The notes under the pieces were generated by a model. The model made no database searches. It had not been told where the DNA came from and was given only the letters and a program-made list of their open reading frames with translations. 64,000 nt of DNA from Giardia intestinalis (taxonomy: Eukaryota). Shown one piece after another: positions 1-64,000 of this stretch. The stretch lies in NCBI GenBank assembly GCA_000002435.2, contig CM018791.1. One strand, given 5' to 3'. The translations under genes and the position numbers were made by a program. Position 1 is the stretch's first letter. Each line of letters begins with the position of its first letter.

Positions 1-22
1 GCCGAAGAGACACTCTGTTTCG

Positions 23-1105
23 ATGCACGAGCCGCGAACAGAAGAGCCCTTTGAGGCTTACGACGGGTTCTTCATCCACACCGGGATCTCCTACGTTCCA
101 TGTTATGTCTCATCGTCCAGTGGTGCTTTACTTCTTCGCTTAGCTACTGACAGTTTTGTATTCTCAGTGCCATTCTTGGCCATAACTGGTATAGCCTGTG
201 ATGCAATTCAGCTCCCCGACACGTCTAAGCTGCTCTATATGTCACGCATAAGCTATTTGGACGAGGGCCAGAGCTTGCACAGTTACAATGCCTTAACGGT
301 GTATTCTCCCTCCAAGAGCTTATCGGAGCAACTAGTCAACTATTTAGTACGAGAAGCCAGGCTGATGTCGCGGGATCGCATTGAGACCCATCCTGCTCAC
401 ATGGGTCTAGACAACCTGGGCAGGGGAAGAAGCCAGTCCTATTCTCGGCCTTCTTTTAGTGGAAAACGATCCTATACAAACCCCGCATGGAAAGACGTTC
501 CATTCCCCTATCCTGATGGGCGCGAAATGTCTCTAGGAAGCATAGCTCCCTCAAACTTCGCCTCTGGAATCAATGTTCAAGCTTCTAGCCTGAAGACGCC
601 GGTAGAGTCTGCGCAAAAGTTTTGGCCGGAGCTTGTGGCTCGAAGACAGTCCTACATGCACGATTCATACTCTGCCTATAGCGGGAAGCAGTACGATACC
701 GAGCGAGACATGGGATTCTACTCCTTCACAACCAATGCTAGCATGTATGACCGCCCCATTTCTCAGTCTGAGAATCTTCGCATGGCGACAGGAACGCAGG
801 CCTCGAATCTCCTCAGCTTTGGACAGGGTTGCACTGGCGCCGCACACCTCGCCACACATTCTAGCTCGCCTAAAAGGAGCTCTCAGATGCAGTCGGACAC
901 TGCGAGCGTTTTCCAGCAGAGCGGCTACGCGAATCCGTCGAGCCAAACCGAGCCGTCCAAGAAGCTGGACGGAATCACGGAAAAGTCCCTGAACAGCATC
1001 TGCAACGAGTACGAACGGGTGATCGAACAGCAGAACGAGCTGGTGACAAACCTCTGGGGGATCGTTGGGGAGCTCAACAGGCGCTTGAGGGAGAAGGGCG
1101 AGTAA
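23..1105 (+). CDS. Hypothetical protein, 360 aa, S/Y-rich with a short C-terminal coiled coil. The frame is open back to the window edge, so the 5' end may be partial.
   Basis: ATG at 23-25 and TAA at 1103-1105. No stop lies upstream in this frame back to position 2. AGTAAAC overlaps the stop codon. Confidence 0.5.
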   Translation: MHEPRTEEPFEAYDGFFIHTGISYVPCYVSSSSGALLLRLATDSFVFSVPFLAITGIACDAIQLPDTSKLLYMSRISYLDEGQSLHSYNALTVYSPSKSLSEQLVNYLVREARLMSRDRIETHPAHMGLDNLGRGRSQSYSRPSFSGKRSYTNPAWKDVPFPYPDGREMSLGSIAPSNFASGINVQASSLKTPVESAQKFWPELVARRQSYMHDSYSAYSGKQYDTERDMGFYSFTTNASMYDRPISQSENLRMATGTQASNLLSFGQGCTGAAHLATHSSSPKRSSQMQSDTASVFQQSGYANPSSQTEPSKKLDGITEKSLNSICNEYERVIEQQNELVTNLWGIVGELNRRLREKGE

Positions 1106-1108
1106 ACG

Positions 1109-1180
1109 GGGGACCACCGGGGATCGAACCCGGGACCTCTCGCACCCAAAGCGAGAATCATACCACTAGACCATGGTCCC
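1109..1180 (-). tRNA. tRNA-Pro: tRNA-Pro, anticodon TGG
   Basis: The reverse complement reads GGGACCATGGTCTAGTGGTATGATTCTCGCTTTGGGTGCGAGAGGTCCCGGGTTCGATCCCCGGTGGTCCCC. It has a 7-bp acceptor stem (GGGACCA/TGGTCCC) and an anticodon stem CTCGC/GCGAG with loop TTTGGGT, giving anticodon TGG. The body is nearly identical to canonical eukaryotic tRNA-Pro. Confidence 0.85.
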
Positions 1181-1251
1181 ATACGCGCGGAAAAATCCAC
1201 ACAATAAATATTATATGTGTGTTTGCCTGTTCAGACGCGCGTCTCGGTCGT

Positions 1252-2649
1252 TTACTTTCTGCGCGCTCCCCGGCAGCGGCGGCCCGGGGGCTGCGCGCCC
1301 TCAAAGCCCGCGCTGAGCACTAGGCCCGGAAGCGACCGTCCGCGGCTCCGGACCCTGCGTCGGACTCTGCGCCGCCGTGGAGACTCTGTGCGAGATCGCG
1401 CAAGCTCGCCTGGGAGAAGCGCAGGTTCTTGGGTTTCCTCAGACGTAGAAGCGCTTCCTGCGTCGGCTGTATAGATATCGTTCCGCGCTTTTTCCAAGCT
1501 GTGTACACCCTTCTGTGCAGCAACGGGCTTCTCTGTTTCCACGTCGGAACCAAAGTCGAAATCTGCCTCTGCTTCTGCCACGGCGGCCAAAATAGAGTGG
1601 AACACCTCTGCAGACTGGTGACTGATCCGGTCTGTGATCTTCATGCTCTGAATATCAACGGAGGGCTTATGCTTCTCAAAGTCTCTGGCATTTGGATCTA
1701 GGTAGGTAGCCTCGTTTGCAAAGGAAACCTCGTGTGGCCGCCTGAGGAGCCGAGGATGAGGTTGAAGCATAGAATTGAGCTCAGGATAGGCTTCTCTAAC
1801 GACTGGTAGCATGGCGATCTCAAGCACTGATGGCCTGTTCGCTGGATTAAGACTCAAGCACTTCAGAAGGAGGAGCCTGATATCCGTTGGACAGCTCCTT
1901 GAGTATATACTGACGCCTCGTCGAAGCTCCCTAGGAGCAAACTGCGGAGGCTGCAATATGCAAAGAGAGTATAGTACACACCCGAGACACCAAACATCCA
2001 CTGCTTCTGTATATTCAGCGTCAGGGCCTTGGAGTTCTGGGGCAAGGAACGACGGGTATCTATTCTTTTTCCCAAACAGCGGGCGAATATAGTAAAGACC
2101 ATAGTCTGAAAGCATCACAGTTCCATGAGAGTCAAAAAGTATATTAGAAGGCGTAAGGGAACCATGCAAGAGATATGTCATTTCGCCATAGTCATCCGAG
2201 GCTCCTGTTGAACCGTAAAGCTGAAGCAACCCTGCAACAACCTGGGCAAATAGCTTCCAAATGCTCAACGGGCTGAAGGGCGTGGTGCTAGATCGGCGTT
2301 CGTACAGCAGCGTTTCCAGGCTGCCGCCTACACAATAAGGATGTGTGATTTCATAGGTTGCATGCGAGGCATAGTACTGCAGAGAAGAAATCTCTAAGAT
2401 GTTCGGCCCTGAGGCCTTGGTTATCCGCATCAATATTGCATGTACACCGGCAGCATCAAATCTCCGCAAACCTGTTACAGGATACTTCTTAATTACAATA
2501 TCGGGTAGGCCCCGGGTATTAAATTCTATGATTGCAGAACCTGCATCTAAGGTGGCGGGGGACTCCTTGTAGACCTCAGCTACGTCCTCGAGAGCGGCCA
2601 TAGAAGGAACGGTTAGCTCAGAGAAAGATAGGTCTGCACAGTAGTCCAT
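1252..2649 (-). CDS. NEK-like protein kinase-fold protein, predicted catalytically inactive, with an arginine-rich C-terminal tail
   Basis: Kinase subdomains are visible (…LLHGSLTPSNILFDSHGTVMLSDYGLYY…APELQ…DVWCLGCVLYSL…). HGSL replaces HRD, so the catalytic Asp is lost. The tail RRRRVRRRVRSRGRS is encoded by a GC-rich stretch. ATG is at 2647-2649. Confidence 0.7.
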   Translation of the reverse strand: MDYCADLSFSELTVPSMAALEDVAEVYKESPATLDAGSAIIEFNTRGLPDIVIKKYPVTGLRRFDAAGVHAILMRITKASGPNILEISSLQYYASHATYEITHPYCVGGSLETLLYERRSSTTPFSPLSIWKLFAQVVAGLLQLYGSTGASDDYGEMTYLLHGSLTPSNILFDSHGTVMLSDYGLYYIRPLFGKKNRYPSFLAPELQGPDAEYTEAVDVWCLGCVLYSLCILQPPQFAPRELRRGVSIYSRSCPTDIRLLLLKCLSLNPANRPSVLEIAMLPVVREAYPELNSMLQPHPRLLRRPHEVSFANEATYLDPNARDFEKHKPSVDIQSMKITDRISHQSAEVFHSILAAVAEAEADFDFGSDVETEKPVAAQKGVHSLEKARNDIYTADAGSASTSEETQEPALLPGELARSRTESPRRRRVRRRVRSRGRSLPGLVLSAGFEGAQPPGRRCRGARRK

Positions 2650-2802
2650 GTGGTTCTCCAGCTAGAGCTGTACGAGCTGGTTCTCTAGTGTGATTCAAGG
2701 CGCAGCCCTCCAAGGCCCTCTGTTGCTAAAAGAAATACTAAGTAAAAAGGGACATTTCACTTAAAAGTTGGTCGTTTGCTCCTGTATCGGTTTTGCAGGT
2801 GT

Positions 2803-5706
2803 ATGTTATGCCCAGCACTGGCAGAGGAGTTCTATATAGGACGCACGCTTGGACAAGGGTCCTACGGCGCCGTCAGGGTTCTCAAAGACAAGGTTACCTC
2901 GACTGTTGTTCTGTGCAAAGAATTTAACCTTTCTGATCTCGATGATGCTGCGTTTTCCTCTCTAATGTATGACCTTTCTCTAGCATCTCATCTTGAGTAC
3001 CAGTTTTTGCTTCACTACGAACGTCTCATTATATATGATGAAGGGAGTACTCTCTTTGCTATTAGTTCGCAGATTGGGGCCTACAATCTGGCCGACTTAA
3101 TTAGCAAACACCAGTGTGCCAAAATGTCCATTCCAGAAGCATGCATTTTAACCATCCTGCGGTCGGTGGCCCAGGCCTTGGCCTTTCTTCACAAGGAAGC
3201 ACGGCCGCTCCTCTTTGCCCGAATTGGGGGTGAATACACCGAGACCCCTGTTCTGCACAATGATTTAAAGCCGAGCAACGTTCTTGTAATGAGCAATAAT
3301 CAGTTGCTGGTTACAGATTATGGCACCGCTAGGTCATATAAGTTAAAAAGATTGGCATCCACGTTTAGCAGCTCTTTGCCGTATATCGCACCCGAGATTC
3401 TGCATAAAAAAGAGCCCACAGAGGCTTCCGACGTCTGGTCTCTCGGGTGTCTTATTTACGAGCTTTGCACACTCAAAAGGTTTGTGGAGCGGGCCAACAC
3501 TGTCTCTGAAGCAAGTTCCTTTATAGCTAGTCTTAAGGACGTTACCATTCCGAAATCTTATTCAAAGCACCTTGCCAAGTTAATCAAGCACATGCTTTCT
3601 ATCAACGCAGACGACAGGCCTAGCGTCGATGACATTCTCAAAGACAAGCTGCTAGAGTCTGCCAAGCCCAGCATCCATCTGGAGCACTTGACAGGAAGCA
3701 TGACCGCCAGCTACAAGACCGCCAGCATACCCAATATAACGGCCAGACTGGACATAGAACCTTGTAATATTATCACTGCTTCTTCCTCTACCTTTGGGGA
3801 TTCCTCTCTCTATCCGTCAGGGGGCGGTGTTGATCTGTCCTCCGGGCGAGGGAGTCGCATGGGTAGCAGGTCAAGCAGCACGGCAATGGGAAGAAGAAAT
3901 GTAAAGTCAACTAAGATCACTCGGTCATTGGCTTCATCGCTAGCCTTTAACAGAAGCCTGCTGGCATCATCAGCCCGATCCCATATTGGCAGCGGAATAG
4001 ATCCTCAAGATCTCAATACTAATACTATCAGCTCTCCAAACTTTTACGCACTTGCTGATACTGATGTTGGAGAGTCTGCAACGGGATGTGCGAGCAGCGT
4101 TCATGAAACTCAGCGCACACCGAGCGCAGCAATGGCAGACTCCTCACTTGCTTATTTGCGATTGCTGAAGAAGAATGTTTGTTCAGAGGCATCTAATAGG
4201 CTCACATCTCAAAAGCCATATAGACTCCGGGGTTCTTTGGAGGGTGATAAGAACGCCGCAGAAAACACCCCTACTGGCATTGCTGGACTGTCAGCAGGTC
4301 GCTCTGTCAGCCTCCGAGCTGCAGCATCAAAGCTAAGCGACGGGCCCTACTCTACGCCTGGGCCTGATACACGGATCTCCACTCGGCTTCCGGACTCCCT
4401 ACGCCGCTCGACATCCACTCATGTCAGTCTTTACGAAAACTGTACTAAAAATGATACAGAGCGCATCACCGATTTCATTTCAGAAAGCAAGTCAAAGCTT
4501 CAACTGTTGGATAGTATCTGTCTTTCAAGGCACACGCACACATCTGTGCAGCGCACATCATCCGCTGAGTCGAGACCCAACAACCAAACCATGGCAGTAA
4601 CCCCGATCTTTAGCGCAGGCCAGAGTTTTAGTTCTCCGTCATTTACTATAGACTTGAGCCATCCAGATAACATAAGGAAGGTCGCCAATGAGTTTACAAG
4701 CTCTATGATTGAAGTTTTGGTCCCGAATCAGCAGAGTCCTAGCCCACATATATTTCTTAACGACGGCCTTCCTCCAGTGTCTCCTACCAATCTCACTGCA
4801 TCCCACGGAAACGCTCGTCAACATATTGGTAGCAGGGAGGCAATGGGATCTGGAGTTAACATTATCCTTTCTAAGCCCATTGACTCAATGATGCCGGCTA
4901 CACCTCCAAACCAAGACAAGATACCTAAATGGAGAGGCTTTTCTAGGCGCAAAGCTATTGCTAAAGATGATAACAAGGCCACCTATAGCACAAATGAGCA
5001 AATTAGCAACGTGCTGATCAGTAAGCTGGGAAATAGCTTGATAGCGAAGAAATTGCACAATGCAGATCAGAAGAAGCGGGGAAGAACTCCTCAGCATGCT
5101 ACCTCCGACCAAAAAAGTAATCATAAAGAGATCAAGTGCCTTAATTCCGGGACACAATTCGATATCATCCCCAATGCAGCTCCAGCAATGGGACCAATGC
5201 CAATGCCAAGTGTGCCTACCATAACAGCCTGTCAAAGAAGAACACCAAAGCAAAAGACGCGCCTGATGCGTAGCCGAAGCAAAAGCATAGGTGGAAAACC
5301 TCAGAACAAGCCACATGAGTACACTCCCCCTGTACCCGCGCCTCCTCGGTTGTCCCTCCCTGCAGCAGATGATAAGTACGCACTAAGCGTTTTCCTAGGA
5401 GACAATAGCAACTTCAACATCGAAAGCAGCTCCTCGTCAAATATAGTCCCAGACTTTGCCTCTACTGTGCACACTCCGAAGAAGCTGCAGGTTCCTAAGG
5501 TACCTCAAATAACAGTCCAGAGGCGAGAGAAAATCCTGCAGAATACAGCTATGCCTACTGCCCCCACGGATAGCGTTCAGCATGAAGATGGAGTTAGAAA
5601 CCTGGCTACTCCGATTAAGAAGAGGACGTTTGTGCCCAGTCCACCCCCCTTGACTAAGCCACATTTACTGGAAAAGGGACGCAATCTCTACGGGCAATCT
5701 ACTTGA
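2803..5706 (+). CDS. NEK family serine/threonine kinase with a long S/T/P-rich C-terminal extension
   Basis: Motifs present: Gly-loop GQGSYGAV, the VAIK-equivalent Lys, HNDLKPSNVLV, DYGTARS, APEIL and DVWSLGCLIYEL. The track start at 2776 is a TTG; the first in-frame ATG is at 2803. Confidence 0.75.
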   Translation: MLCPALAEEFYIGRTLGQGSYGAVRVLKDKVTSTVVLCKEFNLSDLDDAAFSSLMYDLSLASHLEYQFLLHYERLIIYDEGSTLFAISSQIGAYNLADLISKHQCAKMSIPEACILTILRSVAQALAFLHKEARPLLFARIGGEYTETPVLHNDLKPSNVLVMSNNQLLVTDYGTARSYKLKRLASTFSSSLPYIAPEILHKKEPTEASDVWSLGCLIYELCTLKRFVERANTVSEASSFIASLKDVTIPKSYSKHLAKLIKHMLSINADDRPSVDDILKDKLLESAKPSIHLEHLTGSMTASYKTASIPNITARLDIEPCNIITASSSTFGDSSLYPSGGGVDLSSGRGSRMGSRSSSTAMGRRNVKSTKITRSLASSLAFNRSLLASSARSHIGSGIDPQDLNTNTISSPNFYALADTDVGESATGCASSVHETQRTPSAAMADSSLAYLRLLKKNVCSEASNRLTSQKPYRLRGSLEGDKNAAENTPTGIAGLSAGRSVSLRAAASKLSDGPYSTPGPDTRISTRLPDSLRRSTSTHVSLYENCTKNDTERITDFISESKSKLQLLDSICLSRHTHTSVQRTSSAESRPNNQTMAVTPIFSAGQSFSSPSFTIDLSHPDNIRKVANEFTSSMIEVLVPNQQSPSPHIFLNDGLPPVSPTNLTASHGNARQHIGSREAMGSGVNIILSKPIDSMMPATPPNQDKIPKWRGFSRRKAIAKDDNKATYSTNEQISNVLISKLGNSLIAKKLHNADQKKRGRTPQHATSDQKSNHKEIKCLNSGTQFDIIPNAAPAMGPMPMPSVPTITACQRRTPKQKTRLMRSRSKSIGGKPQNKPHEYTPPVPAPPRLSLPAADDKYALSVFLGDNSNFNIESSSSSNIVPDFASTVHTPKKLQVPKVPQITVQRREKILQNTAMPTAPTDSVQHEDGVRNLATPIKKRTFVPSPPPLTKPHLLEKGRNLYGQST

Positions 5707-6563
5707 ATTAATTAGTCTTGGATAGAAAGTACACAAGTTTTGTGGTTTATGAATGAGATTCACTACTACCTTTATATGTACTAACGTGGGCTGCTGCAAA
5801 GGCGCTTAGAAGGCAGCGGATATGCGTCAAAGTCTCCATCTGTGGAAATAATGATTGGCCCTTCTTGTTCTTATTGCATAGTATAGACTCACTTTGCACC
5901 TAGTGAAGACGATCCCACACAGCTAGAGTGCCTTATCTGTCACATACAAAGCATGGTTACAGATGTTGAACTTACTATGAAGAGACCAACCATTGACTGG
6001 CCACACAACTGACGAGACTATCCACTGCTAGTTCTCAGTCAGAGTTCTCCGTCAGCCGTTTGCAATATCTATCGTTGCTCGAAGGCGACTATCAAAAAGT
6101 GCACACCGGCAAGTCTTCCTGATGTTACGCCATTGAAGGTTGTATGCATGTTTTTCGCGACTAGTGTCATTGTAGAAGCCAGCAGTTGTTGTGGACGTTC
6201 TCAGAACGAAGTACTTTAGTTCACTGGGATGAAGATGCTCGAAGACCTATGCTTTAAACATTATTCAGTTCCAAAAATCTAACGAAAGATACAATCATTC
6301 TATTGAAAATATTAACTGTCTGATTACAATCAGCTATATACATGGCTCTAAGTGGACAAGTTCTGCGATGCTTCTAATTTCTTGACGCTAGGCTGTTGTG
6401 CTCAGCAAAGCAATTTTTCACAATCAATTTACCATAAGGCCACGAAGATTATAACTTCTTGGCAGTCACATCTTATTATAAGTTCTTTCACGCTCTAATA
6501 AAGTAAATATGGCCGAAATCAAATGGGAAAACACGGGAAATCGAATAAAAATCAAAAAACCAC

Positions 6564-7199
6564 ATGCCTGCGGCCAAGACCCGAACGATTAAGGTCACAA
6601 AGACGGATAAGGGGGGCCTACAGGAGCTCACCGTTGAAGAGCTAAAGGATCTATTCCAAGACTTTATTCCAGGAGACATTATGGACAGCGTCACCTTGCC
6701 CCCAGGTGAGGACCTTAACGAATGGCTAGCTGTCAATGTGTACGAGTTCTTCGAGTCCATACAGCTGATATACTCCACGTGCGAGAAGGTCTGCAATGAG
6801 AAGGCGATAACTTGCGTAGAGATGAATGCAGGAGAAAATTGCAAATATCTTTGGCAAGATGGTCGGGTGTACAAGAAGCCGACCCCCGTGACAGCACCCA
6901 TGTATATTACCCTTCTCTTCCAGTGGGTGCAGGGCCAGCTAGAGGACGAAGCAATCTTCCCCACAAGTCCCACGACCCCGCTGCCCAAAGAATTTCCAAA
7001 GATTGTTCGCAATATATTCCGTCGTCTTTTCAGAGTCTATGCTCATATATTCATGTGCCATTACGGGACACTCGTGGAAAAAAATATCGCACAAACTTTT
7101 AATACATGTCTCAAGCACTTTCTACTCTTCGTCCGGGAATTCCAACTTATCGAGGCCAACGAGCTTGAGCCATTGCGAATTATTCTGGACAAGATTTGA
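6564..7199 (+). CDS. Mob1/phocein family kinase-activator protein, 211 aa
   Basis: Mob1 signature LPPGEDLNEWLAVNVYEFF…LFRVYAHIFMCHY…HFLLFVREFQLI. AT-rich initiator aaaaaaccacATG. Confidence 0.85.
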   Translation: MPAAKTRTIKVTKTDKGGLQELTVEELKDLFQDFIPGDIMDSVTLPPGEDLNEWLAVNVYEFFESIQLIYSTCEKVCNEKAITCVEMNAGENCKYLWQDGRVYKKPTPVTAPMYITLLFQWVQGQLEDEAIFPTSPTTPLPKEFPKIVRNIFRRLFRVYAHIFMCHYGTLVEKNIAQTFNTCLKHFLLFVREFQLIEANELEPLRIILDKI

Positions 7200-7256
7200 T
7201 GTTTGCATTAATAAATATTGAATTTGATTTCGAACTTTATTTTCTGGATAGCGTAG

Positions 7257-8237
<981 letters not shown>

Positions 8238-8249
8238 TCTTCTTTTGGT

Positions 8250-8275
8250 AGTGAATTTGGCGTTGGATATTTACT
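8250..8275. promoter_or_regulatory. Paired polyadenylation signals for convergent genes: AGTGAAT (+, 8250-8256) for fba and AGTAAAT (-, 8269-8275) for the 909-aa gene, inside a 40-bp inter-stop gap
   Basis: Both match the Giardia AGTRAAY consensus and each lies within 15 nt of its own stop codon. Confidence 0.6.
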
Positions 8276-8277
8276 AC

Positions 8278-11007
8278 TTATGGTAGTACAGCCGTTTGGT
8301 GCGGGGCGGAGAACGTGTCGATAACCACCCCGGCGAAGTCACTACTTCGGTATGTGTCAGACAGGCCCGTGCTTGCAAGACTGCGGATGAGTAGGGACTG
8401 AGTTGCCCTGACTTCTTGCTCCAACTTTAGAAAGTCGTCATCTCGCTGGTCTCCCGTATCCATGTCGTACAGATATGAACTATTGGACATCAATGATCCA
8501 GAGGAGGCGAGGGGCTCCGGTGCACGAGATGCCTGTGGGACCACGAGCGATTCTTGGGCCAAAAATGTCACATGAGGGCCTGCAGGCGCTATTACAGCTG
8601 GCTTATTCTGCTCAAATACAGTTTGCGCAGGAGAAGCCGACATGGGTGTGTGAGATCCGCTGACCATCAAGGGGTGACCTGGAGCTGCCTCTACTGAGTC
8701 ACTCCGGGACGAGCTGGGTGATGGCAAGTAATCATCGTGTAGGGGTGTGTCGGTAGAATATGCTAGAGGAAGAAAAGTATTGACGGAGGGAGGCTTTGGT
8801 GGGATTGTTCCAGACTTGGCCACTGTAGACAAGGCCAACTTAAGGTGGGAGGTCCCTAGTTTTGAGGTTGTGAGCTTGGATGAAAGAGACGACTGATCTT
8901 CTGTGAGACTTATGCTACGATCTGTATATGTGTCTGATGTTGAGCTGACGCTTATGCTATAGTGCAGAGAAGGACGTAACTTGGATCCAGAATGAACAAT
9001 TGTCTGCACTGATGCAGGGCTGAGACTTGAACAGGTATCTTCTGGATGTGTGACACTGGCTAAAATAGCAGTACTCGAAACAGGCAAAGCCGAAACTTGG
9101 AGCGAGTCACTCTCAGCAGGCCTCGGTAACGGTGTATTGCACTTGTCTGGCAACTCTACTCTATCACTAGTAGACCTATTACCAAAGCGGATATCCTCTT
9201 CCGTTATCGAACTTGTTTTATCAGGTAAAGTAGAGATTAGTGAGATAGCAGCAGATGTGGTAGCGGATGTCATAGACTTTACGGCAGCCAAGTTGCGGCG
9301 CATTTCCATTATCTCTGCGTCCTTCTCCTTTATAATTTGCATTGCCTCCTCCCTTGTACGTGCAAGCTCAGCCTTCAACTCAGCTAAGTTTCCTGTTGTA
9401 TACTCCTTGATAAGGTCTGGAGATTCCGAAGTCTGCTGTTTGTTTGGGGCAAGAGTGGTTGGCGGCTTAGCATAAGATTCGGGAATCCCTGATGTGTCCA
9501 CAAGGGACACGCCTGGCAAAGTGTTACTAATGCTTGAAAAGCAATTTTCTATCATTTCCGGCGTGACGATGAGAGCTCCAAGATCTGAAGATGTCAAGGG
9601 AGTAGAGTACTTGTTCTCATGATCGTTAGTAGAGATCTCCGTAGAGCCCAGTTCAAGAAATGTTTCCATGGCATTTGAATTAATACTGAAAGGACTGGGA
9701 AATACTACTTTAACGGCTGAGTCATCAATATGCATCTTTTGGCTACTCTGATAATGTAGATTATTCGGGATAGCGCCTTCCTTTAATGATGACGCCCGCT
9801 GCTCACGATCTAGCTTCAGAGACCGTATCTCTTTACCAAGACGGGCAAGCTCTGCATCTCGTGCACTTATGTTCAGATTCATGTACCGCCTAATGGCAGA
9901 AATCTCATACTGTAATCGCTGGAGATATCCCTCGTCAATGGGAAAGTACTTCCCGGGATCTATTTTATTTATAAACAGATTGTCTAGATGCTCAATACTT
10001 GAAAAGTAATCTTCAACTGTTGGTAAGGGTAGATTGTCTATTTGCACAGTTGTACCTGGCTTCCACGGAAGTCTAGATAAAGATGCAGAGGGGGCTGCGC
10101 AATGCGAAACTTTGGGAAGGGAGGAGAGGATTTCCTGCTGTGGAACTGTTGGCGGAACTATAACTTCGTCTGGAAGCTCGCGAATTGGGGGCGGCCGCAG
10201 GTGTGCCTGCCCAGTGGAAAGTATTGACTGGAGTGACACGCTATGTGGACGCATAAACGTTGGCTCTGGTGTCTCAGTGTAAGGCCCAAGGGAATGGGTG
10301 ACTGTTGAGTGAACATCGCCCTGGCAAATCTCCTTAGCGCAAAACGTGGTCTGCAAGGGTGAGGCGCCAGAGGGACTTGCTTGTTTACCAGTTGGAGTAA
10401 GTGCATACGTAGATACAGTAACAGAAGGATGGGAAAGAGTGTCTGATTGCTGCTGATAAAGAAGAGGTTGCTTAGAGCCTAAAGACTCAGTGAATTCCCT
10501 TGTAGAAGAAATGTTGACACTACTTCTATGCCCACTTTTAGACAATGCAGTGTCAGGGAGATCAGTCTGCTTATCTGAATTCCCAGTGCTTCCAGTGCTT
10601 GAGTCAGAAACGCCGTCGAGGATAGCCTTCATGTTTCCCAGGGCTGCCACTGAATTTGCAGACGCAGATAGACTCAGTGTATGTTTTGCTTGCTCTACAT
10701 ATTTGGACATAGCTTGGCTGTCCGTAGAAATGAGACTGGCAAGCCTGGATACAGTATTGCAGTTAGACTCTAACTCACCAATAAGTACACTGCTAGAACG
10801 CTCCTGCCGCGTTTCTTTAACTAGTGGGGGAGCATAAGCAACAAGGCCATGAGACGTCAGGCCTGGCGCAGAGGAAAGCAGAGATGTGTTGAACTCCATG
10901 GGAGCGCGGGGCACCAGCTTCTTAGCTGTGTCGTAGTCTACATAAGAGATCTCAGATGCTGATGATAGGGTTCTTGTTAATGTATCAGCACCTTGTGCAT
11001 CATTCAT
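8278..11007 (-). CDS. Hypothetical protein, 909 aa, Ser/Thr-rich low complexity with a central coiled coil
   Basis: Long ORF with no overlapping alternative. ATG at 11005-11007. Coiled-coil segment …LAELKAELARTREEAMQIIKEKDAEIMEMRRNLAAVK…. Confidence 0.6.
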   Translation of the reverse strand: MNDAQGADTLTRTLSSASEISYVDYDTAKKLVPRAPMEFNTSLLSSAPGLTSHGLVAYAPPLVKETRQERSSSVLIGELESNCNTVSRLASLISTDSQAMSKYVEQAKHTLSLSASANSVAALGNMKAILDGVSDSSTGSTGNSDKQTDLPDTALSKSGHRSSVNISSTREFTESLGSKQPLLYQQQSDTLSHPSVTVSTYALTPTGKQASPSGASPLQTTFCAKEICQGDVHSTVTHSLGPYTETPEPTFMRPHSVSLQSILSTGQAHLRPPPIRELPDEVIVPPTVPQQEILSSLPKVSHCAAPSASLSRLPWKPGTTVQIDNLPLPTVEDYFSSIEHLDNLFINKIDPGKYFPIDEGYLQRLQYEISAIRRYMNLNISARDAELARLGKEIRSLKLDREQRASSLKEGAIPNNLHYQSSQKMHIDDSAVKVVFPSPFSINSNAMETFLELGSTEISTNDHENKYSTPLTSSDLGALIVTPEMIENCFSSISNTLPGVSLVDTSGIPESYAKPPTTLAPNKQQTSESPDLIKEYTTGNLAELKAELARTREEAMQIIKEKDAEIMEMRRNLAAVKSMTSATTSAAISLISTLPDKTSSITEEDIRFGNRSTSDRVELPDKCNTPLPRPAESDSLQVSALPVSSTAILASVTHPEDTCSSLSPASVQTIVHSGSKLRPSLHYSISVSSTSDTYTDRSISLTEDQSSLSSKLTTSKLGTSHLKLALSTVAKSGTIPPKPPSVNTFLPLAYSTDTPLHDDYLPSPSSSRSDSVEAAPGHPLMVSGSHTPMSASPAQTVFEQNKPAVIAPAGPHVTFLAQESLVVPQASRAPEPLASSGSLMSNSSYLYDMDTGDQRDDDFLKLEQEVRATQSLLIRSLASTGLSDTYRSSDFAGVVIDTFSAPHQTAVLP

Positions 11008-11236
11008 CTATGCTACGGCCACTCCAATTTTTTGTCGAATTTATCTCTTTTCTGTTGAATTTTTCTATCAATGATAGTTTAAGTAATGCCTAGCAAGTAA
11101 ACAGCTACATTCACTAGTTGCTACTGCATAGAAAGAAGCTGATTTCATAAAGAAACAGACTATTCACTGTTGTCGAGGCAATCAAACATATTGGATGGTA
11201 GGTCAACGTATGATTGCTCCAGTAAGTCATGTATAA

Positions 11237-12202
11237 TCAGTACTCAAAAGGCTCATTATAGACGTTAGGGTCATGAGAATATTCTTCCAACCTCCTAAGT
11301 TTTTCCTCCATTTCTTCCAATTTTTTCTTTAGTGTTCTGATTTCGAGCATGCTTGATATGGAAGAAAATTCATCCTGGGGCTTCAAGACCTGCATAAGCA
11401 TGCTTGCTGTAAGGCGTTCCTTAGGGTTTAGTACCAAGATATGCTCCAGGATACTCCTAATGGTCACGTCCTTGATAGCAGAAAGATTCGGGGTCCAGCC
11501 CGCGACGTATACGGTCCTTGGTTGCTTAGCTTCAAGAAGGAAAGGGGTTTTCAGCTTTGAAGAGAGCTCATAGAGCACAATCCCGAGGCTCCACATGTCG
11601 GCAGCCGGAGTTAGCTTGTCCCCAAGCAGAACCTCTGGTGCAATGCAGTACATCAACGCAGTCGTTGCGTTCTGATCTCCAAAGCCCAAGTCAGTCAGGA
11701 CAAACTTTGTTTCTTCCTTGTTGACCAAGATGTTGGCGAGCTTAACATCGCCGTGAACAATCTCTTGTCGTTTATCCTCGTTATGGGCGTCCGCGGAATT
11801 GTGAAGATACTCTAAGGCGCTCCCTATTTGCTTTGCCACGTCTATGACTTGAGCAGTGGAAAAGCTTCTGTTGGTACGCTTATATGCTCTAACGGTACTT
11901 TCTAGAGAGCAAGCATAGCGTGCCATTGTCATATAAATAGCATTATTAGATTTATAGATACCCTCATATCTGATAAGGTTGGGGTGAGACAACTCCGTAA
12001 GAGTGATAATACCCTTTTCAAGAGCCGCAACGGAGTGTTCCGAAAGGTCAAGAGTGCTGATTTCCTTGACGACTTTGTCCTGCTCTCCATCAATAGAGTG
12101 AACAGTCCCGTAAAGGCCTTGACCCAGCTCCTGGCCCAATCTGCTTATTAACGCATTAACTGCCGCAGGATCCGTTACGATTTCCTTGGCCTTGCAATTC
12201 AT
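11237..12202 (-). CDS. NEK family kinase, 321 aa, with a C-terminal coiled coil
   Basis: Motifs present: GQGLYGTV, VVKEIS, HGDVKLANILVN, DLGFGD, APEVL and DMWSLGIVLYEL. The tail is …RTLKKKLEEMEEKLRRLEE. ATG at 12200-12202. Confidence 0.8.
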   Translation of the reverse strand: MNCKAKEIVTDPAAVNALISRLGQELGQGLYGTVHSIDGEQDKVVKEISTLDLSEHSVAALEKGIITLTELSHPNLIRYEGIYKSNNAIYMTMARYACSLESTVRAYKRTNRSFSTAQVIDVAKQIGSALEYLHNSADAHNEDKRQEIVHGDVKLANILVNKEETKFVLTDLGFGDQNATTALMYCIAPEVLLGDKLTPAADMWSLGIVLYELSSKLKTPFLLEAKQPRTVYVAGWTPNLSAIKDVTIRSILEHILVLNPKERLTASMLMQVLKPQDEFSSISSMLEIRTLKKKLEEMEEKLRRLEEYSHDPNVYNEPFEY

Positions 12203-12416
12203 GACTTTAACTTTTTTAGCGCGATTGGGTTCTCAGTCAATCTACTTGACTATTAATTGTAGCGTGTAATGAAATTAAAATATAAACTAAAAATGATTCC
12301 ATTATTTATAGGCTTATATGTATACAAGGTCCCGCATTTGGTTCTGTTGGATTCACTTTAAAACATGCACCCCACACTATATATCTTTAGATAGATAGTT
12401 ATTTACTCTTATGTAC

Positions 12417-15029
12417 TTACTTTGTTGCCTTTTCCGTTATTCGCTTCGGTATATCCTTCACACTCATTGCAAGGCTTTCTGGTGTGAAAGTAACGTGGTG
12501 CTGCTTTATTCGGGCTATGTCACGGAGTCTTTCCCATTTCGAGTCTTCTGTTGTAACCCGAAATGTAAGGCCTGACTGAGCGTTTAGGTAAGTTAGTAAA
12601 GTGTGGGAGAGGTTGTGCATACCACTTCCACCTCCTATAAACACTACTTCAATTGGTGCCTGGGGAAGATCAGAAACACGCTCCTGATCTTCCTGAGGCT
12701 CACTAGATGGGCCGCATGGCAACTTGTTCCACTGGGCCAAAACATTACTTTCTGCGGAAAATATACCGGAGCCCTGTGTCTGTGTGATGTAGCTGTTAGT
12801 TTCCCTGGCTACAGATAGCACTAGGTCTCCAATTCCGGAGACGCTAGAGCCCATTAACCGTGGATAGAAAAGCATCTGGGACGGAAAGATATGCTCATTG
12901 AATAGGAAAAGGCATACGCGCAGAGTTTTAGGGTCATCGGCCTCAAGAAAGCTGCTTAATGAGAGGTTGTTGAGGTACGCTTCTTTAAAGTACCCTGGAA
13001 CGCACTTCTTGTAAGTTATTGTAGGATGGGAGATATAAGGCCATATGATCGATGCATTTCTGTCAAAGTCTTGCACACTAACACCTAATTCTGCTAGCTT
13101 AAAAATTACCATATCCACCGCTTCGGTTGAATTAAGTAAGTATGTGTGTAGCTGGCGGATGACCTTTGCAGAAGATAGCTTCTCCATTGACGTGAAGCCG
13201 CTGAATTCTATTGCAGTGTCTACAAGCAAGTCTATATTTTTTCTTGTGCAGAAATTATTGTAATTGTACCGATCGGTTTGGAATTGAGCCTTCAATCGTG
13301 CATACAGCCGTGTTAAAATGGTAACAGCCTGGCTACGATCTAAAACGTTTCGATACACGTCCTTTGATGTCTCCGCAGAAGTTCGTACGGTGCTAGTGGA
13401 TGGAATACGCTTTATTTCTGGCTCATCATGCTCTGACTTGAGAGCGTTGTTAGATGGAAGAGTAAGTGGCTCCATGGAGATCAGCATGTCTGTGCTGCTA
13501 GTTACTATGTCATCTGTTTCTTCTTCTGCCTGTGCTTCTATTACCTCGTCACTCTCGTTTTCTTCCTCTACTATTGAACTATCGCCCTCAGGCTGATCAG
13601 AGTAGTCAGTATCAGAGCCAGCACGATCAACTTTATTCAGCTTAAATGCATCAGATCTATTCTTCTTTCTGTGGTTAGTCAACGGATTGCTCTCTGATGA
13701 ATTAGGTGTCTCCTGTTCATTACCGTGTACTCTGCTGGCACGCAGTCGTGCACGTTCCCTATTTGCCCAGACATTTCTTATGGAACTTCGCGAAATGCGT
13801 GCATTGATTAGTCCGAGCGTAGTGCTTCTGGCTTGCTTCTCTTCAGGGACTTCGGCCCCGTAAGAACAAGTATCTTGAAGTGCATTCAATTCGGCGATGC
13901 TTCCATGGAGCAGTCGAGCTGCTTCATGATCGCGTACCCCGTGGATAAGCTTAGTAAGGGTAGTGCGGCGGGCTTTTACAATAAAGCTTTGCCGTGCTTG
14001 AAGAAGCTCATTCTGCCGCGCTCCCTCAAAAAGCTCAATTAACAGTATTCCCGTGTGGATCATATTAGAGTGTCCCTTGGGATGAACATACGCTTCAGGG
14101 AACTTTGCTGAAAGAGACTCCATAACCTGCAGATAGCAGTTATATGCATCCATGGACATAGACAGATCAGAGTACCGTGTCTCCTGATAGAAAAGGGACT
14201 CCTTGTGCTGCTTGCACTTATTAAAGTGGTGGAGCATCTCTGCACACAGTTCATGATAAGTGTCTATTGAAAGAGCCACGCAGATGTGTGAGAGGACATA
14301 CTCTATAAACGTATTAGTAAACAAATGAGTGAATAGAGGGTAATGAATGTTTAGAAACTTGAGCAGCCAGAGTTGCACTGCTTGCATGCCGACAGGCAGC
14401 ACCTTAATAAGATGAGCGCTAGGAATGGAAAAGGTCTGCCTGGTTGTAGAGTAGAAGAGCGGATAGGCAGTAGTGCAACTATACCCTAGGTGAAGAACTA
14501 TCTGGAAGGGGTTCTTCGAGGAAAAGTAGAGCTCAGAAGGGGCAAATGAGACAGAAGTGGCTCCAAAATAGTGTAAGAAGATATCCGCTAGGATTATCAG
14601 TGAAAGCCGTGGGGTGCAGTAGGGAACAGTCACAAAAACAGGTATGCCTAGTACCTTCCGTGTCTCCTGAGCATCACTAGGAACCTGGGGCAAGGCAAAG
14701 GAAAACATATACTCCAGTATGTTCTGAACCAGTTCATAGTGAAGAAGCAGTCCACCCTTCCACTGCCCTTGCTCTTTTCCTCCATAAACGAACGGTGATC
14801 GAAAAGTCCTTCTCACAAAGTCTGCCTCTGTCATTTCGTTTCCCATCCTAAAGCATGAGTTCTTATTACGCGACTTGCTGACAGCAGTCCTCATTACATA
14901 GCGAGGCTCATCCTCCCCTAGAAATCCCAGCTGTATGGAGTGTGTCCCTAGATCGACTAAAAGCGTGTCGCTCTCAGGAATTGGGGATCCAGCGTACTTT
15001 CCACTAAAGGCAAAACGGCTTTGATCCAT
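12417..15029 (-). CDS. Actin-related protein, 870 aa: actin fold with very large insertions. It could be an Arp5/Arp8-like chromatin-remodeller subunit or a Giardia-specific Arp.
   Basis: The N-terminus LLVDLGTHSIQLGFLGEDEPRYVMRTAV aligns to actin [24 protein letters not shown]. The C-terminus VVFIGGGSGMHNLSHTLLTYL aligns to actin LSGGTTMYPGIADRMQKEI. An acidic insert of about 450 aa lies between them. Confidence 0.65.
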   Translation of the reverse strand: MDQSRFAFSGKYAGSPIPESDTLLVDLGTHSIQLGFLGEDEPRYVMRTAVSKSRNKNSCFRMGNEMTEADFVRRTFRSPFVYGGKEQGQWKGGLLLHYELVQNILEYMFSFALPQVPSDAQETRKVLGIPVFVTVPYCTPRLSLIILADIFLHYFGATSVSFAPSELYFSSKNPFQIVLHLGYSCTTAYPLFYSTTRQTFSIPSAHLIKVLPVGMQAVQLWLLKFLNIHYPLFTHLFTNTFIEYVLSHICVALSIDTYHELCAEMLHHFNKCKQHKESLFYQETRYSDLSMSMDAYNCYLQVMESLSAKFPEAYVHPKGHSNMIHTGILLIELFEGARQNELLQARQSFIVKARRTTLTKLIHGVRDHEAARLLHGSIAELNALQDTCSYGAEVPEEKQARSTTLGLINARISRSSIRNVWANRERARLRASRVHGNEQETPNSSESNPLTNHRKKNRSDAFKLNKVDRAGSDTDYSDQPEGDSSIVEEENESDEVIEAQAEEETDDIVTSSTDMLISMEPLTLPSNNALKSEHDEPEIKRIPSTSTVRTSAETSKDVYRNVLDRSQAVTILTRLYARLKAQFQTDRYNYNNFCTRKNIDLLVDTAIEFSGFTSMEKLSSAKVIRQLHTYLLNSTEAVDMVIFKLAELGVSVQDFDRNASIIWPYISHPTITYKKCVPGYFKEAYLNNLSLSSFLEADDPKTLRVCLFLFNEHIFPSQMLFYPRLMGSSVSGIGDLVLSVARETNSYITQTQGSGIFSAESNVLAQWNKLPCGPSSEPQEDQERVSDLPQAPIEVVFIGGGSGMHNLSHTLLTYLNAQSGLTFRVTTEDSKWERLRDIARIKQHHVTFTPESLAMSVKDIPKRITEKATK

Positions 15030-15290
15030 GGAGTCAGAAAGACTGGAGAGAAAGAGCCCTGGGGAGAAATTTTAAACGCGGACACCCCATCATCGGGAAT
15101 ATATTCACACTAGCATTGAAACTCTCTACCAGATAAGATGCACAATAACTGGCGACGTGCTAAGAGACTAAGGCCCGAGGGCCTCTACGATACACATACC
15201 GGAGAAGCTTGTCTTTCTTTCAGAATAGAAAAAGAGTCGATAATTATAACAATGGACGCAAGTGTGCATAGAACACACCCAGTCTCAGCC

Positions 15291-15755
15291 TCAAAGCTTG
15301 TACATGGCACTGATACGATCAAACAGAGACGTGGACTCTGTGTTTTCAATATATTCGCTTTCTGATGGGGCGGCTGAATCATCTTCGCAGAGTAGCTTGT
15401 CATTAGTTGTGCTGGAATGTGCATTTTTAGGCGTTGCAGCAGCATAGGGCACTGAGTCTGTGTCCGCCGACAATTGACTCTCTGTAAATGCCCGAGGCTG
15501 AATGGTCTGAGAGCTGCTAAAATCTCGAGGAAGCTTCTTAGTCACAGAGTATGGCTGCCGATTCAAGATTGGATTCTGTGATTTGTTTATTACCGATAAG
15601 TGTCTACTGCCAGCTTGGCTCGTTGTGAGTCTGCCGGGTCCAGGGCTTTTTGTCCGCTGCCTGGTAAGGATGGATGTTGAAATAGAGGGCTGTGAATCTG
15701 TCGATGCGAGGGAAACCGGTTTTTGTGGTAAATTGAGAAGTTCGGGAAGAGGCAT
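15291..15755 (-). CDS. S/P-rich ORF. It is either a small independent gene (ATG at 15753-15755) or a frameshifted C-terminal continuation of the upstream giant kinase-like gene.
   Basis: An open frame of 191 codons (15291-15866) fills an otherwise 790-bp gap between two genes. It overlaps the giant gene's last 44 nt in another frame. The track start is a GTG. Confidence 0.25.
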   Translation of the reverse strand: MPLPELLNLPQKPVSLASTDSQPSISTSILTRQRTKSPGPGRLTTSQAGSRHLSVINKSQNPILNRQPYSVTKKLPRDFSSSQTIQPRAFTESQLSADTDSVPYAAATPKNAHSSTTNDKLLCEDDSAAPSESEYIENTESTSLFDRISAMYKL

Positions 15756-15822
15756 TTTGTATTTACTTGTGGGTGGACTTGTGGGTGGCCTGCTGTATCT
15801 GCCAGGTGCATAAGGCTGCAAC

Positions 15823-18800
15823 TCATAGGGACGGCCGGATTCCGGCGACACTAATGCCACTCTCACTTTCTTCTGTCCTTTCGACCCGGTATGCTTTTAT
15901 CTCGGTGTCCACAGTCTTGGTTAATCCATGGGGCGATTCTTGTGGAAAGGGGAAACCTGCACCACTAATAGATGGCATATTAAGACCACTGTCGCCATCA
16001 TTGCCAACTGTTCCAGTGCCAAGCATGGGGGCATAAACGACAACACCTTCTGGATCATCATCGTTGCTTGTATCGGGAGTTGCCCACAGTGCTTTTATCT
16101 CGGGGACCTGAAGAAGATCCTTTGCTCCAAGTCTTGTCCTTGGCGATGGTAGCAAAAGGAGGTTGATAAACGTAAGTAGCTCTACAGAGTAGACAGTACC
16201 ATCAGCGTCAGTTGACACATTGGAAAGGTCTAGGCCCGTGGGCTGGATAGAGGTCACTCCGGTAAATCCGTGACCAGTCTGCTTCAGCATTGGAAAGTCG
16301 TCAGCCAAAGGCCTGAGTGTGCAAAGCTCGTACAGAACAGATCCTAGAGACCATATATCACACTTCTCATCATACCCGTCGGTGGCTGGGCTCTGGTCTT
16401 GGTCAGTGCTCTGCATAGCAAGAACTTCTGGAGCCATGTACCCGATGGTTCCTGCTGATGCGTATATCCGATCCTTTATTGTGCCATGTCGTGCTCCAGG
16501 CGATGATATAGTCTTTGCCAGGCAGAAGTCGAAGATGTGCACCTTTCCATCTTTTGTTAGAAATAGTGCTTCGGGACGGATGTTTCTATGAACTACCTTA
16601 AGCCCAGTAAGCTCTGCTTTTTCAGTAGAGTGGAGATACTCCAAACCCTTCAGGGTTTCACATGCAATGCCCCATATGGTAGCCTCTGGTACAGGCGCTC
16701 CTTTCTCCAAGTAGCGTGTTATGAGCGATGCAACGTTCCCAAAAACGAAGAACTCAGTAATGATATATGCAGAGTACTGGTCTCCGTCGTAGAAGTAGTC
16801 TAGTAAAGGCGCGATGTTCTCGTGCATTACCTTCCTTAAAATGGTAGTTTCAGAGTCCAGTAGCTGAACGACATATGCGTCGATTGACGTGAACCTTGTC
16901 TCCTTGCAGGTGAGTATATGTCCATTTAACAAGTTCTTTATCTTGTATAGTTTGGAAATATTCATGTCGCAGAGAAAGTCCAAGATTTCATAGTCATCTC
17001 TTAGACGCCTCTTGGGCATCTTAGAGTTGAGGAGCCGCATGTTTTGCAGGGTGTCTGATGCTGCAGTCATAGCTGCCAGCAGGGTAACCTTAGTCTGTTC
17101 TTTGAGCATAACAGATATAAGAGTATTCAAGGCAGGAGTATAGTTTCGTGGTGCAGCCCATATATCATGCTTGAAATTAATATCAATACAGGAGACATCA
17201 TAGCAAGCCATGTCTGCATTGAAAAATGTGGCGTAAACTTGCTTTAGTGTGGCCATTTCGTACAAAACAGCCCCCACCGACCAAGTGTCCTGCAGAAGGG
17301 CATCATATGTCTGTCTGTAGCCATACTTGGTGCGAAGAGCATCCTGGGACATGTACATATCATCTGTAGAGAGTATTGCTGTCTGACTATTGAGCTCCTG
17401 CGACCCAGTTGGGTCTCCCAAATAGACACAGCACGTGAAGTCACATAGTTTCAGCGTTCCAATCCTAATTTCAGAGTCGTCTGTAAAACAAAACCTGAGA
17501 TTGTTAGGGGAGATTGCTAGGTTAGCAAAGGTACCAACTTGACCCTGTGAGTTCTTGAACTCCTGTATGTAAGAGAGCGCTGCAAGAAGTTCTTCAGCAC
17601 ACTTCCATATGCTGTACTCTTCTACTGGCTTATTTGCATCTGAGTATAACAGTAAGACATCAGCCAAGGTGAAGTCGGAAAGCCGCTCACTGATAACACA
17701 TAACTTCTTAACCTCTTTGTCGTAGAAGGCGTCTATGAATCTGTGAATATTGGGATGGTTAAAGCTCAGGAGAAGCTGTGTCTCTAGAATGATAGCGTTT
17801 CGAAGCTCTGGAGGCTTTATATTTAGCAAATCAATGTACTGGCATCTAAACAGTTCCTTTGCAGCTATAGATGCATTCAGGGGCCTTACTAAAATTGTGT
17901 CACCATGCAATGTGCTGGATTCTTCGTCAGTCATTATTATATATTTGCTGCGAAGCACCGATGAGCCAAACTTCTTCTTCACGAGCTTTATGAGTTTATC
18001 TTGCTCTTCTTCTTCTTTCGATTGCTCCACTTGTGGCTCTAGATGCTCCAAAGCAGGGGTGCTGGAGTACCGATCTTGCTCCTTTTCTAGTTCCTTTCCG
18101 GCTAGTAGTGAGTTCTCAGTTACACCTACAAGCAGCGTTTGCGTAGAGGGCTCTGTTGAATTAATGTTAGATCGATGAATGACTGAATCTACCAACTCAC
18201 TAGTATCATCACGCAGCGTGAGTTTTCTGCTATCTGCAAAGCTCAGAGAATGCTGAGCTTGAAGAGGTGCATCTTCTTCTATCTTTCCAGAAGCAGACAG
18301 ATCAACTGCGGCTTCGTCTTCATTCAGTTTTTCCTCTACAAGCGACTCTATCTTAGCGAGCTCAGGATTGATTATGCACCGCATAGAGAATAGATCTGCC
18401 AAAGGGTCCGTTGTACCACAAAATAGCATTCGAATAATCTTTGTTACATTGATATGTTCCTTCGTTGCCTTTAGATGATTAAGGTAAATGGGAAGGGAGA
18501 AGTCTATTAGCTCCTCTAGGGGCGTAGTTTGAAGCGTTTGCAGTATAGTACTGGACAACTCTGGTTGTTGACGCAACGATCCTTTCGTGTTCTTGTTGGA
18601 TAAGTAGCTCGATAAAGCGGTGCAGAAAGCTTTATGGGTATAAAGAGTAAAAAGCAATACACCGAGACACCAGAAGTCCAGATTATAATCTATAGTTGCA
18701 TAGGAGTCGACATAGGCATCTCCAAGAATCGCCTTTGTTTGCGCACTAACCGGGAGTCCGAGAGAGTAGAGAGCATGAAAGATGTTCAGCTTAATGCTCC

Positions 18801-21800
18801 CCTTGCTCAGCAGCATGACATTTGATGAAAGCAAACCACCATGGCAGAACTTGAGATTTAAGGGCTTTGGCATGGTTGCAACGTAAAAAGGAACGGGCAT
18901 ATACACTCTTTCCAATGCCTGCATCAGCTGGTCGCAAATGACAAAGAACTGTGCTTGTGAAAGTCCGGTAGATGAAGCCCGCAAAGTGACCAATAGGTCA
19001 TCCACTGTGCCATCATCTGTGGCTTCGGTAATGAGACACATGCATCCTCTTTTCAGGTCATCATACACGTCCACCAAGTTAGCAAGAAACGGGAATTCTA
19101 GCCCGGTTTGCTTCGAACTGGTAGGCCTGGGATGTTCAACGGCCGAAACGGCCTTCTGTTGGTAGAAGAAGAGCGAGGCTCCCAGCAGCAAAAGTTGATG
19201 AATTATGCGCTGATTTTTCGGGACCAGCTTTACCTCTTGACAAAAATACACTGTATCATCAGAATCGGGGTCGTAGTCATAGGAAGGCTGAATCGAGCGG
19301 TTACGTGTAAGGGTTAGAGCAGTTGGAGTGGCTGATTGAGCAGTCCTCCTTACCTTTAGTAAGCTGCAGCCATTGTCTTTATCCTCAGAAATAACTTTCA
19401 AAGTAGAGTACTGGTTTAGATTTCTGCATGGAATGGGAAATGGAAGCACAAAGTTGGAGAGGCCAACAGTCCCAACGGCGCTGAAGATAGAAGAGAATCT
19501 ATGCAGAAGCTGTTGTGCTGTCTGTCTTCTAGAGCTGTCGACTACAAGCATCATTCGAATCATCTCAATTAGCTCTCGAGAGTAGGGAGCTACTGGGACT
19601 TTGAATTGCTTTCCTAGCCGTAGTGCAGAAGCCGCAGACTCGTTCTCCATTAAGTACTGACTGAAGGATATATTGAAGCACATCTCAAAAAGAGTGGCTC
19701 CAGCGGCCCAAATATCGGAGGTCTTTGTGAAGAAGATATCACTTGTTGATTTCCCAGCCAGCACCTCTGGAGCTAAATAAGGTTCATAGTTAGGCAGAAT
19801 GGTTCGCGTGAAATGGTCTCCATAGAGATGCGCCATACTATAGTCAGATAGAATTGCAGAGTAGTCACTTCGTAGACTTGCGTAGTCCGGGGACTCAGGT
19901 TCCGAAGCCTTTCCGCTCGAAATCAGTAATATGTTCGCAGGACTGATGGCTCCATAGATATAATTGTGATCACATGCGTGCTGGATAACAGATAGAAGCA
20001 TACAAGCAACTTTCCAAATAGTTCTTTCCGGTATGTATGCACGCTGCTCTCTGTTGAGCTGCAGAAGAGTAGATAGGGGAAAGTCGTGGGCGTACTCGGT
20101 TATAACGTAGACATAACTATTGTCTATAAAGCTATCGACAGGCTTCTCAAGTAGATCGCAAGACAGAGTCCGCATAGCTGTAATCACTTCGCAAAGCTCT
20201 TGCACAGACAGCGGAAGCAACTTATTCACCGGGAACTCTTTCACCATGAAGTGCTTTGTTTCGTCCTTCTTGAGGGTGACCTTTAAGGAAACAGTGGTAG
20301 ACGTATCTATAGTGCAAGTGGACAGTTGCTGTGTCTGCTGTGCCATAAGCGGGTCGACAGAGGGATGAGGTAACTCAGATGTGGAGGTGGTTTTTGAAAG
20401 GTTCATAACGGACATATCTTCATGAGAAAGTAGGTCCCCATCAGCAGAAAGCAATGTTTCATCCATGAACTGGTCTAAAACCAAGTATCGCCGGTCAAAT
20501 TTCTTCTGCGTTAAGACTAATGGGAAAGGCCCTATATATGGCAAGATAGCCTTGGTAAGATAAGGATATTCCAGCAGAACGTCAGCAGATGGCCTTTCTG
20601 TCGGTAAAACTGTCAGCATCAGCTCCATGAACTTAATAAGCGAGTCGCTCCACTGAATAAAGCCCTCAATAAGTATGCGTATCTGCTTGCTGGAAATAAC
20701 TGTACTTCGATGCTCGTTGTACTCGTCATAGAAGGAGCGTCCATCGCTGCAGAGCTTATAAAGAATGCACCCCAATGCCCAGATATCATTCTTTTCGTTA
20801 AAGCCATCAATTCCAATACTGGGCTGGCCTATAAGGCCAAGCTTTTCTGGAGCAGAGTAGGGTATTGCTCCTGCAAAGGTCGCTGATAGAGAGCCGGCTT
20901 GTTCGTGTTCCTGTGCATGCCCTGTCAGAAGCACTCTTACGCTACCATCCAATCCAATAAAGATGCTATCAGGTGTCAGATTAGTGAGATAGATAGAGCC
21001 CAGACGGAGCCCATTGCTTGAAAAGCTGTGTGCTTTAGCAACAGCGACAAGAACCTGCGCCATAATGGACCAAATCTCCTGCTCAAGAAACGTGTGGTTA
21101 TGTTGAAAGCGTTGCTCACACAGAGAAGAAAGCGACATAGCCGGGTTACAGTCATAGACAAGAATGAGGCCAAGCTGTGGGTCAAAGAAGGTGTCTATCA
21201 CTGGAACAAAGCAATCATCCGTTAACAAGCGAGAAAATTTGATCTGGGAAAGTACATATGGTGATAAATCCCCAGAGATAAAATTCTCTGGGGATATACG
21301 AAGGGCTCGAGCAACAAACCGCTTATCCTCCGGCTGGCTGCGGTTTATCGTCAAGTCTGTGAATTGAAGACTTTGAAATGCTAGTGAATATTCAGTGGCG
21401 CCGGTTACCTCTGTCGATAACAAGACAAACTCTTGAAAGAGAGGGGTGTCGGCGAGCACCGCCTCAAGTGAATATGAAGACGAAAGGCTTCGCTGCTCAA
21501 TGCTAGTGGGCGAGCCGAAGATGCTCTTTTCCAACCACGATAAGCTGATTTTCTTAAGCAACTGTGATGCACCATAGCGCGCTTCGGGATCCTTCACTAG
21601 AAGCAGTCGAACGGTTGTTTCAAGAGTCTTAGAGTAAGGGGTGTAAGAGAAGACAAACTTGTTATCAAATGTGATATTTTTCAGATGTCCATAGCTTGCC
21701 TTGGCTCGATTAAAGTAGCGGGAGTAGAAAGGCAAGTAAGTCATCATTCGGTACATAACACAGCCAAGACTCCACAGATCGCATTTGTTAGTATACGTAT

Positions 21801-23514
21801 GATGAGAGGGGAAATGATAGAGCTTAGTTTCATTGATGCTCCCCATTTGTACCTCTAGCTTGTTTTGCACCTCTGGAGCCATGCACTCAATGCTGCCAAC
21901 CCGCCCACTGGGGTAGCGGTAGAGTGTGGAGAGTCCAAAATCAAATATCTTGATGGCGTGAGTCACTGGGTTTATCAGTATTGTCTCCAGCGAAAGGTAA
22001 CGAAATACGATTCGCTTAGTGTCATGGAGCCACTCCAAAAGCCCAAGAAGCTGCAGTATAATGGTCCAGATGATGTACTCGGGTAGCTGCTGTTTCTGCT
22101 CACGATTATACTTTATGAACTCGTCCAGGAAGACCATGTTGCTGAGCTGGGGCTTACCAATTTGATGCTGCTCGAAGCACATATCGCTGTTATCATAGAT
22201 AAATAAAATACGTCCCGTTGTGCTGCTATATATGCTGCAAATACAGGGTATTACTGCAGGATGTTCCAGACCTTTCTGATATAAAATATGCTCGTGCGCT
22301 GTGGCAACAATTGTGTTGCCTGTATCATCCTCCACGCGTATCTCCTTTGCCCAAAAGAGTGCGCCACTAGTGTGCTTTTTAACTATCACGTGCGTTCCTG
22401 TCCTATTCCTATACAATCTGCGGATAACCTTGTATTGAAGCACAGCGTCATCGCAAGTACACTCCTTGAGGTAATCAAGAACAATGTTAGTCGTTTCGGA
22501 GAGATATCGCCGAATAGCAGCCACAACAGGGGTTGCAAGAAGCAGACTAGCAGAGGCTCTGTTCTGAGGATTAACCTGGAGCATAAGACGGAGAGTGTGA
22601 TGTAGATCTTGGCTGTATGGGGTTGTGTCCTTTGATGAGCGACAGGCTAAACTGATGCTGGTTATGAATTCTTGCACATATATAGGGTTCCTAGCGTCTT
22701 TGGCGGCCTCTATCCTAGAAGAGGACGGCTTTGGGCAAAGAGGACCAATGGACTCTAACGTAACAGGGACTAGATTAGCAGTAGCAGGATTGGGTAGATT
22801 ATTTGTAACATTGTGCTCTTCCTCCCATTGAAGGGCGTCTGTAATTAGTGGAACTAAGGTGCATAGCTCATAAATGACAGCCCCCAGCGCCCAGATGTCA
22901 ACCCCCTCTTTATACTCTTTGCGCGCAAGCATCTCTGGAGACAGGTAATTCCTGCTTCCACAGAGTTGCTTAAGAAAGTCGTCTTTATACTTTTCCTTTG
23001 CAATACCAAAGTCAGTGAGCATACCGACGTAATTAGAATCCATCAATATATTGTCAGGTTTTATTGATCTGTGCACACAGCTCTTTTCTATGTTATACGT
23101 CTCGAGGTATGCCAACGCCTCCAAAACGCCAACTAGCACCTTCCAAATGATGTCTTCTGGGACGCGCTTCTTATTGGCGCGTGCTCGACGCATGTAAACG
23201 CTCAGTGGGCCATTTGGGCAGTATTGCATCACGTGATAAATCTTGTGTTCATCCTCGGCATAGAAGGTTTCTATGACTTGCGGAATCCGGGGGCAGTGAA
23301 GAGCCGTCAGCATATGTATCTCATTCAGCATTACCATATACATGGGCTTATCGAGCTTGGCGCATTGAAATTCCTTTACCACGACTTGAGAGTACTTTAG
23401 GTCTTTCGCCTTTGGCTGGGCCAAGAGTACCCGTCCACTAGCTCCTGTATGGAGTATTTTAAGGCACTTGTACTTGGCATCAAAAGTTGCGCGAGAAAAG
23501 CTGTCGACGTCCAT
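15823..23514 (-). CDS. Giant protein, 2563 aa, with about seven tandem protein-kinase-like domains of NEK-like fold, all with degenerate catalytic motifs (poly-pseudokinase)
   Basis: Recurring kinase subdomain strings include VHRSIKPDNILMD…DFGIAKE…DIWALGAVIYEL; …IFDFGLST…CMAPEV…DLWSLGCVMY; …YSAPEKL…DIWALGCILYKL; …YLAPEVL…SDIWAAGATLFEM; …DFWCLGVLLFTL; …DTWSVGAVLYEMATL; and VHRNIRPEALF…IFDFCLAKT…YMAPEVL…CDIWSLGSVLYELCTL. ATG at 23512-23514. Confidence 0.85.
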   Translation of the reverse strand: MDVDSFSRATFDAKYKCLKILHTGASGRVLLAQPKAKDLKYSQVVVKEFQCAKLDKPMYMVMLNEIHMLTALHCPRIPQVIETFYAEDEHKIYHVMQYCPNGPLSVYMRRARANKKRVPEDIIWKVLVGVLEALAYLETYNIEKSCVHRSIKPDNILMDSNYVGMLTDFGIAKEKYKDDFLKQLCGSRNYLSPEMLARKEYKEGVDIWALGAVIYELCTLVPLITDALQWEEEHNVTNNLPNPATANLVPVTLESIGPLCPKPSSSRIEAAKDARNPIYVQEFITSISLACRSSKDTTPYSQDLHHTLRLMLQVNPQNRASASLLLATPVVAAIRRYLSETTNIVLDYLKECTCDDAVLQYKVIRRLYRNRTGTHVIVKKHTSGALFWAKEIRVEDDTGNTIVATAHEHILYQKGLEHPAVIPCICSIYSSTTGRILFIYDNSDMCFEQHQIGKPQLSNMVFLDEFIKYNREQKQQLPEYIIWTIILQLLGLLEWLHDTKRIVFRYLSLETILINPVTHAIKIFDFGLSTLYRYPSGRVGSIECMAPEVQNKLEVQMGSINETKLYHFPSHHTYTNKCDLWSLGCVMYRMMTYLPFYSRYFNRAKASYGHLKNITFDNKFVFSYTPYSKTLETTVRLLLVKDPEARYGASQLLKKISLSWLEKSIFGSPTSIEQRSLSSSYSLEAVLADTPLFQEFVLLSTEVTGATEYSLAFQSLQFTDLTINRSQPEDKRFVARALRISPENFISGDLSPYVLSQIKFSRLLTDDCFVPVIDTFFDPQLGLILVYDCNPAMSLSSLCEQRFQHNHTFLEQEIWSIMAQVLVAVAKAHSFSSNGLRLGSIYLTNLTPDSIFIGLDGSVRVLLTGHAQEHEQAGSLSATFAGAIPYSAPEKLGLIGQPSIGIDGFNEKNDIWALGCILYKLCSDGRSFYDEYNEHRSTVISSKQIRILIEGFIQWSDSLIKFMELMLTVLPTERPSADVLLEYPYLTKAILPYIGPFPLVLTQKKFDRRYLVLDQFMDETLLSADGDLLSHEDMSVMNLSKTTSTSELPHPSVDPLMAQQTQQLSTCTIDTSTTVSLKVTLKKDETKHFMVKEFPVNKLLPLSVQELCEVITAMRTLSCDLLEKPVDSFIDNSYVYVITEYAHDFPLSTLLQLNREQRAYIPERTIWKVACMLLSVIQHACDHNYIYGAISPANILLISSGKASEPESPDYASLRSDYSAILSDYSMAHLYGDHFTRTILPNYEPYLAPEVLAGKSTSDIFFTKTSDIWAAGATLFEMCFNISFSQYLMENESAASALRLGKQFKVPVAPYSRELIEMIRMMLVVDSSRRQTAQQLLHRFSSIFSAVGTVGLSNFVLPFPIPCRNLNQYSTLKVISEDKDNGCSLLKVRRTAQSATPTALTLTRNRSIQPSYDYDPDSDDTVYFCQEVKLVPKNQRIIHQLLLLGASLFFYQQKAVSAVEHPRPTSSKQTGLEFPFLANLVDVYDDLKRGCMCLITEATDDGTVDDLLVTLRASSTGLSQAQFFVICDQLMQALERVYMPVPFYVATMPKPLNLKFCHGGLLSSNVMLLSKGSIKLNIFHALYSLGLPVSAQTKAILGDAYVDSYATIDYNLDFWCLGVLLFTLYTHKAFCTALSSYLSNKNTKGSLRQQPELSSTILQTLQTTPLEELIDFSLPIYLNHLKATKEHINVTKIIRMLFCGTTDPLADLFSMRCIINPELAKIESLVEEKLNEDEAAVDLSASGKIEEDAPLQAQHSLSFADSRKLTLRDDTSELVDSVIHRSNINSTEPSTQTLLVGVTENSLLAGKELEKEQDRYSSTPALEHLEPQVEQSKEEEEQDKLIKLVKKKFGSSVLRSKYIIMTDEESSTLHGDTILVRPLNASIAAKELFRCQYIDLLNIKPPELRNAIILETQLLLSFNHPNIHRFIDAFYDKEVKKLCVISERLSDFTLADVLLLYSDANKPVEEYSIWKCAEELLAALSYIQEFKNSQGQVGTFANLAISPNNLRFCFTDDSEIRIGTLKLCDFTCCVYLGDPTGSQELNSQTAILSTDDMYMSQDALRTKYGYRQTYDALLQDTWSVGAVLYEMATLKQVYATFFNADMACYDVSCIDINFKHDIWAAPRNYTPALNTLISVMLKEQTKVTLLAAMTAASDTLQNMRLLNSKMPKRRLRDDYEILDFLCDMNISKLYKIKNLLNGHILTCKETRFTSIDAYVVQLLDSETTILRKVMHENIAPLLDYFYDGDQYSAYIITEFFVFGNVASLITRYLEKGAPVPEATIWGIACETLKGLEYLHSTEKAELTGLKVVHRNIRPEALFLTKDGKVHIFDFCLAKTISSPGARHGTIKDRIYASAGTIGYMAPEVLAMQSTDQDQSPATDGYDEKCDIWSLGSVLYELCTLRPLADDFPMLKQTGHGFTGVTSIQPTGLDLSNVSTDADGTVYSVELLTFINLLLLPSPRTRLGAKDLLQVPEIKALWATPDTSNDDDPEGVVVYAPMLGTGTVGNDGDSGLNMPSISGAGFPFPQESPHGLTKTVDTEIKAYRVERTEESESGISVAGIRPSL

Positions 23515-23593
23515 GTCTCGGCGTTCTCTTGTGCGCAGAGACTAAAATTTTATTGCCAACTCCTTTTAACAGCACAAGAGAGTCAGGATTGCC
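23515..23593. promoter_or_regulatory. 79-bp divergent promoter region shared by the giant pseudokinase gene (-) and the coiled-coil/ankyrin gene (+)
   Basis: The two ATGs face away from each other 79 bp apart. The spacer contains the A/T stretch gactaaaattttattg. Confidence 0.5.
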
Positions 23594-26500
23594 ATGGATC
23601 AAGACAAGCAGGGAGAGTTCGAAAGCTGCGATGAGACAGCAAGCATCCAAGTTGAGACACCGTCGCTGGTGGAGACTCCCGATATTCAGTTTACCATAGT
23701 AGAGAGATCTACACTTGAGCAGGCTTCTTCTGGGGTATCCTTTAGTGTTTCCAGCATCTCGGTTGAAACTCCGTCCCTCAATGTTCAGGAATCTATAACC
23801 AGTGCGTCTGAGGTGCTTTCCACACCAGCCACTATTGACCAAGTGTGTCCTCGTTCTGCACAGTCTCCAGCCGCACCACTTAGCATACTATCATTCAAAA
23901 ATACTAACCTTCGTCCGCTACCACCAAATGACAGTCGTTTTAGCGCTTCCAGCTCCACTGCTCTGCTTCCGGACCCCTCTCTCACAGGTGGTTCTGACAG
24001 CAGGACATCGCGATCATCACTCCTTCCTCGTGAAAGCATTTCAGTTAATACAATTACTGAAGAGAATAGCAAAAGTACGCAAAGCCTGGTCTCGCTTGGA
24101 GAGGTTTTGGAAGGGCCTATCAATTCCCAGCCCTTGGATGATGATCGCTTTCGGACGTATCCATTTGTAGATGTTGAACGGCAGATGCTATCGAATAAGA
24201 TAGAAGCTCTAGAATCTGAGCTTCTTCTAGCTAGGAGCGAAGCAGATGAGCTTATGCTCCAATTAGAGATAGAGAGGCACCAATTTGAACTTATTTCTCA
24301 GTGTCTTTGCCAAACCCTAACTACGGAACGGGCCATTTCTCCTATGTTGATCCCCTCCCCTTCAAATGCCGTGGAACCCCCTGCCGCCTATGCAGATGTT
24401 GACGTTCAAACCATTAGTAACAATGAGACAATGGTTGAGCTTAACAAGCAAGAATATGAGTCCTTTATGGTCATCGCTATGAAGCTCCAAGATGAAAATA
24501 GCACCCTCTGGGAACAGGTTTCGTCCAAAGATAAAACCATAGCTCTCACGACTGAGGCCGTTGATACACTCACAGATGACGTAAAGCATTTGACTGACCA
24601 GCTTTCGATAATTGGCGAGACTAATCTCTCATTGCAGATTGCTTTGCAAGAGAAGGCTTCAATTATAGAGCAATATGAATTAGAGCGAGCAAAGGCTGCA
24701 CTCTCTGATAGCTGTCAACAAACAGACAACCCAGAGTGTGTTTCAAAAGAGGTCTCTGCAACCGAACCGGTAGAGCTCCCCCTTAGGGCAGATGTAGAGC
24801 AACAAACAAGCCTTACATCAACTCAGTCATCTGAGTTATCGGGTGATGCACATTCCGTACACGATGAACCTAAGGATATGACAGGCACTCCTTTGAAGGC
24901 TCTAGCTGAGATCAGCGAACAGATCTCTGTCAAGAAGGAAGAATTAGTAGGAGTTATGGCAAAAATAGACGCTCTTGGGTCGTGGTATAGCAAAGAAGTA
25001 GAGAGGTTGGAGGGCATTAAGTACGTCCAGAGTGAAGCAGATAGCTTGCTTACTGCATCGAAGCAGGAAGGCAAACAGTCAACCTTGTTAGAATTTGCAG
25101 GAAGCGTCCTACCAGCTCCGTCTCACGATGGAAGCCGTGAATCTCGAACAATAACACGCCTCATTGAGGTGCTAAACTTTCAGCCATACAAAGACTCCTG
25201 TACTTCCGGTGATCTATCTGATTGTATTCTTACTTATGCGTCCGAAGTTTTGCCGCACATAGTAGACATACAGCGCATGTTACGGGCCCTGCAGAAGGAG
25301 TACTATGCGTATCTAGAGCAGCTAAGGGCGGATACGAAGACTATTGCAACTCTAAGCGCCGATAATGAGGTCCTTCGTGCTGCCAATGCAAGCCTCCAAG
25401 AATCTGTTGAGGCCCTAAAGGCGCAAGTAGATTCTGATGGGCTAACTAAGAATGATCTTCCCACGGAAAAGGATATTCCACTTCATAGCGCCTCAGTTAA
25501 CACAAGGACCCCAGCTAATGGTCTTCTCGGTCAGTTACTACCATTTCTAAACGATGAGCTCACGAAAAAGAAGGCTCTAAACATCGATGCACTTGAAAAA
25601 ACAATTAGCAAGCAAACAGAGCTCCCACTCTCACGTACTTTAAGGCCAGACCTTTCAAAGATGGCGGACGACTTTTCTGTTTCGGCCGATGTGTCGCTAA
25701 CTGAAGACTCAATGAATCAGCTGCGAGAAATGATCGATGCAAATGATCAGCCTACACACGAGCATGGGGCTTCCAGGTGGAAGGACTACGAGCCACTTTT
25801 GATAGCCATGCAAGCCAGGCACCAAGCCAAACGATCTCTGACGCGTGATATAGATGTTGTATCTGGCCAGCCAGACTACAAGTTGCACTATTTGCGTAGC
25901 AAGTTGGACGCCTTTATGCTCCGACACCAGGTGTTAAAGATCTTTAATGTGCTAGGAACTCTTTTGGAGGAGAACAATTTGCAGCAAGGATCCAAAGACT
26001 CCTTTTGCTCTACTGACCTATCTAAGCTCATCGAGGTCTTAGACCACAAAACCAGGCGTGTGAATGAGCTGGAGACAATTCTTCTAGCTCTCTATCAGCA
26101 GTCGACACACTTTTTCCGAACCTATAGGAGTGTGCTGGACATGGCCACTGTCTCTCTCATTAAGCAAGACTCGTTATTGATGCACAGCGATATGGGTGCA
26201 ATAAGCATGATATTGCTGCATGCAAAGGTTTGCTTGGAAAACTCGAGTAACGAGACAATTAAGGACGCAGTTCTAAGAGCGTTTAATGAGCAACCGTGCT
26301 CACAAATCACACCCAATTCTCATGCGAATGTACTTGCTTCTGCAGACCTTCTAGATGGTAACAAGGAACCAACCAATCCCTTGACAATGACAGTATTGCA
26401 AACTAACCCAGAGCCAAGCTTGCGGTCTCTACTGCAAACAGATATACGACCATCGTTTTTGTTATCCCACTGTGATCCTGCGGCATCTCAAGGTCAGATA

Positions 26501-27559
26501 CCGGAGGATACGTCTAAACATACTCCCCTAATGCGGGCGGTTATAGAAGGAAACTACAGCAGCATAACAGCCGCCCTCATAACCAAGTACGCTTGCAAGC
26601 AGGACGGTGCAGGCATGACTGCTCTGATGCACGCGGTGGTGCATCGAAGGTTCGGCCTCATATCAAAGTTGGCAGCGGCAGAGGCAGGCATGGCTCTACC
26701 AGATGGCCGCACTGCACTATTCCTAGCGATTGAATTGAAGTACATGGACATAGCGGAGGAGCTTCGGCCATACGAGGGTATCCCAGTAGCCAGAATCCCT
26801 GTTCTGCACAGAGAGCAGAAACATGCGCATACAAAGAAGGGTGCTCAATCTAGAAGAGAGTCACTTGGGTCTTCCAATTTGGAGACAGGTCATGGGGGAA
26901 AAGTCACCGGGCTTACCAACTTAATGGCAGCGGCTGAGAAGAACGACCTAGTGACTGTTTGGATATTAATTCCCAATGAGGGATGCATACAAGACTCCAG
27001 GGGGCGGACAGCGCTCATGTATGCGGCTTACGCTGGCAATCTGCGAGTCGTGGAACTCCTCCTGCAGTTCGAGGCCCGCATGCAAGACTCGAACGGATGC
27101 ACAGCCCTAATGTATGCAGTGCAGGCGGGAAACATCGAGATAGTTAAGCTCTTAGCAAGTACAGAGGCACGCATCATCAACAACACATTTTCAACCGCCC
27201 TGATGATGGCTGCTCGTCTTAAAAGTGAGCAAATGATGAACGTATTGGCTCCACTGGAGTGTGGTATTCAGGGTTACAGCTCTAGTACCGCACGCCTTTT
27301 ACCGATGTCTCCCAGAGCGCGAAGAGGATCTATAAACCCTCAGAACTTCTTCACGGCTGATGCAAATGGATCAGGAGTGACAGCGTTAATGATTTCTGCG
27401 AATGTAGGATTTAAATATGGGGTGTCACTTCTTCTGAATGAAGAGTTGTCCCTTCGAGACAGAAACGGGTACAGCGCCTACGACTATGCCGTTTATGGTA
27501 AAGGTGACGGGCACTTACAAAAAGAAATAGCACATTTACTGCGAGAAGAGGTGAACTAG
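23594..27559 (+). CDS. Coiled-coil plus ankyrin-repeat protein, 1321 aa (Giardia 'protein 21.1' type)
   Basis: The N-terminal two-thirds is heptad-rich coiled coil. The C-terminus carries at least five ankyrin repeats (GMTALMHAVVHRRFGLISKL, GRTALFLAIELKYMDIAEEL, GRTALMYAAYAGNLRVVELLL, GCTALMYAVQAGNIEIVKLL, GVTALMISANVGFKYGVSLLL). Confidence 0.8.
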   Translation: MDQDKQGEFESCDETASIQVETPSLVETPDIQFTIVERSTLEQASSGVSFSVSSISVETPSLNVQESITSASEVLSTPATIDQVCPRSAQSPAAPLSILSFKNTNLRPLPPNDSRFSASSSTALLPDPSLTGGSDSRTSRSSLLPRESISVNTITEENSKSTQSLVSLGEVLEGPINSQPLDDDRFRTYPFVDVERQMLSNKIEALESELLLARSEADELMLQLEIERHQFELISQCLCQTLTTERAISPMLIPSPSNAVEPPAAYADVDVQTISNNETMVELNKQEYESFMVIAMKLQDENSTLWEQVSSKDKTIALTTEAVDTLTDDVKHLTDQLSIIGETNLSLQIALQEKASIIEQYELERAKAALSDSCQQTDNPECVSKEVSATEPVELPLRADVEQQTSLTSTQSSELSGDAHSVHDEPKDMTGTPLKALAEISEQISVKKEELVGVMAKIDALGSWYSKEVERLEGIKYVQSEADSLLTASKQEGKQSTLLEFAGSVLPAPSHDGSRESRTITRLIEVLNFQPYKDSCTSGDLSDCILTYASEVLPHIVDIQRMLRALQKEYYAYLEQLRADTKTIATLSADNEVLRAANASLQESVEALKAQVDSDGLTKNDLPTEKDIPLHSASVNTRTPANGLLGQLLPFLNDELTKKKALNIDALEKTISKQTELPLSRTLRPDLSKMADDFSVSADVSLTEDSMNQLREMIDANDQPTHEHGASRWKDYEPLLIAMQARHQAKRSLTRDIDVVSGQPDYKLHYLRSKLDAFMLRHQVLKIFNVLGTLLEENNLQQGSKDSFCSTDLSKLIEVLDHKTRRVNELETILLALYQQSTHFFRTYRSVLDMATVSLIKQDSLLMHSDMGAISMILLHAKVCLENSSNETIKDAVLRAFNEQPCSQITPNSHANVLASADLLDGNKEPTNPLTMTVLQTNPEPSLRSLLQTDIRPSFLLSHCDPAASQGQIPEDTSKHTPLMRAVIEGNYSSITAALITKYACKQDGAGMTALMHAVVHRRFGLISKLAAAEAGMALPDGRTALFLAIELKYMDIAEELRPYEGIPVARIPVLHREQKHAHTKKGAQSRRESLGSSNLETGHGGKVTGLTNLMAAAEKNDLVTVWILIPNEGCIQDSRGRTALMYAAYAGNLRVVELLLQFEARMQDSNGCTALMYAVQAGNIEIVKLLASTEARIINNTFSTALMMAARLKSEQMMNVLAPLECGIQGYSSSTARLLPMSPRARRGSINPQNFFTADANGSGVTALMISANVGFKYGVSLLLNEELSLRDRNGYSAYDYAVYGKGDGHLQKEIAHLLREEVN

Positions 27560-27567
27560 AATAGGCT

Positions 27568-28239
27568 TCATTGGCCCAAAAACGCTAGTATGCTATCCTT
27601 CACTTTGCGGAGTACATTCAGCTTATCTTGAAGCGCCTTTTTAATAATTTTATTGCTATGTTCTTGCATTAGCTTTTTGTACGTTTCTAGCGTCTCTGTT
27701 AGTGCATTGCAATTCGGCAAAGGCGACTTCACGAGAAATTCGGCCCCTGGAGTATCTCTCAGCAAAGTCAAAAGTTGTTTCATCTCGTATGAGTCTGAGC
27801 TGATCTCGACGGATGCTTCGACAAATTCCTTTGTCTCTGCGTCCAATGTAAAGGCCTTAAAGTCCAATATACCAAACTCTAGCATATATGGGTCTAGCGT
27901 CAATAGGAAAACAAAATCAACAACGCAGTTACCTTCTACGAGGTTTCTGACGCAGTTCTTGCATGTGTTTTGAAACGTATCGTCACGAAGGTAGAGGTGG
28001 TCCGGAACCGTCACAAAGTAAGCCACAGGGTCGCTGTCACCGCACAATGCACGGAGAGTCGACTGCAGAGGGGCCGTGTTGTCCCCTAGACGTGAGACCT
28101 GAAGGAATTCACTGGCTCGCGTCTCGGTTTCTGAGGATCGTGCCCCTAAGAGAACTCCATAGGCTGTGCCTGGAATGCTCTTTGTCGCACTCCCAACTAG
28201 TTGAAATACAACGTCTATATCAAGCGTCAGTGTGCACAT
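27568..28239 (-). CDS. Hypothetical protein, 223 aa, possibly a non-catalytic MPN (Mov34)-domain protein
   Basis: ATG at 28237-28239. The N-terminus …VVFQLVGSATKSIPGTAYGVLLGARSSETETRASEFLQVS resembles the Rpn8/eIF3/CSN MPN core (…VVGVLLGS…), but no JAMM HxH motif is visible. Confidence 0.45.
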   Translation of the reverse strand: MCTLTLDIDVVFQLVGSATKSIPGTAYGVLLGARSSETETRASEFLQVSRLGDNTAPLQSTLRALCGDSDPVAYFVTVPDHLYLRDDTFQNTCKNCVRNLVEGNCVVDFVFLLTLDPYMLEFGILDFKAFTLDAETKEFVEASVEISSDSYEMKQLLTLLRDTPGAEFLVKSPLPNCNALTETLETYKKLMQEHSNKIIKKALQDKLNVLRKVKDSILAFLGQ

Positions 28240-28326
28240 ATCAGCTGTGTTTTTCGTTGCCTCATTAGGATATGTGAAATTTTAACAAAACTTTGTGAAC
28301 TGATAACTGATTTTATTACATGTTAC
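28240..28326. promoter_or_regulatory. 87-bp AT-rich divergent promoter region between the MPN-like gene (-) and the hypothetical 348-aa gene (+)
   Basis: The spacer sequence gaaattttaacaaaactttgtgaactgataactgattttattacatgttac lies between two diverging ATGs. Confidence 0.45.
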
Positions 28327-29370
28327 ATGTCGGGTAAGCCTGGACAAACCATTACAGGCCACTCACAGTCACGTTTACAGCGGACCGTCGCACAAAAGGG
28401 TGAAGCTAACGAATCTAAAGCCAACCCGTCCTATCTAGATAAGCTTCCCAATGACATGTTGATCAATCTGTACAATCCTACTAAGCAGAAACAACGGCAA
28501 CCACCTGCAGATATTCATGCCTTGATATTTTCTCGGCTGAGGGAGATAGACCGGCAGTATCATAGGGAGACGAGCGCCGAGATTGTAAAGGACCTGCAGG
28601 AGCTCGTCAATCAGAACCCTCAGGCCTTATCTCTGAACGATGCACACTCTAGTCTAGATCAACAGCATGACAGAATAACTAAGAAATCTAACAGTAAGGT
28701 GAAAAGACCCATCTCTGCAAAGCCGCAGAAAACCCCGTTTGCAATCACAAATTCCTCTGGAGAGACAAGGACAAAAAACAGGGGTGCTCAGGCCAAACTT
28801 TCCCAGTTATTTGGTGACGACTATGTTGGCTCCGGGGCTTCCATCAGCCTTACTGAGGTATCTGACTATCTTACCGGTAAAACCGAATTAATGCAGAAGA
28901 ACGTGAGTAGATGCATTGCAGAATACACTAAGAAGAAACAAGCTGATGCTTTTGAAGTAAAGCTAACAAAGCTAGCACCCCCTGTAGCTCCCTCGAAGAG
29001 TAGGCAGACCCAATCCATAAACCTTGTGGGCAGTCTGAACTACAATGACATGGAGGCGCATATAAGTAGCAAAGCAATCATGAGCGATGACATAGAGTGT
29101 ACTACACTTTCGTTAGCAGACTTCCACGATCAAATTTTCCACAATGGATACTCCAAAAGCTCCGCATGTCGGTCCAGCGCCGGAGAGACATTGGACGAGC
29201 CTGCAGAAAAGGTGAGGGTGATCCTACACGGAAACCTCCTGGGTCCAGTAGAAAGGGAAAAGAGGCTCTTAGAAAGCAAAAGAAGACTCCTTCTTCAGGC
29301 ATTAAAGCGCACAAACAGCTACACAGAAAAGGAGGTGATAACAAAGAAGTTACAGCACATGATGAACTAG
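28327..29370 (+). CDS. Hypothetical protein, 348 aa, basic with a C-terminal coiled coil
   Basis: The track start at 28201 is a TTG inside the upstream gene. The first in-frame ATG is at 28327 (MSGKPGQ…). The ORF ends …LESKRRLLLQALKRTNSYTEKEVITKKLQHMMN. Confidence 0.5.
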   Translation: MSGKPGQTITGHSQSRLQRTVAQKGEANESKANPSYLDKLPNDMLINLYNPTKQKQRQPPADIHALIFSRLREIDRQYHRETSAEIVKDLQELVNQNPQALSLNDAHSSLDQQHDRITKKSNSKVKRPISAKPQKTPFAITNSSGETRTKNRGAQAKLSQLFGDDYVGSGASISLTEVSDYLTGKTELMQKNVSRCIAEYTKKKQADAFEVKLTKLAPPVAPSKSRQTQSINLVGSLNYNDMEAHISSKAIMSDDIECTTLSLADFHDQIFHNGYSKSSACRSSAGETLDEPAEKVRVILHGNLLGPVEREKRLLESKRRLLLQALKRTNSYTEKEVITKKLQHMMN

Positions 29371-29468
29371 GTATTGCGGACCTAAAAGGTAAATCTACCC
29401 GGTATCTGGATCTAATTTTGGTCTGTTTCCTTTTAAAATCATTTGGGAGCTTGAGGTGCTTTCGGCAC

Positions 29469-32400
29469 ATGTACTACCTCACGCAAATAGTCAAGCCGTG
29501 CCCGTCCACTCTCTGCTCTCTGCGTGCACGTGCCAATAAAAACGCGATTATTTGGCTCTCGGTCTTCATAACTACGTCCGAGAATGACTCACAGACTCGC
29601 CAGGCCCAGGATCCGGCCAAATCTGAAACTGACCAACACTCTAAATACATTAGTGAGACGTCCCAGGCATCCACCAGCTGCGTAGGTATTCCAAGGCCAC
29701 AAGAATCTATGTTGTTAAATTCAAAATTTCACCGCATCACCGTAGGTTCTGCAAAGACGGAGCCTGTCAGCACAAAAGCTTCTAAAGAGATTGATACCAA
29801 TGTGCACATGCCAAGTTATTTATCCATTAGTACTGCTGAGCCGTCGAGCAATGGGACAACCACGACTATTCAGGAAGACTTAAATAGTCAAATAAGCACC
29901 ACGTGTGAACTCATTAAACTGCAAGATTACTCCCTCCCACATTACAAGAGCACTGTGCTGTTAGAGCGGTTGAACTTTATGGCTAATCCATCTGATAAGA
30001 CGCCGACCACCCCTACTACTCGAAAGATCATAGGCTGTCCCAGTACAGCAGAAAAGCTGCAGATTGCTATGAATGGACCTGATTTACCTGCAACTCCAAC
30101 ACTTGTTTCGAGGCGTGACGTTACGCACTTGGACCTGCAAGAGTCCCTCACACCAGAGGAGGAGTACTTCATCACTAATTGCGAGCTAAAGAAGCTTGAT
30201 TATATTATGACTACCATCAAGGACTACTTCCTGACTAAAGGAGCAACAACCCACCAGCAGTCTCAGACCTCTTTGACCCGGGACTATATCACCATGTCCT
30301 GCTACAACATAGAGCTGACGGCAAGCTACTACTATAAGCGGTTCTTTCTAACAGGAAGTGTTCATGACTACGATACGTTCTACATCCTCTTGGGGTGCGT
30401 CCTCCTTGCAGCAAAGGTATCTGGAGCTCCCAGGACATTCAACTGCACCAAACCATCGTTTTTTGCAAAGCTGTTTGCGAGTTCCACCAATCAAGGAACA
30501 GATCACTTCGAGAAAACCCTCAAAGAAACAGAGGAGTGGATATACATGCGACTTGGATACGACCTTTGCACAACAAGCCTGCTGGATCTCTTTGTCTCCG
30601 AAGGGTGCCAATTGTTTTTTGCCATTAACGACGATGGAAGTGACATCTCTCTAGCCTCTGACGACAGCTCAATGAAGAAGTCTACTGACGTCCTTGGCCC
30701 CAGCACACTGATGGGTAACGAGACACTCTCGCCAGCTGTCTATGGAGAGCTAGACATCAAAGGCAGTGATCAGCATCCTAAGTCTATTGAATCTTTTCAA
30801 GAAGGCCAGCAGAACTTAGGCCAGATTTGCGTTGCTGCAGATACCGACCTACGCGTATCTTCTCTCAACATAGTGCCCTCTAAAATCATCTGCAGCAATA
30901 GTGAAAGCAAGGAATGCAAGTCAAGCACATGCAAGGCTTCCTCTAAGAGTCCGATCTTCGAGTGTCACGGTAGACTTGAGTCTAGCTCTCCCAGCGCAGT
31001 TGCTTCCTCAGGACGGGAGTGCTCTCAGACAGGGGGGATCAGTCCTCGTAAGTGGCCTAAACTGGATACAAACTGCATACCGGTCAGTAGTGCGCTTTGT
31101 TCCCCATCCAAGCCGATCTCACCCCACATTAGTCGTCGACTTCACTGTCAGCAGGACAGGTGTTCTTCTTGCGCACTGGCACCTTCATCCTTCATAAATC
31201 CGTCATCTATGAATGTCACTAAAGACACTGTGGAACACAGCTTACTGTCCTCCACCATTGAAAAGGAATCAACCAGCAGCCGCAAAATACCTAACCAGCA
31301 GAGTCCCGTGCGTGCCAATCGCGCTAACATCATCTCAGATGCGAATATGAACATATCTGATTTAAATCTGAGCAACAGCATTGACAGTCAATTGAGTAGC
31401 TCTCTACTAGACCAAGCATATCTTTTCCCAACCTCTTTCTCGTTAAAGGGTGTCAAATTTGCTAAGCTTCTACACACCGGAAAACGATCCAAATCTGCCG
31501 GCGCTCTCCAGCTTCTAGAGCTTGGACACGGTCCGCAAAACAATAAACTTGTTCACACTCAGAACTTTTATGTGCGTCCCTTTGCAAAATCTGCTACTTC
31601 TTCACCTTCCAATGCATCAACTTTCACGTATGAGACCACGAACACACAGATGTCACCGACTTCTAAACAGAGCAACAAAGACCCTTCAGTTTCTATCTCG
31701 TCATCTTTCTCCACAGACTTCCTTCCATGGGACGGCAGTAAGTTCGAGGAAAACCTGTCTGGCACTATTAGAAACAAGCCTCTATTGAACATTTCTAATA
31801 AGGACAGATTGACTATAGCATCGTCACATACTAAGCCCATGCCGGATGATATGCTTGCACCTCACGTACTCCTGCACAAAGCCTATTCCAATCAGAAGAC
31901 GCACACCTTCCCGTGTGAAACAGCACTACTGGCCCCAGTTCAACTGCCTAGAGATTCTAATTTAACAGTCAAGCTTGCCAATTTTGCCAAGGAAGTCACT
32001 GCACATGATCCAGGTAAGTCTCTAGAGTGCAACGAGGTTCTTTGCAAAAGTCCATCCAAGAAGGCAAATGTTCAGCTGCAAAAGCTTTCTAAAAGAGCCT
32101 GCAGGAAGAAGGAAAGAGCCGCTTCGTTCTTGCCATGTCCTTCTGAAAGTCCCATGTCTACAGGAAAGATATTGCCAGACGGAAATATGCCGTCTCCACA
32201 AGCAATCCAGTATGTCCCTCCTGTTCAGCTAATGCAGAAGTGGGCCCCATCCAGATCAGCAAGTTTAAAGGTGCAGGACTCCAGCCGTTCCACAGTTCCC
32301 ATTTCTGCCGAACCACAACCCCTCCTGGAGCATGGCACTTACCATGATAGCTCTGCTGAGCATGGAACGGACTCGAACCCGGGCACTTCATTGTGCAAGA

Positions 32401-35048
32401 CGGCGTGCCCATCCCACTGTGCTACTCACATGGCTGGCGAAGATATACTTCTAGAGATCCCCACACCACGCATACAGTCTCATAATCATAATCGGGGCCC
32501 AGATAGTAACCAGACATCCACCGGAACAACGACTTGCCCCGTACACTTATTGCACTCTTCTGTCAGTCGACTCCTGAGGATAAGCAGCATGCTAATACCG
32601 GTTGATTATATGTTTGTTTCTGTGTCAACTCCAAAGCGCTGGACAAAGAAGCTTGTTGATACACGAAATGGTATAAGGACAGCATCGTATACCTGCAAGC
32701 GTTCATGTGTTAGTCCTGTCCATATTTCCTCTACGTTTAAAATATCCACCTCATCGAGCTTGGTCAGCTTTTTCATGTTACGACACCCCAACAAAACTAT
32801 TAATACTAAAATTATGGCTCGTTGTTCACAGGGCTTTTGGTGGAAGGTATTCAACAATTCAGTTTTTCTAGCAGTGCAACTTGAGAGCATATCCCCAATC
32901 TCGTACATAAAGAGGCTGGCTCAAACCAAGAAGAAAAGTGCTCAAGAAAAGGCCAAATCAAAGGCTAGCCGCACCAATGTAGCAAAAAGTTTACATGCTA
33001 AGGACCTGCTAATGGAGAGCCTCTCTAGTGACTGTCAATATGAGTATTCGGATATTATCTCGATAGAGCCAGACAGTGACACCTTTACCACGCTGACGTC
33101 AACCTCGCTTCACTTAGTCCACTCTGGCACTCAGCAACAGAATCTGAGCACTGATAAGCACACCCACCCACTAGAGCCACAGCACAGTGATATCAGCATT
33201 GATGCTCATCATACCATACCTTGCGGCAGAGCGTGTGATGCAAAGGATTGGTCGTCTGTTTCTGAACAGATGTATAAGCTGAGTCTCACCTCCTACCAAA
33301 ATGTGTCTTTTTCTGGTGAGGTTCATACACGCACTACCTCTTTCATTGGCTCAAACGTTTCATCACAGAATGAACTGGTGGACATACACTGTCAGCCCGA
33401 GGCCCTTCCATGCTACATCTCTCTGCAGTTCCAGCCCCAGAACCAGTGTCCACAGCCTATGCATACTAAGCTGCCGGGGGTTCCTTACCCGTCGGCGTTG
33501 CACAAGACATTAACTTTTCGCAACATCTCCACTGTCTCAGCTGTCTTACAGGACCAAAGTTTTTCTGATGATCACTATATCAAGAAGCTGATATCTTCCA
33601 AAGCAAAAACAAAGCTACAGGACCTTACCTCAATTGAGTTTTCGCTTGTTATGCAATACATTTTATCAACCCCGTCTATAATAGAATACCTTGTCGAGTC
33701 CTGCGGACTTGTAAAGTTTGAAAGGGTCTATAGCCTGGCCCACTCCACACTTCAGCATCAGATTTACAGTCTTACGTGCTTTGGATCTGTTGAGGAGAAA
33801 AAGCGTGCTTCACAGCTAACTCCTGACAACGTTTCCTTGCTTGCGTTCATTTTTGCGGCTTCATACGCATACTCTTTATGTTTCAGATATACAGACATGT
33901 TAATTTTATTCTCCAATGCCAGCATCTCTGTCTTTTTGATGGCAGAATCCCTTTTATTGCTATACAATAAAATTATTCCCTATGTGCTAATGTACACGGA
34001 GAGTATCTGCAAGAGAAACAACCCTCACATCGCACGCAGTGGCTCGTGCAGCCTATCTACTATGAGCCCAGCCAACCTACCTCTACGCCCAATTCCCAGC
34101 AATGTATCGTTTGTATCCAAATTAGACCAGGCACAGAGTAGTACCACCAAGTCCAAACTCTTACATGTATCATTCAGTGGTCCTCAATTGACAAAGCAAT
34201 CTACTAAGGATCTTGCCTCGGATTGTGGTCTCGATAGTGAGTCGCCTAACAACACGGCTTCATCTCTCTCTGCATCTTCTTCGTTGAAAGCATCAGACAA
34301 GCAAGTGCTTTCTGCTGAGGCGGTCCACAAGATTCTCTCAGCCAAAAGTGGGACCCCAATCCTCCGGGCGTCTCTATACAATTCCATCATTGGCTATCAG
34401 GAGCCCCAAAACACAGATATTCCTGTCTCCGACACCTTTATGTTTCGAATGGGCGGGCAGCAGTATTCCATGATTTCAGCCGAGGACGCCTCACAGAGAC
34501 TAGGGCCCCTTTCCACTCAAACCTCCTTTGATGGAAGCCGAAGCGTACTGAGTAGTAAGAAGGACACATCAGACGACCTATATAGCATCATGAAGGTGGC
34601 GTTCTTCATAATAGATACCTATCCTCATCACAAGAAGCTCCGGGCCCACCAGCAAAATCTTTCAACTACCATCTGTGACCTGAAGAAGAAACACTTTGGT
34701 TTTATGTACACTGCCCTTAAGCAGCCCGGGTCCTCAGAACCCATCTCCATCTCACAGTACATGACCGGAATTAACGATATTTTTGAGTTAATGTATGCAA
34801 AGGTTTTTCCCAGATTGAAATTTTGTCAATATTTTATTAAGCAACCGGGGACAGTTTTTCACGACATTCGGTATTGGCAGATGGTGCTGAAGCTGGACAT
34901 AGACAAAAAGCGATACCGTGAGCTGCGATCTATGTTGCCAAACGCTCCTAAAGAGCAGCAAATTAGCTTAAAGCAGCGGATGAATGACATTTTAGCAAAA
35001 TGGAACATTGCAGACGATAGCTACTGGGATGAATCCGACAGCTACTAG
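29469..35048 (+). CDS. Large protein, about 1859 aa, with an N-terminal cyclin-box fold (cyclin C/K-like) and a long low-complexity S/T-rich C-terminal region
   Basis: The cyclin box …YYKRFFLTGSVHDYDTFYILLGCVLLAAKVSGAPRTF…EWIYMRLGYDLCTTSLLDLF compares to cyclin C YFKRFYARYSL…CVFLASKVEE…EFYLLELMDCCL. The track start at 29097 is a GTG overlapping the upstream gene. The first plausible ATG is at 29469. Confidence 0.55.
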   Translation: MYYLTQIVKPCPSTLCSLRARANKNAIIWLSVFITTSENDSQTRQAQDPAKSETDQHSKYISETSQASTSCVGIPRPQESMLLNSKFHRITVGSAKTEPVSTKASKEIDTNVHMPSYLSISTAEPSSNGTTTTIQEDLNSQISTTCELIKLQDYSLPHYKSTVLLERLNFMANPSDKTPTTPTTRKIIGCPSTAEKLQIAMNGPDLPATPTLVSRRDVTHLDLQESLTPEEEYFITNCELKKLDYIMTTIKDYFLTKGATTHQQSQTSLTRDYITMSCYNIELTASYYYKRFFLTGSVHDYDTFYILLGCVLLAAKVSGAPRTFNCTKPSFFAKLFASSTNQGTDHFEKTLKETEEWIYMRLGYDLCTTSLLDLFVSEGCQLFFAINDDGSDISLASDDSSMKKSTDVLGPSTLMGNETLSPAVYGELDIKGSDQHPKSIESFQEGQQNLGQICVAADTDLRVSSLNIVPSKIICSNSESKECKSSTCKASSKSPIFECHGRLESSSPSAVASSGRECSQTGGISPRKWPKLDTNCIPVSSALCSPSKPISPHISRRLHCQQDRCSSCALAPSSFINPSSMNVTKDTVEHSLLSSTIEKESTSSRKIPNQQSPVRANRANIISDANMNISDLNLSNSIDSQLSSSLLDQAYLFPTSFSLKGVKFAKLLHTGKRSKSAGALQLLELGHGPQNNKLVHTQNFYVRPFAKSATSSPSNASTFTYETTNTQMSPTSKQSNKDPSVSISSSFSTDFLPWDGSKFEENLSGTIRNKPLLNISNKDRLTIASSHTKPMPDDMLAPHVLLHKAYSNQKTHTFPCETALLAPVQLPRDSNLTVKLANFAKEVTAHDPGKSLECNEVLCKSPSKKANVQLQKLSKRACRKKERAASFLPCPSESPMSTGKILPDGNMPSPQAIQYVPPVQLMQKWAPSRSASLKVQDSSRSTVPISAEPQPLLEHGTYHDSSAEHGTDSNPGTSLCKTACPSHCATHMAGEDILLEIPTPRIQSHNHNRGPDSNQTSTGTTTCPVHLLHSSVSRLLRISSMLIPVDYMFVSVSTPKRWTKKLVDTRNGIRTASYTCKRSCVSPVHISSTFKISTSSSLVSFFMLRHPNKTINTKIMARCSQGFWWKVFNNSVFLAVQLESISPISYIKRLAQTKKKSAQEKAKSKASRTNVAKSLHAKDLLMESLSSDCQYEYSDIISIEPDSDTFTTLTSTSLHLVHSGTQQQNLSTDKHTHPLEPQHSDISIDAHHTIPCGRACDAKDWSSVSEQMYKLSLTSYQNVSFSGEVHTRTTSFIGSNVSSQNELVDIHCQPEALPCYISLQFQPQNQCPQPMHTKLPGVPYPSALHKTLTFRNISTVSAVLQDQSFSDDHYIKKLISSKAKTKLQDLTSIEFSLVMQYILSTPSIIEYLVESCGLVKFERVYSLAHSTLQHQIYSLTCFGSVEEKKRASQLTPDNVSLLAFIFAASYAYSLCFRYTDMLILFSNASISVFLMAESLLLLYNKIIPYVLMYTESICKRNNPHIARSGSCSLSTMSPANLPLRPIPSNVSFVSKLDQAQSSTTKSKLLHVSFSGPQLTKQSTKDLASDCGLDSESPNNTASSLSASSSLKASDKQVLSAEAVHKILSAKSGTPILRASLYNSIIGYQEPQNTDIPVSDTFMFRMGGQQYSMISAEDASQRLGPLSTQTSFDGSRSVLSSKKDTSDDLYSIMKVAFFIIDTYPHHKKLRAHQQNLSTTICDLKKKHFGFMYTALKQPGSSEPISISQYMTGINDIFELMYAKVFPRLKFCQYFIKQPGTVFHDIRYWQMVLKLDIDKKRYRELRSMLPNAPKEQQISLKQRMNDILAKWNIADDSYWDESDSY

Positions 35049-35109
35049 TGCTGCTGTGCTTTCTTTGACAAAAATTTAAAAAATCCAAAAAGCTATAGAA
35101 CGCCGAGAA

Positions 35110-38100
35110 ATGCCAACCCTCTGGGAGGCGCCCCTTTTGGGTTTGGGGCGGCCACGGAGAGACGCGCCCATGCAACTTACCGATCTAGAGCCTATTCCAG
35201 GCAATGCAGTCTATTATCGCCGTCAGGCCACCAAAAATTCATTGGGGCAATCTGCGCCAGTACACACCTCAAATACAAAAGTCAGTCCGTACGTTTCATC
35301 GCGGCTAGCTCGGTCTACAAAGCCGGTTCTCGACCCCATGGATCGGGATTGGGATAGAAACCGTCCTCTGCAAGGGCCTGGAGGCCGGCTCCCTAAGCAT
35401 CTCTACTATCATTCTGACCCCACAGACCATCTTGCTCCTCGAATTACCACTTCTCGATTGGGCCGGTACCAGAATTTGGACACACTTAATAAGCTATGGA
35501 ACACATTTCACGTTCCAGAAGGCGAGAGAATCTATGCATATCGCCAGATACAGCGCAACAGGATCCTTGCGCAAGCGTACTATAAAAGACTCACGCTTCT
35601 TCTTAGCTATCGCCATCAGTATGATGAAGCGATGCTCAATCGGCGAGAGGTTCTACAGGATTTGTCTCGCTTTTTGACGAAGATGAAAGGAAGCAGGATA
35701 GACTTAACGTATTGCATTACGCGCTTGAGGTACCTGACTTTCAAGATTTCGTCCATTCTAAACTTGGCCCGGGTGATCTGCCGCAAACCGGTATCGTACC
35801 CTGATCTGACGCTGTCCGTTACCGATTTAGCGAACTGGAATCTTTACTTAAAGCAAGAGGCATTCTACACTCGTAATACGACTGCTATAATCTTCACTGT
35901 GCTGAAATTTTTTGGCCAACGGACCTTCCAGGAGGTGCAGAATATTGTTAATAAATATTTTGATAGATGCACAAGGGGAAGGAATTACCTGGAGAAGTGC
36001 TCTGTACTGCATGGCAATAGAGATCCTGACATAAGTTATTCCTGTGTCTCTAGGCGCTCACACTTGAATATCTCATGCATAGCTCCCGTCCATGTAGAGC
36101 AGCAAGAGCAGACAGACCAGGATTCGTCTGCCCGCATTTCTGAGGATGATGTAAGCCTGTACTTGCTACTAGGGCTGGATGCTGAGGCAATTTTCGACGG
36201 GGACAACCTGGCAGTGAAGTGGAACGAGTTTCTCTCGAAGCGTAATGGAGCATACTATTGGGAAGACGATCCACTGGAGATGCAGCGGTTTGGGAAGTTC
36301 GATTGGGTACCCCTACTAAAGCCACAAAATATTAGGGACATGGTCGTTCTAGAGCCGATGATTCAGGAGGACGTGACCAAGATGCTGAAGCTTTTAAAGG
36401 AGAACTCGGAAGTGCCTGTCACCATACCCCTCAGAAATGACGTTTCCCCGTTCGAAACGTACTTCCTGAGACCTTGTGGCAAAAAGCGCGTTCTTGCTAA
36501 GAAGAGTAGAGTAGATAAGAAGGTCTGCGAAAGACTTGCGCAGCCGAAGCACCCGGTAAAGAAGCGCTCTGTGTCGAAGAGCACCGCATCCAGTAAGGTA
36601 GAGAGAAGAAAAAAGCCGCAGGTAGTGACCCAAAACCGACCAGCTTCTCGTGCAGCAGGGGCCAGAACCCAAAAGATCATTAAGCCACCTCCACCGAGCA
36701 CAATGACAGATACGAGCCAGAATCTATCTGAAGATGTGTCTAAAAAGTCTCTTGCAGTTCTACCGGCAATTAACGCCCCAACAGAGGCCCTGCAGGTTAA
36801 CCTTGCAGGACCCACTGTCCAGCCACGCAGCCCTCTCCAGGAGCGCACCAAGCCAGATGCTCCCAGCATGCTTCAGATTATTGAAACGCTTATGAGTGTC
36901 TTGCCCCGATTGGAGTCGCCACGGAATCCCCAGTTATATGACCGGTTTATTTATTTACAAAAGCTAAGTAGTACCAGCGACAGAATGAAGATCAGCAACT
37001 CTAGAATAAAGCCTCTCGATATAAAGGGATGCCATCCCAATAATTCCTTCGATGGCCTGCTCAGCTCGAGACCTCCACTTTCTGGCCGGCACGTAAAGTC
37101 ATGCAGCACCATTCCCACCCTCTCGCAGCTCAATGTTACCATGATCAAAACACCTAAGGTAGGCTATGCTCTGCCAGCAGACCTGGAATCCCCAATTTCG
37201 TCTGGATACCCGGTATGCGCAGATAGGCTTTGGACTAAGTTGACTGAAGTTGCTCAGCAGCTTATGGGAACAGATGGTAATAGCCGTCTGTCGGAGCAAT
37301 TCAACACAGTGGGCTCAAAAAATGGGTCCAGCAGATCAATACTGATGGAGAGCGTTATTGATCTGCCTACCTCTTGCTGCTCTCCCGGGCGTAATTCCGA
37401 CGCTCCGAAAATTGTTAACATTGATATGACCCTAGGCACAGCCGAAGGCCCTGTAATATCAGCGCCGCCTTTGGAAGTATCACGGACAGAGAGCCCTGAT
37501 TTTGGTGCTTATAACAACTATAGTGCCATATCCATGACTGACCGCTCACCAGCGGCTGATGCCAACTGCGATGGTCCTGGTGCCGACCTCAATAGCAACA
37601 TGGTTGCCAGCTTACCAAATGAAGCCTCCACATTGTCCCCGCCTCGTGATGAGTACATAGCATCCGCAGCTCCTTGCTTAACCCCTGTTGTAGATCTGTC
37701 TATACCAAGCACACCTACGCAGGAGGTCATGGTTGCGCCTGTAACACCCAGCTCGCAATTATCTGACTCACCATTGTTAGATAATCCGCTGCCTCACTGT
37801 TTAACAGCAAGGGAGGTCGAGGCTTCAAGTCAGATTTTTATGACTGCAACGAGTGAGTCTACTCTCTGCGGAGGAGATGATGAGACTCCACTTCTCACTC
37901 ACCCAGTGCATCTTTCACAGTTGGATGCAACAATCCCGACTAGCGTGGACGAGCCCCAGCCCACGCCACTCGAGCTGTATGGTGTTCCGGTGATGAACTT
38001 CAACAAGATTGTGTACAGACTAAACGAGACTGCTGTTCGTAAGCAGCCAACCCTCATACAGTATCGAGAGAAATTTCGGTTTCTTCATACTGAAGATCGT

Positions 38101-38967
38101 AGCTCACCAGACTATGACTTTGTCGGTGGAGAGTTCGTCCCAGTTTCCAGGAAGCTCGATGGCGACACAAGCGAGAATGGGGATCTACTAGAATACAAAG
38201 AGCATTACTTTGACAAGCCGTTTCTTTTCAAAAAGTTCCGCAAATTAGAGAAGAAGCGGTGCCTCCTGCAGCAGGGTAAAGATGCAAAATTGCACACTAG
38301 ACCTCCGAAGCCCAAGAAAATGCAACCAATCAAAGTTAAGCCACGAATTCCTAGTGCACCAACGAAGAAGAATCTATCTGGCATTCCCTCAGCCTTTGCT
38401 GCCGTCACTAATAGGCGTCAAAGTGAACTGGCACCCACCGAGGAATCGGCTATCTTCAGTACTATACTTCAGACAATGGCTCTGCGCCAAGCTGAGGCGC
38501 CCCCAGAACACTCTGAGTCCGGAAATGCTGCCCAGACGGGTGACGAGCTACTCACCAAAACTTCAATCATCCAAAGACCAGATTTGCTGCTAGAATTGAG
38601 CGCTAGTGTTGTGAGTTCATCGTTCAGGCATTTAACAGAGGTGAGCGCCCTCAGCACACCATTCACTAACGCCTCGACGGAAATCCTTGCCCAAGAGCTT
38701 CGAAATCGCAGCCGACTCATGTACGAGCAAACCGCAAATCCCCATAAGCAGGAGACTAGCCAATTGGACACCGAATTGGACACCGCCAAGCTAGATGCGC
38801 TAACGGACAGATTTATCGGAAACTCCCTCAAAAGTTCCGCTCTACTGCTGTCTGCAAGCTCGAACTCCTCAGAAGCCATGTCCCAGTCACAAGGTATGTC
38901 TGCAAGACCTACACAAGAAAGTAACAGTTTAATGAGTACCGCAATCTTTCAGCCGGCTGCCAAGTAA
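35110..38967 (+). CDS. Hypothetical protein, 1285 aa, with a structured N-terminal half and an S/P/T-rich disordered C-terminal half
   Basis: ATG at 35110-35112. Single long ORF with no competing frame. Confidence 0.6.
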   Translation: MPTLWEAPLLGLGRPRRDAPMQLTDLEPIPGNAVYYRRQATKNSLGQSAPVHTSNTKVSPYVSSRLARSTKPVLDPMDRDWDRNRPLQGPGGRLPKHLYYHSDPTDHLAPRITTSRLGRYQNLDTLNKLWNTFHVPEGERIYAYRQIQRNRILAQAYYKRLTLLLSYRHQYDEAMLNRREVLQDLSRFLTKMKGSRIDLTYCITRLRYLTFKISSILNLARVICRKPVSYPDLTLSVTDLANWNLYLKQEAFYTRNTTAIIFTVLKFFGQRTFQEVQNIVNKYFDRCTRGRNYLEKCSVLHGNRDPDISYSCVSRRSHLNISCIAPVHVEQQEQTDQDSSARISEDDVSLYLLLGLDAEAIFDGDNLAVKWNEFLSKRNGAYYWEDDPLEMQRFGKFDWVPLLKPQNIRDMVVLEPMIQEDVTKMLKLLKENSEVPVTIPLRNDVSPFETYFLRPCGKKRVLAKKSRVDKKVCERLAQPKHPVKKRSVSKSTASSKVERRKKPQVVTQNRPASRAAGARTQKIIKPPPPSTMTDTSQNLSEDVSKKSLAVLPAINAPTEALQVNLAGPTVQPRSPLQERTKPDAPSMLQIIETLMSVLPRLESPRNPQLYDRFIYLQKLSSTSDRMKISNSRIKPLDIKGCHPNNSFDGLLSSRPPLSGRHVKSCSTIPTLSQLNVTMIKTPKVGYALPADLESPISSGYPVCADRLWTKLTEVAQQLMGTDGNSRLSEQFNTVGSKNGSSRSILMESVIDLPTSCCSPGRNSDAPKIVNIDMTLGTAEGPVISAPPLEVSRTESPDFGAYNNYSAISMTDRSPAADANCDGPGADLNSNMVASLPNEASTLSPPRDEYIASAAPCLTPVVDLSIPSTPTQEVMVAPVTPSSQLSDSPLLDNPLPHCLTAREVEASSQIFMTATSESTLCGGDDETPLLTHPVHLSQLDATIPTSVDEPQPTPLELYGVPVMNFNKIVYRLNETAVRKQPTLIQYREKFRFLHTEDRSSPDYDFVGGEFVPVSRKLDGDTSENGDLLEYKEHYFDKPFLFKKFRKLEKKRCLLQQGKDAKLHTRPPKPKKMQPIKVKPRIPSAPTKKNLSGIPSAFAAVTNRRQSELAPTEESAIFSTILQTMALRQAEAPPEHSESGNAAQTGDELLTKTSIIQRPDLLLELSASVVSSSFRHLTEVSALSTPFTNASTEILAQELRNRSRLMYEQTANPHKQETSQLDTELDTAKLDALTDRFIGNSLKSSALLLSASSNSSEAMSQSQGMSARPTQESNSLMSTAIFQPAAK

Positions 38968-39016
38968 ATTCGGTTTCAACAGCAATCCGAATATATTGCC
39001 ATGTTTCTAAAGCAGA

Positions 39017-40806
39017 TTAGCCGAGCCGGATAAGTAACTGCTTGATTTCCTGCTTGTTGGCGAAACCCTTGGTGATGTGTGGAAGATTGACGTTCATATC
39101 ATATACAACTAGACGGCCTTCGTGAGGAAGGAGCTGCTTGACAATGGACATGTTCCCTGCTCTACACGCTTCCATCAAAGCAGTGGACCCATAGTTAGTC
39201 ACTACTTTAGCCTCATAGGGTATTAGCCTATCTACAAGGTCTTTGTTTCCCACTTTGGCGGCGAAAAGTAAGGCTGTTTCACCGCGCTGCGTTTGGCGAG
39301 TGGCCTCATGGAGGAGGAGAGTCGCTGAAGTCGTTGACCCAGCAAGGATAGCCAACATCAGAGCGGTATATCCTTCAGCACTTTGAAGCCCAGACTCGTA
39401 TGGCCGGAGCACATCAACTATGTCTGACATTCCGTACAGAGCAGCGAGCATCATAGCCGACACATTGTACAGCTTCTTCGACTTGATTGGAAAGTTGCGA
39501 ACAGACGAGAAGACAGCTTCTCGCAGTCGTATAGTGGCCTCCCTTGGGGCCAGTAGCTCAACGTATGCACGCGCTTGTTTATCAACAGCCATGTGCAGCG
39601 CCGTTTCGCCATCTTTATTAATAAACTTGCATAGGTGCAAATTGGCCCTGATAGTCTCAACGGATGCACCAGATAGCACCATCAGCATTAGATTCGTGTT
39701 ATTGTTCTTATCAAAATAGCACTCCTTCTTAACCTGTCGTGTAATAGCCCTGGGCTGTTCTTCGGTGAATCCCGAGAGGAGAACAGGAGTGGATGAGGCG
39801 TTTTTCGCAGGAGCGGGAGCAGGGGCAGCCGGAGAGCGGGCAGGGCCAGGGTCCTTCGCAGCATTCCCCGGTTTAGAGGGTGCATTGACCTCATCGGTCT
39901 CAAACATCTTGTGCTTATTCTCTACAGGAGCATTTACGGCAGGCTTGGTCGGAGGAGCAATCGCACTTTCGGCGATAATGGCCTTTATCGGCGGGTAGCT
40001 AAGTAACTCATACACAGAAAGTCTATCGTCTTGCCGTATTATGAGGCACCACTCAATGAATTTCTTCAGCTCAGTACTGTACATGTCAGGCAAGGTAAAA
40101 GAGATGAACTCCATTGATGGCTGCCCAGAAGAAAAAAGGGTGTCAAAAGTAGGCACCTTGAGTGTGCAGAGCTCATAAACCACGCATCCAATTGACCAGA
40201 CATCCACCTTCTCCGTGTACTTTTGGCCCTTGATTATTTCGGGCGCCATGTAATGGTAGGTGCCCGCTAGTGTCACTGCCTTAGAAACAACTCCCAGTGG
40301 CCTCGAAATCCCAAAGTCGCATATCTTTATCATGGAGTCGCCGGTGAGCAGAATGTTGTCAGGCTTCAAATCACGATGAATGATGCACTTGAGTCTTGTG
40401 TCATTCGGCTTGTACCTGGAGTGGAGGTAAGAGACACCCTGGAGGATCTGTGCTGCGTAGAGCCAGATAGTCTTCTCTGGAAGGTGTTTCTGTGAGCGCC
40501 GACACTCCAGTATGAGGTCCTTCAGAGACCTCTCACAAAGCTCCATGGCTACGTACTGTTCACCAGCCGCTGCGTTTTGGAAGGTCTCGTAACACTTGAC
40601 CAAGTTGCGATGCTCTAATAGTGAGAAAAGCTCTGTCTCATTGCGCAAAACCTCTTGCGCATTTGACGACAGTGCGCTCAGGTCGATTATTTTAAGAGCC
40701 ATTATAACCCCGTCAGACTGCCTCCTTACCTTGTACACCTTCCCGAATGCCCCATTACCCAGCACGGCCAGCTGCTCATAGCCAGCGGGGACGCCCGGGG
40801 CGACCA
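39017..40806 (-). CDS. NEK family kinase (canonical catalytic motifs) fused to C-terminal ankyrin repeats
   Basis: Motifs present: GNGAFGKVYKV, ALKIID, IIHRDLKPDNILL, ICDFGISR, YMAPEII and DVWSIGCVVYEL. Ankyrin repeats GETALHMAVDK…, GYTALMLAILAG…, GETALLFAAKVGN…, GSTALMEACRAGN…. The first ATG (MVAPGV) is at 40804-40806. The track start at 40927 would overlap the neighbouring gene. Confidence 0.85.
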
Positions 40807-40838
40807 TTTTTATGATGATGTTTACTTTTAAATTGTGC

Positions 40839-43800
40839 TCAGGTCTTAATCTTTTTGACTTTTTTAGATTTCTTCTTAGAGTTGGTCTTTTCTTCCAGGC
40901 TATCTTCTGATACTGGTACAACATCACTTGTTAGCACACCCAACTTGAACAATCTTCCTGTCTCTGCAAGGCTTCCTTCAATAAATAGCTCGTTGGAAAA
41001 AATATAATTGCCATCTGGGTCTGGAACGCGATAGAGCAATTGGTGTTTTTCTACACTATCTGTCGATAGCTTTTCCTGCTGGGTGATAGAAGGAGCCAAT
41101 TCAAGCCCCACCCGAGTAGCAGCCTGGCTATCGAAATGCAAACGGGCATTGCTTCCCAGACTTCGCGCAAAAATTGGCATACACAACGGTACTGGATTAT
41201 AGCCTATAGGAGGCTCTGTCAAGCTTTCTCGGAGAGAGTTAAAGAATAACAAATCATTGCATCCCGAACCACTATCAGTTGCACAGGAGACCCAGTGCCT
41301 TGGCACCATGGCCTTATTTGCCAAGACTGATGATGGAACCGGTGCAAACTCTCTGTCCTCCCCATCACAGCGAATAGTCATATGCATCACATCGTCAACC
41401 TCTAAGATAGCACTTATGTGATCAATGGAAGTGGAAAATAGCGCTTGCAGGTGAACGACAGGCGATTCGGCGACTGTGTACGCATCTAAAGCCCGAAGTG
41501 AGAGAAGCGCGTACGACCCCAGACGCTTAAGAAGATCTTTATCAATGCTCGATGTAAACAAAGCACCACTAGGATCATAGACGGTCCTCAGCAAAACGGG
41601 TGGGATAGCAGCAGATAACATCGCATCGGTGCTCAGCTTGCCGACCCCACTGCTATATAGTACCTTGGTGTCCTTAAGAGAAGAGTACAGCTTTGTGTTC
41701 TTCGCAATTATCCTATTCCCTGTGTTATATAACAACTCATATTCTTTATTACTGAGGCACCCCTGTCCCAGGGCAACATTATGGTCAACAACTACGTCTG
41801 TCACGCTGACATAGTTATATTTGAAGGAATTGCGTTTTCTCTTAGAGGAGTGGTCATCAGAAACTGCCGACTTCCAACTTCGGTGGTCCTGTCGCCCTCT
41901 TCCAGGCATAGTTTCTCTATAGATGTCCATGACAAAATTGCTATAAGATTCTGCGGAGTCTCCTGCTCCTTTTGTTGTGCAATACGTAGAGTATTCTGGA
42001 TCGTTCACCCCCTCATAGTACCACTGCCTCATGAATCCAAACGTATCGTATTCCTTCTCCATAGGTCCAAGTCCCCGACTAGATTCGATCAGGAAAGCGA
42101 GAAAGAGTCTAAAGCCGACAAGGGGGCTTGCTATAAATGTCTTGCCGTCTCTCGTATGCTGTGTAAAAATGAATGCAACAATCAGCTCTATGGCCTCTTC
42201 AGACATAAATCCCATATAAGCACGAGCGCTAGGAGGTACCAGCGTGTGACTCTGAGATACTTCTTCCCGCGCCAAGGTGAACGCGGATTTAACTAACCGT
42301 GGAGGGGCGTCATCGTCTTCTGAATCAGAAATCTCTTGGTCATCTGCTTGTATCATTTCAAGAAACTCTTCTTTAGTAATCTTTTCTTCACAGAGCCTCT
42401 TGTATAAATTTGTAACAATGCGACTTGTGACCGGATTTTCTGCAGAGTCAATGAAAAGGTGCGTCAAGGAATATGTAGGGACTAGGTGTGCATTAACCCA
42501 CCGTTTGGCAAGAAGAACCGAGAGACAATACGCAGCACTCTGTTGCGAAAGGGCTCGAGTCGCCGCCGCATGCGCAGGAAGAATGTTGTAGATAGTGTTG
42601 TAGTATTGTTCCTTAATCTTGTATGTCCGCAGAGAGCTGCTAGAATAATAACTTTGATCTTGTGGAAGTGCAATGAAAAACCGAAAGGCAACCCCTCTGT
42701 GCCCGCCCGCGGAGCTACCGGCAAGAAAATCTGGCAGCTCTTTCCCGTAGATCTGCTTGTCGATATGTCGGATGGGCATAAATATATCGAGGCAGCTCCC
42801 TCGCAAATACATTTTTGAATCAGACGGAATGTAGCTAGTATATGCCACGTTATCCACTAAATAGGACTCGATGCTTGTCTTGTATCCCACATCTGCCGCC
42901 TTAAGAACGGCAGAGGAATGAAGAGAAGGCCGCTTAGTTTGGATGTGGGTCATTAGCATGTTCATGACAAGAAGCTTAAGGCACGCAATCGCTCCGGGGT
43001 CCTTTGGCCATGCGTCGCGATTCTGGAGAATCATCGTTCCCGTTATACAGCGATTATTGAACGGAATCTGATCATGAGACGGATCTTTATCCAAATATAA
43101 GATATAGGCAGGAGAATCCACGGATGAAAGCCTTCCATATTCATCGCTCATTGCTATACTTACTATGTTGACTGGAAGGTCTGTACAGTCAAGCGATGCA
43201 GCCTGCAGTGCGGCCTGTATGTGTTCACATGCTATGGAGAGAACTTGCATTTCAGACAACAAAAGCGTAGTAGACATGTTAGGATAAGCTACATCCACGA
43301 GTCCGGAGGAGTCACGGATGTACATTTTTCTTATCAGGTGGCTAAAGTTGTGCCTAACAAAGCCTTTTAGAATATTGTGCAGCTGCTTTTCTACCGAGAC
43401 GCCCCGCTCCCACTTCGTACAGACGCACATATCTCCATCTGCAAATCGACGCTTGTCTAGCATCTTTTCTTTATCTATTGAAAAGTCGAATAAACGCGAA
43501 TACAAGTCCGCGTCATTCTTTTGCGACAGTATAGATGGCCCACGATGGATCGCAGTCCCCGTCTGAGCAAGCGTGGAGGGAGCCAGTTTCATGAGAACGA
43601 GAATATGCGGCTGGGAGACGTCATACAATGGCCCAGATAGTTCTGCGTTGGAGGTACTATTAAAGCAGCTTCTGAGCATGTCAGGTGTGATGGTATGCAG
43701 GTTATTTTTGTAGCAGCATGTGGCGTGGACGCCCCAGTGTATCACGCAGGAAACATCTGTGACTTTGTTTGCATAATGTCCTAATGCTTTGAAGATGATG

Positions 43801-45545
43801 CCTTCTATAAAGTGTGAAAGGAGGGTGGGAAGCAGTGGAGGGTCTGCAAAAATACTCTTGTTAAGACGCATGGAAAGGATCACATCGTATCCAGGGTACC
43901 CAAATATAGAGTTAGAGCCTGCACTGGTAAAATTAGTTGTCTGAAATAGTGTGGGATACAGTTGGAAAGTGCTCTTGCAAAGAGACGAATCTAAAAATAG
44001 CGATCGAGCCTCATCAATAACCCTGAGGACGTGTTTCCATGTCCCTAGGGTTACATTATGGAGATAGTTGTAAAGCAAACCGCTCTTGGTGACCATCAGC
44101 AGGAGTGGAGACCCTGCAGAAACCCACGATGCAAGTGTATATTGCTCCACTGTCGATTGCTTTTGCCGATCGTTATGAGATAGCAGCATGTAAGAAGATA
44201 TCGAAGTGACGTACTCAGAAGGTATGAGATAAGCATGCGATTCAGATATGTGCGTCAGGAGCACGCGCAAACCAGTTGCAGCATCTGTGCAATTAATGAG
44301 TATGTCGCTAGAATGGAGAACATGCGCGACCACGGCAATGGCCGAAAGTAGAGTCAGACCATGAGATGGGTATGTCCCCGAAAACCCATAAGACTCTTTG
44401 AACTTCGGTGATTCATGCGTATCCTGATCGTAGAAAATACTTTGTTGAGAGTCCAGCATTTCAATTGTCCAAGGGTTCAAGTGGACACGCGGGGCTGCCC
44501 CGTGCAAAACAAGAAGCGTGTAGAAAAGCATTGCAACTTGCTGAAGAGTTGGAGTAGTAAGAAGTGCACACGCAGCATTGACGACTTCAACATAGTCAAT
44601 AGAGAGAGTTGTCTGGCTAAGCAATGAAAAAGGCGGAGCAACAACGTCCTCCCTAGGATCTCCATAAACAAACGGCGCGGCGAAGCGCTTGCTGTGTAAA
44701 GTATTTAACCTTTGCATTGCGTTCTGGGCACAAACAATCTGAGGTACTAGCCTGAAGATCATATTCCGCGAGATGGGCATCTGAACATCTGCTAAACCAT
44801 GGAGATAATCGGATGCATCTAGGTACAGCCCTAATAGTGGCTGCATCAAGCTATTCTCCTGGTATGAGATACCCAAGTTAACCACTCTGCTGTCATAAAG
44901 GGCTGAAGAAATGTTATCACCTTTAGCGTATGTCGCCACATTTCGTGTAAGCAAATGCGAGTCCAGTAGCCTGAGAGATGGTATAAGCCGGTGGTGCAAA
45001 ATACCAGCCAGGTATGCAGCTTGCACAAGAAAGTGAGCGGTTTCTTCGAAGATCTCTTGATTAGGAGACGCTATTGGTATCGCGATATCCACATACATTG
45101 TCGTAGACCCGGGGACATTGCCGCAAATACCATTAATCCACGGTGACACTACGCTAGGTGCCGAGACGGGATCTAGGGGGACACGCAGCTCACCAATAGC
45201 AGGATCCAGAGCATCCATACTAAATCCTGCCGGCACAAGAAAGGGATACTGCCGCAGAATGAAGATATCAACGGTGGTTGTCAAATCCTTGTTTGCTGGC
45301 AAATCTGCTTTTTTAGTGGTCAATACACTACCATCGGATGATGGCGATGCTGCGTTATTCATAATGACTCTTATTAGCTCGTTGGCAACTAACTGAATGC
45401 AGCGCTGACTATTGCGACTTGAGGAAGCACTGACTTGGATGCTGTCCATCAGAATGGCTACTTCCTCCCGGAGGACGTCAGTGCGAAGTAGCTCTGCATT
45501 CTGTCTGAGCTCCAACTGTTCTGCTGCTGTGGGGGCATCGGCCAT
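40839..45545 (-). CDS. Large conserved-looking hypothetical protein, 1568 aa, ending in a lysine-rich tail (KKKSKKVKKIKT)
   Basis: ATG at 45543-45545. Mixed helical and non-repetitive composition suggests a globular multi-domain protein. I recognise no diagnostic motif. Confidence 0.65.
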   Translation of the reverse strand: MADAPTAAEQLELRQNAELLRTDVLREEVAILMDSIQVSASSSRNSQRCIQLVANELIRVIMNNAASPSSDGSVLTTKKADLPANKDLTTTVDIFILRQYPFLVPAGFSMDALDPAIGELRVPLDPVSAPSVVSPWINGICGNVPGSTTMYVDIAIPIASPNQEIFEETAHFLVQAAYLAGILHHRLIPSLRLLDSHLLTRNVATYAKGDNISSALYDSRVVNLGISYQENSLMQPLLGLYLDASDYLHGLADVQMPISRNMIFRLVPQIVCAQNAMQRLNTLHSKRFAAPFVYGDPREDVVAPPFSLLSQTTLSIDYVEVVNAACALLTTPTLQQVAMLFYTLLVLHGAAPRVHLNPWTIEMLDSQQSIFYDQDTHESPKFKESYGFSGTYPSHGLTLLSAIAVVAHVLHSSDILINCTDAATGLRVLLTHISESHAYLIPSEYVTSISSYMLLSHNDRQKQSTVEQYTLASWVSAGSPLLLMVTKSGLLYNYLHNVTLGTWKHVLRVIDEARSLFLDSSLCKSTFQLYPTLFQTTNFTSAGSNSIFGYPGYDVILSMRLNKSIFADPPLLPTLLSHFIEGIIFKALGHYANKVTDVSCVIHWGVHATCCYKNNLHTITPDMLRSCFNSTSNAELSGPLYDVSQPHILVLMKLAPSTLAQTGTAIHRGPSILSQKNDADLYSRLFDFSIDKEKMLDKRRFADGDMCVCTKWERGVSVEKQLHNILKGFVRHNFSHLIRKMYIRDSSGLVDVAYPNMSTTLLLSEMQVLSIACEHIQAALQAASLDCTDLPVNIVSIAMSDEYGRLSSVDSPAYILYLDKDPSHDQIPFNNRCITGTMILQNRDAWPKDPGAIACLKLLVMNMLMTHIQTKRPSLHSSAVLKAADVGYKTSIESYLVDNVAYTSYIPSDSKMYLRGSCLDIFMPIRHIDKQIYGKELPDFLAGSSAGGHRGVAFRFFIALPQDQSYYSSSSLRTYKIKEQYYNTIYNILPAHAAATRALSQQSAAYCLSVLLAKRWVNAHLVPTYSLTHLFIDSAENPVTSRIVTNLYKRLCEEKITKEEFLEMIQADDQEISDSEDDDAPPRLVKSAFTLAREEVSQSHTLVPPSARAYMGFMSEEAIELIVAFIFTQHTRDGKTFIASPLVGFRLFLAFLIESSRGLGPMEKEYDTFGFMRQWYYEGVNDPEYSTYCTTKGAGDSAESYSNFVMDIYRETMPGRGRQDHRSWKSAVSDDHSSKRKRNSFKYNYVSVTDVVVDHNVALGQGCLSNKEYELLYNTGNRIIAKNTKLYSSLKDTKVLYSSGVGKLSTDAMLSAAIPPVLLRTVYDPSGALFTSSIDKDLLKRLGSYALLSLRALDAYTVAESPVVHLQALFSTSIDHISAILEVDDVMHMTIRCDGEDREFAPVPSSVLANKAMVPRHWVSCATDSGSGCNDLLFFNSLRESLTEPPIGYNPVPLCMPIFARSLGSNARLHFDSQAATRVGLELAPSITQQEKLSTDSVEKHQLLYRVPDPDGNYIFSNELFIEGSLAETGRLFKLGVLTSDVVPVSEDSLEEKTNSKKKSKKVKKIKT

Positions 45546-45610
45546 TTTAATTAATTGATAAGGAAAAGAAGAGAGAATAGGAGGAGGGAAAGAAGAGAGA
45601 AAAGAAGAAG
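45546..45610. promoter_or_regulatory. 65-bp polypurine/polypyrimidine (GA-rich) divergent promoter spacer
   Basis: The sequence ttaattaattgataaggaaaagaagagagaataggaggagggaaagaagagagaaaagaagaag lies immediately 5' of the ATG at 45611 and, on the other strand, 5' of the ATG at 45545. Confidence 0.5.
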
Positions 45611-46297
45611 ATGTCTGCTTTTCTTAAGGCTGTCTTTAACTGGACCATGGAGAACACGACAGATTACGGATCCGAGCCTCCGTCCATCGACCAGGATAAG
45701 ATGCAGTGGCTACGAACCGCCTGGGAGTCCTTTGTGGTGGACGGGGCGACTCTGCTGCGACGCGCCCTAACGATGCTAGAAAAAGGATCCCAAGACGATC
45801 AGGTTCTTGTTCTCAATCATTTGACAGAACTAGTGGAAGATATTGACAATGCTAATGTTCTGAAGCATCTAGGCGGCTGGGCTATTATCTTCAATCTAGC
45901 TGAGAGCTCCCCTTCTGCTGATGTGCGAAGGGCTGCTCTCCGCTCTCTAACTGCCGTGCTGCATAACAATGAACGGGGAGTCCAAGATGGACTGGACGAA
46001 GGCCTTGTACCGGTTCTTGATCGACTGCTTACTAATGTATCCACCGCTGGTACATCTAAGCAGCTGGTTGGGCTCATCAGCACTCTTACACAAAGCCCCC
46101 GTTTCGTTCTTGAATATGTGAAAGCACACCCACAGAACCCGAGCAATCTTATTGCCCTTTGCAAACAGCTTGATCCATCTTCTCCTCGCCTTGCTCACCT
46201 TCTCAGTACTCTCGTGGAACGGATGAGACTAGAGCCACCTTCTGACTACAAAGAATGGATCTCGAGATGGCTTGCCGAGGAACTGACCGATCAGTAG
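45611..46297 (+). CDS. Fes1/HspBP1-like Hsp70 nucleotide-exchange factor, 228 aa, armadillo-type
   Basis: The N-terminal pattern MSAFLKAVFNWTMEN…DKMQWLRTAWES…ALTMLEKGS…LNHLTELVEDIDNANVLKHLGGW…DVRRAALRSLTAVLHNNERGVQ parallels the yeast Fes1 N-terminus (LLQWSIA…LIENLDNANN…LRAAALSIIGTAVQNN). Confidence 0.55.
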   Translation: MSAFLKAVFNWTMENTTDYGSEPPSIDQDKMQWLRTAWESFVVDGATLLRRALTMLEKGSQDDQVLVLNHLTELVEDIDNANVLKHLGGWAIIFNLAESSPSADVRRAALRSLTAVLHNNERGVQDGLDEGLVPVLDRLLTNVSTAGTSKQLVGLISTLTQSPRFVLEYVKAHPQNPSNLIALCKQLDPSSPRLAHLLSTLVERMRLEPPSDYKEWISRWLAEELTDQ

Positions 46298-46334
46298 CGA
46301 CTATCCTGCGATGATTTACTAGAACATCGACATA

Positions 46335-47708
46335 TCAAACATAGAATGGCAGGAAATCCGCTCCAACGTAGCTCTGGAGAGGTACCGGAACCTTTATTCC
46401 TGTTGGAGTCTGATAATTTTCAACCAAGCAGCAAAGCGTTCTTTCTGTAGCACTTAGTGTGCTGTTTAGCAAGTGAACATACTTCTTGTCCTTCCCGTCC
46501 TGGTACTTGATGTCTAAGGAGCGGCTCTGATAGTCGGTACAATTACTGCAGGAAACTAATTCCCTGTACGTATTTGAACCCGGGAAGTAGGCCTCAAGGT
46601 CATATTTCATCGCTGCCGCATTGTTCAAGGCGCCAGAGACAATGATGACAACTCTGTAAGGGATCATAAGCGAGTCAAAGAATGCGCGACAGTTATCAAT
46701 CATGTATTCCATCATATCCCAGCTGTCCTCCTCCTTACACACGACAATCTGCTCAATCTTCTCAAACTGGTGTATGCGGAAAATTCCAAGGGTGTCATGC
46801 CCGTGCCTCCCGACCTCTTTACGGAAACAAGTGGACATTCCTGCATACCTGATGCACTCGAGGGTCTTCTTTTCCTGTTTCCCTGTTTTGATAGAGTTGT
46901 ACGTTAGCTCTGCTATCTGGCCTTGTTTTGAAAAGTTGATAATCTCCCCCATGTGGTATGCGCAAAGGGGCTGTTCGGAGGTTGCGATGAGGTATTTGTC
47001 ATTCCCCTCACCCGAGACCTTATACAGCTGCTCGTCGAAGTCCTCGAGCTGGCAGCAACATGACATCGCCTCTTGCTCCATGAAAAATGGCGTTTGCATA
47101 GCCTGGTATCCCCTGTCCGTAAGAAACTTAAGGGCATACTGGATGAGGGCCTGGTTGAGAAGCGCCCCGTACCCGGTCAGGAAATATCCTCTGTTGCCAG
47201 ATATCTTGACCCCTCTCGGGCAGTCCATCATTCGGCAATTGGTCATGAGAGTTACGTGGTTGAGGGTCTTTTCGACGCCATTGGGAGAAGGGTTGGCCCT
47301 AACGACAGCATCGTTAGTGTAAACGACCTTATTATTATCCTCATTATTGTCAACTACGACTGCGTCGCAGACGATGTTGCCTATGGTGTTCAGCACCGCA
47401 TTACGCTCGGCAAGCAACTGCCCGACTTCCTTCTTGACCCTTTCTGTCTCTTGCTTATTGGCGGCAATTTTCTTGGATAGCTCGTCGGTAGGGCTCTTTG
47501 CCTTCATCGCAGCACCAAAATCCTTGTTCAGCTGGTTAAGCTCTTTGCTTAGCTGACTGGCCTCATAGTCTTTAGAGACCCAGGCCTTGTCCAACTCTAT
47601 GACCTTGTCAACGATCTCAGTCGAGGCGTAGCGCCGTCTCTGAGACTCCTTGACTTTCTCAGGATTTCCACCCTTTGAAACACGGAAGAGGTTAATGTCC
47701 AGAACCAT
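46335..47708 (-). CDS. Seryl-tRNA synthetase, 457 aa
   Basis: The N-terminal tRNA-binding arm MVLDINLFRVSKGGNPEKVKESQRRRY is followed by a class II core (…GYFLTGYGALLNQALIQYAL…FRKEVGRHGHDTLGIFRIHQFEKIEQ…ATERTLCCLVENYQT). Confidence 0.95.
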   Translation of the reverse strand: MVLDINLFRVSKGGNPEKVKESQRRRYASTEIVDKVIELDKAWVSKDYEASQLSKELNQLNKDFGAAMKAKSPTDELSKKIAANKQETERVKKEVGQLLAERNAVLNTIGNIVCDAVVVDNNEDNNKVVYTNDAVVRANPSPNGVEKTLNHVTLMTNCRMMDCPRGVKISGNRGYFLTGYGALLNQALIQYALKFLTDRGYQAMQTPFFMEQEAMSCCCQLEDFDEQLYKVSGEGNDKYLIATSEQPLCAYHMGEIINFSKQGQIAELTYNSIKTGKQEKKTLECIRYAGMSTCFRKEVGRHGHDTLGIFRIHQFEKIEQIVVCKEEDSWDMMEYMIDNCRAFFDSLMIPYRVVIIVSGALNNAAAMKYDLEAYFPGSNTYRELVSCSNCTDYQSRSLDIKYQDGKDKKYVHLLNSTLSATERTLCCLVENYQTPTGIKVPVPLQSYVGADFLPFYV

Positions 47709-47813
47709 TTATTTCAGCACCTTGCTAAACTTTACAATTGCAATGGACATCTAAATGCCATTGAAAGAATTGGACCGTGTCTGAGCAAAATAACTGAAGA
47801 CTCTGGATAGTGT
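47709..47813. promoter_or_regulatory. 105-bp divergent promoter spacer shared by seryl-tRNA synthetase (-) and L-serine dehydratase (+)
   Basis: The ATGs at 47706-47708 (-) and 47814-47816 (+) face away from each other. The spacer is A/T-rich. Confidence 0.5.
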
Positions 47814-49364
47814 ATGCCCACAGAAGACATCGAGGACTTTAAGGCGACGCCAGTGAAGCTCAAGGAGGGCAGAAGCATCATCAACGATCCTAATATTCCG
47901 TCCGGTCACAAGTATCCCACGAGTGACAAACGTATGGATACGCTTCGCATGATGTACAAGGTTGGGTTCGGCCCATCCTCCTCTCACACGATGGGGCCGC
48001 GCTTTGCTGCTGAACGCTTTTTTAACGAAACCCCTGGAGCGTCATCCTACGTCTGCACACTGTATGGGTCTCTTGCTCAGACCGGTCGCGGCCACCTCAC
48101 GGATTCTGCAATAGCAGATGTCTTAAAGGGGTGCACGTTCAATTGGATGCCCACGAAGGAACTGCCACGGCACACCAATGGAATGGTGGTAGAGGCATAC
48201 GACGCGGAGAAGAACCTTATTCTTAAACGGGTATACTACTCCGTCGGTGGCGGAGCGTTGCAGGATGGTGACCTCAAAGATCTGGACAAGGTTAAGTGCG
48301 TCGGTGCTGTGACTATTGAGACTGCCATCATCACGTCTCACATGACTGACACGGATGAGAAATCTGGAATCCCCACGGCAGAAAAAAGCTCTCCCTATCA
48401 GGACTTCCCACACTTTTCAGACATTAAGAAATGGTGTTTTGCAAATGATAAGACCCTCTATGAGTTTGTCTACCAATTCGATGAACCTACCATCAAGGAC
48501 CATTTGGCATACTGTTGGAACGCCATGAAAGAAGCTGTCGAAAGAGGCCTTAAGAAGAGCCATCCAGTCGAAGCATCTGGCCATCTGAAATATCCTAGGA
48601 AAGCGTTTGCATATCTAGCGAAGGCAGAGCAGATAGGGCGATCTCCTGCTCAAGATAGACAAATTGTTCTTAGGAAGAAGTTCCTTAACCTTGCATATAC
48701 TCTTGCTGTATCAGAAGAGAATGGCAGCGCTAGTGGAAACGTAGTCACGGCCCCTACGTGTGGAGCTTGTGGAATAGTCCCTGGCTGCATGTACTACTTT
48801 TATAGCGAGTACAAAGTTCCTGATGACGTTATCCTTGATGCGCTTGCTGTGGGCGGGATAATTGGAAACATCGCTAAGTGCAACGGGTCTATCTCTGGTG
48901 CAGAGGCAGGATGCCAGGCTGAGGTCGGCGTTGCGACAGCTATGGCTGCGGCAGCGATATGCCATATACTAGACTATATTGATGTTAGAAATGGGAAAGA
49001 CCCCATGTCTAAAAGGGACATCGTTTCGTGTGAAGAAGTAGCGGCTGTCGGTGCTCTGCAGCACGCCCTTGGACTTACGTGCGACCCCGTGCTTGGCCTG
49101 GTTGTTGAGCCATGCATCGAACGTAATGGAGCGTATGCCCTTCGTGCACACTACGCAGCCACCATGAGTATGTCTAACGCCCATGACGAGCTTCTTAGCT
49201 GGGACGAGATAGTCCACACGATGGTTGTAACGGGCCACGATCTTCCGTTCGAGCTTCGAGAAAGTGCACAGGGTGGCCTTGCCCACTTCTATTGCCTCGA
49301 TGATGTCACAGATGGAGCAACGGTTAAGAGCAGCGCTGGTCCCAGCAACCTACTTACTATGTAA
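47814..49364 (+). CDS. L-serine dehydratase (iron-sulfur, single-chain alpha/beta type), 516 aa
   Basis: Family motifs present: …VGFGPSSSHTMGP… and the C-terminal alpha-chain region …APTCGACGIVPG…GAEAGCQAEVGVATAMAAA…. Confidence 0.9.
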   Translation: MPTEDIEDFKATPVKLKEGRSIINDPNIPSGHKYPTSDKRMDTLRMMYKVGFGPSSSHTMGPRFAAERFFNETPGASSYVCTLYGSLAQTGRGHLTDSAIADVLKGCTFNWMPTKELPRHTNGMVVEAYDAEKNLILKRVYYSVGGGALQDGDLKDLDKVKCVGAVTIETAIITSHMTDTDEKSGIPTAEKSSPYQDFPHFSDIKKWCFANDKTLYEFVYQFDEPTIKDHLAYCWNAMKEAVERGLKKSHPVEASGHLKYPRKAFAYLAKAEQIGRSPAQDRQIVLRKKFLNLAYTLAVSEENGSASGNVVTAPTCGACGIVPGCMYYFYSEYKVPDDVILDALAVGGIIGNIAKCNGSISGAEAGCQAEVGVATAMAAAAICHILDYIDVRNGKDPMSKRDIVSCEEVAAVGALQHALGLTCDPVLGLVVEPCIERNGAYALRAHYAATMSMSNAHDELLSWDEIVHTMVVTGHDLPFELRESAQGGLAHFYCLDDVTDGATVKSSAGPSNLLTM

Positions 49365-49397
49365 ATTGGCCTTGCTCTGCTATTTAATTTACTGGTA

Positions 49398-51944
49398 TTA
49401 GAGCCCCTCCACGTCTCTATCGCTCATGAAGTCGCTCATGTTGTCCGGAACGTTGGGGTCAGCGTGATCGCGGTCCACCATGCCATGAGTCCGGAAGTTA
49501 TTAAGCTTTTGTGATAGCCTGGCATATACTTGACTGAGCTCATCGACCTCACTGCTGAGTTTGGTGCGTCGATGGATCTCCTCTTCCAGCTTCAACTTTA
49601 ACTCCTCGGACTTCCTATGTTTGTCTGCCAAATCACTGCGGAGGGATTCTATCTCTCTGCTGACCAAAAGGGCCGGCCTGTTTCCACCCTTGGTTTGAGC
49701 TACAACCATTCTTGCACGCCCAGCCTCTGCTAAGCTCCCACGAATGTTGACTCCTTGTTCAAGCTGGCTCAGAAGAGATGCTTGGAGCTTAGTTAGCCCT
49801 TGGAGCGTGAGATACATCTTATGGCACTCGTTTTCAAGAACGGCGAGCTCTCCATCGTTGTCTTTGTGCAAGTTTTTCTGAACATTCTCTAACAATGCAG
49901 TCTGCATTGCTAGCTTTCTCTGCCAAAGCAGAATCTGCTCTTCAACTTCCACAAGGCAGCCGGCCGCCTCTGCCTTTTCGTCCTTGAGAGATGTCAGCTT
50001 GGTCTCCATGCCTCGTATCAGCGTCTCCATTTGTTCTACAGAGGACAAAGCTTCTGTTTCTGCCACATAGTTGGCGCTGTTCAGCTTTTCTTCTTCGTTT
50101 ATAGCCGTCCCCAATTCTGAATTCAAGCGTTTAATGTCCTCGTGTACATGCTCAATTTCGCGCTGGATTGCCTTTACCTTCAGGTTAGCACCCTCTACCT
50201 CGTGTTCTATTTCTTGAAGCTTTCTTGAAAGGACGTCGCGCTGATCCTCTTTAAGGCTCAATAGCGCAAGCTCCTCATCTCTCTTCTTCTGACACAGAAC
50301 CAGCTCTGTTTGTGCTTTGAGCCACATAGACTGGCTATTCTTTACATCCTTAATGGCTTTACCAATCTCCTTCCCCAGATTGCTTAGCATGGCCTCCAAA
50401 GGACCATTATCACTTTCAGGGTTATTTCGCTGATGCTCCTCGAGCTTCCTATTTAGGCGTGTGATGGCAGATGATCGTTGCTCAATGCTGTTGCTATTCT
50501 TGTTTATCTGAATCTCATATGAAGAGACTAAGGCGTCTTTCTCGGCAACCTCTTTTTGAAGTGCATACTTGGCGTTTTTGAGTGTTTCCAGAGCAGTCTC
50601 TGCGGTGATGCTATCGAGCTCACACTTGCTGTATTCGTTGTTGGTTTTAGAAATGTCGCGTTCAAGCTTTTCAATACTCACCTTAAGAGACTTGAGCTTT
50701 GCGTTCAGAGCCATTAACTGTCTATTTCCAGACGTCTGTTCTGCGTTATCAACGAGGATATTCCCCTCCATTGTATTGATGGCCTGCTGTTTTCCATCAT
50801 TTTTGAGAGACAGATCTGAGGAGTCTTTTACAACGTTTGCAATGGCTTGCTCCAACTTTCTCAGCGTCTCAGAAGCCTTTTGGAGAGAGTTGTTTAATGT
50901 GTCATATTTTATACTAAGCTTAGCAAGCTGGTTGTTACGTATGTTGTCAATTTTAGCCAAACAAAATTGGCGAACGGCATTCTTTGCCCTTGTCTGGTCA
51001 TTGAGTGACAAAATGTTATCCCTAACCTTCTGTATTTCTTTGCGCGTGTTCACTAAGCCAGCCCGTAGCGCCGCTCTCTCGGAGTCAGCCTCCGAAAGCT
51101 TCTCCTCCTCTATCGTACGGATATTAGCGCTACGCTTCTCGATGGCATTAAGAGTGAGCTCCCACTGAAGACGGAGATTAGCGATGTCTGCCTCTATAGT
51201 CTCCATCTGCTTGTACGCCTCCTTAAGGATCTCATTTGCCTGTGAGGTAGTTGCCTTTTGAGTGTCTAATTGCTTGGCCAGGTAGGTTTCTTCATCTTGC
51301 AGACGCTTTAACTCGTCTGTCAAGTCTGCAATATATTGATCTTGCTGCTCCTTCAACCGCTCTAGAGCCTTGATTTGCTCCTCTGCCCGGTATACCGAGC
51401 GCTTACGGACTGCCGCATCTGAGCGGAGGGCCTCATTCTTCGTTGCCAATTCTATAACTTGCATAGCTATAGCTTGGTTGTCCTCACGGGTCTTTTCTTC
51501 CATTTGAAGCAATATGTTGAGCTGGCTCTCGCTATCGTGAAGCCGTTCAGAGACTACCTTGCTTGCTTCTTGCATCTTCATGCGTTTGCTAACAGTCTCA
51601 GCATGCTCCATCTCTAATTTCTCAATCCGACTCTGAGTCTCAGAAAGCTGTCTCTGATAGGTGTATAATTCAACACCAGTCGCCTCGTGCGCTTTTTCTA
51701 ACTGTGCTTTGATGCGCTTCAGCTCTCTTCTCGTTTCGTTTGCGCTGTTTAGCTCTTTTGTAACCTGATCTAGCAGCCGCTTCTGAATGGGAGCTAGTAA
51801 AGGATGGTCCGGTGCTAAGAGCATTTGACTATTGTCGTCCAGAAGAACAACGTCTTCGGGCTGCATATCGAGATCCATGAGGCTTATATTTAAATTTCCA
51901 GAATTCAATGCCATAGTACACGTTCTAGTGACTGAGTCCAGCAT
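49398..51944 (-). CDS. Coiled-coil protein, 848 aa, heptad pattern essentially throughout (cytoskeletal or median-body/basal-body type)
   Basis: ATG at 51942-51944. Continuous E/K/L/Q-rich heptads, for example LEMEHAETVSKRMKMQEASK… and LKLKLEEEIHRRTKLSSEVDELSQ. Confidence 0.75.
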   Translation of the reverse strand: MLDSVTRTCTMALNSGNLNISLMDLDMQPEDVVLLDDNSQMLLAPDHPLLAPIQKRLLDQVTKELNSANETRRELKRIKAQLEKAHEATGVELYTYQRQLSETQSRIEKLEMEHAETVSKRMKMQEASKVVSERLHDSESQLNILLQMEEKTREDNQAIAMQVIELATKNEALRSDAAVRKRSVYRAEEQIKALERLKEQQDQYIADLTDELKRLQDEETYLAKQLDTQKATTSQANEILKEAYKQMETIEADIANLRLQWELTLNAIEKRSANIRTIEEEKLSEADSERAALRAGLVNTRKEIQKVRDNILSLNDQTRAKNAVRQFCLAKIDNIRNNQLAKLSIKYDTLNNSLQKASETLRKLEQAIANVVKDSSDLSLKNDGKQQAINTMEGNILVDNAEQTSGNRQLMALNAKLKSLKVSIEKLERDISKTNNEYSKCELDSITAETALETLKNAKYALQKEVAEKDALVSSYEIQINKNSNSIEQRSSAITRLNRKLEEHQRNNPESDNGPLEAMLSNLGKEIGKAIKDVKNSQSMWLKAQTELVLCQKKRDEELALLSLKEDQRDVLSRKLQEIEHEVEGANLKVKAIQREIEHVHEDIKRLNSELGTAINEEEKLNSANYVAETEALSSVEQMETLIRGMETKLTSLKDEKAEAAGCLVEVEEQILLWQRKLAMQTALLENVQKNLHKDNDGELAVLENECHKMYLTLQGLTKLQASLLSQLEQGVNIRGSLAEAGRARMVVAQTKGGNRPALLVSREIESLRSDLADKHRKSEELKLKLEEEIHRRTKLSSEVDELSQVYARLSQKLNNFRTHGMVDRDHADPNVPDNMSDFMSDRDVEGL

Positions 51945-54303
51945 ATGCTTTATTCCGTCCCGCGAGTGTGTATCGCGTGTGTCTGTCTTGATTAATATCT
52001 ATGTTCACAATGTTGAAGTGGATCTATAGATACAGTTTCATCTTAAATGGATGGAAGAATAAGCGTTGAGTCAAGTGTTTGGATCGTTACCGCAGCGCTC
52101 CCTGCACCTTTCTCTTGCAGAATGCCAGTAGCTGAGCGGGAACGTGTCTACGAGAATAGCGAGCACCAAGGAGCAGGTGCATATGGCGTACGTGGCTGAG
52201 GTAAGTGTTGCTCTGCTACCCAACGCCCGACATGTACACTTTCGACTCGCTAAGCGATGCAGACAAAGATGCTAGCTTGGTCTGTAGTAGGTTTCCGATC
52301 CTTCTGCCCAGTGGCCTCTTGGATGAGCAACAGCCAACTGGAAAGTCGTCAATCGCTGGAACGCTCATACCACATAGTGGCCGCTCAAGAGGTGCAAGGG
52401 CTGCACACACCGCTGTGGATGGTGCGCTCTGTCAACGGCTCTCCACGCTGAGCTGGCCCTTAGCTGCTACTCTGTGGCCTCCGATGGGACGGGCATTATG
52501 AAGAGGTTTACTTGGAGAACCCCTGACATTGCGACGCCTATCCTGAGAAGACAATGCTAACTCGCGTAAGGTACTTCCACTGCTCATGCCCGTTGATCCA
52601 GATAACCCGTCCTGCATGCTTCGGATTGCCCTCTGCTGGCAACAGAGCAGCCACTATCCTGGGTGTCTCCTTCAGACACATTTTCATCTATGACGGTGCC
52701 TTCTGTCTCTTCTCTGGAGAGGCATAACCGTCCCAATCCAGACACCTTGCTCTCAGCATACACCTCGTATCTATCAGAGGCCAGGTGTTAGTCAACCATA
52801 TCCCGTGAGCATCAGCGCTGTGTCGCTATGTTACTTCCTGTCCCTCTTGAGGGGCGTATTCTGACCATCTTAGTGTTTCTATGATGGAGAGCTGTGGATC
52901 CGGAGGTGATTGTTGCTTTCTGGCCCCCCTCTGCTGTTCAGTAGACTGCAAGAGTGCCCTTCAGGAGTCGGTCCCCCAACCTTCTGTTCTCTCGAGGAAG
53001 TGGTCCTTGGATAGTGCCACCCAGAGGGCTCCCGAAGCCTCACTATATGGGTGCTGCTTTACAGACACTCCTGGAGCCTCCCTACAGAGTCGCTCAGTGG
53101 CGCAAGTCTTACCCATTGTCAGCGGGGGTCTCGGCTCTCAAGGACATCTCAGGGACAGCACGCCGGTGTCACTTCCTGACGGGGGCCAGGCGGGAGGCCG
53201 CTCACCCTTGTGGATCCGTCAGCGATAACGAGAGCACTAAGCCTGCCATCCTCGCTGGAGGTGCCGGCAAACGGTGCCCCGCATCCGCCCACGGAAGGGC
53301 TGAGTCGTGTGCTGTTGTCATAATATTCCATACTGGCGCAGATAAACCTCCCGGTGGCACTTGGGGATTCCCGACACGGTGCGCTAATATACTACTTGCT
53401 CGAGCTATCGCTCAGATCTGCGATCCCCGTGGTCTGGGCCAGGTGCCTTGAATGGCCTCCAGCCCTAGTAGGAGCACCGACCTGTGCTCCTTGTTCCAAA
53501 CAAGCATTCCGTCTATTGTGCCCAGCCCTGAAAGACTCGCTCCTTCGCAGGTGCCCGAGCCAAGCGCTGTCTGCCGCCCAGGAGGCGTGCTGGCATTCAA
53601 CAGAGAGGCTTGCAGATACCACAGACCTCGTTGGTAAAGCGCCTGGGCCCCTGCCCTGGGCACGAGTAAGAAGCCCCAGCAGTACTTCGCTGCGGACTAT
53701 GACACGGCTCCTGTGTGCACCAGGCGATGCACAGCAGCCACGAGTGTGCAGTCCTCTGCGCCTGCCCACCGATGACGCAGCTGGGGCCTGTGGGGCAGCA
53801 GGGCCGAGACATACATATGGGAGGCGCCAACGGGCATTGGGCTATTGGCCGTCAAATGGTGGGTATGACTTGAGAGGTGGCTCGCGGCAAGTAGTTTACT
53901 CGACCGCAGCAGACAGGATCGCCTTTAGCCTAAAACTGCCATGTGTTGGTAGATGCACCTGTGTCTCCCACCACTGTTCTGTGTGCCATTATTATATTCT
54001 GGCGTCTCTAGATTTGGCAGAGGCATCCAACAAGGAATTCACAACTAGAGGCTGGCCCAACAGCCAGAGAGGCGTCTATTGGGCTGTACACCCATGCACC
54101 GGGTTGTCTTGAAGGGGTCGTTCCCTCTCTAATCACGTGCCCTGTCCCCGGTCCGTACCGGCGAAAGTCTTACTGAGACACCCACTGTCCAGGATACTGA
54201 CCAGATCACCAGGCAGCTATTGGCCGGAATAAGGGAGAGCCGCTCTCCTTGGCATACTCTACCATGTGCGTGCAAGAATGGATGGACCATAAAGTGACGC
54301 CAC

Positions 54304-56727
54304 TCAGTTCTTCTTTCGGAAAACGAAAAACCAAACCAGCACAGCCGCCACACCGCCGACGACGAGGACCACGCCGATGGCGATGCCAGAGATGGCCCCC
54401 GACGAGAGGGCGGACTTTTTGGAGGTGTTGTCGTACTCCAGACATATGGGCTTGACTGCGCCCTCTGGAACCACGCAGAGGCTGCACTTGGAGATCACCT
54501 TGTGACACGCCTTGCACGTGCTCTCGGAGAAGTAGTACCCGGCCAGGCAGTCGAAGCATGCCTCCCCATGAGGACAGGTGGCGCAGCCCTTGGAGCACGC
54601 CTTGCATACCTCCTTCTCCAGGTAGAACCCGCTGTTGCAGGCGCTGCAGACCCCACTACTACACATTGCACAGTTCGTCGGGCATGTAAGGAGCGTTCCG
54701 TTGTACGTTATCCCGTACCCGGCCACGGTGCTATCACACCAGCCGTCGCTCGCCTTCGTGCAGACAGTCTTCCCGGGGAGGAGCGTGGAGGTGTAGCACC
54801 CCCCGTTGAGGCTGAAGGAGTTCGAGCTGCAAGCAACACACCTACCGGCGGCGACATTCGCACACGCGATGCCAGCCGCCCGCGAGCTGGAGGAGGTGCA
54901 CGCCCCGTTGTTGGGGTACTCCGTGCTCTTGACGCAGCGCGAGCAGTAGCTGGTCCCGCCCACCGTGAGCCCGCACTCTGCGCAGCTGCTGTCCTGCACG
55001 CACTGCGGGACGCACGATCCCTTGGTACCGTCGCTGTACTCCAATCGCCTCTTGGCAGGGCAGGCGGTGCAGTCGCCGGATGCCGGTCCGCTGCACGTGG
55101 CACACTCAGAGCTACACGGCTTGCATTCTCCCGAGCCCTCGACGTAGAACCCGTCCCTGCACGTCTTGCACTTGGATTCCGACTCGCAGACTGCGCAGTT
55201 GCCGAGCGTGCACGCCACGCACCTCGAGACGCCGCCCACGGTGGCCTTGTAGTACCCGGCGGAGCCCAGGCAGTCCTTCACGCACAGACCGTGGGGGTCG
55301 AGGCTGTGGTCATCGGTACACTTTGTGCACACGTCTCTGTCCTCGCACGTGTCGCAGTTGGGGTCCTTGCACTTGGTCGCCACGCACTGACTATCGGAGA
55401 GTGTGTAGCCATACTTGCACTTCTTACAGCTCGACTCGTCGCACTCAGCGCAGTTCTCCACCGCGCACCCGACACACTTCCCGTCCTTCAGATAGGACCC
55501 GTCATCGCACGCGCAGCTGTGGGTCGAGGATGAGGACCCCTGTATGCCCTTCTGCCCCTTGGGACAGCTGGCCAGGCAGCTCCTCTTATCCAGGCTCAGG
55601 TAGAGGTCGCGGCACTCCAGACACTGAAGACCACTGTCCTTCATCTCACACCTTTGGCATCCCTCTATTCCCCCGTTGGCTGAGTCTCCACAGTGCCAGC
55701 ATCTGCTATTCCTGGTGAACACCTCTTTGGTTGAACTGTTACATGCGGTACACACATTGTTTTGCACTGTCTGACAAATCTGAGACCCTACTTGATCCAG
55801 AATATTGTTAAATAAGTAGCATCCACCATAAAACAAGAAGTATTGCCCGTTGCTATCATTCTTACAAGATGTACATTTTCCTGTTTTAGGGTCTTTTGTA
55901 CAAATATCATCAAATCCGCTGATTGACCTACAGAGGCCATTCTGAGGCACTTCTGATGAATTGGCGCACTGTGTGCACAACGATTGTCCCCGTACATCTA
56001 TAGTATTTCTTGATAAACAGATACTGTTGCCAGTTATGCTACCTATAGCATAACATGCAGAAGCGCTCCATACATAAGCCTTTGGACAGTAGTCACAATA
56101 GCCAAAAGCAGCTATGTTAGAAGCAGGCTTGCATCGATAATCAAAGGGGCACATGTTTGAATCTGAGCACGTCTCACAATCAGCCTCAACCTTCCCTGAC
56201 AATCTCGGTTGACTGCATTGTTGGCAATTATACACGCCACTGTGCCCACCAAAACCTATTGGGTCCCCGCAGTGAATACAGCGTTCAAGAGAAGTAGCAT
56301 TAGGATTAGTAAAGACGAGTGATGGGTATCCTTCGACGCCTTTTCCGCACTCTTTACAAAGCCCATTTTCTGCGCGGTGACAAATGGTTTTTTTCCATGG
56401 ACTATCTAAATTATAGCAGCCACCATAAAATAAGAAATAGTCACCGTTACATTTTGTGCACCATCCACCCGTCGGTGATTTGACACATACAGATCCTGTG
56501 CTAGCCTGATCCTTAATAGAAACACATTTCCCATTGATGGGAACATGTCCAGAAGTGCATTCTGTGCAGAGAAACATAGTTAAATTTATCAGGCATTTAT
56601 CCTGAAGACAGTTTAATACTGCATCTTTACATGAGTATCCAAACCCATTATGATATATAGGTACCTCTTCAGAGAAGAACACTGTCAACAGGCAAGTTGA
56701 TATTAGGGACAGCGAGAATGGCCTCAT
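54304..56727 (-). CDS. High cysteine membrane protein (HCMP), 807 aa: VSP-like CXXC-rich ectodomain, one C-terminal TM helix and a short basic tail (RKKN) instead of CRGKA
   Basis: N-terminal signal peptide MRPFSLSLISTCLLTVFF. Dozens of CXXC / CxC motifs and repeated …GQYFLFYGGCY… modules. The C-terminus is …GIAIGVVLVVGGVAAVLVWFFVFRKKN. Confidence 0.85.
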   Translation of the reverse strand: MRPFSLSLISTCLLTVFFSEEVPIYHNGFGYSCKDAVLNCLQDKCLINLTMFLCTECTSGHVPINGKCVSIKDQASTGSVCVKSPTGGWCTKCNGDYFLFYGGCYNLDSPWKKTICHRAENGLCKECGKGVEGYPSLVFTNPNATSLERCIHCGDPIGFGGHSGVYNCQQCSQPRLSGKVEADCETCSDSNMCPFDYRCKPASNIAAFGYCDYCPKAYVWSASACYAIGSITGNSICLSRNTIDVRGQSLCTQCANSSEVPQNGLCRSISGFDDICTKDPKTGKCTSCKNDSNGQYFLFYGGCYLFNNILDQVGSQICQTVQNNVCTACNSSTKEVFTRNSRCWHCGDSANGGIEGCQRCEMKDSGLQCLECRDLYLSLDKRSCLASCPKGQKGIQGSSSSTHSCACDDGSYLKDGKCVGCAVENCAECDESSCKKCKYGYTLSDSQCVATKCKDPNCDTCEDRDVCTKCTDDHSLDPHGLCVKDCLGSAGYYKATVGGVSRCVACTLGNCAVCESESKCKTCRDGFYVEGSGECKPCSSECATCSGPASGDCTACPAKRRLEYSDGTKGSCVPQCVQDSSCAECGLTVGGTSYCSRCVKSTEYPNNGACTSSSSRAAGIACANVAAGRCVACSSNSFSLNGGCYTSTLLPGKTVCTKASDGWCDSTVAGYGITYNGTLLTCPTNCAMCSSGVCSACNSGFYLEKEVCKACSKGCATCPHGEACFDCLAGYYFSESTCKACHKVISKCSLCVVPEGAVKPICLEYDNTSKKSALSSGAISGIAIGVVLVVGGVAAVLVWFFVFRKKN

Positions 56728-59700
56728 GACAAATATTATTCTTTATTAAATATTAGCGAGAATTGAGCCCAATATATTGACTAAGCTGTTGGAAGCGATA
56801 TTTGGAAGTAAAGCCATTAGAATACTATCTGTCGCGCTTGCTGAGGATATAGCATAACATCGAGATTTACAGAAAAGATTACTCTATTTACACTAATCAC
56901 CGAATCACACGATGGTCTAATCAGTCTATAACCTTACTCCCTAGCAAGATTTACAAAACTACTCTGTTTGTCTCTGTCGTCAAAAGGATTTTTCTGTCTT
57001 AACATTAGTAATATAACTACTGTTCCTAAGGCTTCACAAGGTTTGCAGTATAGAGGGTTTTTAATGGAGGATGTGCTGAAAGAATGTACCTGGCACATAC
57101 TGTACCTTGTGAAGGAGCTTCTGCTGTTAGGAATATCTCCTTGGTAGTTGTAAGTAAATCAATTGTGGACAAGCTACTCGCAGAGCTATACACTATTCGG
57201 GAAATCACATATCTCCTTGTTTCGAAGTATCCATGTCTGTGGAAACTAATACCAGTGACACTTTTGTTAAACGAAACACTACGATGGAAGCACTAGTAGA
57301 TCTTATTAAAGGCTTGGAAGTACAGCAAAGGAGAAAATGGAGCGGTATATCGTGTCATTAGAAGGCCTTACCTACTTCTATAAATCATATCTTAACCTCG
57401 AGCTACTTAACGTACTTTCCTTTTGAGAAAAGGTCGTAACCTATGTGACTAAAATCCTTCTATTCTACTGATGAATCGTTGTTCACAAGGAGTACCTTGT
57501 CACTTGAAGCATATAAACGTCTAGATATCATGTTGTAATAGGTACTCTGTTTGAACACCTGTCCACAGAAGAAGTGCACACTCTAGAGAGCATGAAGATG
57601 CAGCCAAGGTGGTTCTGAAAACATGGTCTGCCGTGAATCTGTCTGGCTTATTGCAGAGAACTACTTACCGTTCTCGCTCACGTTTGATATTCTATGCCGC
57701 TGGGCCCGCCTGGGGCGCACTCAGAGGCCCACGGGCAGCCCGCCCAAGCCTGATCCGTCCGAGGGTGGTTGTAGGCAGCAAGCAGGAGTTCCCCTCCACT
57801 AGTGCAGAGGGACGATCAGGGTCCCGTGCAATCGTCGGTGCCTGTGCCTCCGTGTCTCGGGGAGTGCAACGCGGGCTGGAGATCAGACCAGCCCGGCGAC
57901 CAGAGCAGAGCCCGACAAGTGCAAGGCGGTGGGCGTGGGTGTCATCCAGCAACTGCATGGATACCACAGCGAGAAGGTCAAGAAGCGCAGGGACGTTCTC
58001 AACCATCTACGGGATAGACGGCTCCCTTCACCCCAAACCAAAGAGGTACTGAGGGAGCCCAGTGGTGCCGGAGGGGGCCGGCCTGGGCCTTCATTGTCCG
58101 CGTGGCAGCCAACGAGCACCCGACGACCATCTCCTGCCAGCATCTTCTAATCACCAAGTGGGCCCACTATGGGACCAGAATGACTACGACTGAGAAGGCG
58201 TACTGACTCGGAGCCTGGGTGATCTCCCATACAAGCCACCGCCGCCCTGGGCAGGTCTCTCGCCCACGCACGGCTGGGATCAGAAGTTCGAGAGTCGAAT
58301 CTCCTCGGATCCCTGCAGAAGAAGCCCAAGCGGAGATCCGACGGCCCTGGTACTCAGCCCCAGCAAGCATCAGCCCCGCGACTGCCCGATGAGGGAGCCA
58401 CCGAAGAAAGCTTGTAGAGGCTCGAAGAAGAGAGTCTAGAGAGCAGCCGATAGAGTGAGCAGGGGGCCCACACCTCCCTGTCATGGAGAGCGGCGCATGG
58501 TGGCAGGCTCTCAATGGTCCCAATGGGGTCACTCGCTGACTACACGAACTGGCTCAAGGATGCTGGAGTTCACTAAGAGACTGCACCCTTGGGGACCTCC
58601 TACGCGATCCACAGCACGAGGAGCTGCCACGCCTCCTTCACATCACCGGAGGGCCCTGAGCAGCACGTCTCGGGAACCCTCTCCGTCTGAGCTCCTTCTG
58701 CAGCCTTGCGACAGACAGACGGTGCCAGCCCACGCACCAGGTCTCGGCGCCCGAGCGCGGTGTCCCGCGTGGGCCCTCACCATTGCCTGCCATGATGCCC
58801 CGGACAGAAAGCATCGGACCGGAGCGCTTCCCAGACTCCCCGGAGGCGCTCAGGGACGACCTCAACTATCTGCCAGGACAGGTTGAGTGTGCGGTTGAGA
58901 GACCAGCAACACCAGAGCGCCCTTGAGTTGTTCGCGGCCCGGTGGAGCCAGGTCAGCCCTTGCCTCAAACAGGGGTCCCAGTCGCTGGCTGTCCCCAGAG
59001 GGTCCTGGAACCTGCAGAACTCTACAAGGGAGACGTCGCCCCGGACACACACCAGTGCACTGTGAACCCCACCCCTCACGGGGGAGAGATCAGGTATCAC
59101 ACCAAGAACGAGGACCTTAGGAACCTGATGGAGAGGAGCGCCCTACGCTGGAGTGGCACCAGGCGAACGCCAAAGTAGTAGGAGCGGAAGAGCACGTGCC
59201 CGTCCTGCGCGAAGACCCTCCGCGGCGAGGCCGTCCAGACGTATGCAGCACAGACACCGGATGCAGGGTGCTACTGAGTGGGGCAACGGGGATGGAGAAG
59301 GACGTCCCCCTCAGCGCCCTTCGTGCGAGCGTGCTCAGGGGAGGGTACCTAACACCCCGCAGAGCTCCAGTCGAGAGCCGAGGAGACGCGCCTCGCTCAC
59401 ACAGCGGGGAAGCGGAGGAGCGGCATTCACCACCCCACTGCCCGGCCTGAAGCCTCGCCTCGAGGGGGAGCTGCCCCCTAACAGCGCCACCGACGACCAG
59501 CACCTTGCTATCCAGAGGGCCGGATCAGGACGGCCTGGCCCCTGAGAGACAAGAGCCCCCTCAGCCATCGGAGAGCACGGACGGCCAGTCCGCGGGGCTC
59601 GAAGTCCCCGGGCCTGCGTTGGCGAGTCCATCCGGGTGCAGGCCTTCAGCGAGATCCTCAGCGCGATCCATAGGATGGAATGCATGCTCTGTACGGTTTC

Positions 59701-60379
59701 GCCTGGCCCTTCCCCAAGAACGAGACAGGACAACCACGATCAGCGGACGATCATGATGCGCTCCACAACACAGTTCCAAGGAGCTGCGTCGGGACCTTCC
59801 TCCGGCTGCGCCACGCTGCACTCCTGGACTCGGTCCCTCGGGACCCTGCGCATGCCCCCATACTGCGTGGTACAGAACCTGCTCACCAGGAGCTGAAGGA
59901 GATACTCCACTCACTGCCCATGCCGACGACACACCCATCTTCCATAGTAGCGGCAGTGACGCGACAGGGTAGTCACAGAGGCGACAGGCCTGGTGAAGCA
60001 ACATGGCTCGACGGTCACCACCGGGTGCAGGAGCACAGAGGAGCAGGAGGCCTCCTTCTTGGCCGGTCTCAAGGAGCCCCCAGGGCAACCGAGGGCCGAA
60101 GCTAGTGATGGTACTAATCACTCGCCACACTTGTTGAGACGGACCCACACGTGACCCATATGAATCCCTCGACAAGAAATAGGACTTGGGGTGCTTGGCT
60201 GGCAGAGGCGGACTGATCCTGCCCGCACCGGAGAGTGGTGGCGGCTCACATGAGAGATCACTCAGGTAGTAGGTGACCTCACCCCGGTGACACGGAGAGT
60301 AAATTAGTATCCTAGCCAGATTAAGTATTTTCATTGTAACAATCTTAGTTTGAAAATAATTATAGATTGTACTTCGCAT

Positions 60380-61051
60380 TTACATTGTTAGGATCGCAGA
60401 AATATCCTCATCACTTAGAGCGCCTAGGAGATGTCGCCTATCGGATTCGTCTAATATTAACCCGCTTGTCGGTTCGTGGTATATGCGATTGGGGGCAGTG
60501 TCTTCTAAATTAGGATACTTTTCATATTGCTTGATCATGTAGTCTATGTTTCGTAGCTCGCTATTAACAGCGCGTTCTATAGAGCCTGGAAGCCGCGGAG
60601 AGATTGGTTCGCGGCTAGCTAGCATCGGGCCGGGATCAACTGGGGTTCTACTGAGAGTAAACGACCCCGCAGAATTGGATCGAGGTAACGGCCGGTCTTT
60701 TGCTGGGATGCGGTACTCTGAACCACTGGGCGTGTAGGGTGCACGCGCAGACTGTGGCCGCAGTGGCTGTGTTTGGAGGTCTACTCGTGGAGAAGGCTGT
60801 AGCGCAGGATGAGAGTGATATGCCTCGTGCTGCTTCTGTTGTTGTTGGATGGTTTGCTTGGCAGCTCGTAATTCTGAAACCAGCGTTCTGATCCTGCCTT
60901 TGGCCACAATCAGCTCTTTGTTGAGGGCCTCCACTTCTTCGGCCTTAGCAAGTACAGCAGGGCTCTTTGTAGACGGCGTACTTCGTCGAGCATCGAGATC
61001 CTTCTTGAGTCGGACTACGTCTGCATGTAGAGACTTGTTCTTCGCCTGCAT
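60380..61051 (-). CDS. Hypothetical coiled-coil / low-complexity protein, 223 aa. It may be the 3' part of a longer frameshifted gene.
   Basis: ATG at 61049-61051, with an in-frame stop 60 nt upstream. An adjacent ORF (61015-61212) in another frame has similar coiled-coil composition. Confidence 0.35.
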   Translation of the reverse strand: MQAKNKSLHADVVRLKKDLDARRSTPSTKSPAVLAKAEEVEALNKELIVAKGRIRTLVSELRAAKQTIQQQQKQHEAYHSHPALQPSPRVDLQTQPLRPQSARAPYTPSGSEYRIPAKDRPLPRSNSAGSFTLSRTPVDPGPMLASREPISPRLPGSIERAVNSELRNIDYMIKQYEKYPNLEDTAPNRIYHEPTSGLILDESDRRHLLGALSDEDISAILTM

Positions 61052-61855
61052 CTTTTCGTTTGCCGCGACAACCCCTTCGAGATTTTTCTGAGGCGCTGCT
61101 TGACTGTCTCGTCACCTACATGCTGAACATCTACAATATCAGCGAGACGTACAAGTTGAAGAAGAAGCTTGTGGGACTTGTTTCTAATGGATGGACGGGG
61201 GTATCTCTCCACCGCGTCTAGGGTGTGAATTGCATGCCAATCAGCTGCTCACAGTGTCTGCCACTCCAGGCCATGAGAAGTTATCTACCACAGAGCTCAT
61301 CAACTTCACTTCTGAGTCGAAAAGTTCCACTGGATGTACAGCTACACGATGTACCGCGGACGAGGACGTGAAGAGTGGCATTTATTGAGCTGAGTCCTTT
61401 CTGTCGATCCTTTCGAGGAAGCCGCGTATGTCTTTCTGTGCCGCAAGCCTGAGGGTCTCGTCCCGGGGCTCGTCGAGCTGAGCAAGGGTCTGAAGGACGT
61501 CCCCGAAGACCTCTGGCCCACGGAACTCGGCGAGGTAGTGCAGGACCGCCGCCAGCTCCGTGTCTGGAAGCGCTGCAAGGGACTGTGCGATGGACAGGGC
61601 CCTCGTTTTGTCTTATAAATTGCCAGAACTGACCCATCTCACGGCTGCAAAGGAGTTGCATTCAGTGCATGGGATCCGTGGTCTGGTCTCTAGGTACCTG
61701 TACAGCACTGTTGGTCACATGTGAGCCCGTGGACACGCAAGGCGCGCTACTGGATAAGCCAAACATTCATCCACACGCCTGATGCTTGGTGCACTGGCTG
61801 AGACCCTGCTGTCTGTGCTAGCAGGAACAGACACCGAGCAGACCCATCGATGACG

Positions 61856-61870
61856 GTTTACTATCTAAGT
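61856..61870 (-). promoter_or_regulatory. VSP-type extended polyadenylation signal ACTTAGATAGTAAAC
   Basis: It exactly matches the conserved VSP 3' motif ACTYAGRTAGTRAAY and lies 4 nt after the TAG stop of the CRGKA-terminated ORF. Confidence 0.75.
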
Positions 61871-61874
61871 ACAT

Positions 61875-64000
61875 CTACGCCTTCCCCCTGCAGAGGAACC
61901 ACCAGCAGAGGAAGCCGATGAGGCCGCCGACAACAACGATGACAGCGACGGAGATACCCGCTATGGCACCAGTGGAGAGCCCGCTCTTGTTGGTGCTACC
62001 GCTATCCTTTATGAGGTAGCAGAGGACGGAACCTTTATTGTTGGGCGGAGGGGCGCAGTTTAGGCAGCCCTTAATACCAGTGACTCCGTTGCTATCACTT
62101 TCACAAGACGTGCACGCACCTTCTCCTGATGCGGTCTTGTAGTATCCCGTAGCACACGCCTTACATGTTGTAGCTGCTCCATTACATGTTTCGCAGCTAG
62201 CGTCACACTTTGTGCACGCACTTGCACTCTTTACATATCCGTCCAGACACGTAGTACAGTCGGTACTGCTAGCACATTCCTTACACCCTTCAGAACAAAC
62301 TGTAAGGGTACCTGAATCCAACTTGTAACCATCTGCAGCTTTTTGACACGTACCACCATTTGGTGCACTAATGCAAACCGTCTTACCGGGATACTTGACT
62401 GTTTCATAGCACCCTCCGTTCATCTTAAAGTAGTTATCGGCACACGTTCCACAAACACCATTCTGAATAGGCGAGTCGTTGCACGTAGGTGTGGCGCGGC
62501 TAGCCTTTGGTGCACAGACGCCATTTTGAGGATATTCTGTCGTTGTGGCGCACTCAGAGCAGTAGCTAGCGCCATCGATAGTGAGCCCACACGTCTTGCA
62601 TGCTCCTGCTCCTGTGCCCGTTGTGCAGCCTTCTCCGCACGTGCCCTTAGTACCGTCGTCCCCGTACCTGAGTGCTTTTCCGGTGGGACACTCGGTGCAG
62701 TCGCTGGCAGTGCCTGCGCTGCATGTCTTGCAGCTTTCGTGGCACGGAGAGCACGCGTCGCCGTTTTTATAGAACCCGTCGTTGCATGCTTGGCACTGCC
62801 CCTGATCATCGCAAGTCTTGCAGTTAGCCGCAGTGCACTCTTTACAGAGTTTCTTTGCTCCTTCGGTGGCTCCATAGTAGTTTCCAATCTTAGCGCAGCT
62901 GTCTATGCACTGGCTTGTCGGCGTGAGGTATGTGCTACCATCACAGTCTGTGCAGACCTCGTTCTCCTTTCCTTCGTTGCTGCACGCCTTGCATCCGGGG
63001 GTCTTGCAGTTGCTTACCGCCTCGCACGTAGTTTTGTCGGCACTAGGCTTGTATCCATCCGTGCAGGCGGAGCATGTAACGAGGGCAGCCCCTGATCGGC
63101 CACTAACCAGAGCACACGTGGCGCAATTGGCAATTCCGTCGGTGCTGTCATTACAAGGGAGGCATTTATTTCCTGCACTGCTGTCATCCTTGGGGAAGAA
63201 GCCGTCTTTGCATTGGTCTTTTTGTACGCACGACGTGCCTTCGCTTGTGGTTTTCAGGTAGTTGTTATCGGTGCATTTTGTACACTTGATCTTCTTAGAT
63301 TGCTCATCGTAGCTACAGGTGTCGCAATTGGCAACGCCACCATTGAGGTTATCGCTGCAAGAAACACACTTGTTGCCATTCTCAGAATCATCAACTGCAA
63401 CGAACTTATTAGTGCTACCAGAATTACATTGGGCTTTATCTACGCACACGTTATCCTTGAGATACTTACTGACTCCACACTTGGTACACGTTGCAACCTT
63501 GCCGGCCTCAGCGCCGGCTGTTGCGTCAGGGGCGCTGCATTCTGCGCAGTCAGCAATGCCCTTGTATGTGTTTCCGCCAGCTGCTATTGTTACTCCAGTT
63601 GTATCGCCACATGCGATCACAGACTGTTCAGTGTTCGCCGCTCCCACCGGAGCAAAGTACCCCGGGGCCGCCTCGGTGCATACGCCATCTCCGTCGGAAC
63701 TTAAGCACAGGCTGTGTCCAGGAAGGCCTTCTCCGCTGGAATAACAGCCGTCCTTGTACATGAATGAGTTGCCTCCGCACTGCGTGCACTTCCCTGCGCT
63801 ATGTTGCGGACAAAGCGTTTTGCTTGGCCCCTCAGCGTTGACGTCTACACACTGGCCGTTCACGGGGGCGTAGTTTGCTCCGTTGCACTCAGAGCACCAA
63901 GTGTCTTGACCAATGGTGACGCCACACGTTTTACACTTTCCATCGTCAGCTTCTTGGGTGCAGGCTGTCCGTGCCAGCTGAAGGATGACGATCGCGAGCA
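61875..64000 (-). CDS. Variant-specific surface protein (VSP), 5'-truncated by the window edge (more than 700 aa)
   Basis: The C-terminus is …GLSTGAIAGISVAVIVVVGGLIGFLCWWFLCRGKA* (invariant CRGKA). CXXC motifs and a GGCY module are present. The frame stays open to position 64000 and reads …LAIVILQLARTACTQ…, which looks like a signal-peptide end. The track's start at 63863 is an internal GTG. Confidence 0.9.
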   Translation of the reverse strand, partial: LAIVILQLARTACTQEADDGKCKTCGVTIGQDTWCSECNGANYAPVNGQCVDVNAEGPSKTLCPQHSAGKCTQCGGNSFMYKDGCYSSGEGLPGHSLCLSSDGDGVCTEAAPGYFAPVGAANTEQSVIACGDTTGVTIAAGGNTYKGIADCAECSAPDATAGAEAGKVATCTKCGVSKYLKDNVCVDKAQCNSGSTNKFVAVDDSENGNKCVSCSDNLNGGVANCDTCSYDEQSKKIKCTKCTDNNYLKTTSEGTSCVQKDQCKDGFFPKDDSSAGNKCLPCNDSTDGIANCATCALVSGRSGAALVTCSACTDGYKPSADKTTCEAVSNCKTPGCKACSNEGKENEVCTDCDGSTYLTPTSQCIDSCAKIGNYYGATEGAKKLCKECTAANCKTCDDQGQCQACNDGFYKNGDACSPCHESCKTCSAGTASDCTECPTGKALRYGDDGTKGTCGEGCTTGTGAGACKTCGLTIDGASYCSECATTTEYPQNGVCAPKASRATPTCNDSPIQNGVCGTCADNYFKMNGGCYETVKYPGKTVCISAPNGGTCQKAADGYKLDSGTLTVCSEGCKECASSTDCTTCLDGYVKSASACTKCDASCETCNGAATTCKACATGYYKTASGEGACTSCESDSNGVTGIKGCLNCAPPPNNKGSVLCYLIKDSGSTNKSGLSTGAIAGISVAVIVVVGGLIGFLCWWFLCRGKA

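Follow-up and report, generated by a model that had tools for sequence, protein, structure and literature searches.

A large-insert actin-related protein of Giardia intestinalis assigned to the Arp5 subfamily

The chromatin remodeller INO80 of other eukaryotes has among its subunits the actin-fold protein Arp5. The fold sits on the RuvBL1/2 ring and on the Ino80 insertion, and a large insertion in subdomain 4, the 'grappler', spans the nucleosome and grips the H2A–H2B surface as well as DNA near SHL-2/-3; this hold allows the DNA that the Ino80 motor pumps in at SHL-6 to be converted into sliding (PMC7171469, PMC11754651). Two further nuclear actin-related proteins (ARPs) are relevant as comparators: Arp8 (ACTR8), which is likewise large, carries insertions and belongs to the same family of complexes as part of the INO80 A-module, and Arp6, whose pairing with Swc6 in SWR1 corresponds to that of Arp5 with Ies6. 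A parallel among protists is provided by the Trypanosoma brucei ARPs of a SWR1-like SNF2 complex, which were modelled as 'ARP5/8' and are likewise divergent, assigned by remote homology and set in a reduced remodeller repertoire. That complex was purified and deposits H2A.Z, which Giardia lacks (PMC9236257).

We analysed a stretch of 64,000 nucleotides from Giardia intestinalis contig CM018791.1 (the window), in which one gene encodes an ARP interrupted by a very long insertion. Giardia serves as a benchmark for minimal eukaryotic systems; its nucleosomes are unstable and have an altered acidic patch, and to our knowledge it has no linker histone and an actin cytoskeleton that lacks the canonical regulators. 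With this protein placed in Arp5, the 'reduced INO80' inferred for metamonads gains a subunit that would grip nucleosomes, and there is a concrete way into the question of how remodelling proceeds on a divergent nucleosome. The assignment itself is of modest interest, being what careful profile analysis would be expected to yield.

The gene and its surroundings

The minus strand of the window carries an uninterrupted ATG-to-TAA open reading frame of 870 amino acids (Table 1). This is a real gene, because its product is identical, by exact-sequence match, to XP_001710055.1 (A8B2U9) of G. intestinalis WB, assemblages B and E as well as G. muris have orthologues, and the whole-protein dN/dS against assemblage E is 0.10. 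The gene is already known, under a generic annotation, and the subfamily assignment to Arp5 is what we add. Its database annotation reads solely "Actin related protein", a name that is also borne by further Giardia genes (for example, GL50803_8726). Our literature search returned no paper naming the protein's accession, none linking Giardia with Arp5, and no localisation or interaction data for XP_001710055.1.

Giardia genes have the polyadenylation signal consensus AGTRAAY, and short AT-rich promoters or initiators are typical of the organism. A match to the former begins 10 nt past the stop codon, and TTTAAAATTT, upstream of the ATG, is a candidate element of the latter type. In the direction of transcription, the ARP gene is downstream of a gene with six kinase domains, and a small conserved gene intervenes; the initial annotation, which had placed it directly upstream of a poly-pseudokinase gene, was therefore mistaken on both order and adjacency. 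Synteny with the kinase gene is conserved out to G. muris, and this neighbourhood has no demonstrated meaning. The intervening gene, which is similar in size to Ies6, was considered as a candidate for that subunit and rejected: its product has no Pfam match, is S/T/P-rich and shows no YL1-like features.

Table 1 Features of the ARP gene and its flanks, with positions in the window
Feature	Positions	Strand	Remarks
Complete CDS	12417..15029	-	870 codons plus TAA stop at 12417-12419; assigned here to the Arp5 subfamily
N-terminal actin-fold half, residues 1-260	14250..15029	-	Subdomains 1, 2, 3 and first part of 4
Block A, residues 261-432	13734..14249	-	Helical, non-acidic; most constrained region of the protein
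Variable centre, residues 433-563	13341..13733	-	Predicted disordered, S/T-rich
Truly acidic stretch, residues 470-540	13410..13622	-	Contains EEENESDEVIEAQAEEETDD; net charge -14 in 481-510, -4 in 511-540
Block B, residues 564-702	12924..13340	-	Helical, conserved (e.g. NFCTRKNIDLLVDTAIEFSGFTSMEKLSSAKVIRQLHTY), diplomonad-specific
C-terminal actin-fold half, residues 703-870 plus stop	12417..12923	-	End of subdomain 4, then 3 and 1
AGTAAAT, matching polyadenylation signal consensus AGTRAAY	12401..12407	-	Read from sequence
AT-rich element TTTAAAATTT	15067..15076	-	38 nt 5' of ATG; read from sequence
Small conserved gene, 154 aa	15291..15755	-	Between six-kinase-domain gene and ARP gene

Kinship with Arp5

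Known Arp5s include the yeast protein, that of C. thermophilum (PDB 6FHS, 6FML and 8AV6) and human ACTR5 (PDB 6HTS and 7ZI4). A single-sequence phmmer search of the PDB gave E-values of 2.7e-5 for Arp5 and about 1 for actin. A profile built from five near-identical Giardia orthologues proved less sensitive than the single sequence (Arp5 at 0.015 versus 2.7e-5), and was therefore replaced by a diplomonad-only profile in which the G. muris protein and a protein designated P0037 are represented. Four Arp5 entries headed the PDB match list of this profile, with human Arp5 at 1.3e-9 and C. thermophilum Arp5 at 7e-8, against 2e-4 for actin. None of Arp1/2/3/4/6/7/8/9/10 was among its 60 best PDB matches (all with E below 8.2e-3), which means that all of those families score worse than 8e-3.

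Other comparisons gave the same picture. An exhaustive phmmer search of 1.84 billion representative proteins returned 10 proteins, and the full-length non-diplomonad ones were all Arp5s: one of them (P0044) matches Arp5 over its full length at 2e-83, and the others score 126–260 bits to P0044 versus 50–124 bits to actin. A second word-indexed search, run with the profile that represents G. muris and P0037, brought up the same four Giardia proteins and nothing else. In hhalign comparisons with single sequences, E-values ranged from 8e-11 to 1.3e-19 for Arp5s and stood at 1.9e-5 for beta-actin. The relatives behave similarly, with 44 bits to Arp5 versus 4 to actin for the G. muris protein and 40 versus 15 for P0037. 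The nine best Foldseek matches in the PDB were Arp5 chains of INO80 structures, an outcome that may be biased because the AlphaFold input alignment included Arp5 sequences. Identity of the Giardia protein to Arp5s is 17–19%. Arp5 is thus its best relative by sequence, profile and Foldseek, and these comparisons support its membership of the Arp5 subfamily, apparently closer to Arp5 than to actin or any other Arp. The initial annotation had left the choice between an INO80-type protein of the Arp5/Arp8 kind and a lineage-specific one, to be settled by profile comparison of Arp subfamilies; that comparison, together with phmmer, hhalign, Foldseek and the insertion site, supports Arp5 and rejects Arp8.

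An actin core divided by a conserved insertion

Both terminal segments have a significant actin-fold match, and together they assemble a complete four-subdomain actin fold. The alignment of the termini with actin was correctly anticipated, although not its division into subdomains 1 and 3/4: subdomain 2 belongs to the N-terminal half, and both halves hold parts of 1, 3 and 4 (Table 1). In the N-terminal half, Pfam Actin (PF00022) matches residues 19–192 with 30.8 bits against a gathering cut-off of 27 (39.1 bits for G. muris and 48.6 for P0037), and hhalign aligns this half with an Arp5 profile at a probability of 99.9% (E 3.6e-36). In the C-terminal half, residues 699–840 align with the C-terminal actin fold of the Arp5 profile at 95.5–95.9% (E 1.4e-8 to 5.6e-9); this half also forms the second stretch of the diplomonad-profile match to human Arp5. 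The predicted model has pLDDT values of 73–91 in the N-terminal and 73–93 in the C-terminal half, dN/dS against assemblage E is 0.066 and 0.092, respectively, and the core is 40% identical to the G. muris protein.

The motif alignment identifies Arp5-type motifs in the N-terminal half, namely DLGTH (phosphate-1), RSPF, CTP and HLGYS (phosphate-2), which correspond to D-x-G-S/T-H/Y, RSPF, C-N/T-P and G-Y/H-S in Arp5s. The C-terminal half contains NEHIFPSQMLFYPRLMG (actin ERFRCPEALFQPSFLG), IGGGSG (adenosine loop) and W832. In the phosphate-2 loop, H-L-G-Y-S replaces D-S-G-D-G of actin, a degenerate form of the Arp5 kind, for which the pattern is S-x-G-Y/H-S/Q; the compared Arp5s have S-x-G-H or L-G-Y/N at this point, and human Arp5 has S-G-Y-Q (PDB alignment). 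With such a loop, catalytic ATP turnover is unlikely. Two Arp5 features are missing from the Giardia protein: the H-x-F-S-N-x-Y motif of the C-terminal tail, and the Glu that is conserved in the T-E motif. It differs from Arp5 further in two added loops: a 10-residue loop in subdomain 2 (VYGGKEQGQW, residues 81–90), which is confined to G. intestinalis, and a poorly conserved loop of about 45 residues (residues ~745–790) in the C-terminal half.

As in Arp5, the fold is interrupted once, in subdomain 4, by a very large insertion that falls between actin residues 226 and 248. Measured against a verified beta-actin reference, it comprises 446 residues, where actin has 22 and the compared Arp5s have 242–356, making it the longest of the set and the initial estimate of roughly 450 accurate. 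The accompanying description as acidic and serine-rich fits only the poorly conserved centre (residues ~433–563), which is S/T-rich and truly acidic over about 70 residues (Table 1); as a whole the insertion is not acidic (D+E 14%, K+R 12%, net charge −9) and is far less charged than Arp5 insertions (18–23% and 15–22%, respectively). About 310 of the 446 residues lie in two blocks that are helical, conserved and not acidic. A conserved helical domain makes up most of the insertion, a finding that corrects the impression of an acidic linker or low-complexity spacer.

Block A, whose predicted helices span residues 255–432, is 0.92 identical among the assemblages and 37% identical to G. muris, with a dN/dS of 0.037. 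The opening part of the canonical Arp5 insertion can be aligned with the first long helix of this block (EGARQNELLQARQSFIVKARR), the Arp5 alignment reaches residue 355, and the block terminates in an invariant Arg-rich helix (residues 409–428, RISRSSIRNVWANRxRAR). Block B (pLDDT 58–89, dN/dS 0.127) is 0.90 identical among the assemblages and 35% identical to G. muris, and at 29% is the best-conserved region against P0037. The helical blocks, which are conserved to G. muris, thus appear to be constrained about as strongly as the actin core. By contrast, the variable centre, an acidic disordered loop of about 130 residues that sets the Giardia protein apart from Arp5, has pLDDT values of 26–37, no predicted secondary structure, an identity of 0.76 among the assemblages and a dN/dS of 0.25; it is shorter by about 70 residues in G. 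muris (69 gap positions) and by about 95 in P0037 (94 gap positions). The acidic peptide quoted in the initial annotation, EEENESDEVIEAQAEEETDD, corresponds to residues 488–507 of this loop.

Past its first helix, the insertion shows no detectable likeness to the K/R/E-rich canonical grappler with its arginine anchor and LLD region, and no similarity between residues 355–700 and canonical Arp5 insertions was detectable (hhalign E 0.18). Block B has no match in the PDB, in Pfam or in the Arp5 insertion. Searched alone, the whole insertion gave 0 PDB matches at E≤10 with hmmsearch and 0 in Pfam, and the best Foldseek match of an insertion-only AlphaFold model (pLDDT 51, pTM 0.39) had an E-value of 2.7. 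The Giardia motif DVYRNV was considered as a match to the Arp5 DW-x-VY motif and dropped, because hhalign gave no support.

A possible place in a reduced INO80 complex

We consider it likely that the gene is the Giardia orthologue of Arp5 (ACTR5), a very divergent one, with the insertion as the counterpart of the grappler and the protein serving as the counter-hold on histones and DNA in a reduced INO80. In this model, the actin core (residues 1–260 and 703–870) would be the docking module, and the 446-residue insertion would provide the grappler counterpart, its two conserved helical blocks forming an arm with the invariant Arg-rich helix near the distal end and the variable acidic disordered loop between blocks A and B. 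The Arg-rich helix is a candidate for the equivalent of the grappler arginine anchor. The protein would accordingly be nuclear, belong to INO80 and contact the nucleosome through its insertion, and the acidic loop may have a role of its own.

Partners for such a subunit have been reported. The best human and yeast match of GL50803_16370 is INO80 (PMC3566956 Table S3), GL50803_9825 and GL50803_17565 are the Giardia RuvBL1 and RuvBL2, and metamonads are said to 'retain a reduced INO80 complex' (PMC8516963). TIP49 and a nuclear ARP were among the proteins brought down with Giardia actin (PMC8552679). In the comparison tabulated by Salas-Leiva et al., in which Arp5 was not assessed, Ies6, Ies2 and Arp8 are not listed for Giardia, and the cell for the Ino80 motor is empty in the case of G. 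intestinalis (PMC8516963); the complex that Arp5 would join is therefore incompletely documented.

Orthology with a different insertion-bearing nuclear ARP (Arp8, Arp6 or Arp4) is close to refuted. Arp8 shares large size, insertions and INO80 membership, but it has no detectable sequence kinship with the Giardia protein beyond the common actin fold, the best sequence affinity lies with Arp5, and Arp8 is reported absent from all metamonads (PMC8516963). The aligned structures show no large insertion in Arp6 at this point, Arp6 was not among the sequence matches, and Giardia lacks H2A.Z, the substrate of SWR1/Arp6 (PMC9236257). No Arp8, Arp6 or Arp4 chain occurred in the 60 best PDB matches, and the exhaustive search of 1.84 billion proteins returned none of them. 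It is also very improbable that the protein is a fast-evolving actin or an orphan ARP paralogue, with its likeness to Arp5 a long-branch effect and its insertion gained independently at a permissive surface loop. Low identity to Arp5s and an insertion core without homology to that of Arp5 would fit such an origin, but five independent sequence-based tests favour Arp5 by 5–14 orders of magnitude, and the proteins of G. muris and P0037, which are less divergent, share this preference. Moreover, the insertion point is identical to that of Arp5, the first insertion helix is alignable and the phosphate-2 substitution pattern is common to Arp5s.

A more serious, although still improbable, alternative accepts descent from Arp5 but has the protein repurposed, with its diplomonad helical domain acting outside INO80 in another nuclear complex or in a cytoskeletal or flagellar role, perhaps reflecting decay of the canonical INO80 module. 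An insertion core that is unrecognisable against Arp5 yet strongly constrained fits that case, and the unreported Ies6, Ies2 and Arp8, the blank Ino80 cell (PMC8516963) and the lack of H2A.Z (PMC9236257) point the same way. However, the Arp5-specific features of the actin core are under strong purifying selection, the literature names a candidate Ino80 motor as well as both RuvBLs for Giardia, and accepted Arp5 insertions themselves differ greatly in sequence and length. Phmmer matches to trypanosomatid axonemal actin-like proteins, which might hint at a flagellar role, are weak and not significant (E ~1.3).

We favour an Arp5 orthologue acting in INO80, and a bolder version of this reading can be put forward tentatively, although we think it more doubtful than not. 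Diplomonads may have rebuilt the grappler into a lineage-specific helical domain that is strongly constrained and weakly charged, bears an Arg-rich helix at its distal end and includes a disordered acidic loop. Such a domain would have co-evolved with a reshaped H2A–H2B acidic patch, and perhaps it covers functions of Ies6, Ies2 and Arp8, the subunits that went undetected. The Giardia acidic patch is indeed reshaped: binding of LANA, the canonical arginine-anchor peptide, has been lost (PMC8421212). If true, this would represent a minimal INO80 that grips nucleosomes non-canonically in an organism without H2A.Z.

Actin fold and Arp5 assignment

The actin-related protein (ARP) is identical at every residue to XP_001710055.1 (UniProt A8B2U9; G. 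intestinalis WB clone C6, 'Actin related protein'), which assigns the window to Giardia assemblage A; the gene is already in the annotation, under a generic name only. The actin fold that the initial annotation had recognized at both ends is borne out: the Pfam Actin profile scored 30.8 bits (curated cut-off 27) over a span limited to residues 19–192, residues 699–840 matched the C-terminal actin-fold part of an Arp5 profile (probability 95.5–95.9%, E = 1.4e-8 to 5.6e-9), and an AlphaFold2 model from a 12-sequence alignment had a pLDDT of 73–93 at about residues 10–50, 95–270 and 710–860. Alignment to a verified beta-actin (857.6 bits, residues 1–375 to 1–375 with ACTB) placed the insertion between actin residues 226 and 248, the site occupied in Arp5 by the grappler, a large insertion in subdomain 4. 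The length at this site is 446 aa, matching the earlier estimate of roughly 450 aa, compared with 375 aa in G. muris, 296 aa in a remoter relative (P0037), 242–356 aa in Arp5s and 22 aa in actin.

Arp5-type motifs recur across the actin core. The phosphate-1 loop reads DLGTH in Giardia and in the Arp5 P0038 (actin, DNGSG), RSPF follows subdomain 2 as in Arp5s (actin, KYPI), subdomain 1 has CTP for CNP in Arp5s (actin, LNP), the phosphate-2 loop is HLGYS for S-x-G-H/Y-S in Arp5s (actin, DSGDG), and NEHIFPSQMLFYPRLMG lies at the position of Arp5 ERIRVPEILFQPSMIG. The GGG adenosine loop and the subdomain 1 tryptophan are retained. Two Arp5 features are missing from the Giardia protein, the T-E motif glutamate and the H-x-F-S-N-x-Y tail at the C-terminus; a 10-aa loop (residues 81–90) is specific to G. 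intestinalis, and a variable loop at residues ~745–790 is lineage-specific.

A phmmer search of all PDB sequences with ARP gave 2.7e-5 for C. thermophilum Arp5, whereas actins lay near E = 1. An exhaustive phmmer search of 1.84 billion representative proteins matched only 10, comprising the Giardia, G. muris and P0037 sequences (P0037 being a 750-aa eukaryotic protein from run SRR31929897, 27% identical), two fragments and otherwise Arp5s of 650–755 aa. One of these Arp5s, P0044, matched INO80 Arp5 over its full length at 2e-83, compared with 5e-34 for actin; the others scored 126–260 bits to P0044 but 50–124 bits to beta-actin. In profile–profile comparison, ARP residues 11–355 matched these Arp5s with a probability of 99.9% (E = 3.6e-36). 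To avoid circularity, a profile was built from diplomonad-type sequences only; it detected human Arp5 at 1.3e-9, C. thermophilum Arp5 at 7e-8 and actin from 2e-4, and against single-sequence targets it gave 8e-11 to 1.3e-19 for Arp5s versus 1.9e-5 for beta-actin. Foldseek returned Arp5 chains of INO80 cryo-EM structures as its first nine matches (E = 1e-10 to 7e-9), with actin behind.

All sequence-based tests thus favour Arp5, and support reading ARP as a divergent new member of this known family; of the initial suggestion of a large-insert, INO80-type ARP, it is the Arp5 form that gains support from phmmer, profiles, Foldseek and the insertion site. Among the best 60 matches of the diplomonad-only profile (E up to 8.2e-3), there was no Arp1/2/3/4/6/7/8/9/10 chain, and an identity as Arp8, Arp6 or Arp4 is very improbable. 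An orphan actin paralogue whose likeness to Arp5 is a long-branch artefact is improbable, if somewhat less so: the less divergent G. muris protein and P0037 also prefer Arp5 to actin (44 versus 4 bits and 40 versus 15 bits, respectively), which argues against a pure artefact of this kind.

Composition and constraint of the insertion

Acidic description aside, the initial observation was essentially right. The insertion had been described as long, acidic and serine-rich; it carries a net charge of −9 overall (D+E 14%, K+R 12%), far less charged than canonical Arp5 insertions (D+E 18–23%, K+R 15–22%), and a truly acidic stretch occurs only in the centre, at residues ~470–540 (net −14 in 481–510), between two conserved helical blocks (Table). 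The centre is shorter by ~70 residues in G. muris and ~95 in P0037. Block A has the lowest dN/dS anywhere in ARP, the actin-fold halves having 0.066 and 0.092 with 40% identity to G. muris, and at its distal end it bears an Arg-rich helix (RISRSSIRNVWANRxRAR, residues 409–428) that is invariant among assemblages. Of all regions compared with P0037, block B has the highest identity (29%).

Only the first long helix of the insertion (EGARQNELLQARQSFIVKARR) could be aligned to Arp5. Residues 355–700 had no match to the Arp5 insertion (E = 0.18) and none in PDB or Pfam, and a model of the insertion alone was of low confidence, with no structural neighbour. Divergence beyond recognition together with strong constraint is the pattern seen here, and this remodelled, constrained insertion is the single feature that merits experiment. 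In the Giardia nucleosome the acidic patch is deeper and reshaped, and LANA, the canonical arginine-anchor peptide, does not bind (PMC8421212); Giardia also lacks H2A.Z (PMC9236257). Speculatively, a grappler fitting another surface, without H2A.Z exchange, could diverge past recognition yet stay strongly constrained.

A candidate subunit of a reduced INO80

Within the INO80 complexes of yeast, fungi and human, Arp5 partners Ies6 on the RuvBL1/2 ring, touches H2A–H2B and DNA near SHL-2/-3, and acts as a counter-grip to the Ino80 motor pumping DNA at SHL-6, thereby coupling ATP hydrolysis to sliding (PMC7171469). The grappler uses an arginine anchor to engage the acidic pocket of the nucleosome, and a second, hydrophobic/acidic surface on it takes free H2A–H2B (PMC11754651). 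Giardia is reported to have RuvBL1 (GL50803_9825) and RuvBL2 (GL50803_17565), and metamonads are said to 'retain a reduced INO80 complex' (PMC8516963); GL50803_16370, a 1859-aa SNF2 protein, has INO80 as its best match in human and yeast (PMC3566956 Table S3, Gargantini et al. 2012), and Giardia actin interactors include TIP49 and a nuclear actin-related protein (PMC8552679). Given these components, we propose that ARP would serve as Arp5 within a reduced INO80 complex in Giardia, its actin core serving as a putative docking module and its helical insertion blocks as an arm that may contact the nucleosome. The comparative table of Salas-Leiva et al. 2021 (PMC8516963), the scope of which does not extend to Arp5, records none of Ies6, Ies2 and Arp8 in Giardia, and the Ino80 cell for G. 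intestinalis WB is blank in supplementary file 4, at odds with PMC3566956 Table S3. Descent from Arp5 followed by repurposing outside INO80 is unlikely, although it carries more weight than the other alternatives; membership of a reduced INO80 is the reading we prefer.

Gene and neighbourhood

Orthologues of ARP occur in assemblage E (P15; 87–88% identity), assemblage B (78%), a further Giardia lineage (74%) and G. muris (TNJ28594.1; 39%). The gene is functional, with a dN/dS of 0.10 over its whole length against assemblage E.

Features of the ARP gene, its insertion and the surrounding window
Feature	Position	Strand	Basis or properties
ARP ORF, 870 codons, ATG to TAA	12417..15029	-	ORF listing
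Polyadenylation-signal match AGTAAAT (Giardia consensus)	begins 10 nt past ARP stop codon	-	read from sequence
AT-rich element	38 nt 5' of ARP ATG	-	read from sequence
Insertion block A	residues 261-432		helical, net basic; identity among assemblages 0.92, to G. muris 37%; dN/dS 0.037
Insertion centre	residues 433-563		predicted disordered, S/T-rich; identity among assemblages 0.76, to G. muris 26%; dN/dS 0.25
Insertion block B	residues 564-702		helical, neutral; identity among assemblages 0.90, to G. muris 35%; dN/dS 0.127
Small gene, 154 aa, between kinase and ARP genes	15291..15755	-	called in assemblages B, E and G. muris
Six-protein-kinase-domain protein, 2563 aa	15823..23514	-	Pfam Pkinase 511 bits
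Single-domain kinase, 321 aa, downstream of ARP	11237..12202	-	
S/T/P-rich ORF, 909 aa	8278..11007	-	Nucleoprotein TPR-like domain 23.3 bits, below cut-off 27
tRNA gene	1109..1180	-	Rfam at gathering score

ARP had been placed upstream of the poly-pseudokinase gene; the direction of transcription puts it downstream, with the 154-aa gene between, an order kept in assemblages B, E and G. muris. Because Giardia genes are generally transcribed singly, we give this adjacency no functional meaning. The pseudokinase label fits in that HRS/HRN replaces the catalytic HRD in at least the first and last of the six domains. The 154-aa gene is listed as a 191-aa ORF from an upstream GTG, overlapping the end of the kinase gene; its S/T/P-rich product had no match in a Pfam search and is 33% identical to that of G. 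muris, with conserved N- and C-termini (MPLPxLLxLPxKP and LFxRIxxxYxL).

At the position of the downstream single-domain kinase, assemblage B encodes an ankyrin-repeat kinase of 444 aa (L002:8972-10306) and assemblage E has no called gene; gene models or gene content may differ between assemblages here. The 909-aa ORF keeps its position in assemblages B and E (903 and 910 aa). G. muris has a gene for a Piwi-domain protein downstream of its ARP orthologue (L004:9097-11895), where G. intestinalis has the kinase and the 909-aa protein, and synteny therefore ends immediately 3' of the ARP gene. Rfam, at its gathering score, has no match other than the tRNA anywhere in the window, in which G+C averages about 0.47 and rises to 0.56–0.58 at 52001..56000 and 0.635 at 58001..60000.

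What the first reader, a model, noticed from the sequence alone, without database searches (positions are those of the whole stretch)
15823..23514. 2563-aa protein made of about seven tandem NEK-like pseudokinase domains
Kinase subdomain signatures (Gly-loop region, HxD catalytic-loop position, DFG-like, APE, and the DxWSxG helix F motif) recur about every 300-350 residues, seven times. None retains a canonical HRD…DFG set. The variants are HRS, HRN, 'LTGHA', 'GAISPAN', 'CHGG' and DFC/DFT. Giardia is known for an expanded, largely inactive NEK family. A single polypeptide stringing seven dead kinase folds together is architecturally unusual and suggests a scaffold rather than an enzyme.
Basis: partly seen in the sequence, partly recalled or inferred. 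Interest (0 to 1): 0.7.

Follow-up and report, generated by a model that had tools for sequence, protein, structure and literature searches.

The report
Giardia seven-domain NEK pseudokinase protein
This is the known Giardia intestinalis gene GL50803_87945, one 2563-residue protein made of seven very divergent NEK-like kinase folds that all lack the catalytic aspartate; the seven domains were already noted in the 2011 Giardia kinome paper, and the protein's function is still untested.

Summary
Window 15823..23514 (-) is one uninterrupted 2563-codon ORF. It is 100% identical to G. intestinalis WB XP_001710057.1 / A8B2V2 'Kinase, NEK' (GL50803_87945). Pfam Pkinase matches seven stretches. Six pass the curated cut-off on their own. 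The fifth is marginal (18.8 bits) but is supported by profile-profile comparison and by a predicted structure that matches NEK2/NEK7.

All seven domains lack the catalytic Asp (HRS, FRY, LTN, YGA, HGG, NLA, HRN), in assemblages A and B and in G. muris. The loss is therefore old. Each domain's best solved relative is human NEK2 or NEK7.

The siblings share only 10-26% identity and there is no repeat at the DNA level. dN/dS is 0.03-0.10 in every domain and linker. Neighbouring genes keep their order as far as G. muris.

Domain 1 lacks only the catalytic Asp, so it probably still binds nucleotide. A non-catalytic scaffold is the best reading, but it is inference.

This is not new. Manning et al. 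[quoted passage not shown] Predicted proteins with up to 10 kinase domains now exist. No paper's main text in the searched library names the gene. Interest is low to moderate.

The parts
15823..23514 (-). Whole coding sequence of GL50803_87945 (2563 aa plus stop), 'Kinase, NEK'
   Evidence: The ORF is listed and translated. It is 100% identical over 2563 aa to P0082 = XP_001710057.1 / A8B2V2. Manning 2011 Table S1 lists it as GK269.
22525..23466 (-). Domain 1 (aa 17-330). It is the most canonical domain: HRS in place of HRD, with K72, E91, K168, N171 and DFG all kept.
   Evidence: Pfam Pkinase 140 bits. Best PDB match is human NEK2, 97 bits. The catalytic loop is 92% identical to G. muris, against 42% for the whole domain.
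21553..22404 (-). Domain 2 (aa 371-654): FRY in place of HRD, N171 changed to T, DFG intact.
   Evidence: Pfam 82 bits. The top 10 PDB hits are all NEK7 sequences, one of them a NEK7 fusion construct. AlphaFold2 model of D2-D3.
20557..21471 (-). Domain 3 (aa about 682-986): LTN in place of HRD, LTG in place of DFG, K72 changed to R, E91 changed to Q.
   Evidence: Pfam 62 bits covering only profile positions 61-263. The AlphaFold2 model places strands beta1-beta2 of the N-lobe at aa 682-700, followed by a disordered insert at 703-729. Best PDB match is NEK2.
19501..20274 (-). Domain 4 (aa 1081-1338): YGA in place of HRD, DYS in place of DFG (the Asp is kept), K72 and N171 kept.
   Evidence: Pfam 70 bits. 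Best PDB matches are NEK2 and NEK7.
18370..19410 (-). Domain 5 (aa about 1369-1715). It is the most degenerate domain: HGG in place of HRD, IFH in place of DFG, K72 changed to Q, no APE motif. It has disordered inserts.
   Evidence: Pfam gives only 18.8 bits, below the cut-off. hhalign against D7 gives 97.8%, E 1e-12. The AlphaFold2 model has pLDDT 76 and pTM 0.77. Foldseek top hits are NEK2 and NEK7. All of the best 60 matches of the ortholog profile against PDB sequences are protein kinases, but they are weak, best E 0.017.
17935..18354 (-). Long acidic linker between D5 and D6 (aa 1721-1860).
   Evidence: No Pfam match. Identity to G. muris is 22%, with insertions and deletions. It is still under purifying selection between assemblages A and B, dN/dS 0.064.
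17065..17934 (-). Domain 6 (aa 1861-2150): NLA in place of HRD, DFT in place of DFG, K72 changed to Q.
   Evidence: Pfam 53.5 bits. Best PDB match is NEK7.
16102..17007 (-). Domain 7 (aa 2170-2471): HRN in place of HRD, DFC in place of DFG (DFG in G. muris), N171 changed to A, K72 and E91 kept.
   Evidence: Pfam 118 bits. Best PDB match is NEK2 at 81 bits, 20 bits above the next kinase family.
15826..16101 (-). C-terminal tail (aa 2472-2563) with no detectable domain.
   Evidence: No Pfam match. It is largely absent from the G. muris ortholog, which ends just after D7.
15761..15767 (-). AGTAAAT, which matches the Giardia polyadenylation consensus AGTRAAY. It starts 56 nt after the stop codon.
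   Evidence: Read directly from the sequence. The consensus is recalled from my own knowledge of Giardia and was not tested here.
23543..23554 (-). AT-rich stretch AATAAAATTTTA, 29-40 nt upstream of the ATG, inside the 79-bp intergenic region shared with the divergently transcribed ankyrin-repeat gene. It is a candidate initiator or promoter element.
   Evidence: Read directly from the sequence. The promoter role is inferred from the known short AT-rich Giardia promoters (own knowledge).

Best explanation
Shown: this is the single-copy Giardia intestinalis gene GL50803_87945. It encodes one polypeptide of roughly 285 kDa (estimated from length) that consists almost entirely of seven NEK-related protein-kinase folds. 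The folds are packed head to tail with short, structured connectors. The exception is one long acidic linker between domains 5 and 6. Every domain lacks the catalytic base Asp (PKA D166). The losses predate the split of G. intestinalis and G. muris. The whole chain is under strong purifying selection.

Inferred: the protein does not phosphorylate substrates. It acts as a multivalent, non-catalytic scaffold. Each pseudokinase fold would offer a distinct docking surface (pseudo-active site, activation segment, C-lobe) for partners. Those partners are most plausibly some of Giardia's active Neks or their cytoskeletal targets, by analogy with kinase-pseudokinase pairs such as STRAD-LKB1 or HER3-EGFR. 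Domain 1 keeps the ATP-binding Lys, the alphaC Glu, the Mg-binding Asn and DFG. It (and less certainly D2, D4 and D7) probably still binds nucleotide as a structural cofactor or switch, not as a substrate.

The identity and architecture are near certain. The scaffold mechanism is the most likely reading, but no data tested it. The confidence given (0.6) is for the scaffold mechanism.
For: Identity: 100% match to XP_001710057.1 / A8B2V2. [quoted passage not shown]

Seven kinase folds: Pfam, hhalign, AlphaFold2 plus Foldseek for D5 and for D2-D3.

No catalytic Asp in any domain in WB, GS or G. muris.

NEK affinity: the top PDB hit is NEK2 or NEK7 for D1-D4, D6 and D7, and for the D5 model.

Functional constraint:
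- dN/dS between assemblages A and B is 0.025-0.095 in every domain and linker.
- The architecture and the flanking genes are conserved in G. muris at about 40% identity.
- The pseudo-catalytic loops are far more conserved than the domains around them: D1 92% against 42%, D2 83% against 46%, D4 73% against 45%.

Compact chain: the D2-D3 'linker' is 54% identical to G. muris. It is predicted to be ordered and supplies the alphaI extension plus beta1-beta2 of D3. The two-domain model has pTM 0.70.

Expression: a SAGE value is recorded for the gene in Manning's Table S1 (maximum 5.2 on the table's 'SAGE Max % x 1000' scale).

No other domain type was found.
Against: - No localisation, interaction, knock-down or biochemical data were found for this gene. 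The gene and UniProt identifiers occur in no main text in the library.
- Lack of activity is inferred from motifs only. Some kinases without the canonical Asp keep weak activity (own knowledge: HER3, JAK2 JH2).
- D1's Ser at the D166 position is invariant across Giardia. This could equally mean an unconventional catalytic or ligand-binding role.
- The structure models rest on shallow alignments that include the sibling domains. That biases them toward a kinase fold.
- No inter-domain error estimates were available, so the rigid packing of D2-D3 is only suggested.
Confidence: 0.6

Rival explanations
1. At least one domain (D1, possibly D7) is a working but unconventional enzyme. It would be either a low-activity kinase that uses another base in place of D166, or an ATP-dependent switch or ATPase. 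The other domains would then be regulatory, as JH2 is to JH1 in JAKs.
For: D1 keeps G52, G55, K72, E91, K168, N171 and DFG and lacks only D166, which is Ser. Its catalytic loop CVHRSIKPDNI is 92% identical between G. intestinalis and G. muris. D7 keeps K72, E91 and the DFG Asp. D1 scores 97 bits against active human NEK2.
Against: The catalytic base is missing in all seven domains and in all three lineages examined. D7 also lacks N171. No domain has the complete K/D/D set that Manning 2011 and the 2025 re-annotation use to call a kinase active. No biochemical data exist.
Confidence: 0.15
2. The 7.7-kb ORF is an artefact. It would be either several adjacent Nek genes read as one, or an assembly chimera, so no seven-domain protein exists.
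For: The recorded SAGE value is low. Predicted poly-kinase proteins in other genomes may sometimes be fused gene models.
Against: - There are no stop codons over 2563 codons.
- The same uninterrupted ORF of 2411-2590 aa occurs in assemblage A, in assemblage B and in two G. muris-type genomes, despite about 60% amino-acid divergence and saturated synonymous sites, dS about 1.7.
- The exact protein was seen on 108 contigs.
- Linkers are under the same purifying selection as the domains.
- The D2-D3 junction is predicted to be structured.
- Giardia genes almost never have introns (own knowledge).
Confidence: 0.02
3. The protein is a decaying relic of an ancient tandem Nek array. It has no specific function and is tolerated because it is weakly expressed.
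For: D5 and D6 are very degenerate and the least conserved: 29-34% identity to G. muris, and their catalytic loops are no better conserved than the rest of the domain. The recorded SAGE value is low.
Against: dN/dS is 0.06 overall and at most 0.095 even in D5. The ORF has stayed intact since before the split of G. intestinalis and G. muris. The fold-defining residues D220, W222 and G225 are kept in every domain, with one exception: W222 is Y in G. muris D5.
Confidence: 0.03

Closest known systems
Giardia Nek expansion ('Dead Neks' of Manning et al. 2011; 'ncPsK' non-core pseudokinases of the 2025 re-annotation, PMC12538575)
   Same: It is a listed member: GK269, Nek-Unclassified, 'Dead Nek - missing D166', with 1:1:1 orthologs in strains WB, GS and P15. 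Like most of the 198 Giardia Neks, it lacks catalytic residues and has no close paralog.
   Different: 67% of Giardia Neks have one N-terminal kinase domain followed by ankyrin repeats. This protein has seven kinase domains and no ankyrin, coiled-coil or RING domain. Only two dual-domain Neks came up in the searches of that table.
Human NEK2 / NEK7 kinase domains
   Same: They are the best solved-structure relatives of every domain. By sequence this holds for D1-D4, D6 and D7. For D5 it holds by predicted fold.
   Different: Human NEKs are active single-domain kinases with HRD and DFG. Scores are modest (29-97 bits). D1 is only 6 bits closer to NEK2 than to SGK1.
Tandem kinase/pseudokinase proteins: JAK JH2-JH1, GCN2, and plant tandem kinase proteins such as WTK1/Yr15 (named from own knowledge)
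   Same: Several kinase folds sit in one chain, with degenerate copies retained under selection.
   Different: Those proteins have two domains and at least one is catalytically competent. Here there are seven domains and none has the full K/D/D set. No two-domain structural template matched the D2-D3 model.
Predicted poly-kinase proteins in other eukaryotes: P0110, 10 domains, unnamed ENA assembly; Erigeron canadensis XP_043628168, 6; Thraustotheca clavata OQR99834, 6 and OQR81754, 5 stretches; Tritrichomonas foetus OHS93305, 6 stretches; Achlya hypogyna P0005, 4
   Same: They have many tandem kinase domains in one predicted protein. P0110 is also mostly degenerate, and its siblings share 25-38% identity.
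   Different: They are unrelated lineages and kinase groups (tyrosine-kinase-like domains in P0110). Most keep several HRD/DFG-positive domains, and P0110 keeps one complete domain. They are gene predictions without the cross-species ORF conservation shown here. None is an ortholog: the next best score after G. muris is 420 bits, against 1865.
Single-domain pseudokinase scaffolds: STRADalpha, HER3, KSR, Tribbles (own knowledge)
   Same: The catalytic residues are lost while the fold is kept and, in some cases, nucleotide binding too. They act by docking or allostery. This is the working model for this protein.
   Different: Those are single pseudokinase domains with known partners. Here seven are chained together and no partner is known.

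Membership tests
Eukaryotic protein kinase fold (Pfam PF00069 Pkinase) | Each domain matches the Pkinase profile above the curated cut-off (31.7 bits) | tested here: met
   Six of the seven domains score 53.5-140 bits when scanned alone. D5 scores 18.8 bits and fails alone, though it is counted among the 7 stretches in the whole-protein scan.
Eukaryotic protein kinase fold (Pfam PF00069 Pkinase) | Bilobal fold: N-lobe with beta1-beta5 and alphaC, helical C-lobe with alphaE and alphaF | tested here: met
   AlphaFold2 models of D5 (pLDDT 76, pTM 0.77) and of D2-D3 (pLDDT 71.5, pTM 0.70) show this order of elements. Foldseek gives probability 1.00 to many solved kinases. Caveat: the alignments used for modelling contained the sibling kinase domains. 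D1, D4, D6 and D7 were not modelled.
Pseudokinase | At least one of the catalytic residues K72, D166, D184 (VAIK / HRD / DFG) is missing | tested here: met
   D166 is replaced in all seven domains in WB: S, Y, N, A, G, A, N. It is also replaced in all seven in GS and G. muris. In addition, K72 is replaced in D3 (R in WB and GS, K in G. muris), D5 and D6, and D184 in D3 and D5.
Pseudokinase | No phosphotransfer activity | not testable with these tools
   This needs recombinant protein and kinase assays.
NEK family of protein kinases | The kinase domain is closer to NEKs than to other kinase families | tested here: met
   The top solved-structure hit is NEK2 or NEK7 for D1 (97 bits against 91 for SGK1), D2 (top 10 all NEK7 sequences), D3, D4, D6 and D7 (81 bits against 61 for SLK). 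For D5 this holds only for the predicted fold. Margins are small for D1 and D3. Manning 2011 classed it as Nek-Unclassified.
NEK family of protein kinases | Confident assignment by dedicated kinase-family HMMs or phylogeny | tested here: inconclusive
   No NEK-specific HMM library was available. The 2025 re-annotation regrouped 177 former Giardia 'Neks' as non-core kinases because their HMM assignments (Nek, PknB, Ciliate-A5) were ambiguous. That paper's supplementary tables were not available, so this gene's own entry could not be checked.
Typical Giardia Nek architecture | One N-terminal kinase domain followed by TALM-type ankyrin repeats (67% of Giardia Neks) | tested here: not met
   There are no Ank, coiled-coil or RING hits. 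Manning's table lists none either.
Tandem kinase-pseudokinase regulators (JAK-like, plant tandem kinase proteins) | At least one catalytically complete kinase domain next to the pseudokinase(s) | tested here: not met
   No domain has K72, D166 and D184 together.

The most novel reading that the evidence does not exclude
The chain of seven pseudokinase folds is a dedicated 'poly-pseudokinase' platform. Each degenerate domain would dock a different active Nek or cytoskeletal client. Nucleotide binding to domain 1 would switch the assembly. The protein would organise Nek signalling on Giardia's microtubule cytoskeleton. That mode of kinase-network organisation has not been described elsewhere.
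Probability: 0.2. Interest if true: 0.6.

Novelty: already known. Interest (0 to 1): 0.3.

Why it matters
Giardia devotes about 3.7% of its proteome to Neks, and most of them are catalytically dead. What these pseudokinases do is an open question. This gene is the extreme case: seven dead folds in one chain, kept intact and under strong constraint since before the split of G. intestinalis and G. muris.

If it is a multivalent scaffold, it would be a convenient entry point for finding which active kinases or cytoskeletal proteins the pseudokinase expansion serves. As a discovery it adds little. The architecture is annotated and was noted in 2011. What is added here:
- the marginal fifth domain is confirmed;
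- the catalytic Asp was already lost in all seven domains before the split from G. muris;
- the pseudo-active sites of D1-D4 are among the best conserved parts of the protein;
- seven domains is no longer the record.

Tried and rejected
- Self-BLASTP of the protein at E 1e-3 found no internal repeats. Tandem Repeats Finder found no DNA-level repeat of domain size. I rejected a recent internal duplication. Sibling domains score at most 60 bits to each other. That is less than D1 and D7 score to human NEK2 or to an unlinked kinase ORF in the same window.
- The D5 ortholog profile against PDB sequences gave only weak hits, best E 0.017, though the best 60 listed were all kinases. Profile-profile comparison and structure prediction were needed.
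- Literature searches for 87945, GL50803_87945, A8B2V2 and 0087945 found no main-text mention. The supplements of the 2025 kinome paper are not held.
- A first two-domain alignment (A3) was unusable as a paralog alignment, because overlapping segments aligned by identity. It was rebuilt as A4.
- A Foldseek search with the D2-D3 model found no two-domain template, only single kinase domains.
- A single-domain (D7) search of the 5.8-billion-protein set at E <= 1e-15 returned nothing, not even the parent protein. It therefore gave no information on the closest Giardia paralogs, and the threshold was too strict.
- I considered and rejected a gene-model or assembly artefact and a decaying pseudogene (see the rival explanations).
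Full report
**1. What is at the coordinates**

Window 15823..23514 on the minus strand is one ORF of 2563 codons with an ATG start and no internal stop. An in-frame TAG lies nine codons upstream of the ATG.

The protein is 100% identical over its full length to Giardia intestinalis WB XP_001710057.1 / KAE8303050.1 / UniProt A8B2V2, named 'Kinase, NEK'. That exact sequence was seen on 108 contigs.

**2. Number of kinase domains**

Pfam Pkinase (PF00069) matches seven stretches in the whole protein (511 bits). Scanned as seven separate segments, the matches are:

| Domain | Residues | Bits |
|---|---|---|
| D1 | 17-330 | 140 |
| D2 | 371-654 | 82 |
| D3 | 770-986 | 62 (C-terminal three quarters of the profile only) |
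| D4 | 1081-1338 | 70 |
| D5 | 1473-1636 | 18.8 (E 0.001, below the 31.7-bit cut-off) |
| D6 | 1904-2142 | 53.5 |
| D7 | 2186-2471 | 118 |

Six domains are therefore secure by Pfam alone, and D5 needed more evidence.
- A profile of the D5 orthologs gave only weak hits against PDB sequences. The best E was 0.017, although the best 60 matches were all protein kinases, mostly aligned on the catalytic loop and helix F.
- Profile-profile comparison was clear. D5 against D7 gave probability 97.8%, E 1e-12 over 185 columns. D5 against D1 and against D6 each gave 95.5%.
- An AlphaFold2 model of residues 1360-1745 has pLDDT 76 and pTM 0.77. It shows the kinase order of elements (beta1-beta2, disordered insert, beta3, alphaC, beta4-beta5, alphaD, alphaE, alphaF onward).
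- Foldseek places human NEK2 and NEK7 at the top for that model (E 5e-10, probability 1.00).
- Caveat: the alignment used for the model contained the sibling domains, which favours a kinase fold.

The helix-F motif D.W..G occurs exactly seven times, against 0.05 expected from shuffles. The spacings are 373, 331, 357, 346, 463 and 310 residues.

**3. Catalytic residues**

I aligned the seven domains from WB, assemblage B (GS) and G. muris to PKA as a ruler. Its landmark residues checked out, and the NEK2 alignment agrees for D1. Residues in WB, with G. muris differences noted:

| Domain | HRD position | DFG position | K72 | E91 | N171 |
|---|---|---|---|---|---|
| D1 | HRS | DFG | kept | kept | kept (K168 also kept) |
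| D2 | FRY | DFG | kept (R in G. muris) | kept | T |
| D3 | LTN | LTG | R (K in G. muris) | Q | S |
| D4 | YGA | DYS (DFS in G. muris) | kept (R in G. muris) | V in WB/GS with a Glu one position earlier, E in G. muris (ambiguous) | kept |
| D5 | HGG | IFH | Q | L | kept |
| D6 | NLA | DFT (GFT in G. muris) | Q | kept (A in G. muris) | kept (C in G. muris) |
| D7 | HRN (HRK in G. muris) | DFC (DFG in G. muris) | kept | kept | A |

The catalytic Asp is absent from all seven domains in all three lineages, so the losses predate the split of G. intestinalis and G. muris. Two points refine it: DFG is intact in D1 and D2, and D1 lacks nothing except D166.

The fold-core residues D220, W222 and G225 are kept in every domain. 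The one exception is W222, which is Y in G. muris D5.

**4. NEK affinity**

Against all PDB sequences, the best hit of each domain is a human NEK:

| Domain | Best PDB hit |
|---|---|
| D1 | NEK2, 97 bits (SGK1 91, PKA up to 88) |
| D2 | top ten all NEK7 sequences |
| D3 | NEK2 |
| D4 | NEK2 and NEK7 |
| D6 | NEK7 |
| D7 | NEK2, 81 bits, against 61 for the next family |
| D5 | NEK2 and NEK7, by predicted fold only |

'NEK-like' is therefore supported, though with small margins for D1 and D3. Manning et al. class the gene as Nek-Unclassified. A 2025 re-annotation regroups 177 former Giardia Neks as 'non-core' kinases because their family assignments are ambiguous.

**5. Relationship among the domains**

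Pairwise identity among the seven WB domains is 10-26%. Their phmmer scores to each other are at most 60 bits. That is lower than D1 and D7 score to human NEK2, and lower than they score to an unlinked kinase ORF in the same window at 39017..40927 (88 and 96 bits).

There is no DNA-level repeat and no BLASTP self-hit at E 1e-3. The array is therefore either a very old internal duplication or a fusion of distinct Neks. These data cannot tell which.

**6. Conservation and selection**

Full-length orthologs exist in:
- assemblage A2 (98.8% identity);
- assemblage B (2581-2590 aa, 81.5%);
- G. muris (2411 aa, 40.5% over aligned positions);
- a second G. muris-like genome (2412 aa).

Pfam finds 6-7 stretches in the orthologs, and D5 is again the marginal one. 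The profile search counts 7 stretches in G. muris.

dN/dS between assemblages A and B is 0.06 overall. It lies between 0.025 (D2) and 0.095 (D5) in every domain and linker, with dS about 1.4-2.7.

Between G. intestinalis and G. muris, the 12-residue pseudo-catalytic loop is much more conserved than its domain. The figures are D1 92% against 42%, D2 83% against 46%, D4 73% against 45% and D3 67% against 49%. D5 and D6 show no such excess.

Gene order is conserved. A divergently transcribed ankyrin-repeat gene lies upstream. A small ORF of about 155-165 aa and an actin-related gene lie downstream, in assemblage B and in G. muris.

**7. Chain geometry**

The 'linker' between D2 and D3 (aa 655-720) is 54% identical to G. 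muris, more than the flanking domains.

In an AlphaFold2 model of aa 355-1000 (pLDDT 71.5, pTM 0.70), aa 654-700 are ordered (pLDDT 70-82). They form an extension of helix alphaI of D2 and then strands beta1-beta2 of D3. Low-confidence stretches are inserts within the domains.

So D2 and D3 abut with almost no free linker. By contrast, aa 1721-1860 between D5 and D6 are acidic and poorly conserved (22% to G. muris). The 92-residue C-terminal tail is largely missing in G. muris. No inter-domain error map was available, so rigid packing is only suggested.

**8. One gene or several**

Direct transcript data were not available. The indirect evidence for one gene is strong:
- an uninterrupted ORF kept over about 60% amino-acid divergence;
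- purifying selection in the linkers;
- a structured D2-D3 junction;
- a short AT-rich stretch 29-40 nt upstream of the ATG;
- an AGTAAAT matching the Giardia poly(A) consensus, starting 56 nt after the stop, just before the next ORF (the consensus is from my own knowledge);
- a SAGE value in Manning's table (maximum 5.2 on the table's 'SAGE Max % x 1000' scale, R-value 1.95).

**9. What is already known**

Manning et al. [quoted passage not shown] The main text of that paper does not discuss it. No paper in the library mentions the gene or UniProt identifier in its main text. The finding is therefore already known as an annotation, and functionally unexplored.

**10. Is seven still a record?**

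I searched 1.84 billion representative proteins with a profile of the family. Giardia muris came first (1865 bits, 7 stretches). A large gap followed, and then came unrelated poly-kinase proteins.

P0110 is an unnamed 2911-aa protein from ENA assemblies, in a cluster of four. It has ten tandem tyrosine-kinase-like domains by Pfam. Only the last has both HRD and DFG, and the siblings share 25-38% identity.

Others have 4-6 domains: Erigeron canadensis, Thraustotheca clavata, Tritrichomonas and Achlya.

So poly-kinase chains are rare but not unique, and seven is no longer the maximum among predicted proteins. No ortholog outside Giardia was detected.

**11. Mechanism**

Shown: seven NEK-related kinase folds with no catalytic base, strong constraint on the whole chain and especially on the pseudo-active sites of D1-D4, and no other domain type.

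Inferred: a non-catalytic, multivalent scaffold in which each fold docks a different partner. Nucleotide binding probably survives in D1.

The main rival is an unconventional enzyme or ATP switch in D1. It cannot be excluded without biochemistry, and I give it 0.15. An artefact (0.02) and a decaying relic (0.03) are effectively excluded.

**12. Verdict**

Novelty is 'already known'. Interest is about 0.3: it is a striking architecture, but it is annotated and published, and nothing here changes its standing beyond the details above.

Noticed in passing
P0110 (protein from ENA assemblies; not in the window): An unnamed 2911-aa predicted protein consists of ten tandem tyrosine-kinase-like domains. 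Only the last has both HRD and DFG, and four others keep HRD without DFG. Sibling domains share 25-38% identity. It exceeds the 'record' of seven. The organism is unknown.
   Followed up: partly
window 39017-40927 (-), 2776-5706 (+), 1252-2649 (-), 11237-12202 (-): There are four further kinase-like ORFs in the same 64 kb (179, 130, 82 and 69 bits to the family profile). The 636-aa ORF at 39017-40927 is closer to D1 and D7 than their own sibling domains are.
   Followed up: partly
window 15291-15755 (-): A small ORF of 154 aa starts about 70 nt after the stop of the seven-domain gene. An ORF of similar size sits at the same place in assemblage B (165 aa) and G. muris (155 aa), and neither has a Pfam hit on record. 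The 191-aa GTG ORF listed at 15291-15866 is the same frame extended upstream.
   Followed up: no
window 11237-12202 (-) compared with L001 21497-22831: The single-domain kinase downstream is 321 aa in this window. Its positional counterpart in assemblage B is 444 aa with ankyrin repeats. This suggests gain or loss of Ank repeats between assemblages.
   Followed up: no
window 23594-27559 (+): A 1321-aa ankyrin-repeat protein is transcribed divergently from a shared 79-bp intergenic region. This head-to-head pairing is conserved in assemblage B and G. muris.
   Followed up: partly
window 52000-60000: GC content rises to 0.56-0.64, against about 0.46 in most of the rest of the window. The cause was not examined.
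   Followed up: no
L002 20842-23640 (G. muris): Downstream of the actin-related gene, G. muris has a Piwi-domain gene where G. intestinalis has a kinase gene. Synteny therefore ends there.
   Followed up: no
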